Source of the DNA: Minisyncoccota bacterium
Lineage (GTDB): Bacteria > Patescibacteriota > Minisyncoccia > UBA6257 > XYB1-36-10
Direction of reading: 5' to 3'
DNA: 62,266 bases
NCBI GenBank assembly: GCA_041651415.1
Contig: JBAZJH010000004.1
Span: 1-62,266, forward strand
A program made the position numbers and the translations under genes. Of this stretch, positions 1 through 62,266 are shown one piece after another (positions within the stretch are counted from its first letter, which is position 1; every line of letters begins with the position of its first letter). The notes beneath the pieces were generated by a model. That model was not told the origin of the DNA and did not search any database. It saw only the letters and a program-made list of their open reading frames with translations.

Positions 1-813
1 ACTTTTTCGGGAATTTTTTGGCAGGCGCAAATTCATACCGATTTTTTGTCGCCGTTTTTCTTTCGGCAATCATTCTTAAATAAGATAAGAGTGTTTGCCG
101 CGAAATTGATAATTTGGAAAGCGGATAGAATCCGGGTAGTTTCAGAAAGAATAAAAAAATCTCTGGTAGAAATCGGCTTGGAAGGAAAAAAGATAGATGT
201 TTTGCCGATATCAATTAAAGCGGAAGAGATAGAAAATATTCCGATATCTTTTAATTTAAAAGAGAAATATCCGGGGATGGATTTCATAATTTTGATGGTT
301 TCAAGAATAACTCCGGAAAAAAACATCAGATCGGCCGTGGCCGCATTTTTCGAAGCTTTGAAGAAAAGACCAAAAATGAAACTGGTTATAGCGGGAGAGG
401 GTCCGAGTTTGCCGGATTTAAAAAGGGAAACGGAAAAAAGAGGGATTCTTAAAGATGTAGAATTTTTAGGAGAACTGACGCATGAAAAAGCAATTTCTGC
501 CATGAAAACGGCCGACTTATTTTTATCTTCTTCGGTTTATGAGGGTTATGGAATGACGGCAGTTGAGGCGGCGGCGGCCGGGTGTCCGGTTTTAATAACC
601 GATACAGGGATAGCGGGAGAGATAATAAAGGACGGGGAAAGCGGGACGGTGGTTCCGGTCGGTTCAGTTTTGAAGATGGCGGAAGCGATAGAAGTTTTGG
701 CGGGAAATAAAGAGAAAAGAGAAAAAATGGCCGAGAGAGCGAAAGAGTCAGTTAAAAACTTAATGAGTAAAGATGAATATTTGAATAAATTTAAGGAAAT
801 TTTAGAAAAATGA
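1..813 (+). CDS. GT4 family glycosyltransferase, 5' end truncated by the window edge
   Basis: Frame is open from base 1 (TFSGIFWQAQIHTDFLSPFF), so the 46 start in the track is internal. GT4 motifs SRITPEKN and SVYEGYGMTAVEAAAAG. Confidence 0.85.
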   Translation, partial: TFSGIFWQAQIHTDFLSPFFFRQSFLNKIRVFAAKLIIWKADRIRVVSERIKKSLVEIGLEGKKIDVLPISIKAEEIENIPISFNLKEKYPGMDFIILMVSRITPEKNIRSAVAAFFEALKKRPKMKLVIAGEGPSLPDLKRETEKRGILKDVEFLGELTHEKAISAMKTADLFLSSSVYEGYGMTAVEAAAAGCPVLITDTGIAGEIIKDGESGTVVPVGSVLKMAEAIEVLAGNKEKREKMAERAKESVKNLMSKDEYLNKFKEILEK

Positions 814-1928
814 AATTGTTAATAATAACGCAAAAGGTTGATAAAAATGACAGCGTGCTGGGATTTTTTCATGGATGGATAAGGGAGTTCGCGGAAAAAT
901 TCGAAAAGATAACAGTAATTTGTCTTGAAAAAGGAAAAGAAGAATTGCCGGAAAGTGTAAAAGTTTTTTCTTTAGGAAAAGAGGTTGCAAAAAAGACGAC
1001 AGACAGAAAGTTAATAAAGTTTAAAGTTATAAAGCGATTGAGGTATATTTTTAATTTTTATAAATATATTTGGAAAGAAAGAAAAAACTATGAGACGGTA
1101 TTTGTTCATATGAATGAGGAATATGTTCTTTTAGGATGGTGGCTGTGGAAATTATCAGGGAAAAGAATTTTTTTATGGAGAAATCATCCGAAGGGAAGTT
1201 TAGCGACAAGAATAGTAGTTTTTTTGTCGGATAATGTTTTTTACACTTCTCCTTTTTCTTTTACGGCAAGATTTAAAAAAGGAATTTTGATGCCGGTTGG
1301 AATAGATGAGGATAAGTTTAAAGTTGAAAGCAGAAAGTTTAGAAAGCCAGAGGACAGACAAAAAAGTTTTTTTAAAATTTTATATTTAGGAAGGATAGCG
1401 CCGGTGAAAGGAATTGGAACGATTATAGAAGCGGGGAAAATTTTAAAAGAAAAAGGAACAGATTTTAAATTAGATATTATCGGGGAAGCTTTAGAAAAAG
1501 ACAAAAAGTATTATGAAAATTTAAAGTTAAGGGTTGAAGATTCAAAATTAGCCGGAGAAATAAGATTTTTGCCGGAGATTTCCAATTTAGAAGCGTCGGA
1601 GGTTTATGCCAATTATGATGTTTTTATAAATGCCACAAAGACGGGGAGTATGGATAAAACTATTTTTGAGGCGATTTTTGCGGAGTTGCCTGTTATTACT
1701 TCCAATCAGGCATTAAAAAATTTTTTTGGCGAGGAATATGCTCATTTGTTATTATTTAAAGAAGAAGATTCCAGTGATTTGGCTTTAAAAATAGAAAAGG
1801 CGAGGGAATTTTTAAATAGTGAAGGGGCTGGAAGAATGACTAAAGAGTTGAGAAAAAAAGCGGAGAAGGAGCAGAGCCTAAAAGAGCTTGGAAGAAAGCT
1901 ATCGGAGATTTTAAAAAGAGAACAATAA
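810..1928 (+). CDS. GT4 family glycosyltransferase
   Basis: LYLGRIAPVKG and GSMDKTIFEA motifs; ATGA overlap with the upstream gene. Confidence 0.85.
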   Translation: MKLLIITQKVDKNDSVLGFFHGWIREFAEKFEKITVICLEKGKEELPESVKVFSLGKEVAKKTTDRKLIKFKVIKRLRYIFNFYKYIWKERKNYETVFVHMNEEYVLLGWWLWKLSGKRIFLWRNHPKGSLATRIVVFLSDNVFYTSPFSFTARFKKGILMPVGIDEDKFKVESRKFRKPEDRQKSFFKILYLGRIAPVKGIGTIIEAGKILKEKGTDFKLDIIGEALEKDKKYYENLKLRVEDSKLAGEIRFLPEISNLEASEVYANYDVFINATKTGSMDKTIFEAIFAELPVITSNQALKNFFGEEYAHLLLFKEEDSSDLALKIEKAREFLNSEGAGRMTKELRKKAEKEQSLKELGRKLSEILKREQ

Positions 1929-2632
1929 TGCTTAAGCTATCAGTAATTATTCCGATTTATAACGAAGAAAAAACGCTTCGGGAAATAATAAAAAAAGTGG
2001 AAAATGTGAGGTTAATAGAAAATCTTGAGAAGGAGATAGTTTTGGTTGAGGATTTTTCCAAAGACACGACAGGAGAAATATTGAGGGAGTATGAGAAAAG
2101 AGACGGTTTTAAAGTTTTAAGACATAAAGAAAATAAAGGAAAGGGAGCGTCGGTTATAGACGGCTTAAAAATCGCCACGGGAGATTTTGTGATTATCCAA
2201 GACGCTGACTTAGAATATGAGCCGGAAGAATATAATGTGATTCTGCCTAAACTTTTAAGAGGCGAGGCGGACGCGGTTTACGGTTCAAGATTTCTAAAGC
2301 CGGAGTCAATAAAAAAAATGACTTTCAAGCAATATTTCAGCAATAAAATTTTAACCATATTATCCAATTTTCTTACCGGCCTTAAGCTGACGGATATGGA
2401 AACCTGTTATAAGGCATTAACAAGAAAAACGGTTTTGGAAATAAAAGACAAGTTGGTTTCTTCAAGATTCGGGATAGAGCCGGAGATAACAGCAAAGATA
2501 AAAAAATTCAGAGTGGCGGAGGTGCCTATTTCTTACAGAGGAAGGGGATACGGAGAAGGAAAAAAAATCGGGTGGAAAGACGGCATTTCAGCCATATGGC
2601 AGATAATCAAATATAATTTATTTTCAAAATAA
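1928..2632 (+). CDS. GT2 family, polyprenol-phosphate sugar synthase (DPM1/ArnC-like)
   Basis: LSVIIPIYNEE, NKGKG, QDADLEY (DxD), DMETCYK, FGIEPEIT, GKKIGWKDG motifs. Confidence 0.9.
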   Translation: MLKLSVIIPIYNEEKTLREIIKKVENVRLIENLEKEIVLVEDFSKDTTGEILREYEKRDGFKVLRHKENKGKGASVIDGLKIATGDFVIIQDADLEYEPEEYNVILPKLLRGEADAVYGSRFLKPESIKKMTFKQYFSNKILTILSNFLTGLKLTDMETCYKALTRKTVLEIKDKLVSSRFGIEPEITAKIKKFRVAEVPISYRGRGYGEGKKIGWKDGISAIWQIIKYNLFSK

Positions 2633-2635
2633 AAA

Positions 2636-3994
2636 ATGACGATTAAGAAATCTTTTAAATTTCTTTTTTCCGCCAAGCATTTTTATGTTTTTTTATTTTT
2701 GGTTTTTTTAGCAAGCTTTGGATATTCCTTGATTCACAATATAAAACCGGCGGTGGACGCGAGAGCATATGACACAATAGCAAAAAATTTAGTTAATTTT
2801 GGAGAATACAGATTAGGTTCGGAAAATACTTTAATGGAAGACGATTCTATCGTAAAAGTGGGTCCGGGGTATGAATTTTTTCTAGCGGCTGTTTATTCTA
2901 TTTTCGGAGAAAAAACTTGGATAATCTGGTTTCTGCAATCCTTGTTTTATTCTTTGACTATTTTAATCTTGGCGATTTTAATTGAAGCGTTTTTTGGAAA
3001 AGGGGAGAGAGAAGATTGGAAAAAAATATATTTTGTTTTGATTCCGGCAGGATTTTTTATAGATATGATAGAACTAAACGCGATGCTTCTTTCCGAATCT
3101 CTTTTTATCTTTTTAACTTCAGTTTCAGTTTTGATATTCTATTCAAATTTAGAAAAAAAAGATTCAAGAAAAAGCTTTTTTTTAGGGTTTATTTTGGGAA
3201 TTTTGTATCTCGTAAGGCCGGTGGCTTTAATGATTTTGTTCTCTTTTTTGTCAGTTTTGTTTTTTAAAAAAGAATACAAAACAGTTTTAGCGGTTATTTT
3301 TGTTTTTTCGGCTTTACAGGTTCCCTGGATATCAAGAAACTATCAAGTTTACGACAGTATTTTATTGACTCATACGACAGCGGGAGGAGTTGATTTATTA
3401 TCAGGAAATTATCCGGGAAATCACGGAGAATTCAGAAGCGATTTTGATTTATACAGGGAAACAGAGGAAAAAAGTTCCAATCAAATAGCCTTTTATGACA
3501 ATTCTTTAAAATGGTTTTTAGATTTTGCCAAGGAAAATCCGGTTTCTTTATCGTTAGTTTGGACAGAAAAGGGGATTATTTTTTGGTCGCCAACCAAGAC
3601 AGGAGGATTTTGGTTCCACTATTTTAATAGTTTTGAACAAACGTTAACGATTTTGTTTTCAATATTGTCTTATGTTCTTATTTTTGGGACAGCGCTTGTT
3701 TATTCTCTAAAAACAGCCAAAGAAAAAGCAAAAAACACTTTTTCAAAAGCGATGATTTTTTCCATGATTTTCTTATTTTTAGTATCAGTTATAACAATAG
3801 TCAGTAGCCGATATAGAATAACTCTTCTGCCTTTTGCGGTAATTTTGTCAGCGGGATATTGGTTTTCTGAAAAAGGAGAAATAAGTTGGAAGATGCAGCT
3901 AGCGCCACTTCTATTTTTTACAATAGCTGCCAGTTTGGATTTATATTTGCAGATTGATAAGTTTTGGCAAAAAATAGGGACAATAATTTCTTAA
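2636..3994 (+). CDS. Polytopic membrane protein, GT-C fold (PMT/ArnT-like) glycosyltransferase
   Basis: About 11-13 hydrophobic segments, N-terminal loop DARAYD, PGY..F, LLSESLF, LVRP and RYR motifs typical of GT39/PMT_2-like proteins. Confidence 0.65.
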   Translation: MTIKKSFKFLFSAKHFYVFLFLVFLASFGYSLIHNIKPAVDARAYDTIAKNLVNFGEYRLGSENTLMEDDSIVKVGPGYEFFLAAVYSIFGEKTWIIWFLQSLFYSLTILILAILIEAFFGKGEREDWKKIYFVLIPAGFFIDMIELNAMLLSESLFIFLTSVSVLIFYSNLEKKDSRKSFFLGFILGILYLVRPVALMILFSFLSVLFFKKEYKTVLAVIFVFSALQVPWISRNYQVYDSILLTHTTAGGVDLLSGNYPGNHGEFRSDFDLYRETEEKSSNQIAFYDNSLKWFLDFAKENPVSLSLVWTEKGIIFWSPTKTGGFWFHYFNSFEQTLTILFSILSYVLIFGTALVYSLKTAKEKAKNTFSKAMIFSMIFLFLVSVITIVSSRYRITLLPFAVILSAGYWFSEKGEISWKMQLAPLLFFTIAASLDLYLQIDKFWQKIGTIIS

Positions 3995-4001
3995 AAACAA
4001 G

Positions 4002-5099
4002 ATGAATTTTTTATTTAAAGATAAATGGATAAAATGGCTTCTATTTTTTGCCGTTATCAATCTTTTGATTTGTCTTTTTGCGAGATGGCCGATAATACCT
4101 TCCGGAGATTCAATAAGTTATTTTGAAGCAACGAAATTTTTAAGAGGAGAAGAAGTGGAAAAAAGTTTTGATTTTGCGACGATTTATAACAGATTATTAA
4201 CCGCTCCTTTGTTTATTTTTTTAACTTCATTATTCAGTTTTATTTTTGGAATTTACGGAAGCATGTTTTTTATCAATATTATTTTTTATCTAGCGGCAAC
4301 CGTATCTTTTTATCTTTTAGCCAATGAAGTTTTGCAAAATAAAAAGGCAGCTTTTTTAAGTTCTTTTTTCATTTTTTTGAATTACGACATAATAAACTTT
4401 GGAATAGCTCATTTAACCGATATGGCCGGATGGGCGTTTTTTATAGCCGCTTCTTTTTTGGCGGTAAAATATTTTAACCGACAAGAGAAGAAAGACTTTT
4501 GGCTGGCAGTAATTATTTCTTCCATCGGGGTTCTTTTCAAAGAATATGGAGGATTAGGAATGATAAGTTTGGTTTTTTTAATCGGTTTTTCTTTAAAAGG
4601 GAAAAAGGAAAAAATAAAAGAAATGTCGGTTGCTATTTTAACTTTCCTTTCCGTTTTAGCCGCTTATCATTTATTTTTTTATTTTTATTTCGGATACTCG
4701 TATCTCGATTGGTACGGATTCAATTTAAATTATTATCTGGCGAACCCAGCATCAAGAAAAAATTCTTACGATTTTATTTTACTGGTTAAAGTTTTGGGCT
4801 GGCTTTTTTTGGCAGGATGGCCGATTTTCGCTTTCGGTTTGATTAAAATTATAAAAGAAAAGTGGAATAAGGAAGGAATAGTTTTTTTAGCGCTGCTACC
4901 GGCTTCTTTGTTTTTTCTGGCTTGGCCGGTAATGACTCAGAGAATCGCTTTTGTTTTGGTTCCGTGGCTGGCGCTTGTTTCGGGATTTGGACTAGCGAAA
5001 ATAAAAAGCGATTTTACGCTTATTTTCTTCGTGTTTTTTTACGCTCTCTCTAGTTATTTAACCGGATATTTAATGGGAATAGTGAATGTTCCGATATAA
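4002..5099 (+). CDS. Polytopic membrane protein, GT-C fold glycosyltransferase
   Basis: Hydrophobic segments; loop motif GDSISY, then LTDMAGW and GVLFKE. Confidence 0.6.
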   Translation: MNFLFKDKWIKWLLFFAVINLLICLFARWPIIPSGDSISYFEATKFLRGEEVEKSFDFATIYNRLLTAPLFIFLTSLFSFIFGIYGSMFFINIIFYLAATVSFYLLANEVLQNKKAAFLSSFFIFLNYDIINFGIAHLTDMAGWAFFIAASFLAVKYFNRQEKKDFWLAVIISSIGVLFKEYGGLGMISLVFLIGFSLKGKKEKIKEMSVAILTFLSVLAAYHLFFYFYFGYSYLDWYGFNLNYYLANPASRKNSYDFILLVKVLGWLFLAGWPIFAFGLIKIIKEKWNKEGIVFLALLPASLFFLAWPVMTQRIAFVLVPWLALVSGFGLAKIKSDFTLIFFVFFYALSSYLTGYLMGIVNVPI

Positions 5100-5150
5100 G
5101 CAATTTGGAAGGAAAAAGGCGGAAAATTGTATTAAAATAGGGCAGAAAAA

Positions 5151-6293
5151 ATGAAACTGATTTATTTAACTTCCAAATCTTATCCCGGAAGGACAGCGGA
5201 CCATAATTTCGTGAAAAATATGGCAAAAACTTTTTCCCAAAAACTTGGGGAAGATTTTTTATTTGTGGGGGCAAAATTGGATGAAGAAGAATTTCAAGGA
5301 GTAAATAAGTTAAATTTGAGATTAGAAAAAAACAAAGGCAGAGCATTATTTTATTTTTTCTGGCTGCCGTTTTTTTATTTTAAAAGAAGGAATGAAGGCC
5401 TAATTTTTTTCTCCAATGATTCTTATTTGATTTTAATTTTGATTTTTTGGAAAAAGATTTTTCGGTTAAAGTATTTCATCTGTTCCGATTGGCATCAAAT
5501 GTTTTCTGATTTTAGAGATAAACTCATGGCGAGAGGAAGCGATTTTCTCATAACCACATCGGACAGATTAAAAAAACTTCTTATAGAAAAGACGGGAGTT
5601 TCGGGGGAAAAAATAATAACGGCAAGAGGAGGAGCGGACTTGAAAAAATTTCAAATAAATTCAAAATCAGAAATTCCAAGCAAAAGAAAGATGCTGGGAT
5701 TGCCAGAAGATAAGAAGCTAGTCGGATACATAGGGGGATTTAAAACGATGGGAATGGATAAGGGAATCGGAATAATGATAAAGGCGTTAAAATTTTTAAG
5801 GAGTGATTTTGCGATGGTTTTTGTCGGAGGAAAAGAAAAAGAGATAGAAGAATATAAAGAAATAGCAGAAAGAGAAAAAGTATCGGAACGAGTTATTTTT
5901 TTAGAATATCAGAAGGAAGAAAAGATAGCGGAATATGAAGAGGCGATGGATATTCTTGTTATTCCATATCCGGATTCTCTGCATTTTAGAGAGTGGGGAT
6001 TTCCGATGAAGGTCTATGAATATATGGCAAGCGGGACGCCAATAATTTATTCGGATTTGGATTTGATCAACGAGGTTTTAAAAGGGAGGGGGTTGAGCTT
6101 CAAGCCGGAAGATGAAAAAGATTTAGCATCAAAAATAAATTTTTTAACAGAGAACAAAAGCGAAGGAGAAAAGATGACAAAGGAAGCAAAAACTTCGGTT
6201 AAAAATTTTACTTGGGAAAGCCGAGCGGAGAAGATTTTGAAGTTTATAATTGGCAACTCCGACCGAAGTCGGAGCGCTCAAATTTTTAAATAA
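5151..6293 (+). CDS. GT4 family glycosyltransferase
   Basis: YIGG...KG and GFPMKVYEYMASGTPII motifs. Confidence 0.85.
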   Translation: MKLIYLTSKSYPGRTADHNFVKNMAKTFSQKLGEDFLFVGAKLDEEEFQGVNKLNLRLEKNKGRALFYFFWLPFFYFKRRNEGLIFFSNDSYLILILIFWKKIFRLKYFICSDWHQMFSDFRDKLMARGSDFLITTSDRLKKLLIEKTGVSGEKIITARGGADLKKFQINSKSEIPSKRKMLGLPEDKKLVGYIGGFKTMGMDKGIGIMIKALKFLRSDFAMVFVGGKEKEIEEYKEIAEREKVSERVIFLEYQKEEKIAEYEEAMDILVIPYPDSLHFREWGFPMKVYEYMASGTPIIYSDLDLINEVLKGRGLSFKPEDEKDLASKINFLTENKSEGEKMTKEAKTSVKNFTWESRAEKILKFIIGNSDRSRSAQIFK

Positions 6294-6317
6294 ATCAAAA
6301 TTCATAAAAATTTGGCA

Positions 6318-7475
6318 ATGAATATCTATTATATAACCAACGTTAGAATTCCGACGGAAAAAGCGCACGGATACCAGATAGCCAAAATGTGCGAAGAGTT
6401 CGGGAAGCTGGGGAATAAAGTCACCCTTATTTCTTCTTTTAGAAAAAACTATATAAAAGAGAATATCTTTGATTATTATTCGATCGGAAAAACATTTGAA
6501 ATAAAAGAAATCGGCAGTTTAGATTTTATGCCGATGGAAAAAATATTAGGCAGGACAGCTTTTATTTTACACAGATTTTTTTTCTTTTTTAAATTGTTTT
6601 TTATAACTTTTGAAAAGGGAGCGATTATTTACACAAGAGATATGGAGGTGGCTTTTTTGTTTTCAAGGCGCGGATACAAAACAATTTACGAAGCGCATAA
6701 TTTTGGAGAATGGGCATCTTTTTACAGATTTTTATTAAAAAAGGTTTTTTTGATAGTTTCCATAACTTTCGGATTAAAAAGGAAAATGGTTGAAGATGGT
6801 TTTGAAGAGAAAAAAATAGAAATTTTTCCAGATGGAGTCGATTTAAAGAAATTCCAAGAAGCAAGAGATGAGAGCCAAATAATCAAAGACAAGTTCGGAA
6901 TCAAAGAAAAGGAAAAAATTGCGATGTATGCGGGGAGTTTGCAAAAATGGAAAGGAGTGGATGTGCTTATAAAATCAATTTCTAACTTTCAATTTCTAAC
7001 TTCTAAAAAAGAAGAAAGTAAAGTGAAGCTAATGATAGTGGGAGGAGGGGGAGAAAAAAAAGAATTAGAAAAATTAGTCGGGGAGTTAGATTTGAAGAAT
7101 GAGGTGATTTTTGCGGGGTTGGCGGGAAAAAAGGAGATTCCCTCGTATATGATGGCGGCGGATTTGCTAGTTTTGCCGAATTCCGGAAAGGAGGAAATTT
7201 CCAGAACTTTTACGTCGCCCTTAAAAATGTTTGAATATATGGCGTCGGGAAAACCAATAGTGGCGGCGGATTTATCAAGTATAAGAGAGATATTAAATGA
7301 AGAAACGGCATTTTTATTTAAAGCGGATGATGCGGCGGACTTGGCGGATAAAATAAAAAGAGTTTTAGAAAATGAAGAAGAAGCTAAAAAAAGAGCGGAA
7401 AGAGCTTTAAAAGAGGTCGAAAAATATGATTGGAAGAATCGAGCGGAAGCAATTTTAGAAAAAATAAAAAAATGA
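6318..7475 (+). CDS. GT4 family glycosyltransferase
   Basis: NVRIPTEKAHG, YAGSLQKWKG and SPLKMFEYMASGKPIV motifs. ATG at 6318 preferred to TTG at 6312. Confidence 0.85.
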   Translation: MNIYYITNVRIPTEKAHGYQIAKMCEEFGKLGNKVTLISSFRKNYIKENIFDYYSIGKTFEIKEIGSLDFMPMEKILGRTAFILHRFFFFFKLFFITFEKGAIIYTRDMEVAFLFSRRGYKTIYEAHNFGEWASFYRFLLKKVFLIVSITFGLKRKMVEDGFEEKKIEIFPDGVDLKKFQEARDESQIIKDKFGIKEKEKIAMYAGSLQKWKGVDVLIKSISNFQFLTSKKEESKVKLMIVGGGGEKKELEKLVGELDLKNEVIFAGLAGKKEIPSYMMAADLLVLPNSGKEEISRTFTSPLKMFEYMASGKPIVAADLSSIREILNEETAFLFKADDAADLADKIKRVLENEEEAKKRAERALKEVEKYDWKNRAEAILEKIKK

Positions 7476-8707
7476 AGATATTAATTTTATCGGACGGATT
7501 TCCTTTAGAAGAAGAAGGGGGAGCGTCGATTGTCGCTTTTAATATGGCAAAGGGACTGGTCGAAAAAGGAGAGGAGGTTTTGGTTTTTACAACCACTAAA
7601 AATAAAAACTCAGAAGGGGAAAGCATTTATGATGATTTGCGGATTATGAAAGTTTTCAGCAATTACAACGAAAGATGGAGGGCATACATAAGTATTTATA
7701 ATTACCTGGTTTTAAAAAAACTTAAGAAAATTATTGCGGAATTTAAGCCGGATGTCATCCACGCGCATAATATTCATATTGGAATTTCTTACGGAGCTTT
7801 GAAAATAGCAAAGAGAAGCGGGGCAAAAGTTTTTATAACCATGCATGATGTGATGAGTTTCTCTTATGGGAAGCTTAGAACGAAGAGATATTTAAAGACG
7901 GCAGCAGAAGGAAAACCTGATTATAGAGTCAGTTTTTGGGATAATTTAAAAATGGCAAAAAAAAGATTTAATCCCTGGCGAAATTTTCTGATTAGAAAAT
8001 ATTTAAGATATGCTGATAAAATAATAGCAGTAAGCGCGGCTTTAAAAGAAGCTTTAGAACAGAATGGAATAAATAATGTGGCGGTGATAAAAAATGGAAT
8101 AGATTTTAGAAAATTTCAGAATTTAGAAGGCAAAGACGAGGCAAGATTAAAATTTCAAGTTTCGGATAACGAAAAAACGATTTTATTTGGAGGAAGACCA
8201 AGCGCGGCAAAAGGAGTAAAACAGCTTTTTGAAGCTCTAAAATCAATTAAGGATAAATGTTTTAAAGTGATAATTTTCGGAGAAAATGAAAAAAGAAAAG
8301 AGGAAATAAAAGAGGAAGCAAAAAGAAAGGGGATTTTAGAAAAAATTATTTTTTTAGGGAAAGTTCCAAATAAAGAGATAAAAGACATTTATAAAAAAGC
8401 GGATTTATTAGTTGTTCCGTCGGTTTGCTTTGATTCTTTTCCGACGGTTATTTTAGAAGCGATGGCGACAGGAATCCCGGTAATAGCGACGGTTTTCGGC
8501 GGCGCCAAAGAAATGGTTTTAGACGGAAAGACAGGTTTTATTGTGAATCCTTTTAAAACAAAAGAATTAGCGGAAAAAATAGAGGAGGTTCTTCTTGATG
8601 AAGAGAAGGCAAAAAAATTCGGAGAAGAAGGAAAAAAAAGAGCAGAAAAAGAATTTAATTCAGATAATTGGATAGAAGATATTTCAGGAATTTATAGAAG
8701 GTTTTAA
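7472..8707 (+). CDS. GT4 family glycosyltransferase
   Basis: MKILILSD start with ATGA overlap at 7472; HAHN, DSFPTVILEAMATG motifs. Confidence 0.85.
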   Translation: MKILILSDGFPLEEEGGASIVAFNMAKGLVEKGEEVLVFTTTKNKNSEGESIYDDLRIMKVFSNYNERWRAYISIYNYLVLKKLKKIIAEFKPDVIHAHNIHIGISYGALKIAKRSGAKVFITMHDVMSFSYGKLRTKRYLKTAAEGKPDYRVSFWDNLKMAKKRFNPWRNFLIRKYLRYADKIIAVSAALKEALEQNGINNVAVIKNGIDFRKFQNLEGKDEARLKFQVSDNEKTILFGGRPSAAKGVKQLFEALKSIKDKCFKVIIFGENEKRKEEIKEEAKRKGILEKIIFLGKVPNKEIKDIYKKADLLVVPSVCFDSFPTVILEAMATGIPVIATVFGGAKEMVLDGKTGFIVNPFKTKELAEKIEEVLLDEEKAKKFGEEGKKRAEKEFNSDNWIEDISGIYRRF

Positions 8708-9613
8708 AAAAGAAGAAATAACGCTTTTTTGTTCAGATTTATAGATGCTGATTATTTTTTCTTTTTGAATACTTTTTTCTTTTTTTAAAAAGGATGATTT
8801 TAAGCGATAAAGGTTTATAAGATTAAAAATCATTTCAAAAAAACCGGTTTTTTCTTTATTCACCCCTTTTATTAAGGAGATAATATTTTCTTTTTTGAAA
8901 TTATAATAACAAGAGCAATTATTAAAGCTAACTTCCAGAGCTTTAACTAATTGGATTTTTCTAGTCTCCTTATTTCCGGTTATGGAATTATTTTCCAGAC
9001 GATATTTTATAAGAGGTTCGGAGAGATTGGAAACTTTGTATCCCAAGTTAATAAGACGGGAAGTGAGTTCATAATCTTGAGCAAAAGAGAAATTTTCATT
9101 GTAATTTCCGACTTTAGCCAATATTTCTTTTTTAAAAAAGAGGGAGGGGTGAAGAAATGGATTTTTTAAGAGAGAGTGAAATTTTATTTCAAAAAATTCA
9201 ATGGGTTTATTTTTTTTGCCAACAATTTTCCCTTCTTCATTTATCAAAACAGCGGAACTGCCGACAAGAGCAAAATCTTCGTTTTTTTCCATAAAAGAGA
9301 GCTGTTTTTCAAGGCGTTCCGGAAAAGAGAGGTCATCGGCATCCAGGCGGGCAATATACTCGCCAGAGGCCTGTTTTAGGCCAATATTGAGAGATTTAGT
9401 AAGGCCCAGGTTTTTAGGGTTGTTTAAAATAATGATTCTTGGGTCGGAAAAATTCTTTATTATTTCCAGGCTGTTATCAGTGGAAGCGTCATTTACAATT
9501 ATAAATTCAAAATCGGAAAAAGTTTGATTTTGAATGCTTTTAATTGATTCTTCTAGATATTTAGCTCCGTCATAAACGGACATTAAAACGGAAATTTTAG
9601 GGTTTGATTTCAT
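8684..9613 (-). CDS. GT2 family glycosyltransferase
   Basis: KISVLMSVYD, NDASTD, ARLDADD, HPS, AQDYEL motifs. ATG at 9613 overlaps the upstream stop. Confidence 0.85.
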   Translation of the reverse strand: MKSNPKISVLMSVYDGAKYLEESIKSIQNQTFSDFEFIIVNDASTDNSLEIIKNFSDPRIIILNNPKNLGLTKSLNIGLKQASGEYIARLDADDLSFPERLEKQLSFMEKNEDFALVGSSAVLINEEGKIVGKKNKPIEFFEIKFHSLLKNPFLHPSLFFKKEILAKVGNYNENFSFAQDYELTSRLINLGYKVSNLSEPLIKYRLENNSITGNKETRKIQLVKALEVSFNNCSCYYNFKKENIISLIKGVNKEKTGFFEMIFNLINLYRLKSSFLKKEKSIQKEKIISIYKSEQKSVISSFLKPSINS

Positions 9614-10197
9614 TTGACGGCTTCCAAGGTTAATTCTAAGCCATAACAAGGAACGAAGGGGCTGAAGTATTTTTCATAGATTTCCTGAAGGCGAAAACGA
9701 AAATTAAATATTTTTTCCAGTATTTTAGAATGAAAAATAATTTTTTGTTTTTTGATGCGAAAATTGCAAGAATTATAAAATTTAGGAACTTTTCGGCGAT
9801 AAGGAAAATGACTTTTAGAAAAATAGGAAAAAGTGTAAAGTCCGAAAAATCTTTGATGAGTAGGGTCAGAATAAAAATAAGGATTGGAAAAATGAGGAAC
9901 AAAAGCGAAAAGAATTCCATTTGGCTTTAAAACGCGATAGATTTCTTCCATAAGAAAATTAAAATTAGCAATGTGTTCAAGGGAACTAGTGGCGTGGATT
10001 TCATCTATGGAATTATCGGGAAGAAAGGGAAGGCCATTTTCAAGATTGAAAACAATATCGGTTTCTGGAAGATTTAAAATATCCAGATTGATGCGGCCTG
10101 CTTTTTTAGAGTTTCCGCCGCCAAATTCGAGAATTATTTTTTCTCCGCTTAATATTTTTTCTTTAATATTTATTTTATCTAAAAATATATCATTCAT
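9610..10197 (-). CDS. Class I SAM-dependent methyltransferase (Methyltransf_11-like)
   Basis: ILEFGGG, SLEHI, EIYRVLKPNG, VPHF...DPTH motifs. Confidence 0.8.
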   Translation of the reverse strand: MNDIFLDKINIKEKILSGEKIILEFGGGNSKKAGRINLDILNLPETDIVFNLENGLPFLPDNSIDEIHATSSLEHIANFNFLMEEIYRVLKPNGILFAFVPHFSNPYFYSDPTHQRFFGLYTFSYFSKSHFPYRRKVPKFYNSCNFRIKKQKIIFHSKILEKIFNFRFRLQEIYEKYFSPFVPCYGLELTLEAVK

Positions 10198-10207
10198 AAA
10201 ATCAAAT

Positions 10208-11788
10208 CTAAAAATTAATTATTTTTTGACAGATGGAAATCCATTTTTTTCTCTCAAACATACCTTTTAATCTTAAGAGACGAGGGCCGAAAATGGGAAT
10301 TCTATAGAAAAAAGAAAAAGGAGATTTGTAGAATTTAGCGGCGCCTAAAGTAGAGCCGCGGCCGAAGTGGGAAGCAAAAGGAAAGGAAAAATCATTATTC
10401 AGATAATATTCGCCGACACCAAGGAGATTGTGAAAGGGGCCATTTTTGTAAAAACGGGTATTTTTCATTTCCAGAACTTTTCCTTTAAATCCGGCAGAAA
10501 GATATTTTTCTCTCAATTCACAACCGGTATCTTCGTGTTTTTCCAAATCTTTAGGACGAAAATCAATATTCAGTTTTTTAAAAGTTTCGGTTTCAAAAAA
10601 AGCGGCATAAATAAGAGGAAAGTCTTGAGGTTTGGAAGCGCTGTCAGCTTGAGTGCCGATGACTTTTATTTTTTCATTTATTTCTTTTAGAAGAATTTCA
10701 TCCCAGTTTTTTTTGAGCCAAATAGCATCGGCGTCCAAAACGGAAAAATAAGGCGTGTTAACTTTTTCAACCAGACAATTAAGGGCGGTGCCGTGGGCCA
10801 TAGAGCCGGTGAGATTAGTTTCTTTTCTTTCTATAAAGACATAAGGCTTTTGGGCGGTTATTTTTTTCAGATTTTGCCAGTCGTTTATCTTAGAGTTGTT
10901 ATCTAAGATAAAAATTTGATAAGGATTTTTAGTAAGCTTTTTCAATAAAAAGAGAGAGTTAGCGATAAAGGAAGAAGAATTATAATTAACTATGAGAATA
11001 GAAAGGCGAGGAATAAGTTTAGTAATAACTATTTCCTGATTGGGGTTGACGCCTATTTTGAATTTTAGAAAATTAAAAAGCCAGCCAAGTTTGCCGCTGC
11101 TTTTAGAAGGAATTTCTTTAATTCTAATAAAAGAAATATTGTCTTTTTTTTCTAAAATAGCATCAAGTTTTTTTTCGGTGATAAAGTTAATAGTTTTAAG
11201 AAAGTTCGGTGATTTGCCGAGGAGAAGAAGGTAAAAATAGCCGAAAATTTTCGGAAGAAAAGTAGGAAAAGGAATTTTATAATGGCCTTCGTAGGGAAAG
11301 GAATAATTAGGAGTATTGATATAGATTTTTCCGCCAGGTTTTACGATTCTAATCATTTCGTCCAGAGATTTATCAATATCTTTGACATGTTCCAAAACCG
11401 TGTAGCAATGAATAATATCAAAAGAATTATCCGGAGAAGAGATTTTTTCACAATATTCTCTTTTAAAATTTTCAGGAGAGAGATTCAAGGCGGAACATTT
11501 TTCTTTAATAATTTCCAGCGCTTTTTCGTCTGGTTCGAGGCCAGAGATTTGGCAATTATATTTTTCTTTCAAGGCAACGGCTAAGCCACCGGTGCCGGCG
11601 CCGACGATAAAATGTTTCAGATTAGCAAGCGGAAGATTTAAATCTTCCAATCGACTCAATCTTTTTTTCTCATTCTCTTCTTCTTTTAATCTGAAAACAG
11701 CTCTTTTTTCAGGATTTTTTAAAGAACAGATATTTTTGTAGTAGTTGAGATAATAATCAAATATTTTCTTTTCCAGTTCTTTATTCAT
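10208..11788 (-). CDS. Methyltransferase - GT2 glycosyltransferase fusion
   Basis: N-half: VGAGTG, VLEHV, RIVKPGG. C-half: LSILIVNYNS, ILDNNS, VLDAD (DxD). Confidence 0.75.
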   Translation of the reverse strand: MNKELEKKIFDYYLNYYKNICSLKNPEKRAVFRLKEEENEKKRLSRLEDLNLPLANLKHFIVGAGTGGLAVALKEKYNCQISGLEPDEKALEIIKEKCSALNLSPENFKREYCEKISSPDNSFDIIHCYTVLEHVKDIDKSLDEMIRIVKPGGKIYINTPNYSFPYEGHYKIPFPTFLPKIFGYFYLLLLGKSPNFLKTINFITEKKLDAILEKKDNISFIRIKEIPSKSSGKLGWLFNFLKFKIGVNPNQEIVITKLIPRLSILIVNYNSSSFIANSLFLLKKLTKNPYQIFILDNNSKINDWQNLKKITAQKPYVFIERKETNLTGSMAHGTALNCLVEKVNTPYFSVLDADAIWLKKNWDEILLKEINEKIKVIGTQADSASKPQDFPLIYAAFFETETFKKLNIDFRPKDLEKHEDTGCELREKYLSAGFKGKVLEMKNTRFYKNGPFHNLLGVGEYYLNNDFSFPFASHFGRGSTLGAAKFYKSPFSFFYRIPIFGPRLLRLKGMFERKKWISICQKIINF

Positions 11789-12494
11789 ATTTTTTTGATT
11801 CTTCTATTTTTCTTTCCAGCCATTTTGCGCCAAAGAGTTTCAATTCCCGGTCGTGAAAAGAAATAAAACCTTTGCGGTCGTCAATAAATTCAATGCCGGA
11901 CATTTTTTCTTCGGAATCAAGCATATATTTTCCGGAAATAATTTTCTTTATGTTGGTGTTTTTGAGAGCATGATAAGTTTTGATGCTCCAGACGTTGCCA
12001 GAAGGGACAAAAATAGAGATTGGCTTTCCAAAATAATTTTCCAAAATAAATTGGGATTTTTTGATATGTTCTTCGTGAAGAGAACTTTCTAAATCCGGCC
12101 AAAATTCCCGATGGAAATAACGATTCGAAGCGTTAAAGAGCGGAAGGTGACGGCCAATAACGCAGTGAGTTAGACCGTGATTGGCTATTTCAATTTTATT
12201 TTCCAAAAAAGATTTTTTTAGAAAGGCCGCTTCTTTGGGAAATTTTTCCGGAAAAGAGGTAAGAGAAGAATCTTTTTCCACCCAAGAGGCGGTGATAGCA
12301 ATAATCGGCTTGATGTTGTTTTTTCCAAAAACAAGCAGGATATTTTCCCACTCCTTGGCGGTGAGTTCTCGGTAGGGGCCCCAGGCTTTGAAAGGGCTTA
12401 TTTTTTTTAAGAACCAAAAATTAGCCCATTTGATTTTGCTGTATTGTTCGAACTGTTTAGTGGAAGCGCCGATATCATCAATGCGGAAAATCAT
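11781..12494 (-). CDS. Polysaccharide deacetylase-like protein (NodB/DUF2334-like)
   Basis: FRIDDIG, EIANHGLTH and FVPSGN motifs. Confidence 0.7.
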   Translation of the reverse strand: MIFRIDDIGASTKQFEQYSKIKWANFWFLKKISPFKAWGPYRELTAKEWENILLVFGKNNIKPIIAITASWVEKDSSLTSFPEKFPKEAAFLKKSFLENKIEIANHGLTHCVIGRHLPLFNASNRYFHREFWPDLESSLHEEHIKKSQFILENYFGKPISIFVPSGNVWSIKTYHALKNTNIKKIISGKYMLDSEEKMSGIEFIDDRKGFISFHDRELKLFGAKWLERKIEESKKYE

Positions 12495-12495
12495 T

Positions 12496-13122
12496 TTATT
12501 TTTTTAAAATAATAAAAAGTCCGGAATAATAATTATCTTCCACTTTATCCAAATGAAAAATTTTTATAAAGGCGAGAAAGGGAAGGAGAAAAATAAAAAT
12601 TATTTTTTTAAGAAAAGAGGAATGGTTGTAAAAAAATTTTTTTCTTAAAATATCCCAGATAACAGTCCAGCCGTTTCCTATTTTGATAATTTTAGATTCA
12701 GAAAATTCTTTTAATTTTGAAGAAAGAAAGGTTTTAGTAAGACGTTGATTGTCTCCGTGTTCATGATAAAGAAAAGGAAGAGAAATAAAAGCAAAGCCGG
12801 AAGGCTTTAGAATACGTCCAATTTCTTTTAAAGCTTTGTCTATGTTTTTTAAATATTCGAAGACTTCCAAGCAAAGAACGGAATCAAAAGAGTTGTTTTC
12901 AAAAGAAAGCTCTTTTTCAATATCTCCAAAAGAGACATCAGCGCCGGTCTTGGCATTTTTATCAATAGCGATTATTTCGGAATCAGGAAAAAAATGGTCG
13001 TATCTTCGATTTTTAGAACCAATATCAATGATTCTTCCTGTTATAAGATTTTTATTTTCCAGAAGAATTTTTTCCAGGAGATTCCGATGGAAAGTCTGTT
13101 TGTAGTATTTCCAGATATTCAT
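12496..13122 (-). CDS. Class I SAM-dependent methyltransferase
   Basis: IIDIGS, SFDSVLCLEVFEY, RILKPSG, PFLYHEHG motifs. Confidence 0.8.
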   Translation of the reverse strand: MNIWKYYKQTFHRNLLEKILLENKNLITGRIIDIGSKNRRYDHFFPDSEIIAIDKNAKTGADVSFGDIEKELSFENNSFDSVLCLEVFEYLKNIDKALKEIGRILKPSGFAFISLPFLYHEHGDNQRLTKTFLSSKLKEFSESKIIKIGNGWTVIWDILRKKFFYNHSSFLKKIIFIFLLPFLAFIKIFHLDKVEDNYYSGLFIILKK

Positions 13123-14099
13123 TATTTTGAAAGATTAAATAATTTTAAAAAAAACTTTATTTTAAGAAAAGAAAAAAGGCTTATTTTTTTTACGGGGGAG
13201 CGGTTTATAAAGTCAAGATATTTTTGAGCTATATTTTCAATATTTTCTTGATTATTATTTTTATAATTTTCCAAACTAGAAGAAACTTGGTTTATTTTTG
13301 AGAGAAGGCCGAATTCGGAATCAAACAGTTCGCCGGACCCTTTTCTGATAATTTCAGGATTACTGCCGCTATTTAAGGCAATAACGGGGAGACCGGAAGA
13401 CATAGCTTCTAAAATGGAATTAGAACAAGCTTCCAGTTTTGAAGCAGAAATAAAAATGTCGCTTTTTTTGAAATGTTCGGCTATCTCAACGCTTGGGATA
13501 GGGGGCAGTTTGATTATATTTTTAAATTCAACAGGCGAATTTCCAATAAAAGTCATCTCAAATTTGTCGAAATCGAGATGATTGTCTAAAAATTCATAGA
13601 ACGAGAATCCTTTATTTTTATTTGAAGACCAACTAGCGGCAATGAGTTTTATTTTGCCGGAGCGGGAAATTCTGTTCTTAGAATTAAAAATAGAAGAATC
13701 GACAGCGTTATAAATAACAACAGAATTTTTATTATTGAAGCCGATTTTTTTTGCTTCTTCAAACGACCAGTTTGATTGAAAAATAGCTCCATCAGCGAAG
13801 GAAGCAGAAAGAGCGATGGCTTTGTCCATAAATTTCCAGCGAGGACCGCGATGATAGCGAAAAACATCGCCTAGACGGAAAATAAGTTTTTTTTCAGGGA
13901 ACAGTCTCTTTAACTTAACAGCTTCCAGAAGATTATGATAAGTGACAGTAAAAAGAACATTCGCTTCTTCTCTGTTTTCAACGAAGACAACATCTTTTTT
14001 TTCCAGCTCTTTTTTGAGAGCTTTTAAAAATTGATTTCCTCCGCCAAAAGGGCCATTTTCAAGTTTAAGAAGAAGTTTAATTTTTAAACTGGAGGTCAT
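13122..14099 (-). CDS. GT4 family glycosyltransferase
   Basis: GGGNQF and EACSNSILEAMSSGLP motifs. Start could be 14099 or 14126. Confidence 0.8.
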   Translation of the reverse strand: MTSSLKIKLLLKLENGPFGGGNQFLKALKKELEKKDVVFVENREEANVLFTVTYHNLLEAVKLKRLFPEKKLIFRLGDVFRYHRGPRWKFMDKAIALSASFADGAIFQSNWSFEEAKKIGFNNKNSVVIYNAVDSSIFNSKNRISRSGKIKLIAASWSSNKNKGFSFYEFLDNHLDFDKFEMTFIGNSPVEFKNIIKLPPIPSVEIAEHFKKSDIFISASKLEACSNSILEAMSSGLPVIALNSGSNPEIIRKGSGELFDSEFGLLSKINQVSSSLENYKNNNQENIENIAQKYLDFINRSPVKKISLFSFLKIKFFLKLFNLSK

Positions 14100-15882
14100 A
14101 ATATTTTTTATAGGTTCCACTTCCATTAATCAATTCTTCGTGAGTGCCGGATTCGGCGACTTGGCCATTTTCAATAACAATTATTTTATCGGCTTTTATG
14201 ATGGTAGACAGACGATGAGCAATAGCAATAACAGTTTTGCCAATTTTTGTTTTTTCCAGAGCGTTTTGAATAGTTTTTTCCGTTTTGGCGTCCAAAGAAC
14301 TAGTAGCTTCATCAAGAATAAGAATTTCCGGATTTCTTAAGATGGCTCGAGCAATAGCGATTCTTTGCTTCTGGCCACCGGAGAGTTTAACGCCGCGTTC
14401 GCCGAGAATAGTATTATAATTTTCCGGAAGATTTTTTATAAATTTATCTATATTGGCTATTTTTGCGGCTTCCTCGGCATCTTTTAAAGAAGTTTTTGAA
14501 GGAGAACCGTAAAGAAGATTGTTTAAAATAGAATCATTAAAAATAATCACATCTTGAGAAATGAAGCCGATTTTTTGGCGCCAACTTTTGAGATTAAGTT
14601 CTCTAATTTCTTTATCATCTATAAATATTTCACCGCTATCAGGGAAAAAAAGGCCGGCCAGCAAATTGGCAATTGTAGATTTTCCCATGCCAGTCGGGCC
14701 GACGAGAGCGATAAAATCTCCTTTTTTTATTTCAAAATTCAAATTATTAATAACAGGACGGTCTTTTTCATAAGAAAAACAAACATTATTGAAGGATATC
14801 TTGTTTCCAAATGATTTTAAAACGAATTCTCCTTCTTTTATTTTCATTTTTTTAGAGATATTAAGTTCAGTCTCGTAATTTTTAAAAGCAGGGGCATGTT
14901 CAAACATACCAGAAATTGATTGTAAAAAAATATTAACCTCAGAAAAAAGACGGAGAAAAATATAAAGGTAAGCGATAATAAACGGCAAATTAGAGATAAT
15001 GTCCAAATTGAGAACTTTAGAAGAAAAAATAATAAGGACAATAATTGAAGACATGACAAGAATTTCCGTGATAAAGGGAATAGAGTTTGTTTGTTTAGAT
15101 TGGCTGTAATTAAGAAGAGCCATATTAGTGGTTATTTTATTAAATCTGTTCTTTTCCGCATCTTCAGTTCCTGATATTTTAATAAGAGGAATACTCCCGA
15201 GCATTTCGATCATGCGAGAATGGAGGTTTTTAGCTTCTTCAGTTAATATTTGTCCGGTCCTCTTAACTCTGTTTAAAATGTTTCTGAAAAAAGGGAAAAA
15301 GAACAAAAAGAAAACAAAGATTAAAAAAGTGAGTTTCCAAGAAATAAGAAAAAGAATAAATCCATAAACAATAATTTTACTGAAATTACTTATAAGATTA
15401 AGCAAGACAAAAATGAAGGCGACAATACTATTTGTAAAAACATTGATATTAGTAACTACTTCTCCGGATTTCATAGAGTAAAAAAATTTCAAACTAGAAT
15501 CTGTTATGGAATTGAAAATATTATTTTGCAAATCTCTTTTGATCAAATTCCTAGTTTTTTCCAAAGTAATTGTTTTTAAATAATTAAAAATACTTCTTAA
15601 AATAATCATAACAAGAGCGAAGATGAGAAGTTTGATTAGAATATCAACTTTTTCACCATGGAAAAAATATTTTTGAATATTTTCAAAGGCGGGGAAAAAG
15701 GGGTTGGCGGATTCGGATATTAAATTTTGAAAAAAAGGAATAATGGCGCCAATAGAGAAACCATCGAAAAGAGAGCTTAATAAACTGAAAATTACCACAA
15801 GAAGAGCAAGTTTCTTGTAGTTTTTAAGATAATTTAATGATTTTTTGAAGTAATAAAGCTTTGTTTTTAAATAGAGATTCAT
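14077..15882 (-). CDS. ABC transporter, fused permease/ATPase (MsbA/PglK/Wzk-like), probable lipid-linked glycan flippase
   Basis: Six-TM N-half, Walker A GPTGMGKS, signature LSGGQKQR, ILDEATSSLD, AHRL. The flippase role is inferred from context. Confidence 0.85.
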   Translation of the reverse strand: MNLYLKTKLYYFKKSLNYLKNYKKLALLVVIFSLLSSLFDGFSIGAIIPFFQNLISESANPFFPAFENIQKYFFHGEKVDILIKLLIFALVMIILRSIFNYLKTITLEKTRNLIKRDLQNNIFNSITDSSLKFFYSMKSGEVVTNINVFTNSIVAFIFVLLNLISNFSKIIVYGFILFLISWKLTFLIFVFFLFFFPFFRNILNRVKRTGQILTEEAKNLHSRMIEMLGSIPLIKISGTEDAEKNRFNKITTNMALLNYSQSKQTNSIPFITEILVMSSIIVLIIFSSKVLNLDIISNLPFIIAYLYIFLRLFSEVNIFLQSISGMFEHAPAFKNYETELNISKKMKIKEGEFVLKSFGNKISFNNVCFSYEKDRPVINNLNFEIKKGDFIALVGPTGMGKSTIANLLAGLFFPDSGEIFIDDKEIRELNLKSWRQKIGFISQDVIIFNDSILNNLLYGSPSKTSLKDAEEAAKIANIDKFIKNLPENYNTILGERGVKLSGGQKQRIAIARAILRNPEILILDEATSSLDAKTEKTIQNALEKTKIGKTVIAIAHRLSTIIKADKIIVIENGQVAESGTHEELINGSGTYKKYYDLQFKN

Positions 15883-15901
15883 TATCTATAAAGATTATAC
15901 A

Positions 15902-17131
15902 TTATTTGACAGATTTTATTTCTTGTTTTTCAAGATAATCAAGAATTCTTTTGGAGGCCAGGGAATCAAGAAAGCCAGTGTTTTTAAGAAGATATTCGTC
16001 TCTTTTTTTCGGAATTATTTTGAGATCGGTTAGGTTATTTTTTTTAAGGAAAGATTTTATTTTTTTATAAGATAAAAACTCGGAAACTCCAGGAGCATCA
16101 AAAAGGGAACGATAGAAGAAAGAGGAGCGAGAAGCATTATTAAGAAATTTTGGCGCAAATATATTCAGGCAATAAATATTAGATACGGCTGATTCAAGAA
16201 TACTGGAGCTGCAAAATTGAATAGATAAGTCTGATAAAACAAGAGCTTCAAAACTTTTATGCGGAAACCAGTTCTCATCGTCAACGATAATAAGATCAGA
16301 GTTTTTTTTAATAGCATCTGGTTCAGAGTGTTTGGGGCGACTCTTAACAATTAAAAGAGCATTATTTTTAACGCACCATTTTTTAATAATTCTAATGATA
16401 TTCGCGTATTTTATTCCGAAAAGACTTTCCCAAATAAATTTGAAGTATCCGGATGAAAGACATTTTAAAAATGATTTGAGACGATTAGGTTCGCCGAAGA
16501 CGCGACTAATCCAAAAGGGGTCTTTATTGGTTATGTTTAAGGAAAACAAGAGAACAACTTTTTGGTTTGGAGAAATTCCATACTGTTGGCGAATAATTCT
16601 TTTATTGGCGAGGAAATTTAGAGATTCGCGAGGGGGAAAACCAATAGGAATAAATTTAAAAGATTTTTCTTTTGACAGCGGATAGGCTTTTAAAAAAGAG
16701 TTAATGGTTTCCTGACTATAAACAAAAAAGCCGTCAAGAATGTCGAGAAGTTTGGGATCCATATTAAAATGATCGCCATACCACTGCAAACAAAAAAGTT
16801 TGAAATTTAGATTATCTGTTTTTTGAAAAAAATCATCGAAAGAATCTTCTCTGAAAGGAAGCGAAAAAACTATTGAAATTTCGTTTTCTTTTATGAGAGA
16901 AATAAGGTCGGATGATTTATTAAAATAAAGAATATCGGTTTTTTCTATTTGAGGAATCTTTAGGTTTTCTTTAGAAAGAGAATAAAGATTTTTATTGTAA
17001 GTTGGGTTTTTATTATTTTGACATAAAATAAAAACTTGATGGTGGCGATTCAAGGATTCAATAATGACGGGAGCATAGGCTTTAATACTTGATGAACGAT
17101 CAAGAAGAAAGCCGATTTTTTTATGAATCAT
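15902..17131 (-). CDS. Uncharacterised soluble protein, probably GT-B fold (CDP-glycerol glycerophosphotransferase / nonulosonate transferase-like)
   Basis: 409 aa, two Rossmann-like halves, VKSRPKH and SDLSIQFCSSSILES segments; embedded in the glycan operon. Confidence 0.4.
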   Translation of the reverse strand: MIHKKIGFLLDRSSSIKAYAPVIIESLNRHHQVFILCQNNKNPTYNKNLYSLSKENLKIPQIEKTDILYFNKSSDLISLIKENEISIVFSLPFREDSFDDFFQKTDNLNFKLFCLQWYGDHFNMDPKLLDILDGFFVYSQETINSFLKAYPLSKEKSFKFIPIGFPPRESLNFLANKRIIRQQYGISPNQKVVLLFSLNITNKDPFWISRVFGEPNRLKSFLKCLSSGYFKFIWESLFGIKYANIIRIIKKWCVKNNALLIVKSRPKHSEPDAIKKNSDLIIVDDENWFPHKSFEALVLSDLSIQFCSSSILESAVSNIYCLNIFAPKFLNNASRSSFFYRSLFDAPGVSEFLSYKKIKSFLKKNNLTDLKIIPKKRDEYLLKNTGFLDSLASKRILDYLEKQEIKSVK

Positions 17132-17826
17132 AATGTTTCAGCGCTAAAAAAATCAGAGACGTTATTTTTAATTATTAATTCATAAACGGATCTTTTCAGT
17201 TCTTGATTTTCAAGATTAGGATTAAATTGAATTCCGACAGTCGGCGTTTTAAGCCAGCGCACTTCATTTTTAGCAAGAGTAAGACGTTTATTCATTAGCG
17301 CTTCCGTGATGATTAACTCTAAGCAAACTTTTTGGATGAAAGATACACGGTTCATAATATCAATATTAGCGGAGGGGAGAATGGGGGAAATGGCTTGAAC
17401 AATAATAGCGCCGTGGTCAATATCAGTGTCAGCAAGGTGGGCAGTGGCGCCAAAAAACTTAATACCGGAAGAAAAAGCCTGAAAAAGCGCTTTGAATCCT
17501 TTAAAAGAAGGAAGGAGGGATTCATGAAAGTTGATACAGGGAAAATTAGAAAGAAGAGGAAGAGTAATGAGTCGAGAAAAGAAAAGAAAACAACAGTCGA
17601 TATTACCTTGTTTAATCAACCAATCATTGGATTTTTTACTGAAAATATTATTATCTTTTTCTTCAAAACGAATTTGCGGAAGATGGCGATCGGCGGCAAC
17701 TTGTTCAATACCGCAAGAACGATCAGTGATAATGAAGTATTTGTTTTCGGGCCAGAAATTTTTCGCGATGTCATAAAAAGCGGCAAAAGCACTGCCTTCA
17801 GAGGAACTTATCACGGCAATTCTCAT
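17128..17826 (-). CDS. PurN-like formyltransferase (formyl_trans_N), probable sugar N-formyltransferase
   Basis: INFHESLLPSFKG and GATAHLADTDIDHGAII motifs (10-formyl-THF binding). No pur genes nearby. Confidence 0.75.
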   Translation of the reverse strand: MRIAVISSSEGSAFAAFYDIAKNFWPENKYFIITDRSCGIEQVAADRHLPQIRFEEKDNNIFSKKSNDWLIKQGNIDCCFLFFSRLITLPLLSNFPCINFHESLLPSFKGFKALFQAFSSGIKFFGATAHLADTDIDHGAIIVQAISPILPSANIDIMNRVSFIQKVCLELIITEALMNKRLTLAKNEVRWLKTPTVGIQFNPNLENQELKRSVYELIIKNNVSDFFSAETL

Positions 17827-18461
17827 AGTTTTAAAGGAGATTTTTTATAAAGATAAGTTGTATATTCAAAAAAAGAGGTGTCGTGGCGGATTTTAAAAAA
17901 GCGGGTAAGTTTTTCCGTTTTTTTGAGAAGGAGAGCCGGGTCATAATAAAAGTTTTCAGGATTTTTAAAATCAACTCGAGAAGTCAAATTATTAAATGCT
18001 ATTCCAAGTTTAGCAAAAGACCACATTTTATTAATTAAGCGGAACATAAATTTTTCCATAACAGAATCAGTGGCGTGCAGTTTTTGGGTAAGAAGGCCGT
18101 TGGCGATGACGTAATCAAAACGATTACGGCTAGAAAAAGAAAATATATCCTTATTCAGAAATTTAGCAGAAGGATGGGATTTTTTTGCAAGAGCAATCAT
18201 TTCGGGAACAATGTCGATGCCGGTGTAATTAAGGGAAATTTTTTGGCGTTGAGCAATTTCTAAAAGACTACCATAGCCGCAACCGACATCAAGAATGGAA
18301 GGAATTTGGTTTTTAGGATGATTGACTATGATTTCTAACATAAGATAGGAACGCAAATCGGCACTGGCTTGATTTTTCCAGTCAACTCCTTTGGCGGTTG
18401 GACCGTAAGCTGAAAAAGTGGAATGGTAGTGCTTTTTAAAATTGCGAGTGATAGAATCCAT
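17823..18461 (-). CDS. Class I SAM-dependent methyltransferase
   Basis: ILDVGCGYG, GIDIVPEM, FDYVIANG motifs. True start is MDSITRNF at 18461; the longer track ORF is the antisense of the DUF218 gene. Confidence 0.8.
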   Translation of the reverse strand: MDSITRNFKKHYHSTFSAYGPTAKGVDWKNQASADLRSYLMLEIIVNHPKNQIPSILDVGCGYGSLLEIAQRQKISLNYTGIDIVPEMIALAKKSHPSAKFLNKDIFSFSSRNRFDYVIANGLLTQKLHATDSVMEKFMFRLINKMWSFAKLGIAFNNLTSRVDFKNPENFYYDPALLLKKTEKLTRFFKIRHDTSFFEYTTYLYKKSPLKL

Positions 18462-18468
18462 AAAAAGG

Positions 18469-18497
18469 AGTATAGTGTGGGAATTGGCAAAATTCAA
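18469..18497 (-). promoter_or_regulatory. Sigma70-type promoter, positioned for a leaderless transcript
   Basis: Minus strand TTGAAT-17 nt-TATACT, followed by 7 nt and then the ATG at 18461. Confidence 0.55.
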
Positions 18498-18516
18498 TAG
18501 TGTTTTTTTATTTTTT

Positions 18517-19164
18517 ATGATTAAAGAAAGGCAAAAAAAAGGAACTAAAGCAGCAAAAGGAGCAGTTGTTGTTTTGGGCGGAACGGTAAAAAAGGGGAAA
18601 AAGGAATGGCATACTTGTGAGTTTGACGAGGGGGACAGATTCGGCGTAACAGGAGATAAATTAAGAGTATTAGTCGGAGCTTTTATTTTTAAGAAATTAG
18701 AAAATAAAAGAATTGATTTTGATATTATTGCTTCCGGAGGAAAAATAGAAGAGGGGATTTTTATAGCAGAAGTGATAAAAAAGGAATTAATAGTTTTAGG
18801 AGTGCCGGAAAGAAAAATCAAAGAAGAAAAAAAATCACGGAATACTTTCCAGCAATTTTTAAATATACAGACAGCAGCTAAAAAAAATAAATATAAAGAG
18901 CTAATGTTTATCACAAACGAATGGCACAAACCCAGAGTAAAAATAATTTTAAGAGAAGCGCCAAAATTGGAGAATTTAAGAAAAATGAAAAAGGAAGGAA
19001 AAATTAAAATTTTGGGAGCGGAAAAAATAGTTTTAAAGAGTGATAGAAAAGAATGGGAGAAAAAAATAAAAAAAGCTTATGCAAGTTTGGCAATAAAAAA
19101 AAGAATCGGATTGGAGAAAAAAGGGATTGAAGATATAAAAAAAGGAAGATATATTTTCAGATAA
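18517..19164 (+). CDS. YdcF/DUF218 (SanA/ElyC-like) family protein
   Basis: VVVLGG, IASGG, EKKSRNT and ITNEWHKPRV motifs. ATG at 18517 preferred. Confidence 0.75.
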   Translation: MIKERQKKGTKAAKGAVVVLGGTVKKGKKEWHTCEFDEGDRFGVTGDKLRVLVGAFIFKKLENKRIDFDIIASGGKIEEGIFIAEVIKKELIVLGVPERKIKEEKKSRNTFQQFLNIQTAAKKNKYKELMFITNEWHKPRVKIILREAPKLENLRKMKKEGKIKILGAEKIVLKSDRKEWEKKIKKAYASLAIKKRIGLEKKGIEDIKKGRYIFR

Positions 19165-19181
19165 ATTTTTTGAGAAGAAAA

Positions 19182-19207
19182 AAACCGCAGACAGAAGTCT
19201 GCGGTTT
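19182..19207. terminator. Probable bidirectional intrinsic terminator between convergent genes
   Basis: AAACCGCAGAC-AGAA-GTCTGCGGTTT perfect 11-bp stem flanked by A/T tracts. Confidence 0.7.
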
Positions 19208-19214
19208 CAAAATA

Positions 19215-20318
19215 TTAATTAATAAGAGAAAAAGTGAGAGGATCTCCGCGGCTGATGTCACATTTTGCGGTTTTACCCAAAAGATCAAAAAAATAACGAG
19301 TGGCGAGTCCGGGAGCGTTTGCGGTACGGAGACCGCGAATATTACCTTGAGTTAGCAATTCTCCAGTTTTTATGTTTTTTATGGCAATAATGACGCGGCG
19401 GAAACCGGCAAATTGTTTTTCGGTATCGTTTTTAGGGCCATAAATGATTTGGCCGAAAAGCGGTCCGTTTTTGATTTTGGAGGCAAGGCGGGATCGATCG
19501 CTGGGGAGTAATTTTTCATCGGACCGGATATTATCCACCATTGATTTAAACTCCAACTCATCAAGAGAAAAAGCATCATCTAAGATGAAAGGGTTATGTT
19601 GTAAAACCAGATGTTTTTCAATGATGGAAGCTCCAAGTATGGCAGCAGCGCGGGCGATATCGGTTCCCCCGGCGTTTTCAGAGAGACCTATTTCAACATT
19701 GAAGCGTTCTTTCAGGTCTAGCATAGTGGCGAGATTGGCAGTAGCGGAAGGGGAAGCTGAATCGTAAGATGTGAGACAGAAAAGCAGAATGAGATCTTTT
19801 GCTCCAAAATTGCGGAGAGTTTGAATGGAATAAGTCACTTCTTCCAAAGAATCAAGACCAGTGGAAGCAATGATGGGTCGGCCGGTTTTTGCCACCTTTT
19901 CCAAAAAAGGAATGAAGTTGAATTCATAGGAGGCAATTTTGTAGCAGGGGGGATTAAATTCTTCCAAAAAATCAACAGCACTTTCGTCAAAAGGAGTGGA
20001 AAAAGTTTCCAATCCATATTCGGCCGCTAAAGCAGAAAGTTGCGGAAACCAATTCCATGGAGTAGAGGCTTCTTCATAAAGTTTATAGAGCGTTCTACCT
20101 TTCCAGTTCCCAGCAGCTTGAAACCAAGGTTGAGGAGAATCAAGTGTCATAGTGCTTGCGGTGTAAGTTTGAAGCTTTACAGCGTCAGCACCAGCACGAG
20201 CGGCAGCTTTTACTAACTCTTTGGCTTGATAAAAATCTCCTTGATGATTACAGGAAATTTCAGCGATGATAAAAACTGGATGTCCAATGCCGATTGAGTA
20301 ATTTCCGATTTTGGTCAT
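19215..20318 (-). CDS. pseI: Nonulosonate (pseudaminic acid-type) synthase, NeuB/PseI family with C-terminal SAF domain
   Basis: IIAEISCNHQG, GADAVKLQTY, STPFD, YKIASYE, IIEKHL motifs; pseB and pseC in the same locus. Confidence 0.8.
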   Translation of the reverse strand: MTKIGNYSIGIGHPVFIIAEISCNHQGDFYQAKELVKAAARAGADAVKLQTYTASTMTLDSPQPWFQAAGNWKGRTLYKLYEEASTPWNWFPQLSALAAEYGLETFSTPFDESAVDFLEEFNPPCYKIASYEFNFIPFLEKVAKTGRPIIASTGLDSLEEVTYSIQTLRNFGAKDLILLFCLTSYDSASPSATANLATMLDLKERFNVEIGLSENAGGTDIARAAAILGASIIEKHLVLQHNPFILDDAFSLDELEFKSMVDNIRSDEKLLPSDRSRLASKIKNGPLFGQIIYGPKNDTEKQFAGFRRVIIAIKNIKTGELLTQGNIRGLRTANAPGLATRYFFDLLGKTAKCDISRGDPLTFSLIN

Positions 20319-20348
20319 AAAATTCTCCTTACCAATATAGAGAATAAG

Positions 20349-21239
20349 TTATTCTTTGCGAGCGTAGATGGTTATCTCGCGGCCAATTCCAAGTTCAGCA
20401 AAGTTTCGAAAGAGTTTTCTCTTGAATGGATTGTCGTGTTTGGCGAGCGTTTGTTCAAAGAGGACTCTTTTTTTATGAATCATTTTTCCTATTTCAGGGC
20501 AACCGACGTATTGGTCGCCAAAAAGAATAAACATTTCTAACGGAAAAGTCGATTCTTTAAGGATTACTTTGAAGCCAACACTTTCAATTAGTTTTACCAA
20601 GGTGGAGACGGTAAAATAATTGATGTGCACAGGAGCGGTTACCCACCATTCATCAAGATGATATTCTTGATTAGCGATTGTCTGCAAAACATTAAACTCA
20701 TTCGGCACTCTAACAATTAAGAGGCCGTTATCCACTAAAATGTTATTAATGTTTTGCAAGATGACGTTTGGTTCAAGCAGATGTTCAAGAACACCCAAGA
20801 GAACGGCAGTGTGGAATTTTTCCTGAACGACAGAATTTAGTTCTTCGATGTGAGATCGAACGACATTCAGACCGGATTCTCTAGCGTTCTTAATTGCCTG
20901 AAACGAAGGATCTAAACCGAAAGCGTCATAACCTTTTTCTTGGCAATAATGCAAAAAACTGCCGAAGCCACAACCGATATCGATGATTCTATTGCCAGGC
21001 GCTTTAGAGTTGACAATTTCGATAATATCAGCGTATTGAATGCCTAAAAAATCTTTTTCCTCTTTCTGATTCTGAATTTCAGGAGCGGAATCTTGAATTT
21101 GTCCCTCTCGGTAGTTTCCGCCATAGAATTGTTCTTCGTAGTAGGCTTTGAGAGTTTCACAACTGGGCAGAGGAGAAAGGTGAAAATATCCTTTCTCTTT
21201 ATCGAAGATAACAGAAAACTTGCCGGCATTTTCTTTCAT
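20349..21239 (-). CDS. Class I SAM-dependent methyltransferase
   Basis: IIDIGCGFG, VLEHL, VRVPNE, HINYF motifs; AAGGAG SD before the ATG at 21239. Confidence 0.8.
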   Translation of the reverse strand: MKENAGKFSVIFDKEKGYFHLSPLPSCETLKAYYEEQFYGGNYREGQIQDSAPEIQNQKEEKDFLGIQYADIIEIVNSKAPGNRIIDIGCGFGSFLHYCQEKGYDAFGLDPSFQAIKNARESGLNVVRSHIEELNSVVQEKFHTAVLLGVLEHLLEPNVILQNINNILVDNGLLIVRVPNEFNVLQTIANQEYHLDEWWVTAPVHINYFTVSTLVKLIESVGFKVILKESTFPLEMFILFGDQYVGCPEIGKMIHKKRVLFEQTLAKHDNPFKRKLFRNFAELGIGREITIYARKE

Positions 21240-21347
21240 TTTTTTCTCCTTTTTCAATTATTATTCAGTTTTAGAATGCTGGAAGTAAAATAACTTTTTT
21301 TTGCAAAAAAGTCAATTTAAAGGGAGAAAAAATGTCAGAAAAGAAAA

Positions 21348-22637
21348 TTAGCGAATTTTAAAAATATCGGTAATAGGGTCTCCTTTAAGATTTTTTCTTA
21401 AGGTTTTTTTATCAAGAAACTCTTTTAGTTTTTTAAAAATACAGCCATAAGCATTAATAACCGTGTCTAGATCTTTTTTAGTATGGCTTAAATTGAGAAT
21501 GTGGTTGCCAATCCAAAGAATATTTTTTTCCAAAAGCTCCTGCTGGATATAGCTTTTAATTTCGATAGCGGCAAAGCCGTTAGAGCTTGAAACAAGAACT
21601 GATTGCCAGGGAACGATTCCGACAATTATGACAGTATCTCCCAGATTATTTTTTTTGATTAAACGGTCCAGATTTTTTTTGAGATAGAGAGCTTTTTGCT
21701 TAATGACGGACGGAAACTTTTCTTTTTCCATCACTTTTATAGTGGCAATGGCGGCAGCAAGAGACAGACATTCTCCGCCAGCGGTGAAAGAGAAAAAAAT
21801 GTCTTCCATTTTTTTCATATATTTAGCTTTGCCGACAACAGCAGAAATAGGCATGCCGTTAGACATAGCTTTGCCAAAGGTGGCGAGATCGGGCGTGACT
21901 TTATAAAGAGCTTGCGCTCCGCCGAGACTAGTTTTCCAACCGCTGGCGACTTCGTCAAAAATAAGAAGAGCGCCATATCTATGAGTAATTTTTTTAACAG
22001 CGGCAAGAAAACCAGGAGAAGGAGCTTCATAAGTAGCTGGCTCCAAAATAACGGCAGCTATTGATTTGGAATATTCCTTAAAGATTTTTTCAAGGGAAGA
22101 GATGTCGTTAAAGGTGAATTTATGAGACAGAGCGCGAGTGGCTTCAGGAATGCCAAGATTTCGAGTGGTGGTGCCAATAGACCAATCGTGCCAACCATGG
22201 TAGCCACCGACGGCAATATGATCTCGGCCGGTGACAGCGCGGACGAGACGAATGGCGGCAGTAGTGACATCGGAACCATTCTTGCCAAAACGAACCATTT
22301 CGGCGCAGGGAATATGTTTTTTTAGCAGAAGAGCCAGCTCGTATTCCAAGGAGGAAGCAAGAGAAAAGACGATTCCTTTCTTAAGCTGATTTTTAATAGC
22401 TTTATCGATAGCCGGATATTGATAACCGAGGCTGATGGCGGCTAATCCACTAACCAAATCAATATATTCATTTCCGTCGATATCCCAAAGGTGAGAACCG
22501 CGGCCGCGGACAGCAAAAAGAGGAGCTACTTCTTTAATGTATTGAAGATAGCTTTTTGAAAAGGTTTGTGAAGCGGTGGGAACAATGGAAACGACTTTTT
22601 TAAATAAAGAATTGCTTTTGTTAAATTTTGATTTCAT
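21348..22637 (-). CDS. Class III PLP aminotransferase (GSA-aminomutase-like), glycan-locus type
   Basis: GSHLWDIDGNEYID, FGKNGSD, YHGWHD, LLIFDEV, DLATFGKAMSNG motifs. Confidence 0.85.
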   Translation of the reverse strand: MKSKFNKSNSLFKKVVSIVPTASQTFSKSYLQYIKEVAPLFAVRGRGSHLWDIDGNEYIDLVSGLAAISLGYQYPAIDKAIKNQLKKGIVFSLASSLEYELALLLKKHIPCAEMVRFGKNGSDVTTAAIRLVRAVTGRDHIAVGGYHGWHDWSIGTTTRNLGIPEATRALSHKFTFNDISSLEKIFKEYSKSIAAVILEPATYEAPSPGFLAAVKKITHRYGALLIFDEVASGWKTSLGGAQALYKVTPDLATFGKAMSNGMPISAVVGKAKYMKKMEDIFFSFTAGGECLSLAAAIATIKVMEKEKFPSVIKQKALYLKKNLDRLIKKNNLGDTVIIVGIVPWQSVLVSSSNGFAAIEIKSYIQQELLEKNILWIGNHILNLSHTKKDLDTVINAYGCIFKKLKEFLDKKTLRKNLKGDPITDIFKIR

Positions 22638-23377
22638 CAATAATATTTTTTAAAGCCGCTATTGTCAGTGTAACGGCTGTTAAGATTGAAAATGTGGGGA
22701 TTTTTATCTAATAAATCCACATAATGAGAGAGTGGAGCGTCAATGGGACTATGAGCGATGAGAAATTTGATTACTTCGAAATCTTCCGGATAATCAAGCG
22801 TTAAACGATAGCGAGAAAGATTTTCCGGGTAGTTAAAAAAACTTTTTTTAATTTTTTTATTTTTACGCATAATAGGAGTGACATGCTCGCGCTCGGCGGG
22901 GAGACGAGCGGAGGAAGCGGCAAGAGCCAGAAGTTCTTTAGTAAAGACTTCGCCGCCAATACCATCAGGAAAAGTTTCATAATTTTCGGCAGAGGTGCTG
23001 GCAAAATCAACCGATTGACTGAAAAAAAGATCAATTAAATTATTGATGATGGCCGGGTCATTTAGTGGACAATCACTTGTGAGGCGAATAATGTGCTGAT
23101 AATTCGGATAAGCGAGAGAGCAGAGATGGTAGCGATTAAGAACATCATCTTCAGAACCGCGGAAGCAATCAATATTAAGGCGACGACATTCATCAATAAT
23201 GGCATCATTTTCCGGATTAGTTGAAGTAGCGACAATGATTTTATCTATTTTAGAACATAATTTATATCGTTTAATTTGATAACCGAGAATAGTATCTTCT
23301 TCATTAACTTTAAAAAGAACCTTGCCGGGCAGGCGGGTAGACTTTAGACGAGCTTGGATAATGGCGAGAGTAGACAT
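22637..23377 (-). CDS. spsF: SpsF-type acylneuraminate cytidylyltransferase
   Basis: IIQARLKSTRLPGKVL, FRGSEDDVLNRY, RLTSDCPL, REHVT, RLTLDYPED motifs. Confidence 0.8.
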   Translation of the reverse strand: MSTLAIIQARLKSTRLPGKVLFKVNEEDTILGYQIKRYKLCSKIDKIIVATSTNPENDAIIDECRRLNIDCFRGSEDDVLNRYHLCSLAYPNYQHIIRLTSDCPLNDPAIINNLIDLFFSQSVDFASTSAENYETFPDGIGGEVFTKELLALAASSARLPAEREHVTPIMRKNKKIKKSFFNYPENLSRYRLTLDYPEDFEVIKFLIAHSPIDAPLSHYVDLLDKNPHIFNLNSRYTDNSGFKKYY

Positions 23378-23379
23378 AA

Positions 23380-24045
23380 TTAATCGTTAAGAGTTCTAAT
23401 TATTTGAAAGGCTTCAGCAAAATGATAGCCAACTTCCAGGCCGCGATATTGAGCCAGAATTTTAATACTTTCCAAGGAACGGGGATGAGGGTATTCTCTT
23501 AATTCATCTTCATATATTTTTAAAATGTCTATTTTTTTAGGAAGAAATTTTGCGATGTCGTTATATTCAGTCGGGCAAAAAGCATAAGTTTTCATTTGCC
23601 ATTCAGTGGAAGAAGGCGTTTCAAAAGTGAGAATTTTTTTAACAGAGAATTTAGGTTGAGGACGGCAAACAGTTAAGACTGCTTGAAAGGTCAAGCGATG
23701 GTCAATATTCAGATCGTGGGCGTGGTGCGTATAAATAATACTGGGATTAAGTTTGTTAACGGTGTTTTCAATAATTTTAATTATTTTAAGCAGGGGAATA
23801 GAATCGAACTGATTATCCGGAAGTTTTTCCATTATGAGATTACTGACTCCAAGAAGACGAGACACTTCTTTAGCTTGTCGCTCTCTTTTATTGATATCAG
23901 CACCGGAATCTCGGGAAGTTTCGCCATCACTTAAGATGAGAATACTGACATTATCTCCGGATGAAATATGTTTAAGAATTGTTCCGCCAACGCCTAAAAC
24001 TTCGTCGTCCGGGTGAGCGGTTATGACTAGAATATTATTTTTCAT
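23380..24045 (-). CDS. PIG-L/LmbE family N-deacetylase
   Basis: TAHPDDEVLG and DLNIDH motifs. Confidence 0.85.
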   Translation of the reverse strand: MKNNILVITAHPDDEVLGVGGTILKHISSGDNVSILILSDGETSRDSGADINKRERQAKEVSRLLGVSNLIMEKLPDNQFDSIPLLKIIKIIENTVNKLNPSIIYTHHAHDLNIDHRLTFQAVLTVCRPQPKFSVKKILTFETPSSTEWQMKTYAFCPTEYNDIAKFLPKKIDILKIYEDELREYPHPRSLESIKILAQYRGLEVGYHFAEAFQIIRTLND

Positions 24046-24718
24046 ATATATCCACTTGAGCGATTATTTTGTTATTTTTGAATTTAGCTTTAGAAAGGTC
24101 AAATTTTAATTTCTTTGTTTCTAAAAATGCTTGCGGATATCCTTCAGCATCAAGCATTCGGATAATATCATATGTTTTATTTAAATTAAAAGAGGGTAAA
24201 ATTTTACTTTGTTTCGGCTTTCTTCTTTTAAACAAAACTATTTTTCCTTGCTGGGATTTTGGTTTTGGATGATTGTTAATGATAAAAGGAATTATCTTGC
24301 GAAAAATGTTTTTAGCGGCACGGCGAAAAATTTCTTCCGCATTTCCTTTTAAACTTAAATTTTTTTGGCAATAAATATCTCCTGTATCCAAACCGGCATT
24401 AACCCTAAGAGCGGAAATTTTGGTGCGAGTATGCCCGCGCATAATCAGATTTTGCAGGGGACTGCCGCCGCGGCCGTAAGGCAAGTCGGTCATATGAAAA
24501 ACAATGCATTCAAAATTAGACCAGATATCTTCCGAAATAATCCAGGACCAGTGAGGAAAAAAAATAATTTTTGGATTTATTTTTTTGATTTTAAGAGGAG
24601 TGAGATCCTTTTTGTCAGTAATTAAAAACCAGTTGTTTTTTTTATCTTTGTTTTTTAAATTATTAAATTCTTCGTTATTCCAGGATTTAGCGGTGGCTAC
24701 AAGATAATTTTCTTTCAT
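24035..24718 (-). CDS. Fmt-like formyltransferase (short), probable sugar N-formyltransferase
   Basis: FFPHWSW, FHMTDLPYGRGGSPLQN, GLDTGDIY, IRMLDAEGYP motifs. Confidence 0.8.
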   Translation of the reverse strand: MKENYLVATAKSWNNEEFNNLKNKDKKNNWFLITDKKDLTPLKIKKINPKIIFFPHWSWIISEDIWSNFECIVFHMTDLPYGRGGSPLQNLIMRGHTRTKISALRVNAGLDTGDIYCQKNLSLKGNAEEIFRRAAKNIFRKIIPFIINNHPKPKSQQGKIVLFKRRKPKQSKILPSFNLNKTYDIIRMLDAEGYPQAFLETKKLKFDLSKAKFKNNKIIAQVDIYEK

Positions 24719-24726
24719 AATATTTA

Positions 24727-25425
24727 TTATACATTTTTGCGGCCGCTTCTTATTACGTTAAGAGAATTTGGCCCTTCGTTAAAAATCAGGTCAATAACGG
24801 ACAGATGAGAAATAAAATCTCCCCAGAGCTGATCATAAACAGGATGTTCAAAGTTTTGATATTCCAGTTTTATATTATTTTTTATAAAGTGATTATCGGC
24901 ATCAATATAATCTTTGGCTCCAACCGGGGACAGATATTCATCAGCGCCGATTTTTCGGCAAATATCACAAAGCAGTTCTGATTTTTTTCCTTGAGGATTA
25001 AGATTTGATGAATAAAATACTTGGCAATTCAGACCAATAATTTTTTTTATCCATAGAGTCAGAGGAATAGAAATATCAATAAGTTTTGTAATTTCTTGAG
25101 AATAAAGATGACCTAATTCATTAAAATATTTTTCAAAGAACGGAGCTTTGGCATAGTTTATTTTTATAGACTGCAGATGTTTTTCTTTCCATTGCTGAGA
25201 GTTATCCAAAACAACTTCATTTATCTTTTGATGATATTTTCCTTTACTTAAAACAGGAATAGACAGCCATAATTCACCACTGGGAGATTTAATTCGATTT
25301 CTTTGCTCCCAATCTCTTTTGATGTGCTGAACATGGTCTAGAAACACAAAAGCGTCACATTGATCCATTAAATCAAAATAACCCATCCAAGGAAGATAAT
25401 TCGGCTGCATAATGACGGCTTTCAT
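24727..25425 (-). CDS. wbqC: WbqC family protein
   Basis: IMQPNYLPWMGYFD, FVFLDHVQ, QRNRIK, YLSPVGAKDY, LSVIDLIFNEG motifs. Confidence 0.85.
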   Translation of the reverse strand: MKAVIMQPNYLPWMGYFDLMDQCDAFVFLDHVQHIKRDWEQRNRIKSPSGELWLSIPVLSKGKYHQKINEVVLDNSQQWKEKHLQSIKINYAKAPFFEKYFNELGHLYSQEITKLIDISIPLTLWIKKIIGLNCQVFYSSNLNPQGKKSELLCDICRKIGADEYLSPVGAKDYIDADNHFIKNNIKLEYQNFEHPVYDQLWGDFISHLSVIDLIFNEGPNSLNVIRSGRKNV

Positions 25426-25432
25426 AAGGTAA

Positions 25433-25461
25433 ATAATAGATTAAAAGATGAGGAGAGTCAA
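25433..25461 (-). promoter_or_regulatory. Sigma70-type promoter for the wbqC operon, leaderless
   Basis: Minus strand TTGACT-17 nt-TATTAT, then 7 nt and the ATG at 25425. Confidence 0.6.
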
Positions 25462-25532
25462 CTTGATTTTTTTTAATTTAGTATTATTATATTGGGAGAA
25501 TTTTAAAAGAGAAAAAAGACAGAAAGGAAAAA

Positions 25533-26594
25533 ATGATGGAATTTATCACGACTAAAAAGTATCTCCGCGGCAACTTTAATCGAGTTATCAAGTATGAGGA
25601 GTTAAAGATTCTTAGAGCGATTGAAGTCGGTCAAGATTTAAATTTAAGAAACGACAAAGAAAATCTTGGTTTATTAGAGCAATACGGGAATGAGGGATAT
25701 AAAATAATTCCGATCAAGAGAATTTCTTTTAACAGCAACGCTCTTCTCGATGATTTTCCAAAGAGAGTGATGGTGGAAATGACAGGAAGATGCAATTTGG
25801 CATGCCGGATGTGTCCAAGAAAAGACATGAAGCGTCCGCTCGTTAATATGGATAAGGAACTGTATAAAAAAATAATCAACGAATTGGATGAATACGGAAT
25901 TGATGCTTTTTGGTTTTTCCATTTTGGAGAATCGATTTTGCATCCGGATTGGAAAGAATTAGTCAGTTATGCCGGCGAGAAAAAGAATCTTGGCATAACT
26001 TGGTTTTCCACAAACGGAGTTTTATTTGGCGAAGAAGAGATTGATTTTGTTTTAAATTCCAAGATTACCTTTCTTAATTATTCTTTGCATGGCACAAATG
26101 AGGAGGTGTACAGCTTTGTTTCTTCAAAAGAGAATTATCCGAATGTTCGCAAGCATTTGGAGATGATACTTTGGAAAAAGAAGGAGCTAGGCAAGGGTCC
26201 GATAATTCATATTCAGATGATTGACCAAGAGGGAACTCATCATGACATTGACGAATTTCTGGAAACTTTTTATCGTACCGGAGAGATATTAAGCATTATT
26301 TCTCTCGAGTATACAAATTTGCCGGAAAATCGGTATGGGTTAAAACGAAACCGGTCTGGGGAATTAAAAAAATGCAATCGAATTTCGAGAGGAGATTGTT
26401 TTGTTGATTGCTCAGGTTTTGTGAAGCTTTGCGACGCCGATTACGATAGTCTAAGAGCTATCGGCAATTTAAGAGACGGAACTCTTCATGAGTTTTGGAA
26501 TTCTCCGGCCAGAAAACTCGTTTATGAATTGAATGACCAGGGGAGGATGTTTGAGCTTGAATGTTGTCGTGATTGCGCTGATTTTGATCTTTGA
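25533..26594 (+). CDS. Radical SAM protein with C-terminal SPASM/twitch-like Cys cluster
   Basis: CNLACRMC (CxxxCxxC), FGESILHP, STNG, and C-terminal C...C...C...CxxC. Confidence 0.85.
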   Translation: MMEFITTKKYLRGNFNRVIKYEELKILRAIEVGQDLNLRNDKENLGLLEQYGNEGYKIIPIKRISFNSNALLDDFPKRVMVEMTGRCNLACRMCPRKDMKRPLVNMDKELYKKIINELDEYGIDAFWFFHFGESILHPDWKELVSYAGEKKNLGITWFSTNGVLFGEEEIDFVLNSKITFLNYSLHGTNEEVYSFVSSKENYPNVRKHLEMILWKKKELGKGPIIHIQMIDQEGTHHDIDEFLETFYRTGEILSIISLEYTNLPENRYGLKRNRSGELKKCNRISRGDCFVDCSGFVKLCDADYDSLRAIGNLRDGTLHEFWNSPARKLVYELNDQGRMFELECCRDCADFDL

Positions 26595-26612
26595 TTTTTA
26601 TTAGGAAAATCT

Positions 26613-26642
26613 ATCCCGTTCTTAAATTTTTAAGGACGGGAT
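26613..26642. terminator. Probable bidirectional terminator
   Basis: ATCCCGTTCTTA / TAAGGACGGGAT stem followed by a T run, between the convergent radical SAM and AKR genes. Confidence 0.6.
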
Positions 26643-27565
26643 TTTTTTAGCGGTGTTTTCCAGAGGGATGGATTAACAATGGCTTTTTCAGTTTGAGAAA
26701 ATTTTTCTTCCATAAAAAAGAAAAAGTCATTGGGCAGAGGAGGAAGATTAGTGGCAACGAATAGGACTTCCTTAATTTCAGCAGGAGTATTAGCGCCGAA
26801 AACAATAAAGTCGAGATTGGGATTTTTAAGAGTGAAAGCGAGAGTGGCGGCAAGAGGAGAGAGATGACAGCGATTAAGATAACTAATGAATTCATTTAAG
26901 AGGGGTTTAGCGCGGTTAAGATGAGGAGGAACTTTTTTAGAAGGCATAAGCAAAAGGCCTTGCAAGAAAGGGCTGCGAGCAAAGACAGTGATATTGTTTT
27001 TTTTAGCAAGATTAAAAAAGCCAGCGTGATTAAGACGTTGGTCAAAAATATTATAAGGAATTTGGATATAATCGACCGGCATATTAGCGGCGTAGAGAGC
27101 TTCGGCTTCGTCATAAATAGAGACGCCGAATTTTTTAATTAAACCATCAGATTTAGCTTTTTTAAGACCATTAATTATGTGGATATTATAAACATATTGA
27201 GGAGTATGGAGCAGATAACCATCCAGTTGGTCGATATTGAGGCGTTGGAGAGATTTATTAATTTCCAGGCGGATAATATCAGATGCTTTAACACCATCAG
27301 GATAATCATTTAAGGCGTAGGGTTTTAATTTGGAGATAATTTTTATTTTATTATTCAAATTGCGGGATTTAATCCATTTTCCCAAGACATCTTCGGCAGC
27401 GCCATAAGCAAAGGCAGTGTCAAAAGTATCAATGCCAAAAGTTAAAGCATTGTCTAAAATAGAAAAAGATTCTTTTAGAGAAGGCTGGCCTTTTATATTA
27501 TTTAAACCGTATGGCAGACCGAGCTCAACAGTGCCAAGAACCAGTTTAGAGTTTTTTTTATTCAT
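26630..27565 (-). CDS. Aldo/keto reductase
   Basis: LVLGTVELG, FDTAFAYG, IISKL, YLLH, FGVSIY, QIPYNIFD motifs. Confidence 0.85.
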   Translation of the reverse strand: MNKKNSKLVLGTVELGLPYGLNNIKGQPSLKESFSILDNALTFGIDTFDTAFAYGAAEDVLGKWIKSRNLNNKIKIISKLKPYALNDYPDGVKASDIIRLEINKSLQRLNIDQLDGYLLHTPQYVYNIHIINGLKKAKSDGLIKKFGVSIYDEAEALYAANMPVDYIQIPYNIFDQRLNHAGFFNLAKKNNITVFARSPFLQGLLLMPSKKVPPHLNRAKPLLNEFISYLNRCHLSPLAATLAFTLKNPNLDFIVFGANTPAEIKEVLFVATNLPPLPNDFFFFMEEKFSQTEKAIVNPSLWKTPLKKSRP

Positions 27566-28574
27566 AGTTATATTTCTTTTCTTTCATAAACATCGGAACA
27601 ATTAATCCGCCGAAGCCCTTCTTAAAGTGGGAGATATTGAGCTGCTTATCAGTGGGTGACCAATAGGGCTGGTGTCCTATTTCATAAAATTTCATTTTTT
27701 TGTTTTTCATATATTTAATAGCGGACCATTGAATTACGTGAGAGGTAGGAATGTTGTTGATATTAGGATCATTACAGGCAGAACCATAGAAGGCGTTGTC
27801 TTTGAAGGTGTAGAAATAAGAGACACCAACAGGAATTTTATCAAGAAAGGCAAAGACAATAAAATTTTTGCTATCTTTAATTAATTTAAACATAATATCA
27901 AAAGTTGAAGAGGGGCGGTTAGAGACGCCAAATCTTTTCTTATAGAGCAGGGTATATTGATTAAAAATCTCAGAGGTTATATTTGAAGAATCAAAAACAG
28001 AAGTAGTAAGGATTTTTTCTCCTCTAGTTATATCAGCTCTATGCCCATGGCGGAGATTTCTTTTTAATTCGTTTAATGATTTAGACAAGTCAATTATCTG
28101 GCTGGAAGCATTGACATTGTTATAGCTAAAAAAGGAAAACATTTTGTCGGCGGTAGAGTATTTTTTATTTAAAAAGGAAAGAGAGAGGGAAGAGAGAACG
28201 AATCGGGAAACGGAAACATTGTTTTCTCGGGATAGTTTTTCTATTTCTTCAAGAATTATTTGATATATTTTTTCTTTATCAGAAGAGAGAATATTATTAG
28301 AAAGGGCGGGCATGGGGGTGGCCCAACTACTGAAATAAAAGCCGTTAATCAAATCGTTTTCCGATTTTTTTATTTCGAGAATCAGAGGAATGACAGCAAG
28401 TATTTTTCCGTTTTTTTGAATAGAAAAACTAAAATTTTTAGCTTCAGAATCTAATTGATATTTAAAGATAAAATTAATCCAATCAGAGGTGTGCCAAAAC
28501 CAAGCATCATTTGATTGTAGGCAGAAGCTGTTCCATTTTTTTTCTTCAGTATTCGAAAAGGGTATTATCTGCAT
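27558..28574 (-). CDS. GNAT / FemAB-like acyltransferase
   Basis: IIDLSKSLNEL..NLRHGHR, AFYGSAC, HVIQWSAI, HFKKGFGG: tandem-GNAT FemABX-like pattern. Confidence 0.7.
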   Translation of the reverse strand: MQIIPFSNTEEKKWNSFCLQSNDAWFWHTSDWINFIFKYQLDSEAKNFSFSIQKNGKILAVIPLILEIKKSENDLINGFYFSSWATPMPALSNNILSSDKEKIYQIILEEIEKLSRENNVSVSRFVLSSLSLSFLNKKYSTADKMFSFFSYNNVNASSQIIDLSKSLNELKRNLRHGHRADITRGEKILTTSVFDSSNITSEIFNQYTLLYKKRFGVSNRPSSTFDIMFKLIKDSKNFIVFAFLDKIPVGVSYFYTFKDNAFYGSACNDPNINNIPTSHVIQWSAIKYMKNKKMKFYEIGHQPYWSPTDKQLNISHFKKGFGGLIVPMFMKEKKYNYE

Positions 28575-28577
28575 AAT

Positions 28578-29561
28578 TTAGCAATTGTTAATCGCACATA
28601 CAATATCTTCCAGGTTTTTTTTACTCAAATATTGATGACAAGGGACAGCGAGGCATTTCTTATAAAGAGGATTAAACAGATTACGATTAATATCAAAATG
28701 AAGAATTTCAACATCGAAGTTTTTTCGAGATAGATCGTTTTTCATCTTAGAAAGCTTTTTTTCGGGAGCAAAAATAGGAAGAGCAAGAGGATTGGGATCT
28801 ATATTTGGATCGTGGTCGGGTATAAGAAATTCCGGAAGAATATTTTTTTTGAGGAAATTATAGTTTTCTTTTCTTTTTTTTAAGTCCGATTGCAAGGATT
28901 CCAGTGAAGGTGGAAAAAGATTTAAAGATTTTTGAGGAGTGGAATAAAAGGTGTGGTATTGGCTATAACATATTTCAGTGGCGGTTGAGGAAGGATGCCC
29001 TCGATAAGCTCTCAGAGCTTTACGGGCACACCAGTCGCTAAAGACTTTTTTTAGAAAATTTTCTTTTTGGTGAAATGGTTTTAAGTTTTGGCCAGAAACT
29101 TTTAAAAATCCTCCCATACCGGTGGGAAATATTTTTGAAAAACTAAAAATGGAAAAATTTCCAAAACTGCCTATATTTTTTCCTTTATACTTCGAATCAA
29201 AGGAATGGGCGCAATCTTCTATTATTAAAAGTTGTCTTTTTTTTGATTCAAGAATAACGGAATCCATATCTTGGGGATAGCCCCATTGATGGAGTATGAG
29301 GACAGCTTTTGTTTTTAAATCGGGAGTTTTGACTGGAAAAGAAGTTTGGTTGAGAATGGAGAGGACGCACTGACTTAGGAAATCGGGAATGAGGATGTGA
29401 TCGCAGCGTGATAGTTTGGATAGCTTCAGAGCTTCTAAAAGAGCGAATCTTCCTGAGCTGAAAATGCTTAGGGGGGAATTAAAAAAATATTCTAAAGTTT
29501 TTTTGACGTTAGATTTTTGAGGTCGGATTTTTTTGTTATAAGGGTAGATGGTTATAGGCAT
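28578..29561 (-). CDS. DegT/DnrJ/EryC1/StrS family PLP aminotransferase (short)
   Basis: SSGRFAL, IIEDCAHS, FSFSKIFP (PLP Lys), VPCHQYL motifs. Confidence 0.75.
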   Translation of the reverse strand: MPITIYPYNKKIRPQKSNVKKTLEYFFNSPLSIFSSGRFALLEALKLSKLSRCDHILIPDFLSQCVLSILNQTSFPVKTPDLKTKAVLILHQWGYPQDMDSVILESKKRQLLIIEDCAHSFDSKYKGKNIGSFGNFSIFSFSKIFPTGMGGFLKVSGQNLKPFHQKENFLKKVFSDWCARKALRAYRGHPSSTATEICYSQYHTFYSTPQKSLNLFPPSLESLQSDLKKRKENYNFLKKNILPEFLIPDHDPNIDPNPLALPIFAPEKKLSKMKNDLSRKNFDVEILHFDINRNLFNPLYKKCLAVPCHQYLSKKNLEDIVCAINNC

Positions 29562-30283
29562 TTTTCGATAATAAGATCTTCTCGTGAATCGGAAAAAGGA
29601 AGGCTAGATGATTGTTTTAAAAAAGAAAAACGGCGGATTTCGGGAGTATTTTTTAAAATTGATTCCAGAAGAGGTTTGGTTATAACAAGAGAAGAAGGAG
29701 CGGTGTTGATTTTATAGAAGCGATAAAAGAAATTAGTAGTTTCTTTTTTAATATAGTATTGAATGTTTTTTATAAAATTAATAATAGGACGGGATTGGCG
29801 GTGTTTTAAATTTGCTTCATATTTGTCTCTCAAAGGAATATCACCAATCAATATTCTTCCTCCAGGAGAAGTGGTTCGGATTAGTTCGAAAAAGAGTTTT
29901 TCAAGAGAGTTATAATTATCCAAATAATGGATAACGCTGTAACAGATAACAGCAGAAAATTGATTGTTAGGAAAATCTAATTTTTTATTGAGATCAACAA
30001 TTTTAAAGTCGGTCGGACAGAAAAATTTTTTTTGTCGGGCTATAAATAAAGCAGATGGAGCATTATCAGAAAGGGTAATTGATGAGCAAGGAAAAATATA
30101 TTGGGTGATGTCGCCAGTGCCGGAACCAACATCAAGAATTTTGTCTTCTTTTTTAAGATTTAGCTTAAGCGATATTTCTCGGGCAATTTTTTTAAATAAA
30201 AAAAGATGGAAAGAAAACATTCTTCCAGAGCGAAGGAAAGAAGGAGTTTTAGAAAGCTGGTTAAAGGAGTCGATGAATGACAT
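29552..30283 (-). CDS. Class I SAM-dependent methyltransferase
   Basis: ILDVGSGTG, YSVIHY, GGRILIGDIP motifs. Confidence 0.8.
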   Translation of the reverse strand: MSFIDSFNQLSKTPSFLRSGRMFSFHLFLFKKIAREISLKLNLKKEDKILDVGSGTGDITQYIFPCSSITLSDNAPSALFIARQKKFFCPTDFKIVDLNKKLDFPNNQFSAVICYSVIHYLDNYNSLEKLFFELIRTTSPGGRILIGDIPLRDKYEANLKHRQSRPIINFIKNIQYYIKKETTNFFYRFYKINTAPSSLVITKPLLESILKNTPEIRRFSFLKQSSSLPFSDSREDLIIEKCL

Positions 30284-31432
30284 TTATTTACTGAAAAAAT
30301 TTTTTATGGAAGAAATTGTTTTTTTTATTTGTTTTGAGGTTAATCCAGGATAGAGAGGAATGGTAATGGCGGTTTTGGCATAGAGATCAGCGATGGGGAG
30401 ATTTATGTTTTTAAAACCGTTTTCTTGATAATAAGGATGGGAATAAACAGGCGGATAATGAAAATTGATGCCAATGCCGGATTGTTTTAAATATTCATAA
30501 AGAGGAAGACGATCCTCCGGATTTTTTGTTCTGATGACAAAGAGATGCCAACTGGAGCGAATACTTTGGTCTTTAGCAGGAAGGATTATTTCCGGAAAAT
30601 TCTCGAGTTCTTTAAAATAAAAATCAGCAAGTTCTTGGCGTTTTTTTATAAAATTTTCAAGTTTTTTGAGCTGGCTTAAGCCGAGAGCGGAATTAATATC
30701 TGACAAGCGATAATTAAAACCGAGATTAGTCATAACATTAAAACCTTGTTCATTTTTTCTAATACCATGGCTTCTTAAGAGTTTTAATTTTTCATAAAGT
30801 TCTTGATTATCGGTGGCAATAGCGCCGCCTTCGCCGGTAGTAATAGATTTTACCGGATGAAAACTAAAAATAGTCATAGAGCTTTTTCCGCTACCTATGG
30901 GCTGGTTTTTGTAAAAAGCGCCAAGAGCATGAGCGGCATCTTCAATAACAGCAAGGTTGTGGCGGGAAGCAATATCCCAAATTTTTTCCATAGCGCAGGG
31001 ATGGCCGGCAAAATGAACGGGAACAATAGCTTTAGTTTTTTCAGTAATGAGAGATTCTATTTTTGATTCATCGATATTTGAGGTGTCTTCTCTAATATCA
31101 CAAAAAACTGGTTTTGCGCTGAGAACAAGAAGCATATTAGCGGTAGCGGCAAAAGTGTTTGGAGTGGTGATAACTTCATCGCCTTCTTTTAGTCCGGAAG
31201 CAAGATAAGCCAAGTGAAGAGCAGCGGTACCGGAGGAAACAGCAACAGCATAACGAGAACCGACGATTTTTGCTAAAGCTTTTTCAAAGGCCGGACCGAT
31301 CGGGCCTTGAGTAAGCCAATCAGACCGAAGAGTTTTAATAACGGAAAAAATGTCTTTCCAACTCAGATATTGTCGGCCGTAAGGGATTATATTTTTTGGA
31401 TTATTTCCTGAAGTTTTTCGTTGGTTAGCCAT
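30284..31432 (-). CDS. pseC: UDP-4-amino-4,6-dideoxy-N-acetyl-beta-L-altrosamine transaminase
   Basis: IPYGRQ, SDWLTQGP, SSGTAALH, EDAAHALG, FSFHPVKSITTGEGG, GFNYRLSD motifs; adjacent to pseB. Confidence 0.88.
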   Translation of the reverse strand: MANQRKTSGNNPKNIIPYGRQYLSWKDIFSVIKTLRSDWLTQGPIGPAFEKALAKIVGSRYAVAVSSGTAALHLAYLASGLKEGDEVITTPNTFAATANMLLVLSAKPVFCDIREDTSNIDESKIESLITEKTKAIVPVHFAGHPCAMEKIWDIASRHNLAVIEDAAHALGAFYKNQPIGSGKSSMTIFSFHPVKSITTGEGGAIATDNQELYEKLKLLRSHGIRKNEQGFNVMTNLGFNYRLSDINSALGLSQLKKLENFIKKRQELADFYFKELENFPEIILPAKDQSIRSSWHLFVIRTKNPEDRLPLYEYLKQSGIGINFHYPPVYSHPYYQENGFKNINLPIADLYAKTAITIPLYPGLTSKQIKKTISSIKNFFSK

Positions 31433-32376
31433 TCTGTGTTGGTATTGCTCGCAAAACGAAAAGAAGGATTGAGTTTTGACCCGATGGTTTCATATTTGGA
31501 AAAGACAGGGCTTTGAGCAAGTCCTGATTCAGGAATGACAACATAATATTTTTCTGTTTCATAACCGTGCTTGGATTCTTCTTCAGTGAGAAGAGTTTCA
31601 TGCAGTTTCTCTCCTGGCCTAATGCCAGTCACTTCCTGTTTTGCTGCCGGGGCGATTATTTTAAAGAGATCAGAGATTTTCATGCTGGGAATTTTAGGGA
31701 CAAATATTTCTCCTCCTTCCATATTCTTCAGCGCAAAAAGAACCAAGTTAAAACTTTGCCTTAAAGTTATCCAAAATCTAGTCATGTCAGGATGAGTTAT
31801 CTCAACTTTATCAACTTTTTTGTTTAAAAATTTTTCAACAACGCTGCCGCGGCTGCCGATAACATTGCCATAACGGACGGCGCTGAATTTAGTTTTTTGA
31901 GAGGGAGAATAAGAATTGCTGTTTATAAAAAGTTTTTCAGCGCAAAGTTTGGTAGCGCCGTAAAGATTAACCGGCTGAGCAGCTTTATCAGTAGAGATGA
32001 GCAAAACTTTTTCTATATTTTGATTAAGAGCGGCTTCAACAATATTTTGAGAACCGATAACGTTAGTTTTAATGGCTTCTTGAGGATTGTATTCAATAGC
32101 AGGAACTTGTTTTAGAGCAGCGGCATGGACAACAATATCCACTTTTTGAAAAGCTCTTTCTAAGCGTCCCAAGTCTCGAACATCACCGATAAAAAAGCGA
32201 AGACGATCTTCAAATTGGCGCAGTTCTTGCGCCATATGAAATTGCTTATATTCGTCACGGCTAAAGATTATTATTTTTTGAGCAAGAGAATTTTCCAGGA
32301 GAAATCGAGTGAAGCTTTTGCCGAAAGATCCAGTGCCGCCGGTAATGAGGATGGTTTTGTCTTTTAAAAATTCCAT
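31387..32376 (-). CDS. pseB: UDP-N-acetylglucosamine 4,6-dehydratase (inverting)
   Basis: LITGGTGSFG, FSRDEYKQ, AALKQVPAIEYNP, STDKA, LYGATK, RYGNVIGSRGSV, MTRFWI, GIRPGEKLHE motifs. Confidence 0.92.
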   Translation of the reverse strand: MEFLKDKTILITGGTGSFGKSFTRFLLENSLAQKIIIFSRDEYKQFHMAQELRQFEDRLRFFIGDVRDLGRLERAFQKVDIVVHAAALKQVPAIEYNPQEAIKTNVIGSQNIVEAALNQNIEKVLLISTDKAAQPVNLYGATKLCAEKLFINSNSYSPSQKTKFSAVRYGNVIGSRGSVVEKFLNKKVDKVEITHPDMTRFWITLRQSFNLVLFALKNMEGGEIFVPKIPSMKISDLFKIIAPAAKQEVTGIRPGEKLHETLLTEEESKHGYETEKYYVVIPESGLAQSPVFSKYETIGSKLNPSFRFASNTNTEWLTNEKLQEIIQKI

Positions 32377-32499
32377 AATGAATATAGTACAGGAATAGTA
32401 TAATATTTATTGCGGATTGGCAATAATTTGACTATTTTTCTATTTTTAATTATTATAGAAGAAGAATTTCGAAAATTTTAGAAAGGAAGGAAAAGAAAA

Positions 32500-33561
32500 A
32501 TGCTGATTTTGGCGGTGATGAACGATATAGGAAGTTGTAAAACGATTTTTCCAGTAGGATTATACTTGCGGAAAATAGGTCACAAAGTTAAATTTCTCGC
32601 GAGTGGAAATTCTTTAGGAATTTTATCAGAAGAGGATGAGAAGAAAATAAAAAAAGGAGATGTAAAAGCGGTGGTGACTGGAATGTCTACTGACCCATTT
32701 GAATATTCAGTAGCATCAACTTGGAGGGATAAATGTCCAATAATCGCAATTCCTGACCAGTGGTCAACGCCGTTTTTTTCTGGCGGTTGGAAAAATAGAG
32801 AATGTTATCCGGATGTTGTATGTGTAAATGATGAGATTGGGAGAGGAGCGGTGAGATCTTGGGGATTTAACGGTTTTATAGTTGAAACTGGCTGGCCGGC
32901 GCTTGATGTTTATGCGGATAGAGAAAAATGGAAAGCGAAAAATCAAGAGATGCGAGAAAAATTATATTTAGCTTTAAAGCTTTCTTTAAAAACTAAACTA
33001 ATCTTTTTTATCGGCCAGGGATCAAGAGAAAATGCGGAAGCATTGCAAGAACTTCTTGAAACAACTGCAAAAATTGGATTATCAGTTAAAGTGATAGCGA
33101 TGGAACATCCAAATATGAGACGACATGAACCGGAGGGGACAAAGTTTTGGGATAGGGTAGTTGGTGTTGAAGAAGAAAAAGGCCAGAGTTTGCTTTTAAA
33201 ATCTTCCGGATTTTCTTCTTTAGAGGTATTAATGGCGGCTGACGTAGTAGTATCTGATTTTTCTTCTATGTTGACTGAGGCGGCGATTTTAGGAAAATCG
33301 GTAATTTCTGTGTTTTATCCCAGTAAACGAATCTGTGAGATTTTCAAAAAGTGGGATTGGGCGCAAAATACATTTCCATTAGAAGCTCTGGGTTGTTGTT
33401 TTAAAGCAGAGAATCGCGACCAACTCCAAGAATTTTTGGAGCGAGCTTTAATTTCTGGATTTGAATTTTCGGAGCGTGCAAAAAAAGTTTTTCGGTTGGA
33501 TGGGAAGAATTCAGCAAGAGTAGCAAAGATTGTTGAAAATCTTGCCGAGTGTCATCTCTAA
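32500..33561 (+). CDS. Uncharacterised GT-B-fold-like protein (TagF/glycerophosphotransferase-like C-terminus)
   Basis: ETGWPALD and MEHP...ADVVVSDFSSMLTEAAILGK segments; divergent from pseB. Confidence 0.45.
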   Translation: MLILAVMNDIGSCKTIFPVGLYLRKIGHKVKFLASGNSLGILSEEDEKKIKKGDVKAVVTGMSTDPFEYSVASTWRDKCPIIAIPDQWSTPFFSGGWKNRECYPDVVCVNDEIGRGAVRSWGFNGFIVETGWPALDVYADREKWKAKNQEMREKLYLALKLSLKTKLIFFIGQGSRENAEALQELLETTAKIGLSVKVIAMEHPNMRRHEPEGTKFWDRVVGVEEEKGQSLLLKSSGFSSLEVLMAADVVVSDFSSMLTEAAILGKSVISVFYPSKRICEIFKKWDWAQNTFPLEALGCCFKAENRDQLQEFLERALISGFEFSERAKKVFRLDGKNSARVAKIVENLAECHL

Positions 33562-33568
33562 TGTATCG

Positions 33569-33598
33569 TTGCCTATCTTTATGAGATAGGCAATTTTA
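33569..33598 (+). terminator. Intrinsic terminator
   Basis: TTGCCTATCT-TTATG-AGATAGGCAA 10-bp stem plus T run, 8 nt after the stop codon. Confidence 0.65.
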
Positions 33599-33678
33599 TT
33601 AGTCAGGCTTGAATAGTAATAAGAGTCATAATAATATGCTTAAGAGGAAGAATAATTTTTGTTTAAATGTTTATATAA

Positions 33679-34266
33679 ATGTTTATATTTAAAAAGATTG
33701 TAAATAAAATCAGAAATTTATTTTCTGAGAAGCCGAGAATCAAATTGCTGAAACTCATGCCTAAAAATTCGGTTTGCGCCGAAATTGGAGTTTGGAAAGG
33801 AGATTATTCAAAGAAGATGATAGATATTGTAAAGCCGAAAGAGCTGCATTTAATAGATCCTTGGCATTTTTTTAATGATGAAAAATATAAAGATTCAATA
33901 TATGGAGGAAAAGAAGCGAAATCAGAAAAAGATATGGAAAATATTTATAATGATGTTTTAAAGAGATTTTCAGAAAATAAGGAGGTAATAATAAAAAGAA
34001 ACACATTTGAAGAAATATTAAATGATTATCCGGATGGATATTTTGATTGGGTTTATATTGATGGGGACCACTCTTACGAAGCGGCAAAAAAAGATTTGCG
34101 CAATTCCGAAAAGAAAGTGAAAGAAGGAGGGTTTATCACTGGAGACGATTATCGGGAGGGAGGATGGTGGAAAGGCGGAGTAAAGAAGGCGGTTAATGAA
34201 TTTATAAAAGAACATCCTAATAAAAAAATAAGAATAATCGGAGATCAGTTTATAATAAAAAAGTAA
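33679..34266 (+). CDS. Class I SAM-dependent methyltransferase (Methyltransf_24-like)
   Basis: AEIGVWKG, LIDPW, DWVYIDGDHSYE, ITGDDY motifs. Confidence 0.85.
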   Translation: MFIFKKIVNKIRNLFSEKPRIKLLKLMPKNSVCAEIGVWKGDYSKKMIDIVKPKELHLIDPWHFFNDEKYKDSIYGGKEAKSEKDMENIYNDVLKRFSENKEVIIKRNTFEEILNDYPDGYFDWVYIDGDHSYEAAKKDLRNSEKKVKEGGFITGDDYREGGWWKGGVKKAVNEFIKEHPNKKIRIIGDQFIIKK

Positions 34267-34286
34267 AAACTATTTAAGCTTAACTA

Positions 34287-34895
34287 ATGAGCAGTTTATT
34301 TAAAGTAAATAAAAAAAAAGTTCTTTTTATCCATCTTCCCAGGACTGGCGGAACAAGCATGTGCAGAAGCTTAAAGCTACCTGTTTTAGGCCATCAACCT
34401 ATAACTAAATTTAAACCAAAACCTTTTCCTTTTTCTCTCTTTTGCAAAAAGCCTTTCTCTTTCGCTTTTGTAAGAAACCCATGGGATAGAGTAGTTTCAA
34501 TTTTTTTTCTTTTAAATGGAAAATGGACCAATAAAAAGAATGAGGCAGATCGAAAAACTTATGTAGAAAAATATAACGGGAATTTTGATAATTTTATTTT
34601 AGAATCTTTTAACGGCGACAAGCCTTTAATATTCAATCAGCAACATTTTAAACCGCAATATTTATATGTCTGTGATGAAAAAGGAGATATTGCCGTTGAT
34701 TTTATCGGCAAATATGAAAATATTCAGGAAGATTTTGATAAAATATGTTCTAAAATAGGGCTAGGCAAAATAGAACTTATCCGTGAAAATGTTAGCGTGC
34801 ACAAGAATTATCGAGAATACTATAATGAAAAAACAAAAGAAATTATCAGAAGAGCCTATCAAAAAGACATTGAATTATTCGGTTATGAATTTTAA
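34287..34895 (+). CDS. Sulfotransferase family 2 protein
   Basis: FIHLPRTGGTS (5'-phosphosulfate-binding loop) and FVRNPWDRVVS (3'-phosphate-binding), plus DFIGKYE and YQKDIELFGY. Confidence 0.88.
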   Translation: MSSLFKVNKKKVLFIHLPRTGGTSMCRSLKLPVLGHQPITKFKPKPFPFSLFCKKPFSFAFVRNPWDRVVSIFFLLNGKWTNKKNEADRKTYVEKYNGNFDNFILESFNGDKPLIFNQQHFKPQYLYVCDEKGDIAVDFIGKYENIQEDFDKICSKIGLGKIELIRENVSVHKNYREYYNEKTKEIIRRAYQKDIELFGYEF

Positions 34896-34930
34896 TTTTC
34901 AGAGAAAAAACTTTTTTGTATAAAATAATT

Positions 34931-37714
34931 TTAAAGAAGTTTTTTGGATTTTAAAAAGACGATAATTTTTTCAAGACTTTCTTTTATATCCGAAGAATCT
35001 GTTTTTATTTCCAAATCCGGATTTTTAGGAGATTCATAGGGATTGGATTCGGCTAAACCGATAAAGTTGTCTATCTCTCCTTTTAGAGCTTTTTGATACA
35101 ATCCTTTAACATCTCTTTTAATACAAGTTTCAAGGGAACTGTTGACAAAAAATTCAATGAACTTATCACTGATGATATTTTTTATTTTCTCTCGGTCTTC
35201 TAAATAGGGGGCAATAACAGGGATTAAAACAAAATCATAAGTTTGCCTTTTTTCTTTAGCAAGCTTGGCTATCAGAAAATTATTTTTTCTGATATCTTCG
35301 CGAGAAAACCCCAAGTGTTTATTTTGCGTATTTCTGACAGAATCTCCATCTATAATAAAGACGGATTTATCTTGAGTTTCTAAAACTTCTTTTAGTTTTT
35401 CCGCCAAAGTGGTTTTCCCTGATCCAGAAAGCCCGGTGAACCAAATAACAGACCCTGTTTTATCCGATTTTTCTTCAATAAATACTTCCTCTTTATTTTT
35501 TATAGCGTCTGTAATTATTTGAGATATTTCCGGGCGCATAAACCAATTGGGAAGAGACTCTCCTTTTTTTAAAATTTTTCTGGCTTCTGTTCCACTGATA
35601 TGCAGTTTTTCTCCTTCAGTGTGGTTATAAATGTCTTCCGATTCGTGAATATACTGATTTAACTTTTTAGAATAAAATACTTGGTCGAAGAAAATCGGTT
35701 TTATACCAAGGTCTGGAAATTGGCTGAAAATTTCATGAGAGGCTTTGGAGTGATAAAAATTTCCAACACCGGTATGGTCCCGACCGACAATAAAATGGCT
35801 GCAGCCGAAATTTTTTCGGCAAAGAGCGGTAAAAATAGCTTCTCTCGGACCGGCATAACGAGAGAAAGTGGAAAAAGTAGAAAAAACAACTTTGTTTTTC
35901 GGGTAGAAAAGATTATTCATTATTTTATAGCCTTCAATAATAAATTTAGCGTGAAAGTCTCCTGGCTTTTTTTTACCGATAATCGGATGAATAAAAAGCC
36001 CGTGGCACCCTTCTTTTTCCAAAGCTTTAAGCTGAATAAATTCGTGACTTTTATGAATGACGTTTCTGGTGTGAAAACCGATAATTTTAGTCCAATCTTT
36101 TTCTTCAAATAGCCTTCTTGTTTGTCTTGGGGTGAGTTCATATTCTTTTGTTTCCGAATCTCTTGTTTTAATAAGATTTATTTTCCCGCCTATAATAATG
36201 GGTTTGATGTTTTTTGCCCATTTTACTCCCGGATGTTCTGGATTTTCTGTCCCATATAATTTTCTTATAAAATTTTCTTTGTCCAACCTGAATATATCTT
36301 TAACGTTCAAGAGAGCAACTATTTCTTGGTGCTTATTAGTAAGGGCGATTTCTTGGCCTAGAAAGATATTTTTGGATTGTTCTTCGGAGATATCTAAAAT
36401 AATAGGAATTGTCCAAATTAGGCCGTTTTTAAGGCGCATATTATCAAGAACACAATCTAAATCATCTTTTTTCATAAAACCTTCCAAAGGACTGAAAGCT
36501 CCTATAGCAATCTGTTCGACATCCATCTCTTGATTTTCATCTAATTCTATTTTAAAGAGAGAATTCAAATAGTTTTGACGCGGGGGATTTTCCATTATGC
36601 GATTAACCAGCTTTCCTCCATGAGGGGGAACAAGAGAAGAGTTGTTTTTAAAAAAATAATTTAAATTTTTTAAAAGAGAAGATAGTTCTTGATTGGCTTT
36701 TTCAAATAGATTTGAATTATTTACCAGTTCGGCTTCATTGATTAATTTATTCATTACGGTTAAACATTCTATGGGGTGTTTACCGATGGCCGTTTCAGCT
36801 GCCAAAATCAAACCTTCCGCTCCATCCAAAATGGTATTAATTACGTCGTTAGCCTCGGCTCTAGTCGGCTTTTTTTCTTTAATCATTGTTTCTAAGAGAT
36901 TAGTGGCGATAAAAACCCCTTTATTTTTTTCCTTAGCTTTGCTGATGATTATTTTTTGAGTAAGAGGAATTTTTTCTATGGAAATTTCTTTACTTAGATC
37001 TCCTCTGTCAATAAGCAGATAGTCTGATTTAGAGATTATTTCGTCCAGATTTTCCAAAGCTTCAAAGCATTCTATTTTGGAAATGATTCTCATTGAGTTT
37101 TTTGTGGCGCGCCTTACCTCATCTATGTCGGAACCTTTGCGGACAAAAGAAACGGCGATGTGCCCGATTTTTTCTTTCAGCCCCAATTCAATGGATTGAT
37201 AGTCTTTTTCCGATAAGGGGGGAAGAAAAAATTTTTTAGGGAAAACAGGGTCGATAATGACGGCTTTATTTTTTCCCAGAGAGCCGCTAGTAATAACTTT
37301 GGCGGTTATGAATCCTTCTTTCCTTGTTGAAACGTCGGAAATTTTTAGAATAAGAGTATTAAAATCTATGTAAACAAGATCTCCTTTTTCCAATTGATTG
37401 ATGATGTGACCAGGTTTCAAATTTATTTTTTCTTCATTGCCGAGAGTTTCTTCTTTGTAAATTTTTACGGTGTCGTTTTCATTTAAAATTACTGAATCTT
37501 TATAAAGATTGCCGGTTCTTACTTGCGATCCTTCAGTGTCAATGATAAAAGGAAGACCTACTTTTTTAGAGAGATCAATAAAATATTTCAAGTCATTCAA
37601 AGAAGAGTGAGACATATTGACTCTAATAAAACTAACTCCAGCCTCTTTAATCTTTATTAAATGAGATTCGGTGTTAGTTGCTGGTCCGACGGTGACGATT
37701 ATTTTTGTATTCAT
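34931..37714 (-). CDS. pyk-sat-cysC: Triple fusion: pyruvate kinase (A+B domains) - ATP sulfurylase - adenylylsulfate kinase
   Basis: PK: TKIIVTVGPA, RVNMSH, ISKIE, RGDL, ATNLLETM, PTRAE, ETAIGKHP. Sat: PHGGKL, FSPLEGFM, TRNVIHKSH, YAGPREA, HFIVGRDH. CysC: WFTGLSGSGKTT, DGD.VR, RDVKGLY, PYESP. One continuous frame. Confidence 0.92.
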   Translation of the reverse strand: MNTKIIVTVGPATNTESHLIKIKEAGVSFIRVNMSHSSLNDLKYFIDLSKKVGLPFIIDTEGSQVRTGNLYKDSVILNENDTVKIYKEETLGNEEKINLKPGHIINQLEKGDLVYIDFNTLILKISDVSTRKEGFITAKVITSGSLGKNKAVIIDPVFPKKFFLPPLSEKDYQSIELGLKEKIGHIAVSFVRKGSDIDEVRRATKNSMRIISKIECFEALENLDEIISKSDYLLIDRGDLSKEISIEKIPLTQKIIISKAKEKNKGVFIATNLLETMIKEKKPTRAEANDVINTILDGAEGLILAAETAIGKHPIECLTVMNKLINEAELVNNSNLFEKANQELSSLLKNLNYFFKNNSSLVPPHGGKLVNRIMENPPRQNYLNSLFKIELDENQEMDVEQIAIGAFSPLEGFMKKDDLDCVLDNMRLKNGLIWTIPIILDISEEQSKNIFLGQEIALTNKHQEIVALLNVKDIFRLDKENFIRKLYGTENPEHPGVKWAKNIKPIIIGGKINLIKTRDSETKEYELTPRQTRRLFEEKDWTKIIGFHTRNVIHKSHEFIQLKALEKEGCHGLFIHPIIGKKKPGDFHAKFIIEGYKIMNNLFYPKNKVVFSTFSTFSRYAGPREAIFTALCRKNFGCSHFIVGRDHTGVGNFYHSKASHEIFSQFPDLGIKPIFFDQVFYSKKLNQYIHESEDIYNHTEGEKLHISGTEARKILKKGESLPNWFMRPEISQIITDAIKNKEEVFIEEKSDKTGSVIWFTGLSGSGKTTLAEKLKEVLETQDKSVFIIDGDSVRNTQNKHLGFSREDIRKNNFLIAKLAKEKRQTYDFVLIPVIAPYLEDREKIKNIISDKFIEFFVNSSLETCIKRDVKGLYQKALKGEIDNFIGLAESNPYESPKNPDLEIKTDSSDIKESLEKIIVFLKSKKLL

Positions 37715-37756
37715 TAAAAGTATGAAATAAAGAAAAAAATTTTAAATTAAAATCTT

Positions 37757-38821
37757 TTATAAATAGAATTTTTGGAAGCAACGATCAGCCATTATGCGCC
37801 AGGAATAATTTTTTACTTCAAGAAGGGCGTTTCTGACGATTTTTTCGGATAAAGATTTATCTTTTAATATTTTTTCGGCTTGAGCAGAGATTTCTTCAAT
37901 GTTCTCCGATTCAGCGATTAAAATGTTTTCATTTTCTTTTCCTAAGTCTTTTACCATACCGACAGATGTTGAGACAAGAGGCGTGCCAGTAGCCCAAGAT
38001 TCAAGAAGAGCCATGGGTCCGCCTTCAGTTCTTGAAGTGATGAGATAAAGGTCGAGAGCATGATAAAAATCGGCAATGTCGTTGTATTTTTTTGAAAATT
38101 TGTGGGTAAAAGGGATATTAGATTGAGAAAGGCGATTTTTGACGTAACCGCGGGAGGGTCCGGAGAGAAGAACGTGAAGAGGATATTTTTTGGAAAGAAG
38201 TTCAACGGTATCACAAAAAATATCCGGTCCTTTAACTAATTTTGGTTCCAGACCGTCTTCCCAACCGTTGCCGTCTTTTTGAAAGGAGCCGATGGTGATT
38301 TTATCAAGAGGCAAGCCAAGACGCTTTTTTATTTCTGTCTTTTCGGAAGGATTTTTAAGAGGTTTAAAAATTTTAAGGTCGATACCGAGAGGGACTACTT
38401 TAATTTGTTCTTCCTTGATTCCAAGTTTAACCAGCCCTTCTTTAGTGACAGAGCAAGAGGTGTGGACGGTGATGTTTTTTTCTTTTATTTCTTCGGCAAG
38501 TTCTTTTTCTATATCACGATTATTCAAATGATACCAAGAGACGATTATTTTATTGGAAAGATGAACTTTATTTTTATGCGAGGCAAAAACATGAACAGAA
38601 CCGAAATGAATTATTTTATTTTTAATAAAGAGAGGGGAAAGAGAAAGACGAACTTTGGCTAACTTTGCTTTATTCAAGTTCTCCGCTATTTCTTGAGTGA
38701 CAGTTTTAATAATCCAGCTATTTTCATCGGGAATCAAAAAAATTTCGCCGCGGCGGAATAAATTCAAAAAAGATTGAAAATAAAAACGCAATTTTCTTAA
38801 TATTTTTTTTAAAGTAAACAT
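37757..38821 (-). CDS. GT4 family glycosyltransferase
   Basis: GSFQKDG, KGPDIF, SRTEGGPMALLESWATG motifs. Confidence 0.85.
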   Translation of the reverse strand: MFTLKKILRKLRFYFQSFLNLFRRGEIFLIPDENSWIIKTVTQEIAENLNKAKLAKVRLSLSPLFIKNKIIHFGSVHVFASHKNKVHLSNKIIVSWYHLNNRDIEKELAEEIKEKNITVHTSCSVTKEGLVKLGIKEEQIKVVPLGIDLKIFKPLKNPSEKTEIKKRLGLPLDKITIGSFQKDGNGWEDGLEPKLVKGPDIFCDTVELLSKKYPLHVLLSGPSRGYVKNRLSQSNIPFTHKFSKKYNDIADFYHALDLYLITSRTEGGPMALLESWATGTPLVSTSVGMVKDLGKENENILIAESENIEEISAQAEKILKDKSLSEKIVRNALLEVKNYSWRIMADRCFQKFYL

Positions 38822-38822
38822 T

Positions 38823-39542
38823 TTATTTTTTAGACAAAACTCCCAGAAATTCTCCGAAATTAACGATAAAATTTTCTATTTTCCAACCGGACTCGTCTAA
38901 TTCCTTTTTCAGTCCTTCCAAAGTATATTCAATGCGGTGAGTGGGGTCGAGACGGTATTCAAAACCATTTTCTTTTTTATAAACGGCGAGCCAGTCGCGG
39001 GTTAAAAGAGGAACTCTTAAAATAATAGTATCGGAAAGCCGTCCCAATTTTTTTAGAAAATCGACTCGATTTTCTAAATGTTCTAATACATTGGAAAGAA
39101 CGATTTTATTAAACTGCCGATTAAATTCAAAGGAAACGGCGTCGCCAAAGACAAAAGAGAGATTAGGAAGATTGTTTTCTTTTTTGGCTATCGCCAAGCT
39201 TTTTTTGTTCAGATCGATGCCGACGACTTCTCTTGCGCGGGCGGCGATAATTTTAGAAAGATAACCTTCATGGCAGCCGACATCAAGAATGACATCGTTT
39301 TTTTCAACGCAGGAAAGAAAAAAAGAAAAATAATCAATGATTTTATGCTTGGGGTGGGAATTGTTATTCAAGCGGCGGGCGAGAGAGGTTATTTTGGAAT
39401 AGCTTTTATTATGAAGATAAATATAAAAGCGAAGCTTAAAGCGATTTAAAAAAGAATTATTTTTCCAAAGAGCGGAATAGACAGATTTAAAAGTCTGCCA
39501 TGGTCCGTAATGAAATAAAGAATAAAAAAGTTTTTTTATCAT
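38823..39542 (-). CDS. Class I SAM-dependent methyltransferase
   Basis: ILDVGCHEG, GIDLN, SNVLEHL motifs. Confidence 0.8.
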   Translation of the reverse strand: MIKKLFYSLFHYGPWQTFKSVYSALWKNNSFLNRFKLRFYIYLHNKSYSKITSLARRLNNNSHPKHKIIDYFSFFLSCVEKNDVILDVGCHEGYLSKIIAARAREVVGIDLNKKSLAIAKKENNLPNLSFVFGDAVSFEFNRQFNKIVLSNVLEHLENRVDFLKKLGRLSDTIILRVPLLTRDWLAVYKKENGFEYRLDPTHRIEYTLEGLKKELDESGWKIENFIVNFGEFLGVLSKK

Positions 39543-40465
39543 TAAAAGATTGATTTATTTTTAAAAGAATGGATGACAAGAGCATAAAAACCGGGAGAAG
39601 TTTTTTGGGAGGAATTCAGAAAACTGTTTTTAACAGCGGAAAGGAGCAGAGAGTTGTAGTTTTCAGTTTCAAGTTCGCGACGGTCTTTGGAACGGGCAAT
39701 ATATTTAGGTTTGGTAATAAAATCGAAATGGAGGCGATTGCAATTTTTGTCGCCGAGATTAAAGAGAAAACAATCGGAAAAATCCGAAAAGAGGCGGGAA
39801 ATTTTGGAAACGGTTTTGGGAGTGTATTCGCGAAAACCATGACCGCGATAAAGAGGAAGGCAGGCGGCGGAGGGGAAGAGATGAATTTGAAGAGTCGGTT
39901 TTTTTTCCGATAAAATGAATTTTTTGATTTGTTTAAAAAAATAAAGGTCTTTTTTAAAATGCTCGATAGCGGATTGGCTGATAAAGAGATTGGTTTTTTT
40001 AGGAATTGAAGGAAAAACATTTTGGCTGTTTCCTTCATGAAATTTAAAATCCGGGAATTCTTTTTCCAAGACCGGCCAATTTTTGTTGAAAACAGAATCT
40101 ATGCCGACATAAGAAGAAATTTCAGCGCCGGCTTTATTAGCAAAAAATTTTCCGTAATTGCCGGAGCCGCAACCAACGTCAAAAATATTAATGGCGTTAA
40201 GTTCTTCCTTGATTTTTGTCCAAGGGAGGGAAAGCCAGAAAAGGTCGGAAAGCTTTCTCGAGGGAGAACTTTTTATTTCGGTCAAAGGCCAAAATTTTTT
40301 CAGTTCTTGTTCGCTTAAAGAAAAATTTTTTATTTTCAGTTTTTTATCAAGAAACGAATAAGGAAGAGAGTTGTTCAGGCGATTGCCGGCCATAAAAAGA
40401 CGCATGCCCCATTTGGAAAGCCGGCGGTCAGCGTTGATGTTAAAAAAAGAAGTGGAGCCAAACAT
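39542..40465 (-). CDS. Class I SAM-dependent methyltransferase
   Basis: IFDVGCGSG, YVGID, SQSAIEHF motifs. Confidence 0.7.
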   Translation of the reverse strand: MFGSTSFFNINADRRLSKWGMRLFMAGNRLNNSLPYSFLDKKLKIKNFSLSEQELKKFWPLTEIKSSPSRKLSDLFWLSLPWTKIKEELNAINIFDVGCGSGNYGKFFANKAGAEISSYVGIDSVFNKNWPVLEKEFPDFKFHEGNSQNVFPSIPKKTNLFISQSAIEHFKKDLYFFKQIKKFILSEKKPTLQIHLFPSAACLPLYRGHGFREYTPKTVSKISRLFSDFSDCFLFNLGDKNCNRLHFDFITKPKYIARSKDRRELETENYNSLLLSAVKNSFLNSSQKTSPGFYALVIHSFKNKSIF

Positions 40466-40487
40466 AAAAATAATTAATTAAGAATTT

Positions 40488-42482
40488 CTAATTTCTAACT
40501 AATTTTTTATAAATACTAATTTCTTTATCTATTTGGGTGGAAAGGGAAAAATTTTCTAAAACAAAGCGGCGAGCATTTTTTCCTAATTTTTTTTGAAGTT
40601 CGGCGTTTACAGCGAGCTCTTTTATTTTTTCTCTTAAGCTTTCCGGAGAAATTTCAGAAAGAAGGCCGTTAAAATTATCGCTAATCACTTCGCGGCTGCC
40701 GGGAACGTCGGTGGCGACACAAGCAAGTCCGCAAGACATGGCTTCGAGAAGGGTTTTAGGCATACCTTCATAAAGAGAAGGGAGAATAAAAATTTCATAA
40801 CGATTAAGCGTTTCCGGCAGGGAATTGTTCGGGATGATGCCGAGAAAATTAACAGAAACATTTTTTTCTTCGGCAAAATTTTCCAGTTTATCTTTTAATT
40901 TGCCTGAACCGACTATATCTAAAGAAAGATTGGTTCCGGAAAGAGCTTCAATCAGAGAAAAAAGGTTTTTTTGCTCATTGAGACGGCCGACAAAAATAAG
41001 GCGGTCAGAATATTTGTTCAGATTTAGAGGTTTGAAAATGTCAGTATCGATATAGTTAGCAATAACGGAAATTTTATTTTCAGGGATTTTATATTCTTCT
41101 ATCAGATATTTTTTATCAGCGAGGGAAGTGACAAAAGCGTGATTAGAAAAACGATAGGCGGTTTTTTCCAAGCGTTTAATTTTAAAAATATTTTTATTTT
41201 CTTTAGTGTCGAAAAGCGACTGAGTATAGCCGGTGCGGATGATAAGTTTGGCGAAAGGATTGATAAACTTGGCAATGAGAGCGGTTTTGGCGCCGCGCAT
41301 TTGATTGGTTTTAAAAAAGTGAGAACGGAGAATTGTCGGAAGATGGAGAAAGGGGGCAAACCAATAATAAAGACGAATGGGCATCCGAACATTTTTGTAG
41401 ATTATTTTAATGTTCGGTTTTAAAAATTTTTGGTAAGCGAGTTCGCTCTTGTCGCCATAAGTGAAAATAAAAATATTTTTGAAGCGCAGAGCTAAGAGAT
41501 TATAAGAAGCGATTTCGCGGGAAAGCAGGCCGGATTTTTCCCAGTTTTTGAAATTCATGCCTGAGGTCATGAAAAGGACGAGATTTTTTTTCTTTAAATC
41601 GGCAATTTTCGGTTCGGCGTATTTTAATTTGTCTATAAAAAAATAAAATAATTTTTTTATCAGATTGTATGTTTTAGGAAAACGAGAGCGTAAATACGAG
41701 GAAAAAGGAACTTTAGCTCTTAAAGCGTAAATAGTTTTCGGGTCAATAATATTTCCTCCGTGCCTTTTCATAACTTCTTTTCTTTCATTATTGCAAAGAT
41801 TTTTTTTTGAAACTGTAACGGATTTTTCCCATTGGCGATAGGTAGCCAAAATTTTTTTTAAGTGAAGCGATTTTCCGTTTTTTAAGATTCTTAGCCACAA
41901 ATCATAATCGGGGGCGCATTTTAAGCCTTCATCGAGATAACCAATTTTATCAATTATTGCTTTAGTAAAAAAAGCGGCGGGTTGGCAGATACTGTGGTTA
42001 CGGCGTAAAAATTTTTCAAAATTTCCCGGCTCTGAAGAAAGAAGTTTTCTATGACCGGTTTCTTGATAAAGAGAATAGCAATCTCCGTAAATGAGGCTCA
42101 TTTCGGGGTGGTTATTAAATTCGTTTATTATGGATTTTATAGTGTTAGGTTCAAAATAATCATCCGAATTAAGCCAGCCGATTATTTCTCCGGACGATTC
42201 TTTTATGCCTTTATTGACAGCGCTAGCAAATCCTTTATTTTTTTGTTCGAACCATTTTAAATTTAAATGGTCGCAATTAATCGGAAGTTGTTTGTTTTTT
42301 AGAAGCAGTTCATATTTTTTTATTATTTCTATGCCGTTATCAGGAGAACCATCATTAATGATGATGTGTTCCAAATTAAAATCGCCTTCTTGAGAAAGAA
42401 CGCTTTTTATGGTTTGTTCCAGGGTCTCTTCTTGATTGTAGAAGGGGGTGATGATGGAAACGCTTTTGAACTTTTTCGGCAT
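40488..42482 (-). CDS. GT2 - GT4 glycosyltransferase fusion
   Basis: N-half: SIITPFYNQ, NDGSPD, WLNSDD, ICQPAAF, DYDLWLR. C-half: VGRLNEQKN, YEGMPKTLLEAMSCG. Confidence 0.85.
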   Translation of the reverse strand: MPKKFKSVSIITPFYNQEETLEQTIKSVLSQEGDFNLEHIIINDGSPDNGIEIIKKYELLLKNKQLPINCDHLNLKWFEQKNKGFASAVNKGIKESSGEIIGWLNSDDYFEPNTIKSIINEFNNHPEMSLIYGDCYSLYQETGHRKLLSSEPGNFEKFLRRNHSICQPAAFFTKAIIDKIGYLDEGLKCAPDYDLWLRILKNGKSLHLKKILATYRQWEKSVTVSKKNLCNNERKEVMKRHGGNIIDPKTIYALRAKVPFSSYLRSRFPKTYNLIKKLFYFFIDKLKYAEPKIADLKKKNLVLFMTSGMNFKNWEKSGLLSREIASYNLLALRFKNIFIFTYGDKSELAYQKFLKPNIKIIYKNVRMPIRLYYWFAPFLHLPTILRSHFFKTNQMRGAKTALIAKFINPFAKLIIRTGYTQSLFDTKENKNIFKIKRLEKTAYRFSNHAFVTSLADKKYLIEEYKIPENKISVIANYIDTDIFKPLNLNKYSDRLIFVGRLNEQKNLFSLIEALSGTNLSLDIVGSGKLKDKLENFAEEKNVSVNFLGIIPNNSLPETLNRYEIFILPSLYEGMPKTLLEAMSCGLACVATDVPGSREVISDNFNGLLSEISPESLREKIKELAVNAELQKKLGKNARRFVLENFSLSTQIDKEISIYKKLVRN

Positions 42483-42554
42483 ATGACGATTTTAAATAAA
42501 GATAACAAAAAAACAAATGAATAAACAAGTTTTGCTTTAAGGGCCTTTTCTATT

Positions 42555-42582
42555 TTGATTATAAGTTTTTTTAAGCTATAGT
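42555..42582 (+). promoter_or_regulatory. Sigma70-type promoter, near-leaderless
   Basis: TTGATT-16 nt-TATAGT, then 8 nt and the ATG at 42591. Confidence 0.5.
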
Positions 42583-42590
42583 AATCTAAA

Positions 42591-44840
42591 ATGAATAAAA
42601 ATAACTTGGCGGTTTTTTATGAATGGGGGGCAAAAGCGATAATTTTTGCGGCGCCGCTACTTTTTCTTTTTATAGATAAGGCGTCTTTCTTTCCATATGT
42701 AGCTCCGAGAGCTTTTATCTTCAGATTTTTAATAGAGATAGCTTTTGCTTTTGTGGTCGGGGGCTGGCTTTTAAAAGGGAAGTTAAAGCCGAAAATTTCT
42801 TTAATCAGTGCGGCGGTTTTGATTTTTTTAGTCGTTATCGGAGTGGCCGATTATTTTGGCGCGAATCCTGACCGGAGTTTTTGGTCAAGATTTGAAAGAA
42901 TGGATGGATATTTGAATTTAATTCATCTGGTTTTGTTTTTCTTGGCAGCGCGTTTTGCTTTAAAGAAAAGAAGCGATTGGTTTTGGTTTTTTAATGCGAC
43001 TCTTTTTGTCTCGGCGGCGGAGTTTTTATACGCTTTATTGCAAAAATTGGGGAAAATAGAATCCATAATCGGAGGGTTCCGCGCGGAAGGAACTTTCGGA
43101 AATCCGACATATCTCGCGGCGTTTGCGCTTTTCGCTTTCGGGATAGCGCTCGCGCTTTTAACAGAAAGCAAGGAATTTTGGAAAAAAATAGTTTTTTCAG
43201 GAATAGCTTTAATCAACTTGATTACGATATATATGTCGGCAACAAGAGGAGTTTTTGTGGCTTTATTTGCTGGATTTATTATTTTTACGGGAATTATTCT
43301 TTTTATAAAAACAGAAGGAAGAGGAATAAAAATTTTAAAGAAAGCGAGTTTGTGGGGACTCGCGATACTTTTAGCGCTGTCCGCTTTGATTTGGTTTTTT
43401 AGAGATTCAAGTTTTATTTCAGGAAATGAAACTTTAAGGAGATTAACTTCCATTTCTTTTTCTGACCGAACGACTGTTGGAAGATTTTTAGTTTGGAAAA
43501 TGGCGTTAGAAGGAGCGATGGAACGGCCGATTTTGGGATGGGGACAGGAAAATTTTGTGGATGTTTTCAATAAGTATTATGACCCGGCGCTTTATAACCA
43601 AGAGATGTGGTTTGATAGAGCGCATAATGTGGTGATGGATTGGTTCGTAGCCGGAGGAGTTTTAGGACTTTTATCTTATCTTTTTATTTTTGGCGCGGCC
43701 GGTTTTGTTATTCTTCGAGTAATTAAAGGAGAGAGAGAAGAAGAGAAAAAGATTTCAGGAGCGATTATTCTAACTCTTTTTATTTCTTATTTTGTCCAAA
43801 ATATTTTTGTTTTTGACAATATGGCGACTTACGTGATGTTTTTTTCGCTTCTTGCTTACGCGGATTTTTTAAAAAAGGAAACGGGCGGGAGTCCGGAGGC
43901 GGGAAATTCAGAAGGAAAAGACAGGAAATATTTAAGCTTATCGGCGGCAGCTGTTTTAATCGTCATCTTTTCAGCGGTTTCCTGGTTTATAAATTTCAAA
44001 CCTTATCTGCAAGCAAGAGCGATGATAAAATCGGTAGAGATGATGTATGAAAAAAAGACGGTAGGCGGAGAAGTTTTGGAAAGTTTTAAAAATATTTTGA
44101 ATTACAACACTTTCGGAAATGAGGAAATGGCGGAGCAGATGGGAAAAATAATAAATGAGATTTTAATGACTTCCAAGGGAAATATAATTCCGGAAGCGGA
44201 GAAAAAAGTTTTTATGGAAGAAACCATGAAAGAGATGAAAAAAGAGATTGAAAGAGACCCGAATAATTTAAGAATGAGATTGTTTATGGGAACGATTTAT
44301 ACCAGATTTGCGGATTTGGATAAAAGCTATTGGGAATTGGGGAACAACGAATTAAGAGAAGCTTTGAAGATATCGCCGAATAAACAGCAGATTTATATAG
44401 CTTTAGTGGAAAGTTATTTAAAGAGCGGAGATTATGAAAAAGCTTACAATATTGCAGAAAAGGCTTATGAACTTGATAAAAATTACAAAGTGACAAGAGG
44501 AACTTTGGCTTATACCGCGCTTATTGCCGGAAAAAATGAAAAAGTGGAGGAATTAGCGAGGGAAGGTTTGAGCCATGAATATTTGGCAAAACTGGGCGAT
44601 ATTTATATCGTTCTTAAGGATTTCAAAAAGGCAATAGAAATGTTTGAGGGGGCAGTGAGGGAACATCCGGGATTGCCGGAATATCGGGCGAAGCTGGCCG
44701 GACTTTATCTAAACCAGGGAAAAATAAAAGAAGCGGTGGAGCAGGCGAGGATGGCGGAAAAACTTGACCCGGCAAATTATGCGGAGGGAGTGAGGGTGTT
44801 TTTGGAAAATGTAAAAAAGTTGGGATACGAAATAGATTAG
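42591..44840 (+). CDS. O-antigen ligase-like (Wzy_C) membrane protein with C-terminal TPR repeats; candidate O-oligosaccharyltransferase
   Basis: About 12 TM segments; SFWSRFERMDG, GTFGNP, SATRG, RPILGWGQE, DRAHN motifs; helical TPR-like tail. Confidence 0.8.
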   Translation: MNKNNLAVFYEWGAKAIIFAAPLLFLFIDKASFFPYVAPRAFIFRFLIEIAFAFVVGGWLLKGKLKPKISLISAAVLIFLVVIGVADYFGANPDRSFWSRFERMDGYLNLIHLVLFFLAARFALKKRSDWFWFFNATLFVSAAEFLYALLQKLGKIESIIGGFRAEGTFGNPTYLAAFALFAFGIALALLTESKEFWKKIVFSGIALINLITIYMSATRGVFVALFAGFIIFTGIILFIKTEGRGIKILKKASLWGLAILLALSALIWFFRDSSFISGNETLRRLTSISFSDRTTVGRFLVWKMALEGAMERPILGWGQENFVDVFNKYYDPALYNQEMWFDRAHNVVMDWFVAGGVLGLLSYLFIFGAAGFVILRVIKGEREEEKKISGAIILTLFISYFVQNIFVFDNMATYVMFFSLLAYADFLKKETGGSPEAGNSEGKDRKYLSLSAAAVLIVIFSAVSWFINFKPYLQARAMIKSVEMMYEKKTVGGEVLESFKNILNYNTFGNEEMAEQMGKIINEILMTSKGNIIPEAEKKVFMEETMKEMKKEIERDPNNLRMRLFMGTIYTRFADLDKSYWELGNNELREALKISPNKQQIYIALVESYLKSGDYEKAYNIAEKAYELDKNYKVTRGTLAYTALIAGKNEKVEELAREGLSHEYLAKLGDIYIVLKDFKKAIEMFEGAVREHPGLPEYRAKLAGLYLNQGKIKEAVEQARMAEKLDPANYAEGVRVFLENVKKLGYEID

Positions 44841-44861
44841 AAAAAAATTAAAAACAAAACT

Positions 44862-44970
44862 AATTAAGAGAGCAGAAACAATCTCTCAGAAAGGGGCTAA
44901 TCGCCAGTTTTCTTCGAGAATGTTTCTGCTCTTTAATTTTTATGGGAAAAGCAGAGTGATAATTAAGTAA
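44862..44970 (+). ncRNA. Structured repeat unit 1 (stem-loop, GGGCTAATCGCCA loop, downstream GGGA..GTGATAA)
   Basis: 12-bp stem 44869-44880/44921-44932 plus inner TCTC/GAGA and AGAAA/TTTCT helices; shared motifs with three other copies. RNA function is inferred. Confidence 0.55.
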
Positions 44971-44997
44971 TTTTTTAAAACAGTTTTTAGACGGATT

Positions 44998-45125
44998 AAT
45001 AGAACAAAAAACAATCCTTCAAAACAGGGCTAATCACCAATTGTTTTTCAGGAATGTTTTTTGTTCTATTTAAAATTTTTAGGGAAGTAGAGAGTGATAA
45101 TAAGGTAATTGCCTAATCGGCAATT
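44998..45125 (+). ncRNA. Structured repeat unit 2
   Basis: Perfect 16-bp stem 44998-45013/45055-45070, inner TCCT/AGGA and AAAAC/GTTTT helices, loop GGGCTAATCACCA at 45027, GTGATAA at 45094, trailing hairpin AATTGCC-TAATC-GGCAATT. Confidence 0.55.
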
Positions 45126-45130
45126 TTTAA

Positions 45131-45282
45131 GAAAGAAGAAGAATAACCGGCAAATTTTTAAAAACAGGGCTAGTCACCAATTCCGCCATCCGCCAGTTTG
45201 CGGAGCGGACAGGCATTTTTTTAGCTATTATTCTTTTTTAATTTTCCATAGAGGAGTAAGAGTGATAATAATGCCCCGATAA
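45131..45282 (+). ncRNA. Structured repeat unit 3 (degenerate, with palindrome inserted in the loop)
   Basis: Loop GGGCTAGTCACCA at 45167, stem AAGAATAA/TTATTCTT, GAGGAG..GTGATAA at 45251-45268. Confidence 0.45.
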
Positions 45283-45351
45283 AATACGGGGTAAATATTT
45301 GCCTGCGGCAAATTTTATAAAAAATGAAATGATTGGTTTTTTAAAAATATT

Positions 45352-46797
45352 CTATTTTTTAAAAAGAGAGAAAAGAAGTTTTTCTTTGAAGAGGAGAAGA
45401 AGAGCGAGGTAGAAGAGAGAGGAAAGGAGGATGTTTGAGATAAGATGAAATTCAAAATAGAAAAGAGAAAAAGTGAGGGCGGACATAAGAAGAGAGGCGA
45501 GAATAATTTTTTTCAAATGAGGAAAGAGAGAAAAAGAAACGATTTTTTTGACGCGGAAAAGAAGGTAAGTATTAATGGCAAGTTGATTCAAAAGAGTAGC
45601 GAAAGCGCAGCCGGCGATGCCAAATTTGGGAATTAAGACGATATCTAAAATGATATTGCCGAGCATGCCGAAACAGGAGAAGGCAATAAGCTTTTTTTGT
45701 TCGTTTAGCGCAAAAACGGCGTTACCGATAATAATGGAAGGGAAGATTATAAAAATAGTAAGAGAAAGAATGGCAAAGCTTAAACCGGAAGCAAGATAAG
45801 CGGGACCGTAGAGAAGGCGGATAATATTTTCGCTTAAAATAAAACCGCCAAAAGAAATTGGAAGAGCGAGGGCAAGAACAGCCGAGATGGATTTTTCAAA
45901 AACTTTTTTGAATTCGCCGTTTTTATTTTCGGAAATTCTAGACATCATCGGAAAAAGACTGGCGGCAAAAACCGAAGGCAAAAGATAAAGAAGCTGAATG
46001 GGTTTTTCGGCGGCGGCGAAAAGGCCGGTAGCTTCGGCTCCGAGCATCCAACTGATAATAACGATATCGGTGTTAATCATAACCGCTCCCATAATGGACA
46101 TAACGCTAAAAGGAAGAGAAAGAGAGAGAACTCTTTTAATATCGGAAAAGTTTATTTTTTTAAGAAAAAGAGGAAAAGTTTTTCGGACGGCGAAAATCAT
46201 AAGGATGGAACCGGAGAGGGAGCCCAAGGCATAGCCCCAGGCGAGAGAAAAGCTGTTTTTAAAAGAAAAAAGGAGAAGAAAGCCGAGAGCGGCAATCATC
46301 AGATTGGTAAAAATATTCACCGAAGATTCGATTTCCATTTTTTCAGCGGCGCGAGTCAAAGAAGAACCGAAATCGCGAACAGAATCAAAAGCAAAAATAA
46401 GAACAGCAATAAAAATAAGTCCGCGCGCTTCTTCAAGTGGAGAAAGATAAGAAGAAAAAAGAAAGGCAAGAACAATAAGAAGGGCGGTGAAAAAGAATTT
46501 TACGAAAAAGCCGGCGGAAAGAAGAGAAAAGTTTTTAGTTCCCTCGCGAGAAAGTTCTCTTGTCGTAAAAGCATTCAGGCCGAGGTCGGAAAAAATGGAA
46601 AGAAAAGCGGCGAGGGAAAGAGCGTAGGAAAAGGCGCCCCAACTGCCAGCGCCCAAGACTCTTGCGGCATAAACAATGAGAGCGGTTCTAATCAAGCGGC
46701 CGAGAACTTGACCCAAAAGAAGCCAAAAAGTGTTTTTGAGGATAGTTTCTTTTGGCGAGCCGTTTTTAAACAGGCGAGCAGAAATTTTTTTAAGCAT
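45352..46797 (-). CDS. wzx: Wzx-type flippase (polysaccharide biosynthesis protein)
   Basis: KNTFWLLLGQ, ARVLGA, FSDLGL, NTDIVIISW...GLFAAA, LIPKFGIAG motifs; about 12-14 TM. Confidence 0.85.
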   Translation of the reverse strand: MLKKISARLFKNGSPKETILKNTFWLLLGQVLGRLIRTALIVYAARVLGAGSWGAFSYALSLAAFLSIFSDLGLNAFTTRELSREGTKNFSLLSAGFFVKFFFTALLIVLAFLFSSYLSPLEEARGLIFIAVLIFAFDSVRDFGSSLTRAAEKMEIESSVNIFTNLMIAALGFLLLFSFKNSFSLAWGYALGSLSGSILMIFAVRKTFPLFLKKINFSDIKRVLSLSLPFSVMSIMGAVMINTDIVIISWMLGAEATGLFAAAEKPIQLLYLLPSVFAASLFPMMSRISENKNGEFKKVFEKSISAVLALALPISFGGFILSENIIRLLYGPAYLASGLSFAILSLTIFIIFPSIIIGNAVFALNEQKKLIAFSCFGMLGNIILDIVLIPKFGIAGCAFATLLNQLAINTYLLFRVKKIVSFSLFPHLKKIILASLLMSALTFSLFYFEFHLISNILLSSLFYLALLLLFKEKLLFSLFKK

Positions 46798-48158
46798 TAT
46801 TCCGGAGTGGCAAAAAGAGTTTTAATGGTTTTTATAATAATACTTAAATCTTTTCCGAGCGAGCGGTGCTTAATGTAAAAAAGGTCATATTCAAGTTTTT
46901 CATAAGCGTCTTCTATGGAAGAACCGTAGCGATAGTTGATTTGCGCCCAACCGGTGACGCCTGGTTTTAGAATATGCCTTGTTTCATAAAAAGGAATTAT
47001 TTCTTTTAAGTTTTTGACAAATTCCGGACGTTCCGGACGGGGGCCGACAAAGGAGATATCGCCTAAAAAAATGTTCCAAAGCTGAGGAAGCTCGTCCAGA
47101 TGAGTTTTTCGAAGAAAGCTGCCAATTCTGGTTTGGCGTGAATCTTTTTGCTTTGCCCATTCCGGTCCGTTTTTTTCGGCGTCTTTTTTCATAGAGCGGA
47201 ACTTGTAGAGAGTGAATTCTTTTTCGTTTCGGCCGACGCGAGTTTGAGAATAAAGAGCGGGGCCGGGGGAGAATATTTTAAGGAGAAGAAAGATAAAAAG
47301 AAAAAGCGGAGAGAGAAGAACGAGAAGAAAAAGGGAAAAAATAATTTCACCGAGGCGTTTTATCGAATCATAGGCTTTTCTTCTTTTTGCCAAATTATCC
47401 AAAAACCAAATGTCTTCAATTTCGGAGAGCGGAACTTTTTGAAAAATTTTTTCATAAAAATCGGAAGTGTTTTCCACATCAAGATTAAGATTCAATCTTT
47501 TATAGAGAGCAGAGATTTTGGAGAGATGTTTTTTAGAACTTTCCGGCAGAATGATGGCATCTATTTTATTTTCGGAAAGAATTTTTTCGATGGAATTTTC
47601 CGAGTTTTTCATTTCTTCGGCATTCAGCCATTCTTTAACGCGATAGCCGAGCTGGCGATTGTTTCTTAAAAAGTCGTAAATTTTTTGCGAGGTTTCGGAA
47701 GAACCGATAAGAAGAATATTCAGATAGGATTGATAATAAACAATGGAGTTAAAAATCCGGCGCCAAAGAGTTTCAAAAATAAACATAAAAAGGAGCAGGA
47801 GAAAAAGATTGGTTTTCGGCGAGATGCCGAAAAAAGGAATGAAATAGAAGAAAATGATGGAAATTATCGCCCAGACAACAAGGGAGAGAAAAAGGGTTTT
47901 AAAAAACTCGGCGTTGTTTTTGAGAATTTTTTGTTCGTAAAGATTGGAGATGTAAAGGATGCTGAGCCAGAGAGGAAGAAAAAAAGAAAAAGGAAGAAGA
48001 TGAATGGAAAATTCCTCGAAGATTTTTTCCGGATAACGAATGGAAATGACAAGAAGGAGGCTCGCAAAAAAAATAGCGATATCGCCGAGAAAAAGGATTA
48101 TTTTTTTGAAGCGCAAAGACATTTTTGTGATTTTATAATTTTTACGTAAAAGGGTCAA
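46797..48158 (-). CDS. Polyprenyl glycosylphosphotransferase (WbaP/WcaJ-like initiating transferase)
   Basis: Four N-terminal TM segments; Bac_transf motifs LYKFRSM, DELPQLWN, SFVGPRPE, KPGVTGWAQ, KLEYDLFYI. Start could be 48122. Confidence 0.9.
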   Translation of the reverse strand: MTLLRKNYKITKMSLRFKKIILFLGDIAIFFASLLLVISIRYPEKIFEEFSIHLLPFSFFLPLWLSILYISNLYEQKILKNNAEFFKTLFLSLVVWAIISIIFFYFIPFFGISPKTNLFLLLLFMFIFETLWRRIFNSIVYYQSYLNILLIGSSETSQKIYDFLRNNRQLGYRVKEWLNAEEMKNSENSIEKILSENKIDAIILPESSKKHLSKISALYKRLNLNLDVENTSDFYEKIFQKVPLSEIEDIWFLDNLAKRRKAYDSIKRLGEIIFSLFLLVLLSPLFLFIFLLLKIFSPGPALYSQTRVGRNEKEFTLYKFRSMKKDAEKNGPEWAKQKDSRQTRIGSFLRKTHLDELPQLWNIFLGDISFVGPRPERPEFVKNLKEIIPFYETRHILKPGVTGWAQINYRYGSSIEDAYEKLEYDLFYIKHRSLGKDLSIIIKTIKTLFATPE

Positions 48159-48218
48159 ATGTTAGTACAAAAAGAGGGGCAAATAGATTTCAGAGAAAAA
48201 ATTAACTATAATATCTTT

Positions 48219-48398
48219 ATGAAAAACAGAAATCTTTTTATCACGCTTATTATTTTAGGAATTTGGGTTTTTGTTTCGCCATGGGTGCTTGGGTTTTCAG
48301 GATTGGAGCTCGCTTTATGGAGCAATATTTTTTCAGGGACGATAGCGATAGTTTCAACTTTATGGATTTGGCTGAATGAGAACGAAGAAGAAAAATAA
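48219..48398 (+). CDS. SPW-repeat small membrane protein
   Basis: LGIWVFVSPWVLGF motif; TATAAT 6 nt before the ATG at 48219. Confidence 0.7.
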   Translation: MKNRNLFITLIILGIWVFVSPWVLGFSGLELALWSNIFSGTIAIVSTLWIWLNENEEEK

Positions 48399-48421
48399 AT
48401 TTATAAATAATAAATAAAAAA

Positions 48422-49336
48422 ATGAAATACGATTTAGCAATAATCGGGGGAGGGCCGGCGGGAACGGCGGCGGGAGTATACGCGGCGAGAAAAAATATGA
48501 AGACGGTTTTTATATCGGACGGATTCGGCGGGCAGTCGGTGGTTTCAGAGGAAATCCAAAATTGGATAGGGGAGGTGGCTATTTCCGGAACGGATTTGGC
48601 AAAAAAATTTGAGAAACATCTGCAAGCGCAAAAAGGTTTGGAAATAATTTCGGACCGAGCGGAAAAAATAGAGAAAGTCGGAGAAGGATTTTTAATAACA
48701 ACAAAAGAAGGAAAACAATTTGAGACGAGAGCGGTTTTTTTGGCGCTTGGGGCAAGAAGAAGAAAATTGGGAGTTTTAGGAGAAGAAAAATTTGCGGGGA
48801 GAGGAGTGGCTTATTGCGCGACTTGCGACGCGCCACTTTTCCGCGGAAAGGACGTGGCGGTAGTCGGCGGAGGAAACGCGGGGCTCGAATCGGTTTTAGA
48901 CCTTTTGCCTTACGCCAATAAAATTTATCTTTTGGAATTCGGCGATTTTTTGAAAGGAGACGCAATAACACAGGAGAAGGTGAAAGGAAACGAAAAAGTG
49001 GAAATAATATTGAAAGCGAAAGTCGAGGAAATTTTAGGAGAAAAAATGGTTGGCGGGTTGAAATACGAAGATTTAAATAATGGTGAAAAAAAAGAACTAA
49101 AAGTTCAGGGAGTGTTTGTGGAAATCGGGTCAACACCGAATTCCGATATGGTAAAGGATTTGGTTAATCTGAATGAGAGAAGGGAAATAATTGTGGATCA
49201 CAGGACGCAGATGTCGTCTTTCTCCGGGATTTGGGCGGCGGGAGACGTGTCGGATGTTCTATATAAGCAAAATAATATTTCGGCGGGGGATGCAGTGAAG
49301 GCGGTGTTGAATATTCAGGAGTGGTTAAATAAATAA
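48422..49336 (+). CDS. trxB: Thioredoxin-disulfide reductase family (TrxB/AhpF-like)
   Basis: GGGPAG, YCATCD (CxxC), VVGGGNAG, WAAGDV motifs. Confidence 0.85.
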   Translation: MKYDLAIIGGGPAGTAAGVYAARKNMKTVFISDGFGGQSVVSEEIQNWIGEVAISGTDLAKKFEKHLQAQKGLEIISDRAEKIEKVGEGFLITTKEGKQFETRAVFLALGARRRKLGVLGEEKFAGRGVAYCATCDAPLFRGKDVAVVGGGNAGLESVLDLLPYANKIYLLEFGDFLKGDAITQEKVKGNEKVEIILKAKVEEILGEKMVGGLKYEDLNNGEKKELKVQGVFVEIGSTPNSDMVKDLVNLNERREIIVDHRTQMSSFSGIWAAGDVSDVLYKQNNISAGDAVKAVLNIQEWLNK

Positions 49337-49478
49337 AAGAGTAGAAAGTTTTTTAGAAACGCGGTCCATTTGCTCCTGCGGCAAATGTCCGCTGGCTCTC
49401 GCTTCGGCATATCCGTTTAAAAAGCGGATAACCAAGCTGCCGAAGCTCCGAGATCTTCTAAAAAACTTTCTACTCTTT
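49336..49478. repeat. Perfect 23-bp inverted repeat enclosing a multibranch palindromic core
   Basis: AAAGAGTAGAAAGTTTTTTAGAA (49336-49358) pairs with 49456-49478; inner stems CATTTGC/GCAAATG, GCTTCGGCA/TGCCGAAGC, TATCCG/CGGATA. Confidence 0.85.
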
Positions 49479-49518
49479 GTCTGTAATTTCCCGAATATTT
49501 TTTAGGAAAAGTTATAAC

Positions 49519-49676
49519 AAGGAGGTTGTCTGCGACAACTTTTAAAGGAAAAGTTTCTGATTTTTAAAGTTAATCTTTTGCGAATATATTCAAAAAACCG
49601 GAAAATTATTTAATAATAATTCTGAATATTCTTGGGAAAAAGAGTGAGAATAAGGAGGTTGTCTGCGACAACTTTT
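49519..49676. repeat. Two identical 25-bp direct repeats containing a GTTGTC-TGC-GACAAC hairpin, 133 bp apart
   Basis: AAGGAGGTTGTCTGCGACAACTTTT at 49519-49543 and 49652-49676. Confidence 0.85.
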
Positions 49677-49846
49677 TTTAAAGAAGAGCGCTTGGTTTTT
49701 TAATAAAGAGTTTCTGGTTTTCAAAATTATTTTTTGAGATTTCTAAATGCATTCAGGAAGGGGAGTAGACTTGACGATAAGTTTTTTCTATGCTATTTTT
49801 TTTGGTAGTAATATAAAATCTTTAGAAATTTAGAGAGGAGAGGAAA

Positions 49847-50206
49847 ATGTCTTACAGACAATATGCTCTTTTATCAAGTTGGTCTTTTGATCATTTTCAT
49901 ACTGAAATAGGAACTCTTTCATTTGAGGATTGTGATAATGTTGATTTTATGGTATTACTTTTGACAGACGAAGAATGTAATGAAGGACAAAAGTCAATAA
50001 AGGAGACTCTAAACAACTTTTTGAAGGGATTGTTTGAGGCTCAAGGCGTATCAATAATGGATGGAGATATGCTTTGTCTTTGTGAGGTTTTAAACAGGCG
50101 AGATGTGACAAATTTTAATGATTGGAAAAATGGAAAAGAGATAAATCTTCAACTATCTCTCAAACCAATATTAAAGTTTGATAAAGGACAACCTGTTGCT
50201 ATATAA
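49847..50206 (+). CDS. Hypothetical protein (119 aa)
   Basis: AGAGGAG SD, ATG start and own terminator; no recognisable motif. Confidence 0.65.
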   Translation: MSYRQYALLSSWSFDHFHTEIGTLSFEDCDNVDFMVLLLTDEECNEGQKSIKETLNNFLKGLFEAQGVSIMDGDMLCLCEVLNRRDVTNFNDWKNGKEINLQLSLKPILKFDKGQPVAI

Positions 50207-50225
50207 ATTAGACTTTGAATATTTT

Positions 50226-50255
50226 AAAGGTCTGGAAGAAATTCCAGGCTTTTTT
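50226..50255 (+). terminator. Intrinsic terminator
   Basis: AAAGGTCTGGAA-GAAA-TTCCAGGCTTTTTT. Confidence 0.65.
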
Positions 50256-50380
50256 ATTTCGGACTAGTTTAGAGTTTTAAACCTATTTAATAGGAGGAGA
50301 AGTGGTGATAAAGCAGTTCCGACGTTTGCTAGTTAGCGGAGTCGGAGTTTTCTATATAAAAAGAGCTAAAAAACAAGGGG

Positions 50381-50408
50381 TTGATTTTTTTATATAATAT
50401 GTTATACT
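50381..50408 (+). promoter_or_regulatory. Sigma70-type promoter with extended -10
   Basis: TTGATT-16 nt-TATACT with TG at -15/-14. Confidence 0.5.
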
Positions 50409-50480
50409 ATGAAAAGCAATTTTTGAGAAAAATAAAAAAGAAACCCCGACGTAAAAGTCGAGGCAAAAAGGAGAAAAAGG

Positions 50481-50690
50481 ATGATGACTTTCGCGATTAT
50501 TTATTTTTTCTTCGGGTTTTCCGCTTATTTTATTTTACGGTATATAAGCGGTGAGCGGTGCTTCGGGTTTCTGTCGTTCTTTACGGCAATCGGATGGGGA
50601 GTTTTGTGGCCTCTTCCGTGCGTTGCCTTTCTGGTGTTTCCTTCCGGAGATTTTAATGAGGAGATGGAAACAGAATTGGAAGAAGTGTAG
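50481..50690 (+). CDS. Small membrane protein (69 aa)
   Basis: AAGGAG SD, two hydrophobic segments with a WP motif, acidic tail, own terminator. Confidence 0.6.
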   Translation: MMTFAIIYFFFGFSAYFILRYISGERCFGFLSFFTAIGWGVLWPLPCVAFLVFPSGDFNEEMETELEEV

Positions 50691-50703
50691 AAATCGTACT
50701 TTT

Positions 50704-50740
50704 AAGGCCTGGAATTTTTTCCGGGCCTTTATTTTTTTTA
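50704..50740 (+). terminator. Intrinsic terminator
   Basis: AAGGCCTGGAA...TTCCGGGCCTT followed by a T run. Confidence 0.65.
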
Positions 50741-50852
50741 ATATATTTACATATTTTTGCTTTGTGTTATATTTTAAATAGCATAAGTCTGCCTCTGCTG
50801 ATTTTGGAAGAATTCAAGGATTTAGAAAGATTAGAGGAAGGAGATTTAGATT

Positions 50853-51053
50853 ATGAATTTAACCGTGTTGGCGCATCAAAGTTTTGGCGGATTGGGCTGT
50901 CCTCAGATTTTAAGAAGTGAGGAAGGAAGGATATTTGTTGTTGGAAAGGTACTTAATGAAGAGGAAAAGGGAGAAATTGCTAATGTAGGAGAAGGAGAGG
51001 ATGTAGTAGAAATTTCTTCTTCACTTCTAAGAGAAATAGAGGGGAAAGTATAA
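50853..51053 (+). CDS. Hypothetical protein (66 aa) with GCP motif
   Basis: GAGGAAGGAG SD, ATG start, own terminator. Confidence 0.6.
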   Translation: MNLTVLAHQSFGGLGCPQILRSEEGRIFVVGKVLNEEEKGEIANVGEGEDVVEISSSLLREIEGKV

Positions 51054-51078
51054 TTTTTCTAAGACAAGACAATAGTTT

Positions 51079-51107
51079 ATCTCGGAAGTAATTCCGGGAT
51101 TTTTTTT
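51079..51107 (+). terminator. Intrinsic terminator
   Basis: ATCTCGGAA-GTA-ATTCCGGGAT stem followed by a T run. Confidence 0.6.
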
Positions 51108-51134
51108 GGAAAGAAAGCGGATTATAATCTTTTT

Positions 51135-52490
51135 ATGAATGGAGGAGTTTTGGCAATTTTAGGAGCGATAATATTTATGGGCGGATTTTTGACGGGAAAT
51201 TCCGGAGTGGTGGGAAATGGATTATGGGCGGATTTGCATCGGACTTTTTCGGGGGAAAAGATATTGGCGGAAGTGGCGATTTCGGAGAATAAAGTTTCCG
51301 GCGGGGAGGAAAAAGAAGTTTTGGAAGAGACGGGAGCGATGGCGAGCGAAGAAAATTATCTTGAAACAAAAAAAGCGGAAACAAGCGAAGCGAATTTTCC
51401 GCAGCAGGTAATTTTAAACATAAACATGGCGGGAGCGACGGTGCAACTTAAAACCGATAAAGTGGAAATAAGCGGAGAAAATTTAGAATGGAGAAATGGA
51501 GCGGTTTTAGAACAAGATTTAGTGAAACAAGCGGAGAGTGGGGGAAAGTGCGCGATAAACGATTACAAAGTTCCGGACAGAAGAGGGGTTTATTTTTCGG
51601 AAGCGGCGTGGATGGGAACGGGAATTTCCACAAGCGATGAGTGGATAGAATTGAAAAACACAACGCAGAGCGAGGTTGATTTAAGCGGATGGGAGTTAAG
51701 GAATAAAGACGGAAATTTAAATATTGTTTTTCCGGAAGGAAAAAAGATGAAAGCGAGAGAAATTATGGTTTTAGAAAGAGGAGATGATGAAACGATTCAA
51801 GGAGTGGCGGCGGGAATAATTTATAAAGGAGCTTTAGGAAACGAGGATGAAGGAATTTATCTTTTTGACGCGAGCTGCAATTTAGTGGACAAGGCAGAGG
51901 CGGATAAAGATTGGCCGGCGGGAAATGCCAAAGAGAAAAAGACGATGGAAAGGGATTGGATAACTTTAGAATGGAAAGATTCTTTAATAGCCGGCGGAAC
52001 GCCGGGAGGCGATAATGGAGTGGTGGTGGCGAGCGAAAAGTTAAGTTTGCGAGCTGGCGGAGAAAACGGAGAAGGAGAAGAAGTTTCAAGTCAGACGGAA
52101 GTTGTGGCGGAAGGGGAAATTTGTATAAGCGAGGCGAGAGCGGGAAGTGATGGAAACGCGGACGATGAATATATAAAAGCAGTAAATTTAGGAGAGGGAG
52201 AAATAAATTTGGAAGGGTGGACGATAAAGAAAAAATCATCAACGGGAGCGGAAACGACTCTTGTTTCCGAGAGTTTACTTTCGGGAAAAAAGATAACAGG
52301 AAAAGGACAGATGATTCTCGGGCATAGCGAGGGATATGGCGGGGCGGCAGATATTTTATGGCCGAAGTCGTATAGTTTGGCTTACGAAAAAAACGGGGTT
52401 ATCTTTTATGACAAAGCAGGAAAAAAGATTGATGAGATAAATTGGGAAAAACTGGAAAAAGGAGAGATTTTAAAAAAAGAGTGCAAATAA
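51135..52490 (+). CDS. Secreted/anchored protein with two lamin tail domains
   Basis: N-terminal hydrophobic anchor; FSEAAW...DEWIELKN...VDLSGWEL and ISEARAG...DEYIKAVN...INLEGWTI. Confidence 0.75.
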   Translation: MNGGVLAILGAIIFMGGFLTGNSGVVGNGLWADLHRTFSGEKILAEVAISENKVSGGEEKEVLEETGAMASEENYLETKKAETSEANFPQQVILNINMAGATVQLKTDKVEISGENLEWRNGAVLEQDLVKQAESGGKCAINDYKVPDRRGVYFSEAAWMGTGISTSDEWIELKNTTQSEVDLSGWELRNKDGNLNIVFPEGKKMKAREIMVLERGDDETIQGVAAGIIYKGALGNEDEGIYLFDASCNLVDKAEADKDWPAGNAKEKKTMERDWITLEWKDSLIAGGTPGGDNGVVVASEKLSLRAGGENGEGEEVSSQTEVVAEGEICISEARAGSDGNADDEYIKAVNLGEGEINLEGWTIKKKSSTGAETTLVSESLLSGKKITGKGQMILGHSEGYGGAADILWPKSYSLAYEKNGVIFYDKAGKKIDEINWEKLEKGEILKKECK

Positions 52491-53086
52491 AAAATAAAAA
52501 TAGAATAGCGGTGGTATTAAATGATTTTAGAAGCGTTTATAATACGGCGGCGTGTTTTCGGACGGCGGATGGGGCGGGAGTGAAAAAAATTTATTTAACA
52601 GGAACGACGCCGGCGCCTTTTGACCGATTCGGAAGAGAAAGAAAAGATTTTACAAAAGTTTCTTTAGGAGCGGAAAAGAGCGTAGAATATGAGAAAGGAA
52701 AAGATGTTTTTGAATTGATTGATAAATTGAAAAAAGAAGGATTTTTAGTGGCGGCAGTGGAGCAGAACAAAAAATCAGAGGATTTATTTGAGTTTGCGAA
52801 AAAATATAAGGAACTGGATTCCCGCCATGCCTTCCGGCAGGCAGGCCTTCGCCCGCCTTTTGGCGAGACAAGCGGGAATAACAGAAAGGATGGTCTTTCT
52901 GATTTGAGTCGTAGAAATGACAGAGATAAAATTGCTTTGATTTTTGGAAATGAAGTGGAAGGCGTTTCTAAAGAGATTTTGAAAAAGTGCGATAAGATTT
53001 TAGAAATTCCGATGTTGGGGAAGAAAGAATCGCTGAATGTGTCGGTGGCGTTTGGGGTGGCAGTTTATATGTTGAGTAATTTGTAA
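52481..53086 (+). CDS. SpoU/TrmH family RNA 2'-O-methyltransferase with an in-frame palindromic insertion
   Basis: LNDFRSVYNTAACFRTADG, KVSLGAE, LIFGNEVEG, EIPMLGKKESLNVSVA motifs. GTG at 52481 preferred. Confidence 0.85.
   Translation: MQIKNKNRIAVVLNDFRSVYNTAACFRTADGAGVKKIYLTGTTPAPFDRFGRERKDFTKVSLGAEKSVEYEKGKDVFELIDKLKKEGFLVAAVEQNKKSEDLFEFAKKYKELDSRHAFRQAGLRPPFGETSGNNRKDGLSDLSRRNDRDKIALIFGNEVEGVSKEILKKCDKILEIPMLGKKESLNVSVAFGVAVYMLSNL
52814..52882. repeat. REP-like palindrome CTGGATTCCCGCC...GCGGGAATAAC with two nested insertions, inside the SpoU CDS
   Basis: TTCCCGC/GCGGGAA arms enclose CATGCCTTCCGGCAGGCAGG and CCCGCCTTTTGGCGAGACAA. Confidence 0.75.
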
Positions 53087-53111
53087 GTCGGGAAATTATT
53101 AGAAGTTTGCG

Positions 53112-53157
53112 AATTACTAATTTCTAATTACTAATGATTAATTAATGACTAATGAAA
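53112..53157. repeat. 7-nt periodic tract (AATTACT/AATTTCT/AATGACT)
   Basis: Six heptamers with one 4-nt slip, intergenic. Confidence 0.75.
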
Positions 53158-53195
53158 GAATAACTAAAAATGAGTTTAACGAGTAATTAAAGAAA

Positions 53196-53252
53196 CTGGA
53201 TTTCTGCCTGTGTTTTTCTCGGCAAGATTTAGGCGAGACAGGCGGAAATGAC
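53196..53252. repeat. Degenerate REP-like palindrome CTGGATTTCTGCCT...GGCGAGACAGGCGGAAATGAC
   Basis: Same outer arms and GGCGAGACA core as the 52814 copy. Confidence 0.65.
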
Positions 53253-53263
53253 GTGAAAGAAAG

Positions 53264-53806
53264 ATGAAAAAAATGGCAATAACAATTTTAGCGGCGGTGC
53301 TTTTAGCGGGAGCGGGAATAATGATTCTCGGCTTTGTTTTGGCGCAAAAAGAAGAATACAGGAAAGCCGAAGTTATATTTAAAACGGAAAAAGGAGAAGC
53401 GAAATTTTTGGCGGAAGTGGCGGATAATACTTTTAAAAGAACGAGAGGATTATCAGGAAAGGAAAATTTAGGAGAAAAAGAAGGAATGCTTTTTGTTTAT
53501 AGCATAGCGGGAAAACCTGGTTTTTGGATGAAAGATATGAATTTTGCGATAGATATTGTTTGGATAAAAGGAGAAGAGGTGGTGGGAGTGACAAAAGAGG
53601 TGAAACCAGAGAGTTATAAAGAAGGAAAAGTTTTTTATCCACCAACTAAGAAAGTTGGCGAGACAGGTCCGCCAGTATCAGAAAAAGTTGGCGAGACAGG
53701 TCTGTCGGAAGCAGTTGATAAGATTTTAGAAATAAAAGCTGGAGAAGCGGAAAAGAATAATATAAAGGAAGGAGATAAAGTAGAAGTTGTTTTTGGCAAC
53801 TTCTAA
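53264..53806 (+). CDS. DUF192 family protein with an in-frame 21-codon palindromic insertion
   Basis: AEVAD..FKRTRGLS, GMLFVY, FWMKDMNFAIDIVWI, ILEIKAG motifs. Confidence 0.85.
   Translation: MKKMAITILAAVLLAGAGIMILGFVLAQKEEYRKAEVIFKTEKGEAKFLAEVADNTFKRTRGLSGKENLGEKEGMLFVYSIAGKPGFWMKDMNFAIDIVWIKGEEVVGVTKEVKPESYKEGKVFYPPTKKVGETGPPVSEKVGETGLSEAVDKILEIKAGEAEKNNIKEGDKVEVVFGNF
53638..53700. repeat. Tandem pair of TCC(A/G)CCA...TGGCGAGACAGG elements (30 + 33 bp) inside DUF192
   Basis: AAAGTTGGCGAGACAGGTC occurs at 53651 and 53684; removing 53638-53700 restores VFYLSEAVDKILEI. Confidence 0.8.
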
Positions 53807-53932
53807 TTGCCGACAAATCTTCGAAAAAAGGGCTAATCGCCAACCTACCTAACGGCAGGCAGGAATTTTTTCAGAATTGTCGGCAGTTTTTAAATAATTT
53901 CTTTGTGGGAAGATAAAGTGGTAATAAGATGA
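53805..53932 (+). ncRNA. Structured repeat unit 4 (with CCTACCTAACGGCAGGCAGG inserted in the loop)
   Basis: 12-bp stem 53805-53816/53877-53888, A-A mismatch, TCT/AGA helix, TC/TC internal loop, GGGCTAATCGCCA at 53830, GGGA..GTGGTAA at 53907-53924. Confidence 0.55.
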
Positions 53933-54010
53933 AAATAAAAAGTAATTTATAAAAAAAGACCAGGAAGAGTCTTGAGGGGGGAATAAAAATGCAAAATTAC
54001 TAATAACAAA

Positions 54011-54030
54011 AAAGCCCGATTAAGGGCTTT
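54011..54030 (-). terminator. Intrinsic terminator of the 54046-54291 gene
   Basis: AAAGCCC/GGGCTTT stem with a minus-strand T run. Confidence 0.55.
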
Positions 54031-54045
54031 AAAAGTATTTGAAGA

Positions 54046-54291
54046 TTAATCAGCTATTTTCAGTTTTATCACTTCTGTATTTGGGGGAAAATGAACAGAA
54101 GAAGTGCAGTGTCCATCATATGGCACAAATTTGCATTTGCCACAACAAAATATTGCATAACGAGCTTCTTCTTTACTTTTTATAAAAAGAAAAGAAAAAA
54201 ATAGTGTACTTGATAAAGATTGAGTTTCGCTTGAAGTGATTGCTGTTGTAAAAATGTCACCTTCTTGCAACTTTTCAAATGTAGTGATCAA
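54046..54291 (-). CDS. Hypothetical Cys-containing protein (81 aa)
   Basis: TTG start with AGGAG SD, consensus promoter upstream and terminator downstream. Confidence 0.55.
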   Translation of the reverse strand: MITTFEKLQEGDIFTTAITSSETQSLSSTLFFSFLFIKSKEEARYAIFCCGKCKFVPYDGHCTSSVHFPPNTEVIKLKIAD

Positions 54292-54330
54292 TTTCTCTTC
54301 TCCTTTTATTTGATTTTTGATGCTTAAAAT

Positions 54331-54358
54331 ATTATATTCTTTTTTGTTGATTTGTCAA
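54331..54358 (-). promoter_or_regulatory. Consensus sigma70 promoter
   Basis: Minus strand TTGACA-16 nt-TATAAT; a divergent TGATATAAT extended -10 at 54381-54389 faces gap. Confidence 0.65.
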
Positions 54359-54415
54359 TGTTAAAAGTTTTTTTGAAAAGTGATATAATGTAGAAATTAA
54401 AAGTAAAAAAGGAAA

Positions 54416-54454
54416 CCCCTGCCTACCGGCAGGCAGGCTTTGACGGGCTCAGGG
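54416..54454. repeat. CCTGCCTACCGGCAGGCAGG palindrome nested in a CCC...TTTGACGGGCTCAGGG REP-like element in the gap leader
   Basis: Read directly at 54418-54437 and 54438-54454. Confidence 0.7.
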
Positions 54455-54486
54455 AATAAAAGCGGGGGTTGAAGGGAAAAAAATGT

Positions 54487-55503
54487 ATGAAAAAAATTGC
54501 AATAAACGGGTTTGGGAGAATTGGGAGATTGTTTTTGAGACAGATTATAAACGAGTCGGAGATTGAAGTGGCGGCGATAAACGACTTGGGAGAGGCGGAA
54601 AATTTGGCTTATTTATTCAAGCATGATTCGGTTTATAGAAATTGGCCGGAGGAAGTGAAAATGGAAGGCGGAGAGCTTGTTATCGGAGGAAGAAGAATAA
54701 AAATGTTGCAGGAAAAGGAAGCAGAAAAGTTGCCGTGGGGAGAAATGGGAATTGATGCAGTTGTGGAGTCATCCGGAGCTTTTGAAGGATTTCAAAAAGC
54801 GAAAGCGCATTTAACGGCAGGGGCAAAGAGAGTGGTAATAACCGCGCCGGCTAAAGATGAAGAAGGAATAGAAGGAGGAAAAACAATTTTAATGGGAATA
54901 AATGACGGAGAACTGGCAAACTGTGTTTTGTCTTCCAATGGGTCATGTACGACGAACGCGACGGCGCCGGTAGTGAAAATTTTATCGGAGAAAATAGGAA
55001 TAGAAAAAGCGGTTTTAAACACAATTCACGCTTATACGGGAACACAGCTAATCACAGACGGGCCGGTGAAGGGAAAAGATTTTTTAAGAGGCCGAGCGGG
55101 AGCGCAGAATATAATTCCATCAACGACGGGAGCGGCGATAGCGACGACAAGAGTGGTGCCGGAAATGACGGGAAAATTTGACGGGGTGGCAATGAGAGTG
55201 CCGGTTATAACCGGGTCGTCGGCGGACATCACTTTTTTAGCAAAAAGAAAAACAAGCGTGGAAGAAGTGAATCAGATTTTAAGAGAAGCGGCAAAGGAAG
55301 AAAGATGGCAAGGAGTGCTGAAAGTAACCGAAGAGCCGCTTGTCTCGGGAGACATAATCGGAGAACCATTTGCGGCGATTGTGGATTTATCTTTCACAAA
55401 AGTGGTGGATGGAGATTTGGTGAAAGTTTTGTCGTGGTATGACAATGAATGGGGATATGTGGCCACTTTAGCGCAGCATGTGAAAAAGGCGCTAAAGAAG
55501 TAA
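54487..55503 (+). CDS. gap: Glyceraldehyde-3-phosphate dehydrogenase (type I)
   Basis: IAINGFGRIGR, SNGSCTTN (catalytic Cys), NIIPSTTGAA, SWYDNEWGY motifs. ATG at 54487 preferred. Confidence 0.95.
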   Translation: MKKIAINGFGRIGRLFLRQIINESEIEVAAINDLGEAENLAYLFKHDSVYRNWPEEVKMEGGELVIGGRRIKMLQEKEAEKLPWGEMGIDAVVESSGAFEGFQKAKAHLTAGAKRVVITAPAKDEEGIEGGKTILMGINDGELANCVLSSNGSCTTNATAPVVKILSEKIGIEKAVLNTIHAYTGTQLITDGPVKGKDFLRGRAGAQNIIPSTTGAAIATTRVVPEMTGKFDGVAMRVPVITGSSADITFLAKRKTSVEEVNQILREAAKEERWQGVLKVTEEPLVSGDIIGEPFAAIVDLSFTKVVDGDLVKVLSWYDNEWGYVATLAQHVKKALKK

Positions 55504-55567
55504 GTTAAAAGTTTATAAAGTTTATAAAGTTCGTAAAGTTAAAAGTTTATAAAGTTTAAAGTTAAAA
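55501..55567 (+). repeat. AAAGTT-core periodic tract (7-9 nt units) upstream of the four-helix-bundle gene
   Basis: AAAGTTTAT AAAGTTTAT AAAGTTCGT AAAGTTA AAAGTTTAT AAAGTTT AAAGTTA. Confidence 0.85.
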
Positions 55568-55912
55568 GTGAAAGCTGAAAGATTTGAAGATTTAATATTT
55601 TGGAAGAGATCGAAATTTTTAGTAGTGGAAATTTATAGAACTTTTAGAAATGTTAAAGATTTTGGTTTTAGAGACCAGATCCAAAGAGCGGCTGTGTCTG
55701 TAATGAATAATTCAGCAGAAGGTTTTGAAAGAAAAGGAAATAAAGAATTTAAACATTTTCTTTTTATAGCTAAAGGTTCATGTGGAGAGGTGAGGTCTAT
55801 GTTAAATATTGCTTTTGAATTAGGATATATAGATAAGATAAATTTTGAGAAATTAAGTGGTATTTCAGAAGAAATATCAAAAATTATGTCTGGTTTTATA
55901 AAAAAACTTTAA
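55568..55912 (+). CDS. Four helix bundle protein (23S rRNA IVP / bAvd-like family)
   Basis: FEDLIFWKRS, DFGFRDQIQRAAVSVMNNSAEGFER, FLFIAKGSCGEVRSML motifs; GTG start. Confidence 0.9.
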   Translation: MKAERFEDLIFWKRSKFLVVEIYRTFRNVKDFGFRDQIQRAAVSVMNNSAEGFERKGNKEFKHFLFIAKGSCGEVRSMLNIAFELGYIDKINFEKLSGISEEISKIMSGFIKKL

Positions 55913-55940
55913 GAACTTTTAACTTTATAACTTTTTACTA
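55905..55940 (-). repeat. Inverted AACTTT-core tract downstream of the four-helix-bundle gene
   Basis: AACTTT AAG AACTTTT AACTTTAT AACTTTTT is the reverse complement of the upstream tract type. Confidence 0.75.
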
Positions 55941-55944
55941 TTGT

Positions 55945-56403
55945 ATGTTGATTTATATAGCAGCAGACCATAAAGGATTCAGATTAAAAAACGAACTGAT
56001 CGGATTTTTAAAGCAGCAAGGATATGACCCGAAAGATTTTGGAAACAAGAATTATGAAGAGGGAGACGATTATCCGGATTTTGCGGAGGAGCTTGCAAAA
56101 GAAATAAAACTGGCGTCAGCGGCGGGAGAAGCGAGAGGAATTTTGATTTGCGGTTCGGGAGCGGGAATGAATATCGCGGCGAATAAATTTGAAGGAGTGA
56201 GAGCAACAATCGGATTTTCCACAGACCAAATTTTTGACGCGAGACAGGAGGACGACGTGAATGTGCTGGTTTTAGCGGCTAGTTTTCTTGATGAAAATGC
56301 GGCGATGGAGATTTTGAAGGTTTTTTTAAAAACGCCTTTTTCCGGAGAAGAAAGGCATAAAAGAAGAATTGAGAAAATAAAAAGAATTGAGCTACAAAAA
56401 TAG
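55945..56403 (+). CDS. rpiB: Ribose-5-phosphate isomerase B
   Basis: IAADHKG, DDYPD, GILICGSGAGMNIAANK, GEERHKRRI motifs. Confidence 0.92.
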   Translation: MLIYIAADHKGFRLKNELIGFLKQQGYDPKDFGNKNYEEGDDYPDFAEELAKEIKLASAAGEARGILICGSGAGMNIAANKFEGVRATIGFSTDQIFDARQEDDVNVLVLAASFLDENAAMEILKVFLKTPFSGEERHKRRIEKIKRIELQK

Positions 56404-56470
56404 TTAAAAAGCTCATAAAGTTCGTAAAGTTAATAAAGTTTTTAAAGTTAAAAGTTTATAGAGTTCATAA
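56403..56470 (+). repeat. Second AAAGTT-core tract between rpiB and rpe, no gene enclosed
   Basis: AAAGCTCAT AAAGTTCGT AAAGTTAAT AAAGTTTTT AAAGTTA AAAGTTTAT AGAGTTCAT. Confidence 0.8.
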
Positions 56471-56472
56471 TT

Positions 56473-57105
56473 ATGGAGGTAATACCAAGTATAAATGAAG
56501 AAAATTTTGAGGAAATAAAAAGGAAACTTGAGATTGTCGAAAAAATCGGAGCGGAGTGGACGCAAATTGATTTTTCTGACGGAACATTCGGGGAAAGAAA
56601 AATTTTTTTAAGCCCGGAAGATTTAAAAGAAATTTCCGATAAAGTAAAAATTGAAATGGACTTTATGGCGCAGGAGCCGGAAGAAAAAATTTTGCCGTGG
56701 CTTCTTGCGGGGAAAATAAAGAGAGCAATTTTTCATTTGGAAACTTTAAGCGATATTAAAACAATAAAGAAAATCTGTTTGGAAAACGGAATAGAGCCGG
56801 GAATTTCCATTTTGTTTTCAACCGGAAAAGAAATGATTTTTCCTTTTTTGAAAGAGTTTGATTTTTTCCAAGTGCTCTCGGTGCCGCCCGGATTCTCCGG
56901 ACAAGATTTTAAAGAAGAAACAATCGAGAAGATAAAGTTTTTGCGAGAGAACTTGCCAGATGCTAAAATAGAAGTGGACGGAGGAATAAATGAAAAAACG
57001 GCGAGAAGCGCAAAAGAAGCGGGAGCGAATGTTCTCGTATCATCATCTTTTATCTTTAACGACCCGGACCCGTTTTCCGCTTATAAAAAACTTTTAGAAA
57101 TTTAA
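56473..57105 (+). CDS. rpe: Ribulose-phosphate 3-epimerase family protein (divergent)
   Basis: VIPSI, IDFSDG, PGFSGQDF, IEVDGGIN motifs; adjacent to rpiB and gap. Confidence 0.8.
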   Translation: MEVIPSINEENFEEIKRKLEIVEKIGAEWTQIDFSDGTFGERKIFLSPEDLKEISDKVKIEMDFMAQEPEEKILPWLLAGKIKRAIFHLETLSDIKTIKKICLENGIEPGISILFSTGKEMIFPFLKEFDFFQVLSVPPGFSGQDFKEETIEKIKFLRENLPDAKIEVDGGINEKTARSAKEAGANVLVSSSFIFNDPDPFSAYKKLLEI

Positions 57106-57111
57106 AATCAA

Positions 57112-58320
57112 ATGAAATATCGCTACATCGCTTCAGAAATAAACGGAAAAGTAGCGGAAGGAGAGATTGAGGCGGAAGGACCGGCAGAAGTTTTAGAAAT
57201 GCTTTCCGAGAAAGGGCTTCGGCCGATTTCCGTTAAGCCGGCCAAGAGCTTATCTTTTGCTTCCCGGTCGCTTTTTAGAGGAAGCGTGAACACTTCAGAT
57301 AAAGTTTTTTTAACTAAGTATTTGGCTTTAATGCTGAAAGTGGGAACGGATTTGTTAAAAGCCATCAATATTTTAATAGACGATTTTGACAAGCCGGCAG
57401 TGAAAGATATTCTTCTTGAAGTGAGAAAAACGCTTGAAAAAGGACAGCCGTTTTATTCCACATTTGCCAAGCATAAAAATTCTTTTTCACCGGTTTTTGT
57501 GAGTTTAATAAGAGCGGGAGAAACATCGGGAAATTTGGAAAAAGTTTTTGAGGATTTGTCGATTTCACTTGAGAAAGAGCAGGTTTTAAAAAATAAAATA
57601 AGATCAGCAATGGTTTATCCGCTGCTTTTGCTTGGCATGTCTGTTGTGATGGTGGTTTTTTTGGTAACTTTCGCTTTGCCAAAAATTTCCGGAATGTTTC
57701 AGACGGGAAGTTTTGAGCCGCCTCTTTTTTCAAAAATAGTTTTTTCAATAGGAGGATTTTTGGGGAATTATATGTTTATCTTTTTTCCACTTTTCGCTTT
57801 TTTAGCCGGAGGAGGAATTTATTTTTTTATGAAAACAGGAGTGGGAAGAAGAATTTTTTTCAGAGTCGTAAGTTATATTCCGGTTGTGAGCGGAGTTTTA
57901 AAAAAGATAGCTTTACAGAGGTTTGCCACGACGCTGTCGTCTTTAATGAGGTCGGGACTACCGATACTTGACGCGATTGAAATAACAGCGGAAGCGGTCG
58001 GGAATGAAGAAATAAAAGCAAGTTTGATGAGAATTTCAAGAGAGGGGATTTCAAAAGGATTAACACTAGGAGACGCTTTTAAAAGAGAAAGAGATTTTCC
58101 AAAAGTAGTGAGTAATCTAGTTGCGGTTTCAGAAAAGGCGGGGCATGTGGAAGACGTGCTTGATACTTTGGCAAATTTCTATGAGACAGAAATAGATGTT
58201 TCAGTAAAAGCGCTAGTGTCTTTCGTAGAGCCAATGATGCTTTTATTTTTGGGACTGATAATCGGGGGTATTGCGCTTGCGGTTATTATCCCGGTTTATC
58301 AATTAGTCGGACAATTTTAA
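57112..58320 (+). CDS. pilC: Type IV pilus / T2SS inner membrane platform protein (PilC/GspF)
   Basis: Two T2SSF repeats: LIRAGETSGNL, IRSAMVYP, SGLPILDAI, VSEKAGHVE, EPMMLL. Confidence 0.92.
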   Translation: MKYRYIASEINGKVAEGEIEAEGPAEVLEMLSEKGLRPISVKPAKSLSFASRSLFRGSVNTSDKVFLTKYLALMLKVGTDLLKAINILIDDFDKPAVKDILLEVRKTLEKGQPFYSTFAKHKNSFSPVFVSLIRAGETSGNLEKVFEDLSISLEKEQVLKNKIRSAMVYPLLLLGMSVVMVVFLVTFALPKISGMFQTGSFEPPLFSKIVFSIGGFLGNYMFIFFPLFAFLAGGGIYFFMKTGVGRRIFFRVVSYIPVVSGVLKKIALQRFATTLSSLMRSGLPILDAIEITAEAVGNEEIKASLMRISREGISKGLTLGDAFKRERDFPKVVSNLVAVSEKAGHVEDVLDTLANFYETEIDVSVKALVSFVEPMMLLFLGLIIGGIALAVIIPVYQLVGQF

Positions 58321-58329
58321 TTAAAAAAA

Positions 58330-59490
58330 ATGAAAAAAGGGAAAAATTTTATAAAGAAAGTTTTGAGGAAAGAAAATGGGTTTACAATGATGGAGATGAT
58401 TATTTCAATCGGGGTTTTGACGCTTTTGTCAGTGGTTGGGACAACAGGAATGATGTCAGTTAGAACAAAAAAAATTCTTGATGGAGAAGCGGATATGATT
58501 CTTACAACTATAAGAGAAACGCAGGATAAAGCCTTAAAGCAAGAAAGGTCAAATGCTTGGGGAATAAAATTTTTTAATGCGACGAGCGGAGATGATTATT
58601 ATGTCCAGTATTACGGAACAAGTTTTGCAACCGGAACGCAAAAATCAATTTTCTATCTTCCGAAAACGGTAAAATTTTTATATCCAACCGAGGGAAACAG
58701 CACAGAGATGATAGTGACAAAAGCGACGGGAGTGCCGTCCGCGGAAAATTATGTGGATATAGGGTCAACAGGGGTGGAGGGGAGCTATAGAATAAGATTA
58801 GACCCGAGAGGCAAGGCGGAAAAAATAAAAAACGGATATGGACTCTTGGCTTATTACAAATTTGATGACCCGGCATCGGTAGTTTCGGCGTTTGATTCCA
58901 GCGGAAAATATGTAAATGCCACAATATCAGGAGCGACATCGGGAGTGGCGGGAAAAATCCAAAGAGCTTTGTCTTTTAACGGAACGAGCAATTATGCGCG
59001 AGCGAGCGGATTCACTGACCTTGGAACAAGCAATCAAGCATATACTTTTATGGGTTGGGTGAAACTGGGGACAGGAGAAACAGATGGAAATATAATTCAT
59101 ATGTCGAGCGTGATTGGCGGAACAGGATGGTGTATACCGCCGGTAGCAATAGCTGGTGGAAAAATAAGAGGATATAGCTATAACAGCGGGGCAGTTTCAG
59201 TAACCGGAACGACAACTTTAACACCTGGAATTTGGTATCATTTTGCCAATACTTGGAGTGCAACAAACGGACTCCGTATTTATTTAAATGGAAAATTGGA
59301 AGCATCAACGGCGCAAGCAAATTATACGGCAAGTGGAGCGAGTAATTTTATATTTTTTGGTTTAGATCCTTCCAGCTGTTCTGGAAATGTGGGGTGGTTT
59401 TCTGGGTTAATCGATGAGGTGAGAATTTATAATAGGGCACTTTCCGAAAAAGAAATAAAAGATTTATATAAAGAAACAGAGGAGATGTAG
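58330..59490 (+). CDS. Prepilin-type protein with C-terminal LamG/concanavalin A-like domain
   Basis: Class III signal G|FTMMEMII; LLAYYKFD, ALSFNG, WYHFA, YLNG, GLIDEVRIYNRALS motifs. Confidence 0.85.
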   Translation: MKKGKNFIKKVLRKENGFTMMEMIISIGVLTLLSVVGTTGMMSVRTKKILDGEADMILTTIRETQDKALKQERSNAWGIKFFNATSGDDYYVQYYGTSFATGTQKSIFYLPKTVKFLYPTEGNSTEMIVTKATGVPSAENYVDIGSTGVEGSYRIRLDPRGKAEKIKNGYGLLAYYKFDDPASVVSAFDSSGKYVNATISGATSGVAGKIQRALSFNGTSNYARASGFTDLGTSNQAYTFMGWVKLGTGETDGNIIHMSSVIGGTGWCIPPVAIAGGKIRGYSYNSGAVSVTGTTTLTPGIWYHFANTWSATNGLRIYLNGKLEASTAQANYTASGASNFIFFGLDPSSCSGNVGWFSGLIDEVRIYNRALSEKEIKDLYKETEEM

Positions 59491-59507
59491 TATAATTAAA
59501 ATAAGTT

Positions 59508-59556
59508 CAGTAAATAGTAACTAGTGACTAGAAAATAGAGATTGGTTATTAGATAT
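59508..59556. repeat. 7-nt periodic tract (TAGTAAC TAGTGAC TAGAAAA TAGAGAT TGGTTAT TAGATAT)
   Basis: Seven in-register heptamers between the two pilin-like genes. Confidence 0.75.
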
Positions 59557-59574
59557 TTATCAATTTGAAAAAAA

Positions 59575-60270
59575 GTGTCTAATAAAATGAAAGGGAAAAT
59601 AATAAAAAATATAAAAGATAGATTTGTTTCAATTAAAATTATAGCGAATAAATTTTTATCAAGGCGGAGCGGACAGGCCTTGATGGAACTTTTAGTCGGA
59701 GTGGGAGTGGGGGCGATAATTCTCGGTTCAACAGTCGGTATAGCGAGAGTTTCAGTGCGTTCTAATTCAGATATAAGAAAAATGAAAGCCGCGACTTTTT
59801 TGGCGAAAGAGTTAGAGGTGGATCTGGAAGTTTTTTCCGACGCAAATTGGAGCGGGTTCTATGGCTTAACGAAAGGGGCGAGTAATCATTATTATATGAT
59901 AACAACTTCATCTCCTTTTACTTCTGCTTCAGGAGAAGAAACAATAACACAAGACGGAGTTAATTATACCAGATATTTTTATGTAGAAAATGTTTATCGC
60001 TCGGATTCTAATGACTCAATTGTAACTTCTGGAGGGTCGCTTGACCCATCAACACAAAAGACGACGATAAAAGTGACTTGGCAGGGAGCAGAGGGGGATG
60101 TGACGTTAGTAAACTACTTTGCGAGATATAGGAACTTTTCTTTTAATCAATCGGATTGGATCGGAGGATATGGAACAGATGGTCCGCTTTCTTTTTCCAG
60201 TAATGTTTTTTCAACTTCAACAACGGTTTCTATCGGAACGGCTGGTGTTTTAAAATTACAGGGGTATTGA
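59575..60270 (+). CDS. Minor pilin-like protein
   Basis: G|QALMELLVGVGVGAIILG prepilin-like segment and YTRYFYVENVYR motif. Start is 59575 (GTG) or 59587 (ATG). Confidence 0.7.
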   Translation: MSNKMKGKIIKNIKDRFVSIKIIANKFLSRRSGQALMELLVGVGVGAIILGSTVGIARVSVRSNSDIRKMKAATFLAKELEVDLEVFSDANWSGFYGLTKGASNHYYMITTSSPFTSASGEETITQDGVNYTRYFYVENVYRSDSNDSIVTSGGSLDPSTQKTTIKVTWQGAEGDVTLVNYFARYRNFSFNQSDWIGGYGTDGPLSFSSNVFSTSTTVSIGTAGVLKLQGY

Positions 60271-60412
60271 TAATAAAAGACTGATTTATAATTAATAATA
60301 TAACTTTAAAAATTTAATATTCAAATTCGAAAAGGAAAATAGTTTTAAACATAAAGGATTTCTATACACAGGTTTTTTATTTATTTTTTTGGTATAATTT
60401 AAAAAAGGTTTA

Positions 60413-61108
60413 ATGAATTTAAAAAACAAAGAAGGTTTTTTTTCTTACAGCAATATAATTTGGATGATAGCGGTGATTGTTGTTTTTTTTGCTTGTGTTT
60501 TTTACTACAATTCCAAAATAAGTGAAATAAAAGAAAGACAGATTGCGGAAAACACGAGCGCGGAAAAAGTGATCAAAGTTTCACAAAAGAACAGCGATCA
60601 AATTTTTGACGATCGAAGCATTATAGAGCCGAATAATGATATTTGGAAAGATGTGGGAGGTTCGCCTTTTAGAAATTTTGAGGAAGTGAAATATGCGGCG
60701 AATGGCAAGACGGTCGGTCTTTATTCCGGAGAAACAAAATTTGATATTTTGTCGGGACTGGTTTGGAGTGCGCCGTCTAATTTTCCCTTAAGCAACCAAT
60801 TTGTCATTAACAAAGAAGGAAAAATTTCAGGAGGAGCGGCGTTGGGGTTTTGCGCGGCATTAAATAAAATAAAATATGCCGGGTTTGATAATTGGAGACT
60901 GCCGACGCAAAAAGAATTAATGCAAGGATATATAGACGGGGCGAGCAGTTCGCTTCTCGACAAGCCATATTATTTTTGGTCAGGAACAGAATTTTTGGGT
61001 GATGCGACAAGGGCGTGGAGAATGAATCTTAGAGCTGGAGATGTTACAAGCAGTTTAAAAAAAGAAGAATTAACAAATAGCGTCATATGCGTAGCCGGAA
61101 CAAGATAA
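60413..61108 (+). CDS. Membrane-anchored DUF1566 / Lcl C-terminal (C-type-lectin-fold) protein
   Basis: N-terminal TM; SGLVWS, FCAAL, NWRLPTQKEL, YFWSGT, AW, VICV motifs. Confidence 0.8.
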   Translation: MNLKNKEGFFSYSNIIWMIAVIVVFFACVFYYNSKISEIKERQIAENTSAEKVIKVSQKNSDQIFDDRSIIEPNNDIWKDVGGSPFRNFEEVKYAANGKTVGLYSGETKFDILSGLVWSAPSNFPLSNQFVINKEGKISGGAALGFCAALNKIKYAGFDNWRLPTQKELMQGYIDGASSSLLDKPYYFWSGTEFLGDATRAWRMNLRAGDVTSSLKKEELTNSVICVAGTR

Positions 61109-62266
61109 ACGGAAAGAAAAAGCGTGAAATTTTTTATAATGCTTTAGGTGGGGTTGTTTTTGGACTTTTGGCGGTTTTAGGAGCTTCAGTGGCCTTGGCT
61201 TTCACTGAGCCGACAACAGTTCCTTCTATAACTGAGCCGACGAGCGCGGATTCTGTGGGGCAAATTGAGACATCTTTGGGTACGCCAAATAGCGTGACGA
61301 CCGGAACGGATACAATTTTTGGGTATTTGCGGCTTATTTTTACCAATATGGGCAGTTCGCCGGTGGCGCAAACGCCAAATGGAACAGACAGCGCAAAGAT
61401 AACGGATTTGCTTGGAACAAGCGCAACAGTCGCAAACGGCAAAACAGTTTTTAATTTTTTAAAAGCGATAAACGACGGAGTGGCTGATTTTCCGAGTATA
61501 GCCAATGTGAGAAGTATTGATACGGTGGCGGGAGTGTCAGGATTAATCGGGGATTGCGTGGCGACGAACGACACAGGGCAATGTTATATAACACAGACGA
61601 CTAAGAGTGCTCTTGACACAGATTTAGTGACGACAAATATCCGAGCGGGAGTAAATATATTCGGCGTGGCGGGAGATTCTAATGTGGTGAATACTTCAAG
61701 CGGAACGGCGGCAGCCAGTCAAATACTTTCGGGATTAGTGGCGTGGGTAGACGGAGCTTCGGTAACGGGAACAATGGCAAATGTGGGGGCGCAAACAATC
61801 ACACCGTCAACTTCTAATCAAACAATTACAACCGGCTATCATAATGGAACAGGATATTGCGCGGGAGATGCGGATCTAATAGCGGCAAATATAAAAAGCG
61901 GGGCAAATATATTCGGCGTGGCGGGGGATTCCAATGTGGTGAATACTTCAAGCGGAACGGCGGTAGCCAGTCAAATACTTTCGGGATTAGTGGCGTGGGT
62001 AGACGGAGCTTCGGTAACGGGAACAATGGCAAATTGCGCTGCAGATAATGGCGGAACCTGTTATGTTTCGCAAGCAGCGAAAAGCACTTTAGATACGGAT
62101 TTGGTGGCGGCAAACATAAAAAGCGGCGTAAATATATTTGGCGTGGCGGGAAGCATAGCGGAATCGCCGGCGAATTGTTCTTCGGAAGGCCAGCAAAGTT
62201 GCGTGGCGACGGGAAGTTATTATGCTGGAACCTCCAAAATCGTAAGCGATATAACAGTAAGCCAAA
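61087..62266 (+). CDS. Secreted repeat-rich (tail-fibre-like) protein, 3' end truncated by the window edge
   Basis: Not in the ORF track. ATG at 61087 is the first start after TAG 61078-61080 and the frame is open to the end. MRSRNKINGKKKREIFYNALGGVVFGLLAVLGASVALA|FTEP, then three DxDL..xNI(K/R)xGxNIFGVAG repeats. Confidence 0.85.
   Translation, partial: MRSRNKINGKKKREIFYNALGGVVFGLLAVLGASVALAFTEPTTVPSITEPTSADSVGQIETSLGTPNSVTTGTDTIFGYLRLIFTNMGSSPVAQTPNGTDSAKITDLLGTSATVANGKTVFNFLKAINDGVADFPSIANVRSIDTVAGVSGLIGDCVATNDTGQCYITQTTKSALDTDLVTTNIRAGVNIFGVAGDSNVVNTSSGTAAASQILSGLVAWVDGASVTGTMANVGAQTITPSTSNQTITTGYHNGTGYCAGDADLIAANIKSGANIFGVAGDSNVVNTSSGTAVASQILSGLVAWVDGASVTGTMANCAADNGGTCYVSQAAKSTLDTDLVAANIKSGVNIFGVAGSIAESPANCSSEGQQSCVATGSYYAGTSKIVSDITVSQ
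61653..62034 (+). repeat. 130-bp near-identical intragenic direct repeat (61653-61782 and 61905-62034)
   Basis: Three mismatches in 130 bp by manual alignment; 252-bp (84-codon) period. Confidence 0.9.

Follow-up and report, generated by a model that had tools for sequence, protein, structure and literature searches.

Candidate N-acyl tailoring modules in a pseudaminic-acid-type nonulosonate locus of a Patescibacteria genome

Described systems and the locus under study

The canonical pathway to CMP-Pse5Ac7Ac comprises PseB, PseC, PseH, PseG, PseI and PseF. Nonulosonic acids (NulO) cap bacterial surfaces, where the substituents on their nitrogens determine charge and recognition by phages and the immune system, and we know of no enzymes for most N-modifications beyond acetyl, 7-N-formyl (PseJ) and acetimidoyl. 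The exchange of acetyl for formyl on a pseudaminic acid nitrogen, the PseJ branch, is an established idea as cited in PMC11040635 (Reimer et al. 2018). In the NulO cluster of Ca. Kuenenia stuttgartiensis (KSMBR1_RS09820-09860), PIG-L, WbqC and formyltransferase genes lie side by side; its CMP-NulO was assigned a formyl group and a free amine by mass spectrometry only, and the supplement marks WbqC as "unknown" (SugarBase preprint, 10.64898/2026.04.20.719630). We note that this product shows no added acyl group explicable by WbqC. A related logic is found in the synthesis of bacillithiol (BshA/BshB/BshC) and mycothiol (MshA/MshB/MshC), where the amine of a sugar is unmasked by a deacetylase of the PIG-L family and then joined to an amino acid by a class-I-aaRS-like enzyme. 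BshC acts after BshB, a PIG-L enzyme, and its reaction was still given as unreconstituted in a 2018 review (PMC5790435).

In this study, we analysed a window of 62,266 nucleotides from an uncultured Patescibacteria (CPR) genome of 741 kb, rated 99% complete, whose locus carries PseB, PseC and PseI. We favour, at a probability of roughly 0.55, a reading in which this stretch makes up one half of a pseudaminic-acid-type nonulosonate locus, the half devoted to tailoring, and is built of separable modules that each act on one of the two sugar nitrogens. The locus enzymes most likely strip acetyl groups and add formyl or amino-acid groups; the exact structure of the final sugar cannot be read from sequence. 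Four candidate N-modification families (WbqC, 1ZGH-type Fmt-like, PIG-L and a FemX-fold protein) come together in this locus, and the small size of the genome makes it likely that each gene kept in it has a use.

Gene layout and the pseudaminic acid pathway

Table 1. Features of the locus, with positions in the window and profile matches
Feature	Position	Strand	Evidence
PurN-like formyltransferase, 232 aa	17128-17826	-	PF00551 (Formyl_trans_N) 71.6 bits
PseI, pseudaminic acid synthase	19215-20318	-	TIGR03586 344.8 bits (cutoff 340.25)
Class III (GSA-aminomutase-like) aminotransferase	21348-22640	-	PF00202 171.7 bits; PRK06209 350 bits
SpsF-like CTP_transf_3 cytidylyltransferase	22637-23377	-	PF02348 72.6 bits
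PIG-L/LmbE family de-N-acetylase, 221 aa	23380-24045	-	PF02585 93.7 bits (cutoff 28.2)
1ZGH-type truncated Fmt-like protein, 227 aa	24035-24718	-	Formyl_trans_N 28.9 bits (cutoff 26.1); Formyl_trans_C_2 74.4 bits
WbqC family protein, 232 aa	24727-25425	-	PF08889 263 bits (cutoff 21.3), model positions 1-217/218
Radical SAM/SPASM protein, divergent from WbqC	25533-26594	+	PF04055, PF13186
Aldo/keto reductase	26630-27565	-	PF00248 134 bits
FemX-fold tandem-GNAT (FemAB-like) protein, 338 aa	27558-28574	-	TIGR04421 E 2.4e-29, full length
Short DegT-like PLP protein	28578-29561	-	TIGR04422 (PLP_IMCC1989) 47 bits; PF01041 partial match only
PseC	30284-31432	-	TIGR03588 453.9 bits (cutoff 423.5)
PseB	31387-32376	-	TIGR03589 449.9 bits (cutoff 407.75)

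Profile matches confirmed all five genes that an earlier note on this DNA had named and placed (PurN-like, PIG-L, Fmt-like, WbqC and FemAB-like), each of which shares its strand with the SpsF-like gene (Table 1). Its description of wbqC, fmt-like and PIG-L as contiguous just upstream of spsF is likewise borne out by the coordinates, with an 8-bp gap, then an 11-bp overlap, and the SpsF-like gene directly downstream. A terminator-like hairpin (19208-19181) lies directly 3′ of the PseI stop codon, and PseI is apparently the last gene of a WbqC-to-PseI transcription unit; the PurN-like gene falls in the next unit. The short DegT-like gene is paired with the FemX-fold gene, a pair also found after WbqC in another locus (L015). 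Around the trio, the class III aminotransferase (13/40 Fmt-like-centred and 15/80 WbqC-centred loci) and the aldo/keto reductase (13/40 and 11/80, respectively) are recurrent companions, and a radical SAM/SPASM gene occurs near WbqC in 10/80 loci, L007, L018 and L026 among them.

PseB, PseC and PseI all scored above their curated equivalog cutoffs, and are common to this locus and the canonical pathway. The locus differs from that pathway in the steps between and after them. Across the whole genome, the PseH model (TIGR03585) had no match at E ≤ 0.1, consistent with the earlier view of tailoring genes set in a nonulosonate locus that is without PseH; the best match to the PseG model (TIGR03590, cutoff 153.55) scored 17.4 bits and lay outside the locus, and a search of the genome for a UDP-releasing enzyme found none. 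The only PseF signal in the genome, a weak one (TIGR03584, 11.5 bits), came from the SpsF-like gene, whose product is, by its family, likely to be the CMP-activating enzyme in PseF's stead.

The Fmt-like/PIG-L pair, WbqC and the FemX-fold protein

The Fmt-like protein matches PDB 1ZGH (E 3.8e-80), with a shortened N-terminal subdomain and the Fmt-type C-terminal domain kept. In an alignment of 20 members of this family, sampled from several phyla, the Asn of the N-x-H motif is replaced by Val in 20/20, His75 and Asp111 are invariant, and a new invariant FPHWSW motif lies in the region of the lost Asn, which is likewise missing from a neighbouring, divergent paralog. The full Asn-His-Asp triad of folate-dependent formyltransferases (PF00551) is thus incomplete here, and formyl transfer by this family is not assured, since the catalytic Asn is missing. 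We take the protein to be, in all probability, a sugar N-formyltransferase whose active site is altered. By comparison, the PurN-like protein has a complete triad (Asn and His in "cINfHeSLLP" and Asp in "diDhGaii" align to GART) and only about 9 close relatives were found. The PDB match lists of both window formyltransferases were without a PseJ entry; the locus differs from the PseJ branch in that one of the two is without the catalytic Asn. As to the folate one-carbon supply on which the earlier note had made formylation depend, glyA and folD are present in the genome, where fhs was not found.

The PIG-L protein retains its metal-binding motifs AHPDDE and NIDH, and its gene is a constant neighbour of the Fmt-like gene. 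Among 40 Fmt-like-centred metagenome loci, each of at least 5 kb, PIG-L was present in all and in almost every case immediately adjacent, as it was in 8/8 complete genome loci; PseI was found in 37/40 and WbqC in 0/40. Fmt-like and PIG-L form a near-obligate pair, almost always beside PseI, and this arrangement is not due to chance. Because such loci often also carry PseG and PseH-like GNATs, and fusions of a GNAT to the Fmt-like protein exist, the pair probably acts on the nitrogen other than that served by PseH.

WbqC follows a different distribution, and is a separate add-on to this pair. Of 80 WbqC-centred loci, 51 had PseI within 10 kb, 50 had PseC, 45 had PseG-like genes and only 3 had a PseH-like GNAT, the last count resting on tblastn, which is insensitive for GNATs. 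Most of these loci were without the Fmt-like/PIG-L pair. Among 98 leftover ORFs of 32 core WbqC loci, GNAT families were absent from the 25 commonest families, and 13/98 were hexapeptide acyltransferases, which could do the job of PseH. In two loci (L109, L123) an ATP-grasp ligase takes the position of WbqC, and WbqC is also found together with PIG-L in glycan loci other than those for NulO; Streptomyces operons of the form proSx-GT4-WbqC-lmbE-tRNA have been reported (PMC10404621). The full trio does recur, in two further Patescibacteria loci (L007, L018) and in two MAGs placed in one phylum (L026, titled Omnitrophota; L032, titled Planctomycetales), so that the same gene set occurs in other bacteria. 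Every context found was a glycan locus, as the earlier note had supposed, but the neighbourhoods do not support its treatment of the trio as one module.

The AF2 model of WbqC (pLDDT 94.6) aligned best to BshC (VIA-align; 4wbd, Z 14.2, 221/232 residues), followed by LysRS-I (Z 11.6) and MshC (Z 7.0). No sequence link to BshC (PF10079) was found (hhalign probability 0.4% against a 4-sequence BshC profile), and the likeness is structural only. On this model, WbqC is predicted to be a BshC-like, class-I-aaRS-like Rossmann enzyme and is a candidate amide ligase acting on the sugar amine, which lends support to the acyl-adding role proposed for it earlier. The FemAB-like protein falls below family cutoffs (PF02388, 17 vs 24 bits; TIGR04421, 102.6 vs 250 bits). 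Its AF2 model (pLDDT 95.6) has a FemX fold, in keeping with the FemAB-like label given by the earlier note: in Foldseek, FemX (1ne9) matched with E 3e-16 and TM 0.66, and the top 13 matches were all aa-tRNA-dependent transferases. As modelled, this tandem-GNAT protein is a candidate aminoacyl-tRNA-dependent aminoacyl transferase.

Proposed route, alternatives and relation to known systems

In the reading that we favour, PseB and PseC, assigned by family membership, yield UDP-4-amino-4,6-dideoxy-AltNAc, whose new 4-amine may be acylated by WbqC with an amino acid or other carboxylate, replacing the missing PseH. PIG-L would remove the GlcNAc-derived N-acetyl, and a free amine may then be formylated by the 1ZGH-type enzyme with 10-formyl-THF from GlyA and FolD, a step for which the Ca. 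Kuenenia product offers a precedent. PseI would condense the sugar with PEP before the SpsF-like enzyme adds CMP; the PurN-like enzyme of the next operon may add a further formyl, and the FemX-fold protein a tRNA-borne amino acid.

The earlier note leads to a more specific scheme, in which WbqC adds glycine and the Fmt-like enzyme formylates the alpha-amine of the glycyl group, much as Fmt acts on Met-tRNA, to give an N-formyl-glycyl nonulosonate. The contiguous trio here and in four other loci, the retained Fmt-type C-terminal domain, the production of glycine by GlyA and the amide-linked N-acetylglycine of E. coli O121, from which the name wbqC derives (PMC7685785), all fit it. We nevertheless consider it very unlikely: the pair stands without WbqC in every sampled Fmt-like-centred locus, the literature searched does not assign glycine transfer to WbqC, and in Kuenenia, the one organism that combines this trio with a measured product, the sugar was assigned a formyl group beside an unmodified amine and a glycyl mass was not reported. 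Evidence for a glycyl or N-formyl-glycyl product was not found. That same precedent invites a simpler outcome, one N-formyl and one free amine, with WbqC as an accessory or in a different role such as nucleotide-sugar handling or formate activation. The "unknown" status of the Kuenenia WbqC, the nucleotide-binding HUP-type fold predicted by the model and the lack of PseG in this genome are compatible with such roles. However, WbqC accompanies PseG-like genes in more than half of its loci and is therefore not a general PseG replacement; it is also positionally interchangeable with an ATP-grasp ligase and pairs with PIG-L outside NulO loci, and we regard this outcome as unlikely.

Doubt may also be directed at formylation itself. 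If the 1ZGH-type protein were not a formyltransferase, using instead another acyl donor or serving as a substrate-binding partner of PIG-L, the Asn-to-Val change, the FPHWSW motif, the Asn-less paralog and the shortened N-terminal subdomain would be readily understood. We think this quite unlikely, given the invariant His and Asp, the 10-formyl-THF supply maintained in the genome and the formylated product of Kuenenia, provided that the formyltransferase there is of the 1ZGH type. At the other extreme, public annotations call relatives of the two window enzymes "methionyl-tRNA formyltransferase" and "PurN", as though housekeeping Met-tRNA formyltransferase and GAR transformylase merely happened to be located here. 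This is exceedingly improbable and already largely refuted. A separate true fmt lies elsewhere (C1:230443-231222; TIGR00460, 204.8 bits, cutoff 201.5), whereas the window enzymes reach 37-38 bits each; the PurN-like protein stays below the TIGR00639 cutoff (70.5 vs 150.1 bits), purD is absent from the genome, and both genes travel with glycan genes. With a separate fmt and no purD, the window enzymes are not needed for Met-tRNA or GAR, in line with the earlier note. Of its wider picture of an N-acyl editing toolkit, the PseH-less locus, PIG-L, the folate supply, WbqC as a candidate amide ligase and the FemAB-like protein are supported; the single trio and the N-formyl-glycyl product are not. 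By splitting the set into testable units, the gene-neighbourhood results narrow the experiments.

We tentatively consider it possible, though less likely than not, that WbqC is a BshC-type amide ligase, perhaps fed by aminoacyl-tRNA, standing in PseH's place, so that this CPR bacterium would display an aminoacylated and N-formylated pseudaminic acid. If true, its small size and defined pathway would make WbqC a handle on the BshC reaction. The likeness of WbqC to BshC connects the locus with a step in bacillithiol synthesis that is still unsolved.

Compared with described systems, the FemX-fold protein shares its tandem-GNAT fold with FemX/FemAB and with Sbb17/Sba18, but differs from FemX/FemAB in its scores below family cutoffs and in having a short DegT-like gene as its neighbour within a nonulosonate locus. 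The Kuenenia cluster likewise sets the trio between dehydratase/transaminase genes and genes for a NeuB-type synthase and a cytidylyltransferase, and O-methylation is also present; it differs in gene order (PIG-L, WbqC, Fmt), in a core described as Leg-like, in having a nucleotidase and in carrying neither a PurN-like nor a FemX-fold gene. In bacillithiol synthesis the likeness lies in the enzymes, as the WbqC model is closest to BshC and the best NCBIfam match of the locus PIG-L is BshB1 (69 bits, below the cutoff of 182.5). At 232 aa, however, WbqC is without the coiled-coil domain of BshC, and its substrate here would be a nucleotide sugar or nonulosonate, whereas that of BshC is GlcN-malate.

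Gene order and missing pathway steps

The source genome spans 741 kb in ten contigs and is rated 99% complete; contig 4 is the window, whose closest relatives are annotated as Paceibacterota or Patescibacteria. Its gene map contains a nearly gapless minus-strand run from 32376 to 13122 and, together with the family assignments, agrees exactly with the gene order described in the earlier note, in which contiguous WbqC, Fmt-like and PIG-L genes just upstream of SpsF are flanked by PurN-like and FemAB-like genes. A promoter-like site directly 5′ of WbqC and a terminator-like hairpin with a 12-bp stem directly 3′ of the PseI stop codon (19181-19208), both consensus matches only, suggest that WbqC to PseI form a single transcription unit, placing the PurN-like gene in the following one. 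A second strong terminator-like hairpin (26613-26642) sits between the radical SAM gene and the aldo/keto reductase gene, which converge on it. Downstream of the locus, amid methyltransferase and glycosyltransferase genes, is a DUF2334/polysaccharide-deacetylase-like protein, which may be an additional deacetylase.

Features of the nonulosonate locus and adjoining genes in the window
Feature	Coordinates	Strand
353-aa divergent ORF	32500-33561	+
PseB	31387-32376	-
PseC	30284-31432	-
Methyltransferase	29552-30283	-
Short DegT-like protein	28578-29561	-
FemAB-like protein	27558-28574	-
Aldo/keto reductase	26630-27565	-
Radical SAM/SPASM	25533-26594	+
WbqC	24727-25425	-
Fmt-like protein	24035-24718	-
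PIG-L	23380-24045	-
SpsF-like CTP_transf_3	22637-23377	-
Class III aminotransferase	21348-22640	-
Methyltransferase	20349-21257	-
PseI	19215-20318	-
Methyltransferase	17823-18929	-
PurN-like protein	17128-17826	-
409-aa protein, no Pfam match	15902-17131	-
ABC exporter	14077-15882	-
GT4 glycosyltransferase	13122-14126	-
DUF2334/polysaccharide-deacetylase-like protein	11781-12494	-

Across the whole genome, PseH gave zero matches and PseG nothing above 17 bits. Two proteins were considered as a hidden PseG, the 353-aa ORF, which adjoins PseB and has a weak Glyphos_transf match, and the 409-aa protein; both were rejected, as hhalign against a PseG-like profile gave no signal. The 409-aa protein, situated between the PurN-like gene and the ABC exporter, matches only a BFO_1060 family glycosyltransferase model, weakly (E 2.4e-4), and could be a nonulosonate transferase.

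Nonulosonate synthesis is fairly common in Patescibacteria and the tailoring set of the window is rare, given that 300 sampled genomes held a NeuB-type synthase in 45 cases, WbqC in five and a 1ZGH-type gene in one. Many NeuB-family matches in this sample fall in open frames of ~625-665 aa, about twice the usual length, which suggests, from frame length, a NeuB fusion in one family (f36).

Formyltransferases and their probable substrates

Reduced genomes often lack the folate one-carbon supply that N-formylation needs. Here, a search of the genome found glyA (532.6 bits) and folD (70.5 bits) at most 3 kb apart on contig 2, and fhs was absent from the results; with glyA and folD present, serine can supply 10-formyl-THF. 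The competing possibility of housekeeping roles, with the window formyltransferases acting on Met-tRNA or GAR, falls away because contig 1 carries a canonical fmt (204.8 bits, cutoff 201.5), purD was not found in the genome, and the PurN-like gene scores 70.5 bits on the PurN model, whose cutoff is 150.1; on the same Fmt model as the canonical fmt, both window genes reach 37-38 bits. The PurN-like protein has its catalytic triad intact; its clade is tiny, with about nine close relatives.

PDB 1ZGH, a structural-genomics entry on which a literature search found nothing, is closely homologous to the Fmt-like protein (E 3.8e-80). Their family comprises at least 8000 proteins, with identities of 52-65%, and ranges over Patescibacteria, Clostridia, Euryarchaeota and Elusimicrobiota. 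Across 20 aligned sequences, Val takes the place of the Asn in the N-x-H motif, His and Asp do not vary, and FPHWSW and TDLPxGRGG stand out as new invariant motifs. A divergent paralog (~210 aa, 26-32% identity) occurs at L117:9330-9968, L120:9366-9998 and about 11 other metagenome loci, often immediately preceding the main copy; the L117 paralog, the only one inspected, likewise has no catalytic Asn.

Eighty metagenome loci were centred on the 1ZGH-type gene, and neighbours were counted over the 40 of at least 5 kb. PIG-L was present in all 40, nearly always as the next gene, along with PseI in 37, PseC in 29 and PseB in 22. In the second phylum with genomes carrying all three genes, 9 of 301 sampled genomes had a 1ZGH-type gene, adjacent to PIG-L in 8/8 complete loci. 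PseG-like genes (23/40) and PseH-like GNATs (15/40) are also often present in the metagenome loci, and two public proteins, P0130 (376 aa) and P0177 (368 aa), fuse a PseH/RimI-like GNAT domain to the 1ZGH-type protein. Because a 4-amine acetylase is often already beside or fused to it, the Fmt-like enzyme most likely serves the other nitrogen, not the 4-amine. We infer this to be the nitrogen bearing the GlcNAc-derived acetyl group, which PIG-L would free.

WbqC and the FemAB-like protein

WbqC was absent from all 40 of these metagenome loci and, among 80 genome loci centred on WbqC from many bacterial and archaeal phyla, only four had a 1ZGH-type gene within 10 kb, so that the view of a fixed trio is not supported. 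Within the same distance were PseI (51 loci), PseC (50), PseG-like genes (45), PseB (36) and PIG-L (16), with a PseH-like GNAT in just three. WbqC often follows PseC immediately (L018, a Patescibacteria locus, and L177). Among 98 unassigned ORFs taken from 32 core loci, Pfam identified 13 hexapeptide acyltransferases, and GNAT families were missing from the 25 commonest. A second class of context has PIG-L, a WecA-like transferase and an AAA_22 ATPase as neighbours and no Pse genes.

The AF2 model of WbqC (pLDDT 94.6) is nearest to BshC (Z 14.2, 221/232 residues aligned, rmsd 3.3), followed by class I LysRS (Z 11.6) and GluRS, with MshC at Z 7.0. Genetically, BshC is needed for the step that follows the PIG-L enzyme BshB, cysteine addition to GlcN-malate, a reaction never reconstituted as of a 2018 review (PMC5790435). 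Since profile-profile comparison (hhalign) found no sequence relationship between the two, the model would support "works like" BshC, not family membership. The WbqC profile matched no PDB sequence, an ESM Atlas search returned WbqC itself only, and literature searches for a WbqC-BshC link and on AglU found nothing.

Hints toward a ligase role come from two sources. In L109 (7545-9993) and L123, a PylC-like ATP-grasp ligase (recognised in L123 by tblastn only) takes the slot of WbqC; together with an RmlD-like reductase and a metallophosphoesterase, it precedes the Fmt-like/PIG-L pair. Streptomyces operons are given in a figure legend as proSx-GT4-WbqC-lmbE-tRNAProX-murG (PMC10404621). Our survey of 301 Actinomycetota genomes for the proSx-GT4-WbqC-lmbE operon found WbqC in only seven and did not recover the published operon; two partial matches, in large genomes, adjoin transposase and ThiF genes. 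tRNA genes were not enriched near WbqC (nine over the 80 loci). The FemAB-like protein has 2150 cluster representatives among its relatives, and FemX (E 3e-16, TM 0.66-0.68) is the nearest structure to its model (pLDDT 95.6), the best 13 structure matches all being aminoacyl-tRNA-dependent transferases.

Comparison with known nonulosonate systems

Beyond the family level, the enzyme roles described here are inferred. N-acyl editing has support in outline; for the N-formyl-glycyl product also proposed, we found no evidence. A passage in PMC11040635 cites PseJ as the formyltransferase completing the Pse5Ac7Fo pathway. For Ca. Kuenenia, a 2026 preprint (10.64898/2026.04.20.719630) reports CMP-nonulosonates that have one amine free and another N-formylated, and reports no glycyl group. 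The cluster in its supplement has three adjacent entries, a PIG-L deacetylase, a protein of the WbqC family labelled 'unknown' and one of the formyltransferase family, the same trio as in the window, and the association is therefore not new.

Follow-up and report, generated by a model that had tools for sequence, protein, structure and literature searches.

A probable variant of the CMP-pseudaminic acid pathway, with a candidate DUF218 hydrolase in place of PseG, in an uncultured Patescibacteria genome

Background

In Campylobacter jejuni and Helicobacter pylori, the canonical pseudaminic acid (Pse) pathway proceeds through PseB, PseC, PseH, PseG, PseI and PseF, i.e. by dehydration, amination, N-acylation, UDP release, condensation with PEP and CMP activation. 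The sps pathway for legionaminic acid (Leg) in Bacillus subtilis (SpsM, C, D, G, E, F) also employs UDP-linked intermediates and an SpsF-type cytidylyltransferase; spsF is essential to the transfer of Leg but dispensable for Leg synthesis (PMC7439481). As for the transfer of such sugars, Tannerella forsythia Tanf_01245 and TFUB4_00887, whose genes adjoin nonulosonate genes, are GT-B proteins of the TagB-like kind and bear an HP motif, and the BFO_1060 family (NF046086) comprises transferases of Pse/Leg derivatives (PMC5420450).

Proteins of the DUF218 family have been linked to sugar-diphosphate cleavage in Escherichia coli. SanA (UprA) and ElyC (UprB) hydrolyse the phosphoacetal bond of C55-PP-sugars by attack on the sugar side, and T125, H149, R152 and E182 were named as the catalytic residues of SanA; UprC (YgjQ) is an inferred colanic-acid release factor still lacking in vitro validation, and the cytoplasmic YdcF has no known substrate (bioRxiv 10.64898/2026.10.14.759067).

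Here, we analyzed a stretch of 62,266 nucleotides (the window) from a Paceibacteria-like, uncultured member of CPR/Patescibacteria, whose genome is a 741 kb draft of 10 contigs, 98.98% complete. In our reading (probability of roughly 0.6), the locus specifies a variant CMP-pseudaminic-acid-type pathway within a surface-glycan island of ~48 kb. If this is true, a sialic-acid-like surface sugar is made via a variant route in a tiny uncultured CPR bacterium.

Results and discussion

Core genes and the absence of PseG and PseH

The features of the locus are listed in Table 1. The genes named in the first-pass annotation (pseB, pseC, NeuB/PseI, the SpsF-type gene, aminotransferases, reductase, radical SAM and methyltransferases) were all found where it had placed them. 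It had passed over the FemAB-like protein, the PIG-L deacetylase, WbqC, two formyltransferase-like genes and the DUF218 gene.

Table 1. Features of the nonulosonate locus, in order of position in the window
Feature	Position	Strand	Evidence
409-aa protein, weak likeness to Tannerella Pse/Leg transferase family	15902..17131	-	NF046086 (BFO_1060 family) 20.4 bits, far below cut-off 200
PurN-type N-formyltransferase	17128..17826	-	Pfam Formyl_trans_N 71.6 bits; canonical motif N-F-HESLLP at residue 101
SAM methyltransferase	17823..18461	-	212-aa form contains entire methyltransferase domain
DUF218/Upr-like hydrolase, proposed UDP-sugar hydrolase in PseG's place	18517..19164	+	Pfam PF02698 52.7 bits, cut-off 27.6
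PseI-type nonulosonate synthase	19215..20318	-	TIGR03586 344.8 bits, cut-off 340.25
SAM methyltransferase	20349..21257	-	Pfam Methyltransf_23 80 bits
Class III (GSA-aminomutase-like) aminotransferase, accessory module	21348..22640	-	Pfam Aminotran_3; NF004856 350 bits, below cut-off 486
SpsF-type cytidylyltransferase (CTP_transf_3), inferred CMP-nonulosonate synthetase, PseF role	22637..23377	-	Sole CTP_transf_3 in genome
PIG-L family de-N-acetylase	23380..24045	-	Pfam PIG-L 93.7 bits
Fmt-like acyl/formyl transferase, candidate PseH replacement or N5 re-acylase	24035..24718	-	Pfam Formyl_trans_N + Formyl_trans_C_2
WbqC-family protein	24727..25425	-	Pfam WbqC 263 bits
Radical SAM/SPASM enzyme	25533..26594	+	Pfam Radical_SAM + SPASM; CX3CX2C at residue 87
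Aldo/keto reductase, accessory module	26630..27565	-	Pfam Aldo_ket_red 134 bits
FemAB-like (double GNAT) N-acyl or aminoacyl transferase	27558..28574	-	TIGR04421 102.6 bits, below cut-off 250
Shortened DegT-like PLP enzyme (PLP_IMCC1989 type)	28578..29561	-	TIGR04422 47 bits, below cut-off 75
SAM methyltransferase directly abutting pseC	29552..30283	-	Pfam Methyltransf_11/25
PseC, UDP-4-amino-4,6-dideoxy-beta-L-AltNAc transaminase	30284..31432	-	TIGR03588 453.9 bits, cut-off 423.5
PseB, UDP-GlcNAc 4,6-dehydratase (inverting)	31387..32376	-	TIGR03589 449.9 bits, cut-off 407.75; Pfam Polysacc_synt_2
Orphan GT-B protein, invariant His-Pro motif, candidate CMP-Pse transferase rather than PseG substitute	32500..33561	+	Matches no curated family

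By HMM cut-offs, PseB, PseC and PseI are common to the canonical pathway and the window, and the overall logic of the two appears alike. As judged from the equivalog cut-offs exceeded by PseB and PseC, the opening of the pathway is a genuine Pse route, and according to the curated family models the two enzymes would yield UDP-4-amino-4,6-dideoxy-beta-L-AltNAc. PseI is the only NeuB of the genome and scored 232.9 bits with the NeuB_NnaB model, below its cut-off of 399.65. In a quick NeuB tree, it fell within a clade of 12 rows (11 Patescibacteria or window-related loci and one MAG labelled Gammaproteobacteria) without any PseG-linked member. This synthase would condense the free hexose with PEP, and the cytidylyltransferase would then form the CMP-sugar. 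No PseF model was listed for the latter protein at E <= 0.01. Among 80 loci homologous to the SpsF-type locus, 67 contained NeuB and 71 had no second cytidylyltransferase nearby.

In contrast to the canonical pathway, the window lacks PseH, PseG and a PseF-family enzyme. The first-pass annotation had reported PseG and PseH missing from the window, and had regarded their presence elsewhere in the genome as grounds for abandoning its proposal; HMM searches found neither gene genome-wide. TIGR03590 (PseG) gave a best score of only 17.4 bits across the whole genome, TIGR03585 (PseH) zero matches at E <= 1, and custom HMMs for PseG and PseH, derived from 47 related loci, zero matches as well. The two ORFs matched by TIGR03590 were rejected as PseG, their sequences being those of MurG and a GT4 glycosyltransferase.

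CPR bacteria often live as episymbionts and have numerous auxotrophies, and the genome is a 10-contig draft. Both facts would fit an otherwise canonical pathway to plain Pse5Ac7Ac, in which PseG and PseH are missing through assembly gaps or because an intermediate is supplied by the host. Nevertheless, we consider this very improbable given the completeness of the genome, the synthase clade described above, and two further observations: i) both genes are also missing in the syntenic relatives L003, L007 and L013, where the cluster is uninterrupted, and ii) PseG is missing in 11 of the 15 PseI-positive Patescibacteria genomes. Moreover, the deacetylase, formyltransferases and FemAB-like enzyme argue against a plain di-N-acetyl product.

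A DUF218 gene next to pseI

Tail-to-tail with pseI, 51 bp beyond the coordinates covered by the first-pass annotation, lies a DUF218 gene masked by an over-long antisense ORF. The genome has no other DUF218 gene. Its Pfam score, 77% amino-acid identity to the L013 homologue, an excess of third-position differences (28/28/62 by codon position) and the closure of the antisense frame in L013 together indicate that it is a real gene. The neighbouring methyltransferase (17823-18461) probably starts at the ATG at 18461 and not at 18929; the mechanical ORF extends further upstream into the DUF218 gene, and this extension is closed in L013.

The predicted 215-aa protein is cytoplasmic, and no transmembrane segment or signal sequence was found in it. 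It shares the Pfam domain with the E. coli Upr proteins, and its R50, T110, H137 and R140 align with SanA R69, T125, H149 and R152 (the alignment is ambiguous at the fourth catalytic residue, E182). The bond type, a sugar-1-diphosphate (phosphoacetal), would also be held in common. On the other hand, the Upr enzymes sit in the periplasm with a membrane anchor and take undecaprenyl-diphosphate glycans as substrates (bioRxiv 10.64898/2026.10.14.759067), whereas the window protein is soluble, tied to nucleotide-sugar genes, extended by a C-terminal helical segment of ~60 aa, and its proposed substrate is a UDP-sugar.

Since the sugar-diphosphate cleavage performed by SanA/UprA is the chemistry of PseG, the missing PseG is, in our judgement, fairly probably explained by non-orthologous replacement: the DUF218 hydrolase would take over from PseG, a GT-B enzyme, the removal of UDP at the sugar-1-diphosphate bond. 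This proposal draws on genomic context, distribution and conserved residues. One point against it is the orientation of the gene, which converges with pseI and stands outside the pseI operon.

Distribution of the DUF218 subfamily

Generic DUF218 genes were present in 176 of 401 Patescibacteria genomes, while subfamily-level matches (>120 bits, full length) were detected in eight. Members of this nonulosonate-linked subfamily adjoin or are fused to Pse genes in clusters without PseG. They were located i) directly beside PseI in the window genome, G236, G281 and G161, and beside a second NeuB in G230, ii) within the same cluster as Pse genes in L045, L027 and G312, or iii) fused to the cytidylyltransferase in the Taylorbacteria locus L008. 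The minimal cluster, in G236, reads PseB-PseC-DUF218-PseI-Fmt. Six of the eight genomes fall among the 15 with PseI above cut-off (hypergeometric P = 2e-8 for 401 genomes), and PseG was found in none of these six. The four PseG-positive genomes among the 15 contained generic DUF218 only. The remaining five possessed neither PseG nor the subfamily, and therefore some other solution must also exist.

Outside Patescibacteria, DUF218 was present in 5 of 33 SpsF-type loci without PseG and in 1 of 47 with it. The combined Fisher test of DUF218/PseG exclusivity gave P = 0.002 without correction for phylogeny; taken singly, the tests were not significant (P = 0.10 and 0.08) and likewise ignore shared ancestry. 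In one exception, L089, both genes are present 9 kb apart.

A rather unlikely alternative is that DUF218 releases or salvages glycan from undecaprenyl diphosphate, UDP hydrolysis being unneeded or performed by an unrecognised or promiscuous enzyme. C55-PP-linked sugars are the only substrates for which DUF218 activity has been demonstrated (bioRxiv 10.64898/2026.10.14.759067), and the same contig encodes Wzx, Wzy_C, Bac_transf and ABC-exporter genes, i.e. a complete Wzx/Wzy-type and ABC-type assembly line. The commonness of generic DUF218 and the five PseI-positive genomes lacking both genes would fit such a role, too. However, the protein has neither anchor nor signal sequence, its subfamily is complementary to PseG and accompanies synthase and cytidylyltransferase genes (even fused to the latter in L008) instead of polymerase or flippase genes, and the G236 cluster consists of nucleotide-sugar enzymes only.

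GT-B proteins and sugar transfer

Replacement of PseG by DUF218 would also have to compete with the orphan GT-B protein encoded head-to-head with pseB in the window, its close relatives and G056. This protein might be a diverged NeuC/LegG-like UDP-sugar hydrolase, possibly 2-epimerising, with DUF218 otherwise employed. Its AF2 model (pLDDT 94) retrieved UDP-GlcNAc 2-epimerases first in Foldseek (top TM ~0.65; best matches 0.65-0.68, E ~1e-11), then TagF; Pfam Epimerase_2 matched weakly, and G053 possesses the family with neither PseG nor the DUF218 subfamily. We nonetheless find this role improbable. In G056, the family coexists with a canonical PseG (159.8 bits, above cut-off) only three genes away, and in G054 a weak 44-bit match stands beside PseG and PseI. 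Only the nucleotide-binding C-domain aligns with NeuC-like enzymes, the N-domain with the epimerase acids does not. Furthermore, the invariant His-Pro motif and TagF-like profile matches in PDB (1.8e-7) fit CMP/CDP-donor transferases, the motif is shared with the Tannerella Pse/Leg transferases (PMC5420450), and strong family members occur in only 3 of 401 Patescibacteria genomes.

The sugar is probably transferred by one of two TagB/TagF-like GT-B proteins, this one or that at 15902-17131, a homologue of which (30% identical) lies head-to-head with pseB in G022. Both resemble the Tannerella transferases in a general way, although sequence similarity is marginal. After transfer, the product would be assembled by the Wzx, Wzy_C, Bac_transf and ABC-exporter genes.

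Candidate N-acylation enzymes

In place of PseH, formyltransferase-like and/or FemAB-like acyltransferases probably operate, so that with DUF218 and the SpsF-type enzyme all three canonical absences would have proposed substitutes. The B. subtilis sps pathway differs in this respect, having kept a PseG-like SpsG and the GNAT acetyltransferase SpsD, and in making Leg, not a Pse-type sugar (PMC7439481). We infer three candidates for acylation of the 4-amino group: the Fmt-like, PurN-type and FemAB-like proteins. The motif of the Fmt-like protein reads VFHMTDLPYGRG, the catalytic Asn of formyltransferases being missing, and in L126, a minimal cluster, no acyltransferase candidate other than its subtype is present. 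Homologues of the FemAB-like protein bear PF13480/PF02388, two of them fused to a tRNA-binding GatB_Yqey domain, and its gene adjoins PseC in L008. The PIG-L deacetylase, whose gene recurs next to the Fmt-like gene in L025, L044, L058 and L093, might strip the original 2-N-acetyl group and so permit re-acylation.

Because PseH is missing and alternative N-acyl enzymes are carried, the likeliest product seems to be a non-standard N-acylated nonulosonate, probably a non-acetylated Pse derivative. The non-standard nonulosonate proposed in the first-pass annotation thus retains its footing in the Pse-type start, the lack of PseH and the alternative N-acyl enzymes, while DUF218 accounts better for the lack of PseG.

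Accessory and tailoring genes

Compared with the canonical pathway, the window further contains the deacetylase, extra aminotransferases, reductases, a radical SAM enzyme and methyltransferases. A tailoring role would fall to the class III aminotransferase working with the aldo/keto reductase, to the DegT-like PLP enzyme and the radical SAM enzyme, and to several methyltransferases. These additional redox and amination enzymes are not peculiar to the locus: of 80 SpsF-type nonulosonate loci, drawn from many phyla, 48 contained the class III aminotransferase and 32 the aldo/keto reductase. The former was equally frequent with PseG (25/47) and without it (23/33), adjoined the cytidylyltransferase in 40 of the 48 loci, and in L012 and P0224 forms a fusion with it. 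In L003 and L007, the reductase slot holds a GFO_IDH_MocA oxidoreductase. Judging from these patterns, neither enzyme is a substitute; the two form an accessory module that is widespread in SpsF-type Pse clusters.

The DegT-like protein has kept the Asp-Ala-His motif and the Schiff-base Lys, and its homologues bear PF27889. A PseC::methyltransferase fusion of 627 aa in L007 suggests that the methyltransferase abutting pseC acts on the amino-sugar. Conservation of the radical SAM enzyme is limited to close relatives.

Core pathway genes and the genome-wide absence of PseG and PseH

The genes named in the first-pass annotation, i.e. pseB, pseC, the synthase, the cytidylyltransferase, a class III aminotransferase, an aldo/keto reductase, a radical SAM/SPASM gene and methyltransferases, were all present in the locus. 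So was the gene it had called a second DegT, which encodes a shortened PLP_IMCC1989-type protein with the PLP-binding Asp and Lys kept. Beyond that list, the locus encodes a FemAB-like double-GNAT protein, a WbqC-family protein, an Fmt-like protein and a PIG-L deacetylase, while a further methyltransferase and a PurN-type formyltransferase gene lie just past pseI. In a quick IQ-TREE phylogeny of NeuB-type synthases, the synthase fell into a 12-row clade that consists nearly exclusively of Patescibacteria and has no PseG-linked member; this clade stands beside, and is distinct from, two clades that are mostly PseG-linked.

Features of the contig with their positions and, where available, profile scores
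Feature	Position (strand)	Evidence
MsbA-like ABC exporter	14077-15882 (-)	
Second transferase candidate	15902-17131	NF046086 (BFO_1060 nonulosonate transferase family) 20.4 bits, below cut-off 200
PurN-type formyltransferase	17128-17826	N-F-HESLLP motif
Mechanical ORF, 368 aa	17823-18929 (-)	
DUF218 profile match	18442-19164 (+)	PF02698 52.7 bits for the 215-aa form from the ATG at 18517, cut-off 27.6
PseI synthase	19215-20318	TIGR03586 344.8 bits, cut-off 340.25 (marginal pass); NeuB model 232.9 bits, below 399.65
SpsF-type cytidylyltransferase	22637-23377	CTP_transf_3; no PseF model (TIGR03584) at E <= 0.01
Fmt-like protein	24035-24718	
FemAB-like protein	27558-28574	TIGR04421 (IMCC1989 type) 102.6 bits, below cut-off 250
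PseC aminotransferase	30284-31432	TIGR03588 453.9 bits, cut-off 423.5
PseB (inverting UDP-GlcNAc 4,6-dehydratase)	31387-32376	TIGR03589 449.9 bits, cut-off 407.75
GT-B protein	32500-33561	PF02350 17.9 bits, below cut-off 30.6
TylF-like methyltransferase	33679-34266	
Sulfotransferase	34287-34895	
Pyruvate-kinase barrel/ATP sulfurylase/APS kinase fusion	34931-37714 (-)	
Wzy_C (O-antigen-ligase-like) protein, 749 aa	42591-44840 (+)	TPR repeats at C-terminus
Type IV pilus genes	57112-59490	

The reported lack of PseG and PseH was borne out for the whole genome. No match to PseH (GNAT N-acetyltransferase, TIGR03585) was found at E <= 1, and PseG (GT-B UDP-sugar hydrolase, TIGR03590) reached no more than 17.4 bits (cut-off 153.55); of the two weak matches (about 16 and 17 bits), one was identified as MurG and the other as a GT4 glycosyltransferase. 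Custom HMMs built from the PseG and PseH genes of related loci also detected nothing genome-wide (12 bits at best for PseH). Since both the curated and the custom models failed to detect them, the objection that canonical pseG and pseH might reside elsewhere in the genome does not hold.

The cytidylyltransferase and its accessory module

The SpsF-type cytidylyltransferase is the sole CTP_transf_3 protein of the genome, and its closest PDB relative (6oew) is an uncharacterised cytidylyltransferase. With a profile of this type we collected 80 loci from Bacillota, Bacteroidota, Cyanobacteriota, Acidobacteriota, Campylobacterota, archaea, CPR and other groups, and counted neighbours within 10 kb. 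NeuB/PseI was present in 67, PseC in 64 and PseB in 58 of the 80 loci, together with PseH-like GNATs (52/80) and PseG-like proteins (47/80), PseG being encoded mostly immediately downstream of the cytidylyltransferase. A second cytidylyltransferase was found nearby in only nine loci, and in B. subtilis spsF is required for the transfer of legionaminic acid while being dispensable for its synthesis (PMC7439481). On these grounds, we assign the role of CMP-nonulosonate synthetase in this cluster type to the SpsF-type enzyme, the only candidate for it in the genome.

The first-pass annotation had over-read the additional aminotransferase and reductase, which are not special to the locus. The class III aminotransferase occurred in 48 and the aldo/keto reductase in 32 of the 80 loci, in both cases with equal frequency whether or not PseG was present. 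Therefore, they form a common accessory module and do not stand in for the missing steps, a role for which they had been considered. The same set occurs together with PseG in the O-antigen cluster of Legionella pneumophila serogroup 6/12 (PMC3694923), and no explanation of the module was found in our literature search. The aminotransferase gene adjoins the cytidylyltransferase gene in 40 of the 48 loci, and the two are fused in protein P0224 and in locus L012 (4880-6928), where the fusion links pathway steps.

A DUF218 protein as the probable replacement of PseG

When the PseG-less clusters of Patescibacteria were compared, a protein of about 200 aa, assigned to DUF218 by Pfam, recurred just upstream of PseI, and a profile of these proteins matched the window beside pseI. 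The corresponding ORF starts with ATG at 18517 and encodes 215 aa; no other DUF218 gene occurs in the genome. It overlaps a mechanically called ORF on the opposite strand, the first ~156 codons of which are antisense to it. We regard the DUF218 gene as the real one of the two, because of its Pfam score, its 77% protein identity to the homologue in the related locus L013, the distribution of nucleotide differences from this homologue over codon positions (28/28/62), which indicates purifying selection in the DUF218 frame, and the stops that fill the antisense frame in L013. The overlapping ORF is therefore a chimera, and the true methyltransferase probably starts at ATG 18461; the methyltransferase domain is complete in this 212-aa form. 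A 55-bp spacer carrying promoter-like hexamers on both strands separates these two divergent genes. At its other end, the DUF218 gene is arranged tail-to-tail with pseI and ends 51 bp from the pseI stop codon, with a terminator hairpin (12-bp stem) in between; the two genes are thus convergent and not co-transcribed.

Genomic context, distribution and conserved residues together suggest that a DUF218/Upr-like hydrolase encoded beside pseI has most likely displaced PseG. Members of the same subfamily, which carry an additional C-terminal segment of about 60 aa, directly adjoin PseI in this genome and in three other sampled genomes (G236, G281 and G161), adjoin a second NeuB in G230, and share a cluster with the synthase in L045, L027 and G312. 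The minimal arrangement, PseB-PseC-DUF218-PseI-Fmt, was found in G236. In Taylorbacteria (locus L008, 11081-12544), DUF218 is fused to the cytidylyltransferase within a PseB-PseC-FemAB-CTP3::DUF218-NeuB cluster, a fusion that joins pathway steps. PseF and PseG are likewise joined in HP0326 of H. pylori.

Among 401 sampled Patescibacteria genomes, PseI exceeded its cut-off in 15, of which only four possessed canonical PseG. DUF218 of the subfamily was detected in eight of the 401 genomes, six of them among the 15 PseI-positive ones (P = 2e-8), and none of these six contained PseG. Five of the 15 had neither. Generic DUF218 proteins, scoring below 90 bits and devoid of the C-terminal segment, were present in 176 of the 401 genomes. 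Outside the phylum, DUF218 was found in 5 of 33 PseG-less loci (Bacteroides stercorirosoris included) versus 1 of 47 PseG-containing loci. The combined Fisher test of DUF218 against PseG gave P 0.002, ignoring phylogeny and with neither set significant alone, and PseG and DUF218 were both present in one locus. This locus, the five PseI-positive genomes with neither protein and the convergent orientation relative to pseI weaken the case for replacement.

As for the chemistry, a preprint has shown that two DUF218 proteins of E. coli, SanA/UprA and ElyC/UprB, cleave by hydrolysis the phosphoacetal bond that links a sugar to undecaprenyl diphosphate, and the same role in the colanic acid pathway has been inferred for YgjQ/UprC, with in vitro validation pending (bioRxiv 10.64898/2026.10.14.759067). 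This bond is of the same kind as that cut by PseG in the UDP-sugar. Attack occurs on the sugar side, and the catalytic residues, in SanA numbering, are T125, H149, R152 and E182 (bioRxiv 10.64898/2026.10.14.759067). The window protein shares the PF02698 domain and has R50, T110, H137 and R140 opposite R69, T125, H149 and R152 of SanA from E. coli K-12; its E169 corresponds to E182 by spacing, yet MAFFT places it opposite D192 in a stretch where the alignment is ambiguous. A Foldseek search with the predicted model returned weak matches only (YdcF, 3ca8, TM 0.46). Whereas the E. coli Upr proteins have a membrane anchor and a periplasmic domain acting on C55-PP-glycans, no hydrophobic segment was detected in the window protein (maximal 19-aa Kyte-Doolittle mean 1.16), so it is predicted to be cytoplasmic and to share its compartment with UDP-sugars.

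An alternative was that PseG is substituted by the GT-B protein encoded at 32500-33561, which belongs to a family of about 223 representatives. In a fold search with its predicted structure (pLDDT 94), UDP-GlcNAc 2-epimerases were indeed the best matches (TM ~0.65), followed by TagF; with the family profile, TagF-like polymerases (1.8e-7) scored ahead of epimerases (~7e-5). The score for PF02350, which represents the hydrolysing 2-epimerases of NeuC/LegG type, was below the cut-off, and only the nucleotide-binding C-domain aligned with a NeuC-like enzyme, although the catalytic acids required for such an assignment are located in the N-domain. Furthermore, G056 encodes both a canonical PseG and a relative of this protein, the latter head-to-head with pseB, and a weak relative coexists with PseG in G054; in the phylum sample, genomes with relatives include some with PseG, some with DUF218 and some lacking both. 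Because of this coexistence and the C-domain-only resemblance, the substitution was rejected as the main explanation. Asp136 and His203 are invariant in the family, the latter in a His-Pro motif that is shared with the Tannerella Pse/Leg transferases (PMC5420450). Because of the TagF-like profile, the C-domain-only likeness to NeuC, the invariant His-Pro and the co-occurrence with PseG, we favour a role as a CMP- or CDP-donor transferase, by analogy with these enzymes. A second candidate transferase is encoded by ORF 15902-17131, whose homologue lies head-to-head with pseB in G022. WbqC and PIG-L proteins were likewise considered as PseG substitutes and rejected, as each co-occurs with PseG in other loci.

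The DUF218 protein thus provides the preferred explanation, and the locus is a new variant of the known Pse pathway. More generally, we propose, with a probability of about one half, that the soluble DUF218/Upr-like subfamily constitutes a second class of nucleotide-sugar hydrolases, of independent evolutionary origin and responsible for UDP release in Pse-type pathways of many Patescibacteria and some Bacteroidota and Proteobacteria. If true, DUF218 sugar-diphosphate hydrolase chemistry would reach from lipid carriers to nucleotide carriers, and the cytoplasmic branch of this very large family would gain an assayable substrate that matches the reported chemistry of its periplasmic members. 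It would also account for the seemingly incomplete pathways of most PseI-carrying Patescibacteria (11 of 15 without PseG). Both the annotation of Pse pathways and their use as anti-virulence targets presuppose six fixed enzymes, two or three of which appear to be replaced here by unrelated proteins. Our literature searches found no paper linking DUF218 with pseudaminic acid, or nonulosonic acid with Patescibacteria.

Replacement of PseH and the nature of the product

Three proteins are candidates for the replacement of PseH, namely the PurN-type, the Fmt-like and the FemAB-like one. N10-formyl-THF sugar N-formyltransferases were defined by three features: the Formyl_trans_N domain, the catalytic set Asn-x-His...Asp and a motif of SLLP type. 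The PurN-type protein has the canonical motif and fits this definition; the Fmt-like protein keeps the His but carries Val at the position of the catalytic Asn and falls outside it. In the minimal G236 cluster, this Fmt-like subtype is the sole acyltransferase candidate; it also recurs next to PIG-L, which suggests that the original N-acetyl group is removed prior to re-acylation. The FemAB-like gene adjoins the PLP_IMCC1989-like gene, a pairing that is presumably expected from the family description of TIGR04421. In Taylorbacteria the FemAB-like protein adjoins PseC, and in other loci it coexists with PseH-like GNATs. Two homologues (P0054 and P0055) are fused to the tRNA-binding domain GatB_Yqey, and such fusions hint at an aminoacyl-tRNA donor.

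A conserved trio comprises the DegT-like PLP enzyme, the FemAB-like protein and an oxidoreductase, the last being an aldo/keto reductase in the window and GFO_IDH_MocA in L003, L007 and L120. By analogy, the trio resembles the oxidise/aminate/acylate logic of 3-amino sugars and may hence add a further acylamino group. A PseC::methyltransferase fusion in L007 (7124-9007) hints that methylation already takes place on the amino sugar. Judged together from these sequence-based clues, the product is most likely a Pse-type sugar with non-acetyl N-substituents. The first-pass reading of a non-standard, N-acylated nonulosonate therefore remains likely, while the probable displacement of PseG by DUF218 had been overlooked.

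Other arrangements were encountered in related clusters. In the PseG-less clusters L123 (G022, 10501-12104) and L124 (G312, 10520-13101), Pfam assigned a PylC-like ATP-grasp protein and a HAD hydrolase between PseH and PseI; in some such clusters the ATP-grasp protein also carries a fused SDR epimerase domain. A corresponding pair in L019 (12646-15217) was deduced from matching sizes and positions. The pair may deal with the missing step in another way or provide an amide-linked decoration. A module of four genes (products of ~205, 255, 217 and 385 aa) recurs in Patescibacteria Pse clusters (L093 10747-13923, L131 12044-15233, L125, L130 and L135) and, by size and order alone, resembles the HisH/HisF/WbpG-type amidotransferase set for acetamidino groups. 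Many Patescibacteria also possess open frames of ~630 aa that join a second domain to a synthase domain of NeuB type, the latter scoring 220-285 bits and thus under the PseI cut-off (e.g. G085:C2:19577-20539 and G008:C3:51612-52577).

Genome setting and the glycan island

The window is the complete contig C4 of a genome of 741,344 bp in 10 contigs, rated 98.98% complete. Genes for Bac_transf, Wzy_C, T2SSF and a type IV pilin-like protein mark it as bacterial, and its closest named relatives are MAGs of Candidatus Pacebacteria/Paceibacterota, which places the organism among the ultrasmall Patescibacteria (CPR). An Rfam search of the window gave no match. Roughly the first 48 kb form a single glycan island, with many GT1 and GT2 glycosyltransferases, methyltransferases, an ABC exporter, Wzx, the Wzy_C/TPR protein, an initiating phosphoglycosyl transferase and a sulfation cassette. 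If the DUF218 proposal is true, this protein would feed a Pse derivative with formyl or aminoacyl rather than acetyl groups, placed on a methylated, sulfated surface glycan that takes up ~6% of the 741-kb genome. An ultrasmall, probably host-attached bacterium devotes a large share of its genome to a decorated sialic-acid-like surface glycan, an investment that bears on the interactions of CPR cells with hosts and phages.

The sulfurylase fusion, which adjoins the sulfotransferase and the TylF-like methyltransferase, has a counterpart of the same architecture in L007. Proteins similar to the Wzy_C/TPR protein terminate the glycan loci L004 and L008, and its candidate roles are protein O-oligosaccharyltransferase and polymerase; the phylum to which the bacterium belongs is generally considered to have no outer membrane. 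Type IV pilus genes are located further along the contig. Finally, an MsbA-like exporter is embedded in the nonulosonate locus, as in L008 and L011, and in Taylorbacteria and Magasanikbacteria it adjoins a KpsS/KpsC-like Capsule_synth protein and a FemAB-like gene. This suggests an ABC-transporter-dependent glycan besides the Wzx/Wzy set.

Follow-up and report, generated by a model that had tools for sequence, protein, structure and literature searches.

For what purpose would a bacterium with a genome of only 741 kb (0.74 Mb; 99% complete) activate sulfate? The question was raised by a stretch of 62,266 nucleotides (the window hereafter) from an uncultured Minisyncoccota bacterium, in which a methyltransferase-sulfotransferase gene pair converges on a gene for PAPS synthesis. 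The first-pass annotation had assigned the DNA to a probable CPR bacterium, which fits both the genome size and the nearest homologue, a Paceibacterota MAG (90% identity). The three open reading frames were found exactly as they had been described, with 35 bp between the converging stop codons (Table 1). The spacer is A+T-rich and contains no convincing G+C hairpin; in a relative that keeps the synteny of the three genes (L096), the corresponding spacer is 30 bp. The dN/dS values against this relative were 0.05-0.09 for the methyltransferase, the sulfotransferase, and every domain of the fusion, all of which are under purifying selection. The sequencing runs containing the locus were DNA runs only.

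Table 1. Features of the sulfation module and its surroundings, in window coordinates
Feature	Position	Strand	Evidence
Pseudaminic-acid-type nonulosonate and tailoring genes	19215-32376	-	NCBIfam, Pfam
PseI	19215-20318	-	TIGR03586, 344.8 vs cut-off 340.25
PIG-L-type deacetylase, formyltransferase, WbqC	within 19215-32376	-	
Cytidylyltransferase, generic	22637-23377	-	
Radical-SAM gene	25533-26594	+ (opposite to rest of span)	
PseC	30284-31432	-	TIGR03588, 453.9 vs cut-off 423.5
PseB	31387-32376	-	TIGR03589, 449.9 vs cut-off 407.75
GT-B-like protein, 353 aa, weak Glyphos_transf/Epimerase_2 similarity	32500-33561	+	Pfam (weak)
Terminator-like hairpin, 12-bp stem, 3' of the GT-B-like gene	33568-33594		
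SAM-dependent methyltransferase (Methyltransf_24), 195 aa, first of the pair	33679-34266	+	PF13578, E 3.4e-15
PAPS-dependent sulfotransferase family 2 (Sulfotransfer_2), predicted, 202 aa, minimal form	34287-34895	+	PF03567, E 2.3e-17
Convergent spacer between two stop codons, 35 bp	34896-34930	.	Sequence read directly
Tri-functional protein, predicted, 927 aa	34931-37714	-	Pfam, NCBIfam, AlphaFold2, Foldseek
APS kinase domain (aa 754-904)	35003-35455	-	PF01583, E 5e-45
PUA_2 (aa 363-516) and ATP-sulfurylase catalytic domain (aa 524-735)	35510-36628	-	PF14306, E 1e-47; PF01747, E 8e-74
Pyruvate-kinase A+B barrel (aa 2-317)	36764-37711	-	PF00224, E 6e-71
GT4	37757-38821	-	
Methyltransferase-like gene	38823-39542	-	
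Methyltransferase-like gene	39542-40465	-	
GT2-GT4 fusion	40488-42482	-	
Wzy_C/O-antigen-ligase-like protein with TPR	42591-44840	+	
Wzx-type flippase	45352-46797	-	
Initiating sugar transferase Bac_transf	46797-48158	-	

A pyruvate kinase fused to a PAPS-synthase-like protein

The first-pass annotation had read the minus-strand gene as a PAPS-synthesis fusion. Its ATP sulfurylase and APS kinase were indeed present, but a pyruvate kinase had gone unmentioned, which makes the protein a three-enzyme fusion. From the N- to the C-terminus, the protein consists of a pyruvate-kinase barrel, a PUA-like domain with ATP sulfurylase, and an APS kinase. The sulfurylase part scored 362.7 bits with TIGR00339 (cut-off 322.95), and the APS kinase part scored 170 bits with TIGR00455 (cut-off 138.7). 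With NF004040, the bifunctional Sat-CysC equivalog, the protein scored 439.1 bits (cut-off 669); its function is predicted to be PAPS-synthase-like, yet it stands outside that equivalog, from which it also differs in having HTRN for QTRN. The AlphaFold2 model (pLDDT 88.9, pTM 0.75) was matched by Foldseek to the Aquifex Sat-CysC enzyme 2gks (best match, E 1.7e-51, 33% identity), the ATP sulfurylase 8a8d (TM 0.94), PykF (rmsd 3.4 A), 1i2d, and 1m8p, and no PDB entry in this search spanned all three parts. In the literature searched, no description of a pyruvate-kinase/PAPS-synthase fusion was found.

The catalytic residues of all three domains were invariant when the fusions were aligned. The sulfurylase motifs HTRNVIHKSH and GRDHTG (H554, H557, G644-R-D-H-T-G) were unchanged, and the APS-kinase P-loop GLSGSGKT was conserved. 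At the QxRN position, HTRN replaced QTRN in 28 of the 28 fusions, with R and N kept. The dN/dS of the whole gene against the relative was 0.069.

The pyruvate-kinase part matched PF00224 with 239.7 bits (cut-off 30) over model positions 3-327 of 328, and is 33-34% identical to PykF and the G. stearothermophilus enzyme. Like these two and the short pyruvate kinases lacking a C domain (NF005234), it has a complete A+B barrel with the catalytic Lys, Glu, Asp, Thr, and Arg conserved. Unlike an ordinary pyruvate kinase, it has the PUA/sulfurylase part in place of the C-terminal allosteric domain, carries DTEGSQ for DTKGPE, DRGDLS for ARGDLG, and ATN for ATQ throughout the fusions, and is a second copy in its genome. 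Since a separate stand-alone pyruvate kinase (343 aa, C1:65984-67015) is encoded in the same genome, the fused one is additional and dedicated; its identity is 33% to the stand-alone enzyme but 49-62% to fusions in other phyla and archaea.

The fused kinase would most likely regenerate ATP, with PEP, from the ADP by which APS kinase is blocked. Alternatively, the domain may have been re-purposed, either to act on another nucleotide or substrate with PEP or to serve as an oligomerisation or allosteric scaffold replacing the C domain of pyruvate kinase. Residues Q64, D236, S241, and N272 beside the active site are specific to the family and invariant in it (E61 in 25/28), and these departures together with the sulfurylase HTRN make an altered specificity possible. 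Further in favor of re-purposing, no Pfam match to the regulatory PK_C domain was found in the 927-aa protein, and its TIGR01064 score of 292.9 bits, which covers only model positions 2-347 of 476, is just under the cut-off of 306.4. A scaffold role has a parallel in fungal ATP sulfurylases, in which a dead APS-kinase-like domain is an allosteric module; the structural matches 1i2d and 1m8p are presumably examples. However, R31, N33, S35, D59, T60, R66, K213, E215, D239, T271, and E307 were invariant in the 28 fusions, and the equivalents of R31, K213, E215, D239, T271, and E307 bind PEP, Mg2+, and phosphate. Moreover, the B (lid) domain is complete, and the dN/dS of the pyruvate-kinase domain (0.063) is as low as those of the other domains. 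ADP removal also demonstrably benefits PAPS synthesis: PAPSS1 accumulated PAPS in vitro only with pyruvate kinase/PEP regeneration of ATP, because of ADP-APS dead-end inhibition (PMC9885120). As in such cascades, sulfurylase, APS kinase, and pyruvate kinase are combined here, where ADP would be removed and ATP restored; the cascade was an engineered mix of separate enzymes, whereas the present protein is one natural polypeptide with predicted activities. A re-purposed pyruvate kinase was thus considered unlikely.

The sulfotransferase and methyltransferase pair

On the basis of profile, motifs, and fold, the 202-aa protein is predicted to be a PAPS-dependent family 2 sulfotransferase. It scored 64.4 bits with PF03567 (cut-off 22), and the same domain was present in 120 of the 120 listed among its 405 homologues. 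Its 5'-PSB motif (consensus PKxGxT/S; HLPRTGGTS, aa 16-24) and 3'-PB motif (consensus RxPxxRxxS; RNPWDRVVS, aa 63-71) are aligned by the profile with those of SULT2A1, and R63, N64, P65, D67, and S71 were invariant in 35 homologues. The top 50 PDB matches of its AlphaFold2 model (pLDDT 89) in Foldseek were all sulfotransferases, as weak matches (TM ~0.5, best E 1.6e-3). Its dN/dS was 0.056.

This was the only sulfotransferase detected in the genome, and just 35 bp separate its gene from the sole sulfate-activating one. The genome was searched with custom HMMs of limited sensitivity, which missed the window's own sulfotransferase, so the count is a lower bound. A sulfotransferase would fall within 1 kb of the activating gene by chance with odds of <1% in 741 kb; the pairing exceeds chance. 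The methyltransferase showed weak similarity to TylF-like sugar O-methyltransferases (TylF, E 2e-4; 21.2 bits, below the 23-bit cut-off), and its gene occupies the identical position in the relative (dN/dS 0.046).

The predicted acceptor and the glycan locus

The nonulosonate context claimed for the module was borne out, as PseB, PseC, and PseI all scored above their NCBIfam cut-offs. No clear match to PseG or PseH was found in the locus, and for PseF there was only the generic cytidylyltransferase. Formyltransferases, together with further tailoring genes, hint at a modified pseudaminic derivative. The GT-B-like protein is a possible nonulosonate or glycerophosphate transferase; Glyphos_transf and Capsule_synth proteins adjoin the fusion in 12-13 related loci. 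On the other side, the fusion gene is the last of a run, 42 bp after GT4 and downstream of four co-directional genes (37757-42482); beyond this run lie the predicted genes of the locus for export and assembly (42591-48158). The methyltransferase, sulfotransferase, and fusion are most likely a dedicated sulfation cassette in a Wzx/Wzy-type surface-glycan locus of ~48 kb with pseudaminic-acid genes, and it is from this gene context that a surface glycan is predicted as the sulfate acceptor. The further suggestion of the first-pass annotation, a sulfated and methylated coat that could mimic or bind host surfaces, is speculative.

A collection with one genome per species yielded relatives of the fusion in 384 stretches, from Patescibacteria, DPANN, and several other phyla. 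Among the 47 loci flanked by 5 kb or more on both sides, a sulfotransferase lay within 10 kb of the fusion in 42, within 1 kb in 31, and within 100 bp in 25; sulfotransferase clusters were the nearest recurrent neighbours. NeuB, NeuC-like, CMP-NulO-synthetase-like, and DegT genes adjoined the fusion in 20-26 of 82 loci. The first-pass annotation would have been contradicted by fusions occurring mostly without sulfotransferase or glycan genes; the opposite was found, which favors it. In a sample of 401 Patescibacteria genomes, a sulfate-activating gene of any kind was present in 6, two of them with the pyruvate-kinase fusion, and 4 of 4 Sat-CysC genes without pyruvate kinase abutted a sulfotransferase. 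Of the 61 genomes in the bacterium's order, 2 carried the fusion. Sulfate activation is an accessory trait.

The cassette might instead sulfate a small metabolite, a lipid, or a protein tyrosine, its position in the glycan locus reflecting mere clustering of accessory genes. NRPS genes (C-A-PCP) and the gene of a PALP enzyme flank the pair of sulfotransferase and pyruvate-kinase-fused PAPS synthase in two genomes, those of Flavobacterium sp. Leaf82 and [Flexibacter] ATCC 35103. Besides, no solved bacterial family 2 sulfotransferase is known to have an established acceptor, the 202-aa protein had no sequence match in the PDB, and the terminator-like hairpin separates the pair from its upstream gene. 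Against this, the pair sits among at least 10 glycosyltransferases, the Pse genes, Wzx, Wzy_C, and Bac_transf; the fusion closes a glycosyltransferase gene run; the window ORFs that were scanned include no NRPS/PKS or peptide-precursor gene; and nonulosonate and glycosyltransferase genes are neighbours in most related loci. An acceptor other than a surface glycan is therefore distinctly improbable.

Sulfur metabolism in the genome

The absence of sulfite reductase, cysH, dsr, and apr genes, claimed earlier for the window, holds for the whole genome. No match to PAPS_reduct (CysH/CysD, PF01507), NIR_SIR (sulfite reductase/Dsr, PF01077), or PALP (CysK/M, PF00291) and no full-length AprA-type match were found in the 99%-complete genome, and each of the three Pfam searches gave matches in 11-14 of 14 control genomes. 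No use of PAPS other than sulfation is apparent in this genome, in agreement with the proposal that sulfate is activated for decoration and not for reduction. Assimilatory cysteine/methionine synthesis, or a dissimilatory pathway with reversed ATP sulfurylase, is effectively refuted here by these absences, even though Sat-CysC enzymes are assimilatory in many bacteria and CysH was found in 10 of 15 larger fusion-bearing genomes (elsewhere in the genome; on a different contig, with cysD, in Flavobacterium), whereas it was present in 3 of 35 small ones (one strong match only) and 59 of 61 order members lack the fusion.

The module had also been called self-contained. This description had to be abandoned, because no known sulfate importer and no CysQ were found in the genome. 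SulP (PF00916) and BPD_transp_1/CysTW (PF00528) were absent, and no known sulfate carrier was recognized among the 62 membrane proteins predicted to be multi-pass (20 of these and several from the window by Pfam, the remainder by eye). A membrane H+-pyrophosphatase (885 bits) and a single small DHH/DHHA1 protein are encoded.

Proposed mechanism and comparison with known systems

The whole is best explained, with good probability, by a dedicated glycan-sulfation cassette with pyruvate-kinase-based ADP recycling. The ATP-sulfurylase domain would form APS and PPi, the latter being removed by the membrane H+-pyrophosphatase, and the APS-kinase domain would form PAPS and ADP. The fused barrel, free of a regulatory C domain, would convert ADP and PEP to ATP; this would sustain ATP and keep the APS kinase from being blocked in a dead-end enzyme-ADP-APS complex. 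The sulfotransferase and the methyltransferase would then act in the cytoplasm, placing sulfate and methyl on a sugar of the lipid-linked glycan ahead of its outward flipping by Wzx, and PAP would probably be cleared by the DHH/DHHA1 protein. Pyruvate-kinase activity and role, PAP disposal, and sulfate entry are predicted steps of this scheme.

Dedicated sulfation cassettes include rhizobial NodP/NodQ with NodH (Nod factor), Xanthomonas RaxP/RaxQ with RaxST, and M. tuberculosis CysDNC with Stf0. Their sulfurylase is of the GTPase-coupled CysD/CysN type, and their hosts retain the full assimilatory pathway. The present module resembles them in having accessory sulfate activation beside a sulfotransferase, which would supply PAPS for secreted or surface decoration and not for cysteine. 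It differs in that its sulfurylase is of the Sat type, fused to APS kinase and pyruvate kinase, in an organism without assimilation genes or, by the PAPS_reduct/CysD search of its genome, a CysD/CysN-type sulfurylase. The Aquifex aeolicus enzyme (2gks; NF004040) and metazoan PAPSS1/2 likewise join a Sat-type sulfurylase and APS kinase in one chain; however, they have no pyruvate-kinase domain, and the domain order of PAPSS is opposite to that of the present fusion. In granular-sludge EPS, Pse/Leg-type nonulosonates and sulfate esters occurred together in glycoconjugates, for which the authors found the responsible sulfotransferases hard to find (PMC10483923); there the chemistry is known without genes, whereas the present locus is known from genes alone.

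The pyruvate kinase fused to the PAPS-synthase-like protein, absent from the first-pass annotation, is the most unusual feature of the module. A tiny genome without a sulfate-to-cysteine route nonetheless keeps the enzymes for sulfate activation and transfer.

Gene content and integrity of the cassette

As shown in the table, the three open reading frames of the cassette have exactly the coordinates and strands that the first-pass annotation had assigned to them, with the stop codons of the sulfotransferase (ST) and the fusion gene facing each other. No convincing intrinsic terminator was found in the convergent spacer. On the minus strand, a run of genes (GT2-GT4, MT-like, MT, GT4, fusion) ends with the fusion, and on the plus strand the methyltransferase (MT) and ST pair comes after a terminator-like hairpin and a GT-B-like gene.

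Features of the cassette, the fusion protein and the surrounding locus, and loci of other genomes with membrane-protein genes near a fusion relative
Feature	Position	Strand	Remarks
Methyltransferase (MT), 195 aa	33679-34266	+	Pfam Methyltransf_24
Sulfotransferase (ST), 202 aa	34287-34895	+	Pfam Sulfotransfer_2, 64 bits (cut-off 22)
Spacer between convergent stop codons of ST and fusion	34896-34930		35 bp
Fusion, 927 aa	34931-37714	-	four Pfam domains in order
Pyruvate kinase (PK) barrel	36764-37711; aa 2-317	-	complete, model positions 3-327 of 328, E 6e-71
PUA_2	aa 363-516	-	Pfam
ATP sulfurylase	35510-36145; aa 524-735	-	Pfam
APS kinase	aa 754-904	-	Pfam
ABC exporter	14077-15882		glycan locus
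Radical-SAM/SPASM enzyme	25533-26594		glycan locus
FemAB-like protein	27558-28574		glycan locus
Wzy_C/TPR protein	42591-44840	+
Lamin Tail Domain (LTD) protein	51135-52490	+
PQ-loop neighbour	L014, L016, L019, L032, L047, L078, L080, L081		loci of other genomes
CPA2-family neighbour	L004 (12244-13500), L040, L026, L036, L062, L065		loci of other genomes

To examine the integrity of the cassette, the genes were compared with those of a relative, L096, which has the same gene order (PseB, a 361-aa gene, the Methyltransf_24 and Sulfotransfer_2 genes, and then the convergent fusion) and is 86-92% identical in nucleotide sequence over four compared genes. The Nei-Gojobori dN/dS values were 0.046 for the MT, 0.056 for the ST and 0.069 for the fusion; within the fusion they were 0.063 for the PK part, 0.060 for PUA plus sulfurylase and 0.091 for the APS kinase. 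The ST has kept its 5'-PSB loop (HLPRTGGTS) and 3'-PB motif (RNPWDRVVS), both invariant across 35 homologues. Its predicted structure was confident (pLDDT 89), and the 50 best PDB structures matched by it were all sulfotransferases, though weakly; a sequence search of the PDB gave no match and a profile search weak matches only. The sequencing runs containing the locus are DNA runs only, from landfill and groundwater. Taken together, the cassette is real and looks functional.

The fusion protein carries a pyruvate kinase domain

The first-pass annotation had described this gene as a PAPS-synthesis fusion, and the N-terminal PK barrel is an addition to that label. The protein exceeds the NCBIfam cut-offs of the domain models for sulfate adenylyltransferase and adenylylsulfate kinase, and falls below the whole-protein equivalog cut-offs of both Sat-CysC and pyruvate kinase. 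The full fusion was predicted with a pLDDT of 88.9 and a pTM of 0.75, and the model matched the Aquifex Sat-CysC (2gks), the sulfurylase of M. thermolithotrophicus (8a8d, TM 0.94) and E. coli PykF (rmsd of approximately 3.4 A). No PDB entry covering all three parts was found by structure matching.

The simplest role for the PK domain would be to convert ADP and PEP into ATP and pyruvate, beside the ADP-releasing APS kinase. In APS kinases, enzyme, ADP and APS combine in a dead-end complex. The PPi that also holds back the sulfurylase could be removed by the H+-pyrophosphatase encoded in the genome. In an engineered cascade, PAPS accumulation required regeneration by PK and PEP (PMC9885120). 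The equivalents of the PK catalytic residues (R31, N33, S35, D59, T60, R66, K213, E215, D239, T271 and E307) were invariant in 28 divergent fusions. Nevertheless, all 28 also depart from canonical PKs in the same way, with DTEGSQ[VI]R for DTKGPEIR (E61 of this motif in 25 of them), L-x-DRGDLS for MVARGDLG and ATNLLE for ATQMLE; the sulfurylase domain has HTRN in place of QTRN in every one. The PK domain may therefore have a changed specificity. As judged from sequence, our confidence in PEP-driven ATP recycling by the PK domain is moderate. A second, stand-alone PK of 343 aa is encoded elsewhere in the genome (contig C1:65984-67015, -), and this housekeeping enzyme is likewise short and devoid of a C-terminal regulatory domain.

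The genome lacks sulfate reduction and cysteine synthesis

The assembly, recovered from a landfill metagenome, amounts to 741,344 bp over 10 contigs (completeness 99%, contamination 0.85%), and a MAG of the Paceibacterota is closest to it. Families were searched for in all six frames, with 14 control genomes as validation of every search, and this genome gave no match for PAPS_reduct (CysH/CysD), NIR_SIR (Sir/Dsr), PALP (CysK/M) or Inositol_P (CysQ). The matches to FAD_binding_2 (PF00890), the family searched for AprA, covered 42-58 residues of the Rossmann/dinucleotide motif only and were rejected. Since the family searches found none of their genes, sulfate reduction and cysteine synthesis are excluded for this genome. 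The full cysteine-assimilation route, which would have spoken against the first-pass reading, is thus missing genome-wide. A small DHH/DHHA1 protein (285 aa) is, we infer, the only candidate PAP phosphatase.

The genome was also examined for a sulfate transporter, as the first-pass annotation had suggested, and no known importer was found: SulP and BPD_transp_1 (the CysTW-type permease) gave no match in six-frame searches validated in the same way, and no known sulfate carrier was present among the surveyed membrane proteins. For this survey 62 multi-pass proteins were predicted; 20 of them and several of those in the window were searched with Pfam, and the remainder were judged by eye. The Pfam searches identified the H+-pyrophosphatase (885 bits), a lactate permease, a Kef-like exchanger, a Trp/Tyr permease, a Na/Ca exchanger and AI-2E, ZIP and EamA proteins, while SecY, FtsW and MraY were recognised by eye only.

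Relatives of the fusion are linked to sulfotransferases

More than 75 protein-database clusters have the triple architecture, and a 750-aa PK-sulfurylase form is found in many more; they are named just "sulfate adenylyltransferase" or "pyruvate kinase". A locus search with a single sequence gave only 6 loci, and an alignment-based search was used instead; with one genome per species, it found relatives encoded in 384 stretches. The hosts include Patescibacteria, DPANN archaea, Chloroflexota, NC10, Omnitrophota, Acidobacteriota, Planctomycetota and Gemmatimonadota, and the two cultured carriers are Flavobacterium sp. Leaf82 and [Flexibacter] sp. ATCC 35103.

Open reading frames were called in 82 loci and the neighbours were clustered. 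Four sulfotransferase families lie directly beside the fusion, a Sulfotransfer_2/Gal-3-O-ST-like family in 24 loci and Sulfotransfer_1/3 families in 14, 10 and 9 loci. Flanks of 5 kb or more on either side were available for 47 loci, and in these a detectable sulfotransferase was found within 10 kb in 42, within 1 kb in 31 and within 100 bp in 25; the 42 of 47 is a lower bound, since HMMs built from the neighbour sulfotransferase clusters missed the ST of the window. The ST and the MT of the window both remained singletons in the BLAST clustering, and jackhmmer seeded with the ST returned itself alone. For this reason, that the genome holds a single sulfotransferase is a soft statement. A stand-alone APS kinase adjoins the 750-aa forms in 18 loci, and other direct neighbours were Capsule_synth and Glyphos_transf proteins, a methyltransferase and a 97-aa PQ-loop membrane protein. 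Clusters of NeuB, NeuC-like epimerase, cytidylyltransferase and DegT aminotransferase each occurred in 20-26 of the 82 loci, and whole-locus maps repeatedly showed nonulosonate genes together with one or more sulfotransferases, a methyltransferase and the fusion. Hence the co-occurrence of fusion and sulfotransferase, set beforehand as a test, was borne out, with nonulosonate genes frequent nearby. In L054, a DPANN-type locus, a sulfatase gene (8745-9989; PF00884, E 2e-44) lies immediately upstream of the PK-sulfurylase gene.

Two membrane proteins accompany the family. A PQ-loop/SemiSWEET-like protein of 90-105 aa (Pfam PQ-loop, E 3e-12) adjoins the PK-sulfurylase gene in 8 of the 82 loci and is a candidate carrier of sulfate (or of PAPS or sugar). 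A 418-aa transporter of the CPA2/Na_H_Exchanger family, found in 6 loci and wedged between the PK-sulfurylase and APS kinase genes in L004 and L040, could be an unrecognised sulfate importer. Neither has a counterpart in the genome studied here, whose Kef-like protein shares just approximately 25% identity with the CPA2 cluster.

In 61 genomes of the same order, the fusion was present only in this genome and its congener. An even sample of 401 Patescibacteria contained any Sat-type enzyme in 6 genomes, with the PK-fused form in two; in all four non-PK Sat-CysC loci of the sample a sulfotransferase abutted the gene. PAPS_reduct-family genes were present in 3 of 35 fusion-bearing genomes of at most 1.4 Mb (one strong match), compared to 10 of 15 of at least 2.2 Mb (n = 50); in the Flavobacterium genome, these genes and the fusion are on separate contigs. 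From this distribution, the sulfotransferase linkage and the scarcity of CysH, small genomes of this kind have sulfate activation as a rare accessory trait that goes with sulfation and not with assimilation. We have high confidence that dedicated sulfation is the use of the cassette.

The surrounding glycan locus and the sulfate acceptor

PseB, PseC and PseI, of the pseudaminic acid (Pse) pathway, all exceed the curated NCBIfam cut-offs, and around them lie genes for a cytidylyltransferase, formyltransferases, a PIG-L-type deacetylase, WbqC and a radical-SAM enzyme. Glycosyltransferases number at least 10 and methyltransferases at least 8, and further genes encode an ABC exporter, a Wzx flippase, a Wzy_C/TPR protein and an initiating Bac_transf. 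From this gene content around the Pse genes, the glycan locus extends over approximately 1-48158, about 6.5% of the 741-kb genome. WbqC and two formyltransferase-like genes lie inside these limits. The Wzy_C protein, of the O-antigen-ligase/O-oligosaccharyltransferase family, has a C-terminal TPR array and could attach the glycan to protein instead of lipid. Just downstream of the locus, a 451-aa protein with two LTD matches is possibly a surface protein.

As the acceptor, this context points to a sugar of the glycan that contains Pse and is exported by Wzx. The first-pass annotation had proposed that sulfate is activated only to decorate a surface glycan. The part excluding assimilation stands; the restriction to glycans does not extend to the family, since in the two Flavobacterium-type genomes, L062 (Leaf82) and L065 (ATCC 35103), the cassette is embedded in an NRPS cluster (CPA2, PALP enzyme, NRPS with C-A-PCP domains, Sulfotransfer_2, PK-ATPS-APSK, NRPS), which probably makes a sulfated non-ribosomal peptide. 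The PK-PAPS synthase is therefore a general sulfation supply unit and not glycan-specific.

Discussion

Dedicated sulfation cassettes include NodPQ-NodH, RaxPQ-RaxST and CysDNC-Stf0, which the cassette of the window resembles in function. However, its sulfurylase is of the Sat type and is fused to APS kinase and pyruvate kinase, and sulfur assimilation is absent from its organism. No paper on a PK-sulfurylase fusion or on sulfation in Patescibacteria came up in full-text searches; relative to the literature searched, the PK-sulfurylase-APS kinase fusion is undescribed.

A wider reading would join these observations, with nonulosonate genes, one or two sulfotransferases, a methyltransferase and the fusion making a sulfated, O-methylated, sialic-acid-like cap. 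The cap would be a surface signature shared by the ultra-small CPR and DPANN symbionts, with gene transfer having carried the gene set between domains; PEP would drive the PAPS supply through a dedicated class of PKs without C-domain, and the PQ-loop and CPA2 neighbours (14 loci) would be the missing sulfate importers. We regard this combination as unlikely, and our confidence in any ecological interpretation of the cassette, such as a possible part in adhesion or host mimicry, is low. If the combination were true, PEP and PK would be a third drive for sulfate activation, besides GTP hydrolysis by CysN and the pull of pyrophosphatase.

The fusion is a natural counterpart of the enzyme cocktail that engineers use for PAPS and, if active, would be a one-protein, PEP-driven PAPS generator of use in chemoenzymatic sulfation. 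Because two cultured Flavobacterium-type strains carry it, genetic work is possible in a tractable model.

Sulfated glycans are central in animal cell-surface biology and poorly documented in bacteria and archaea. In environmental EPS, sulfate esters co-occur with Pse/Leg-type sugars, and the sulfotransferases responsible are hard to find (PMC10483923). A PK-fused PAPS synthase beside a sulfotransferase is a compact genetic marker for sulfated glycans, present in hundreds of uncultured species and often within nonulosonate loci. The devotion of approximately 6% of a 0.7-Mb genome to one decorated surface polymer suggests that surface chemistry is important for the cell-dependent lifestyle of this organism.
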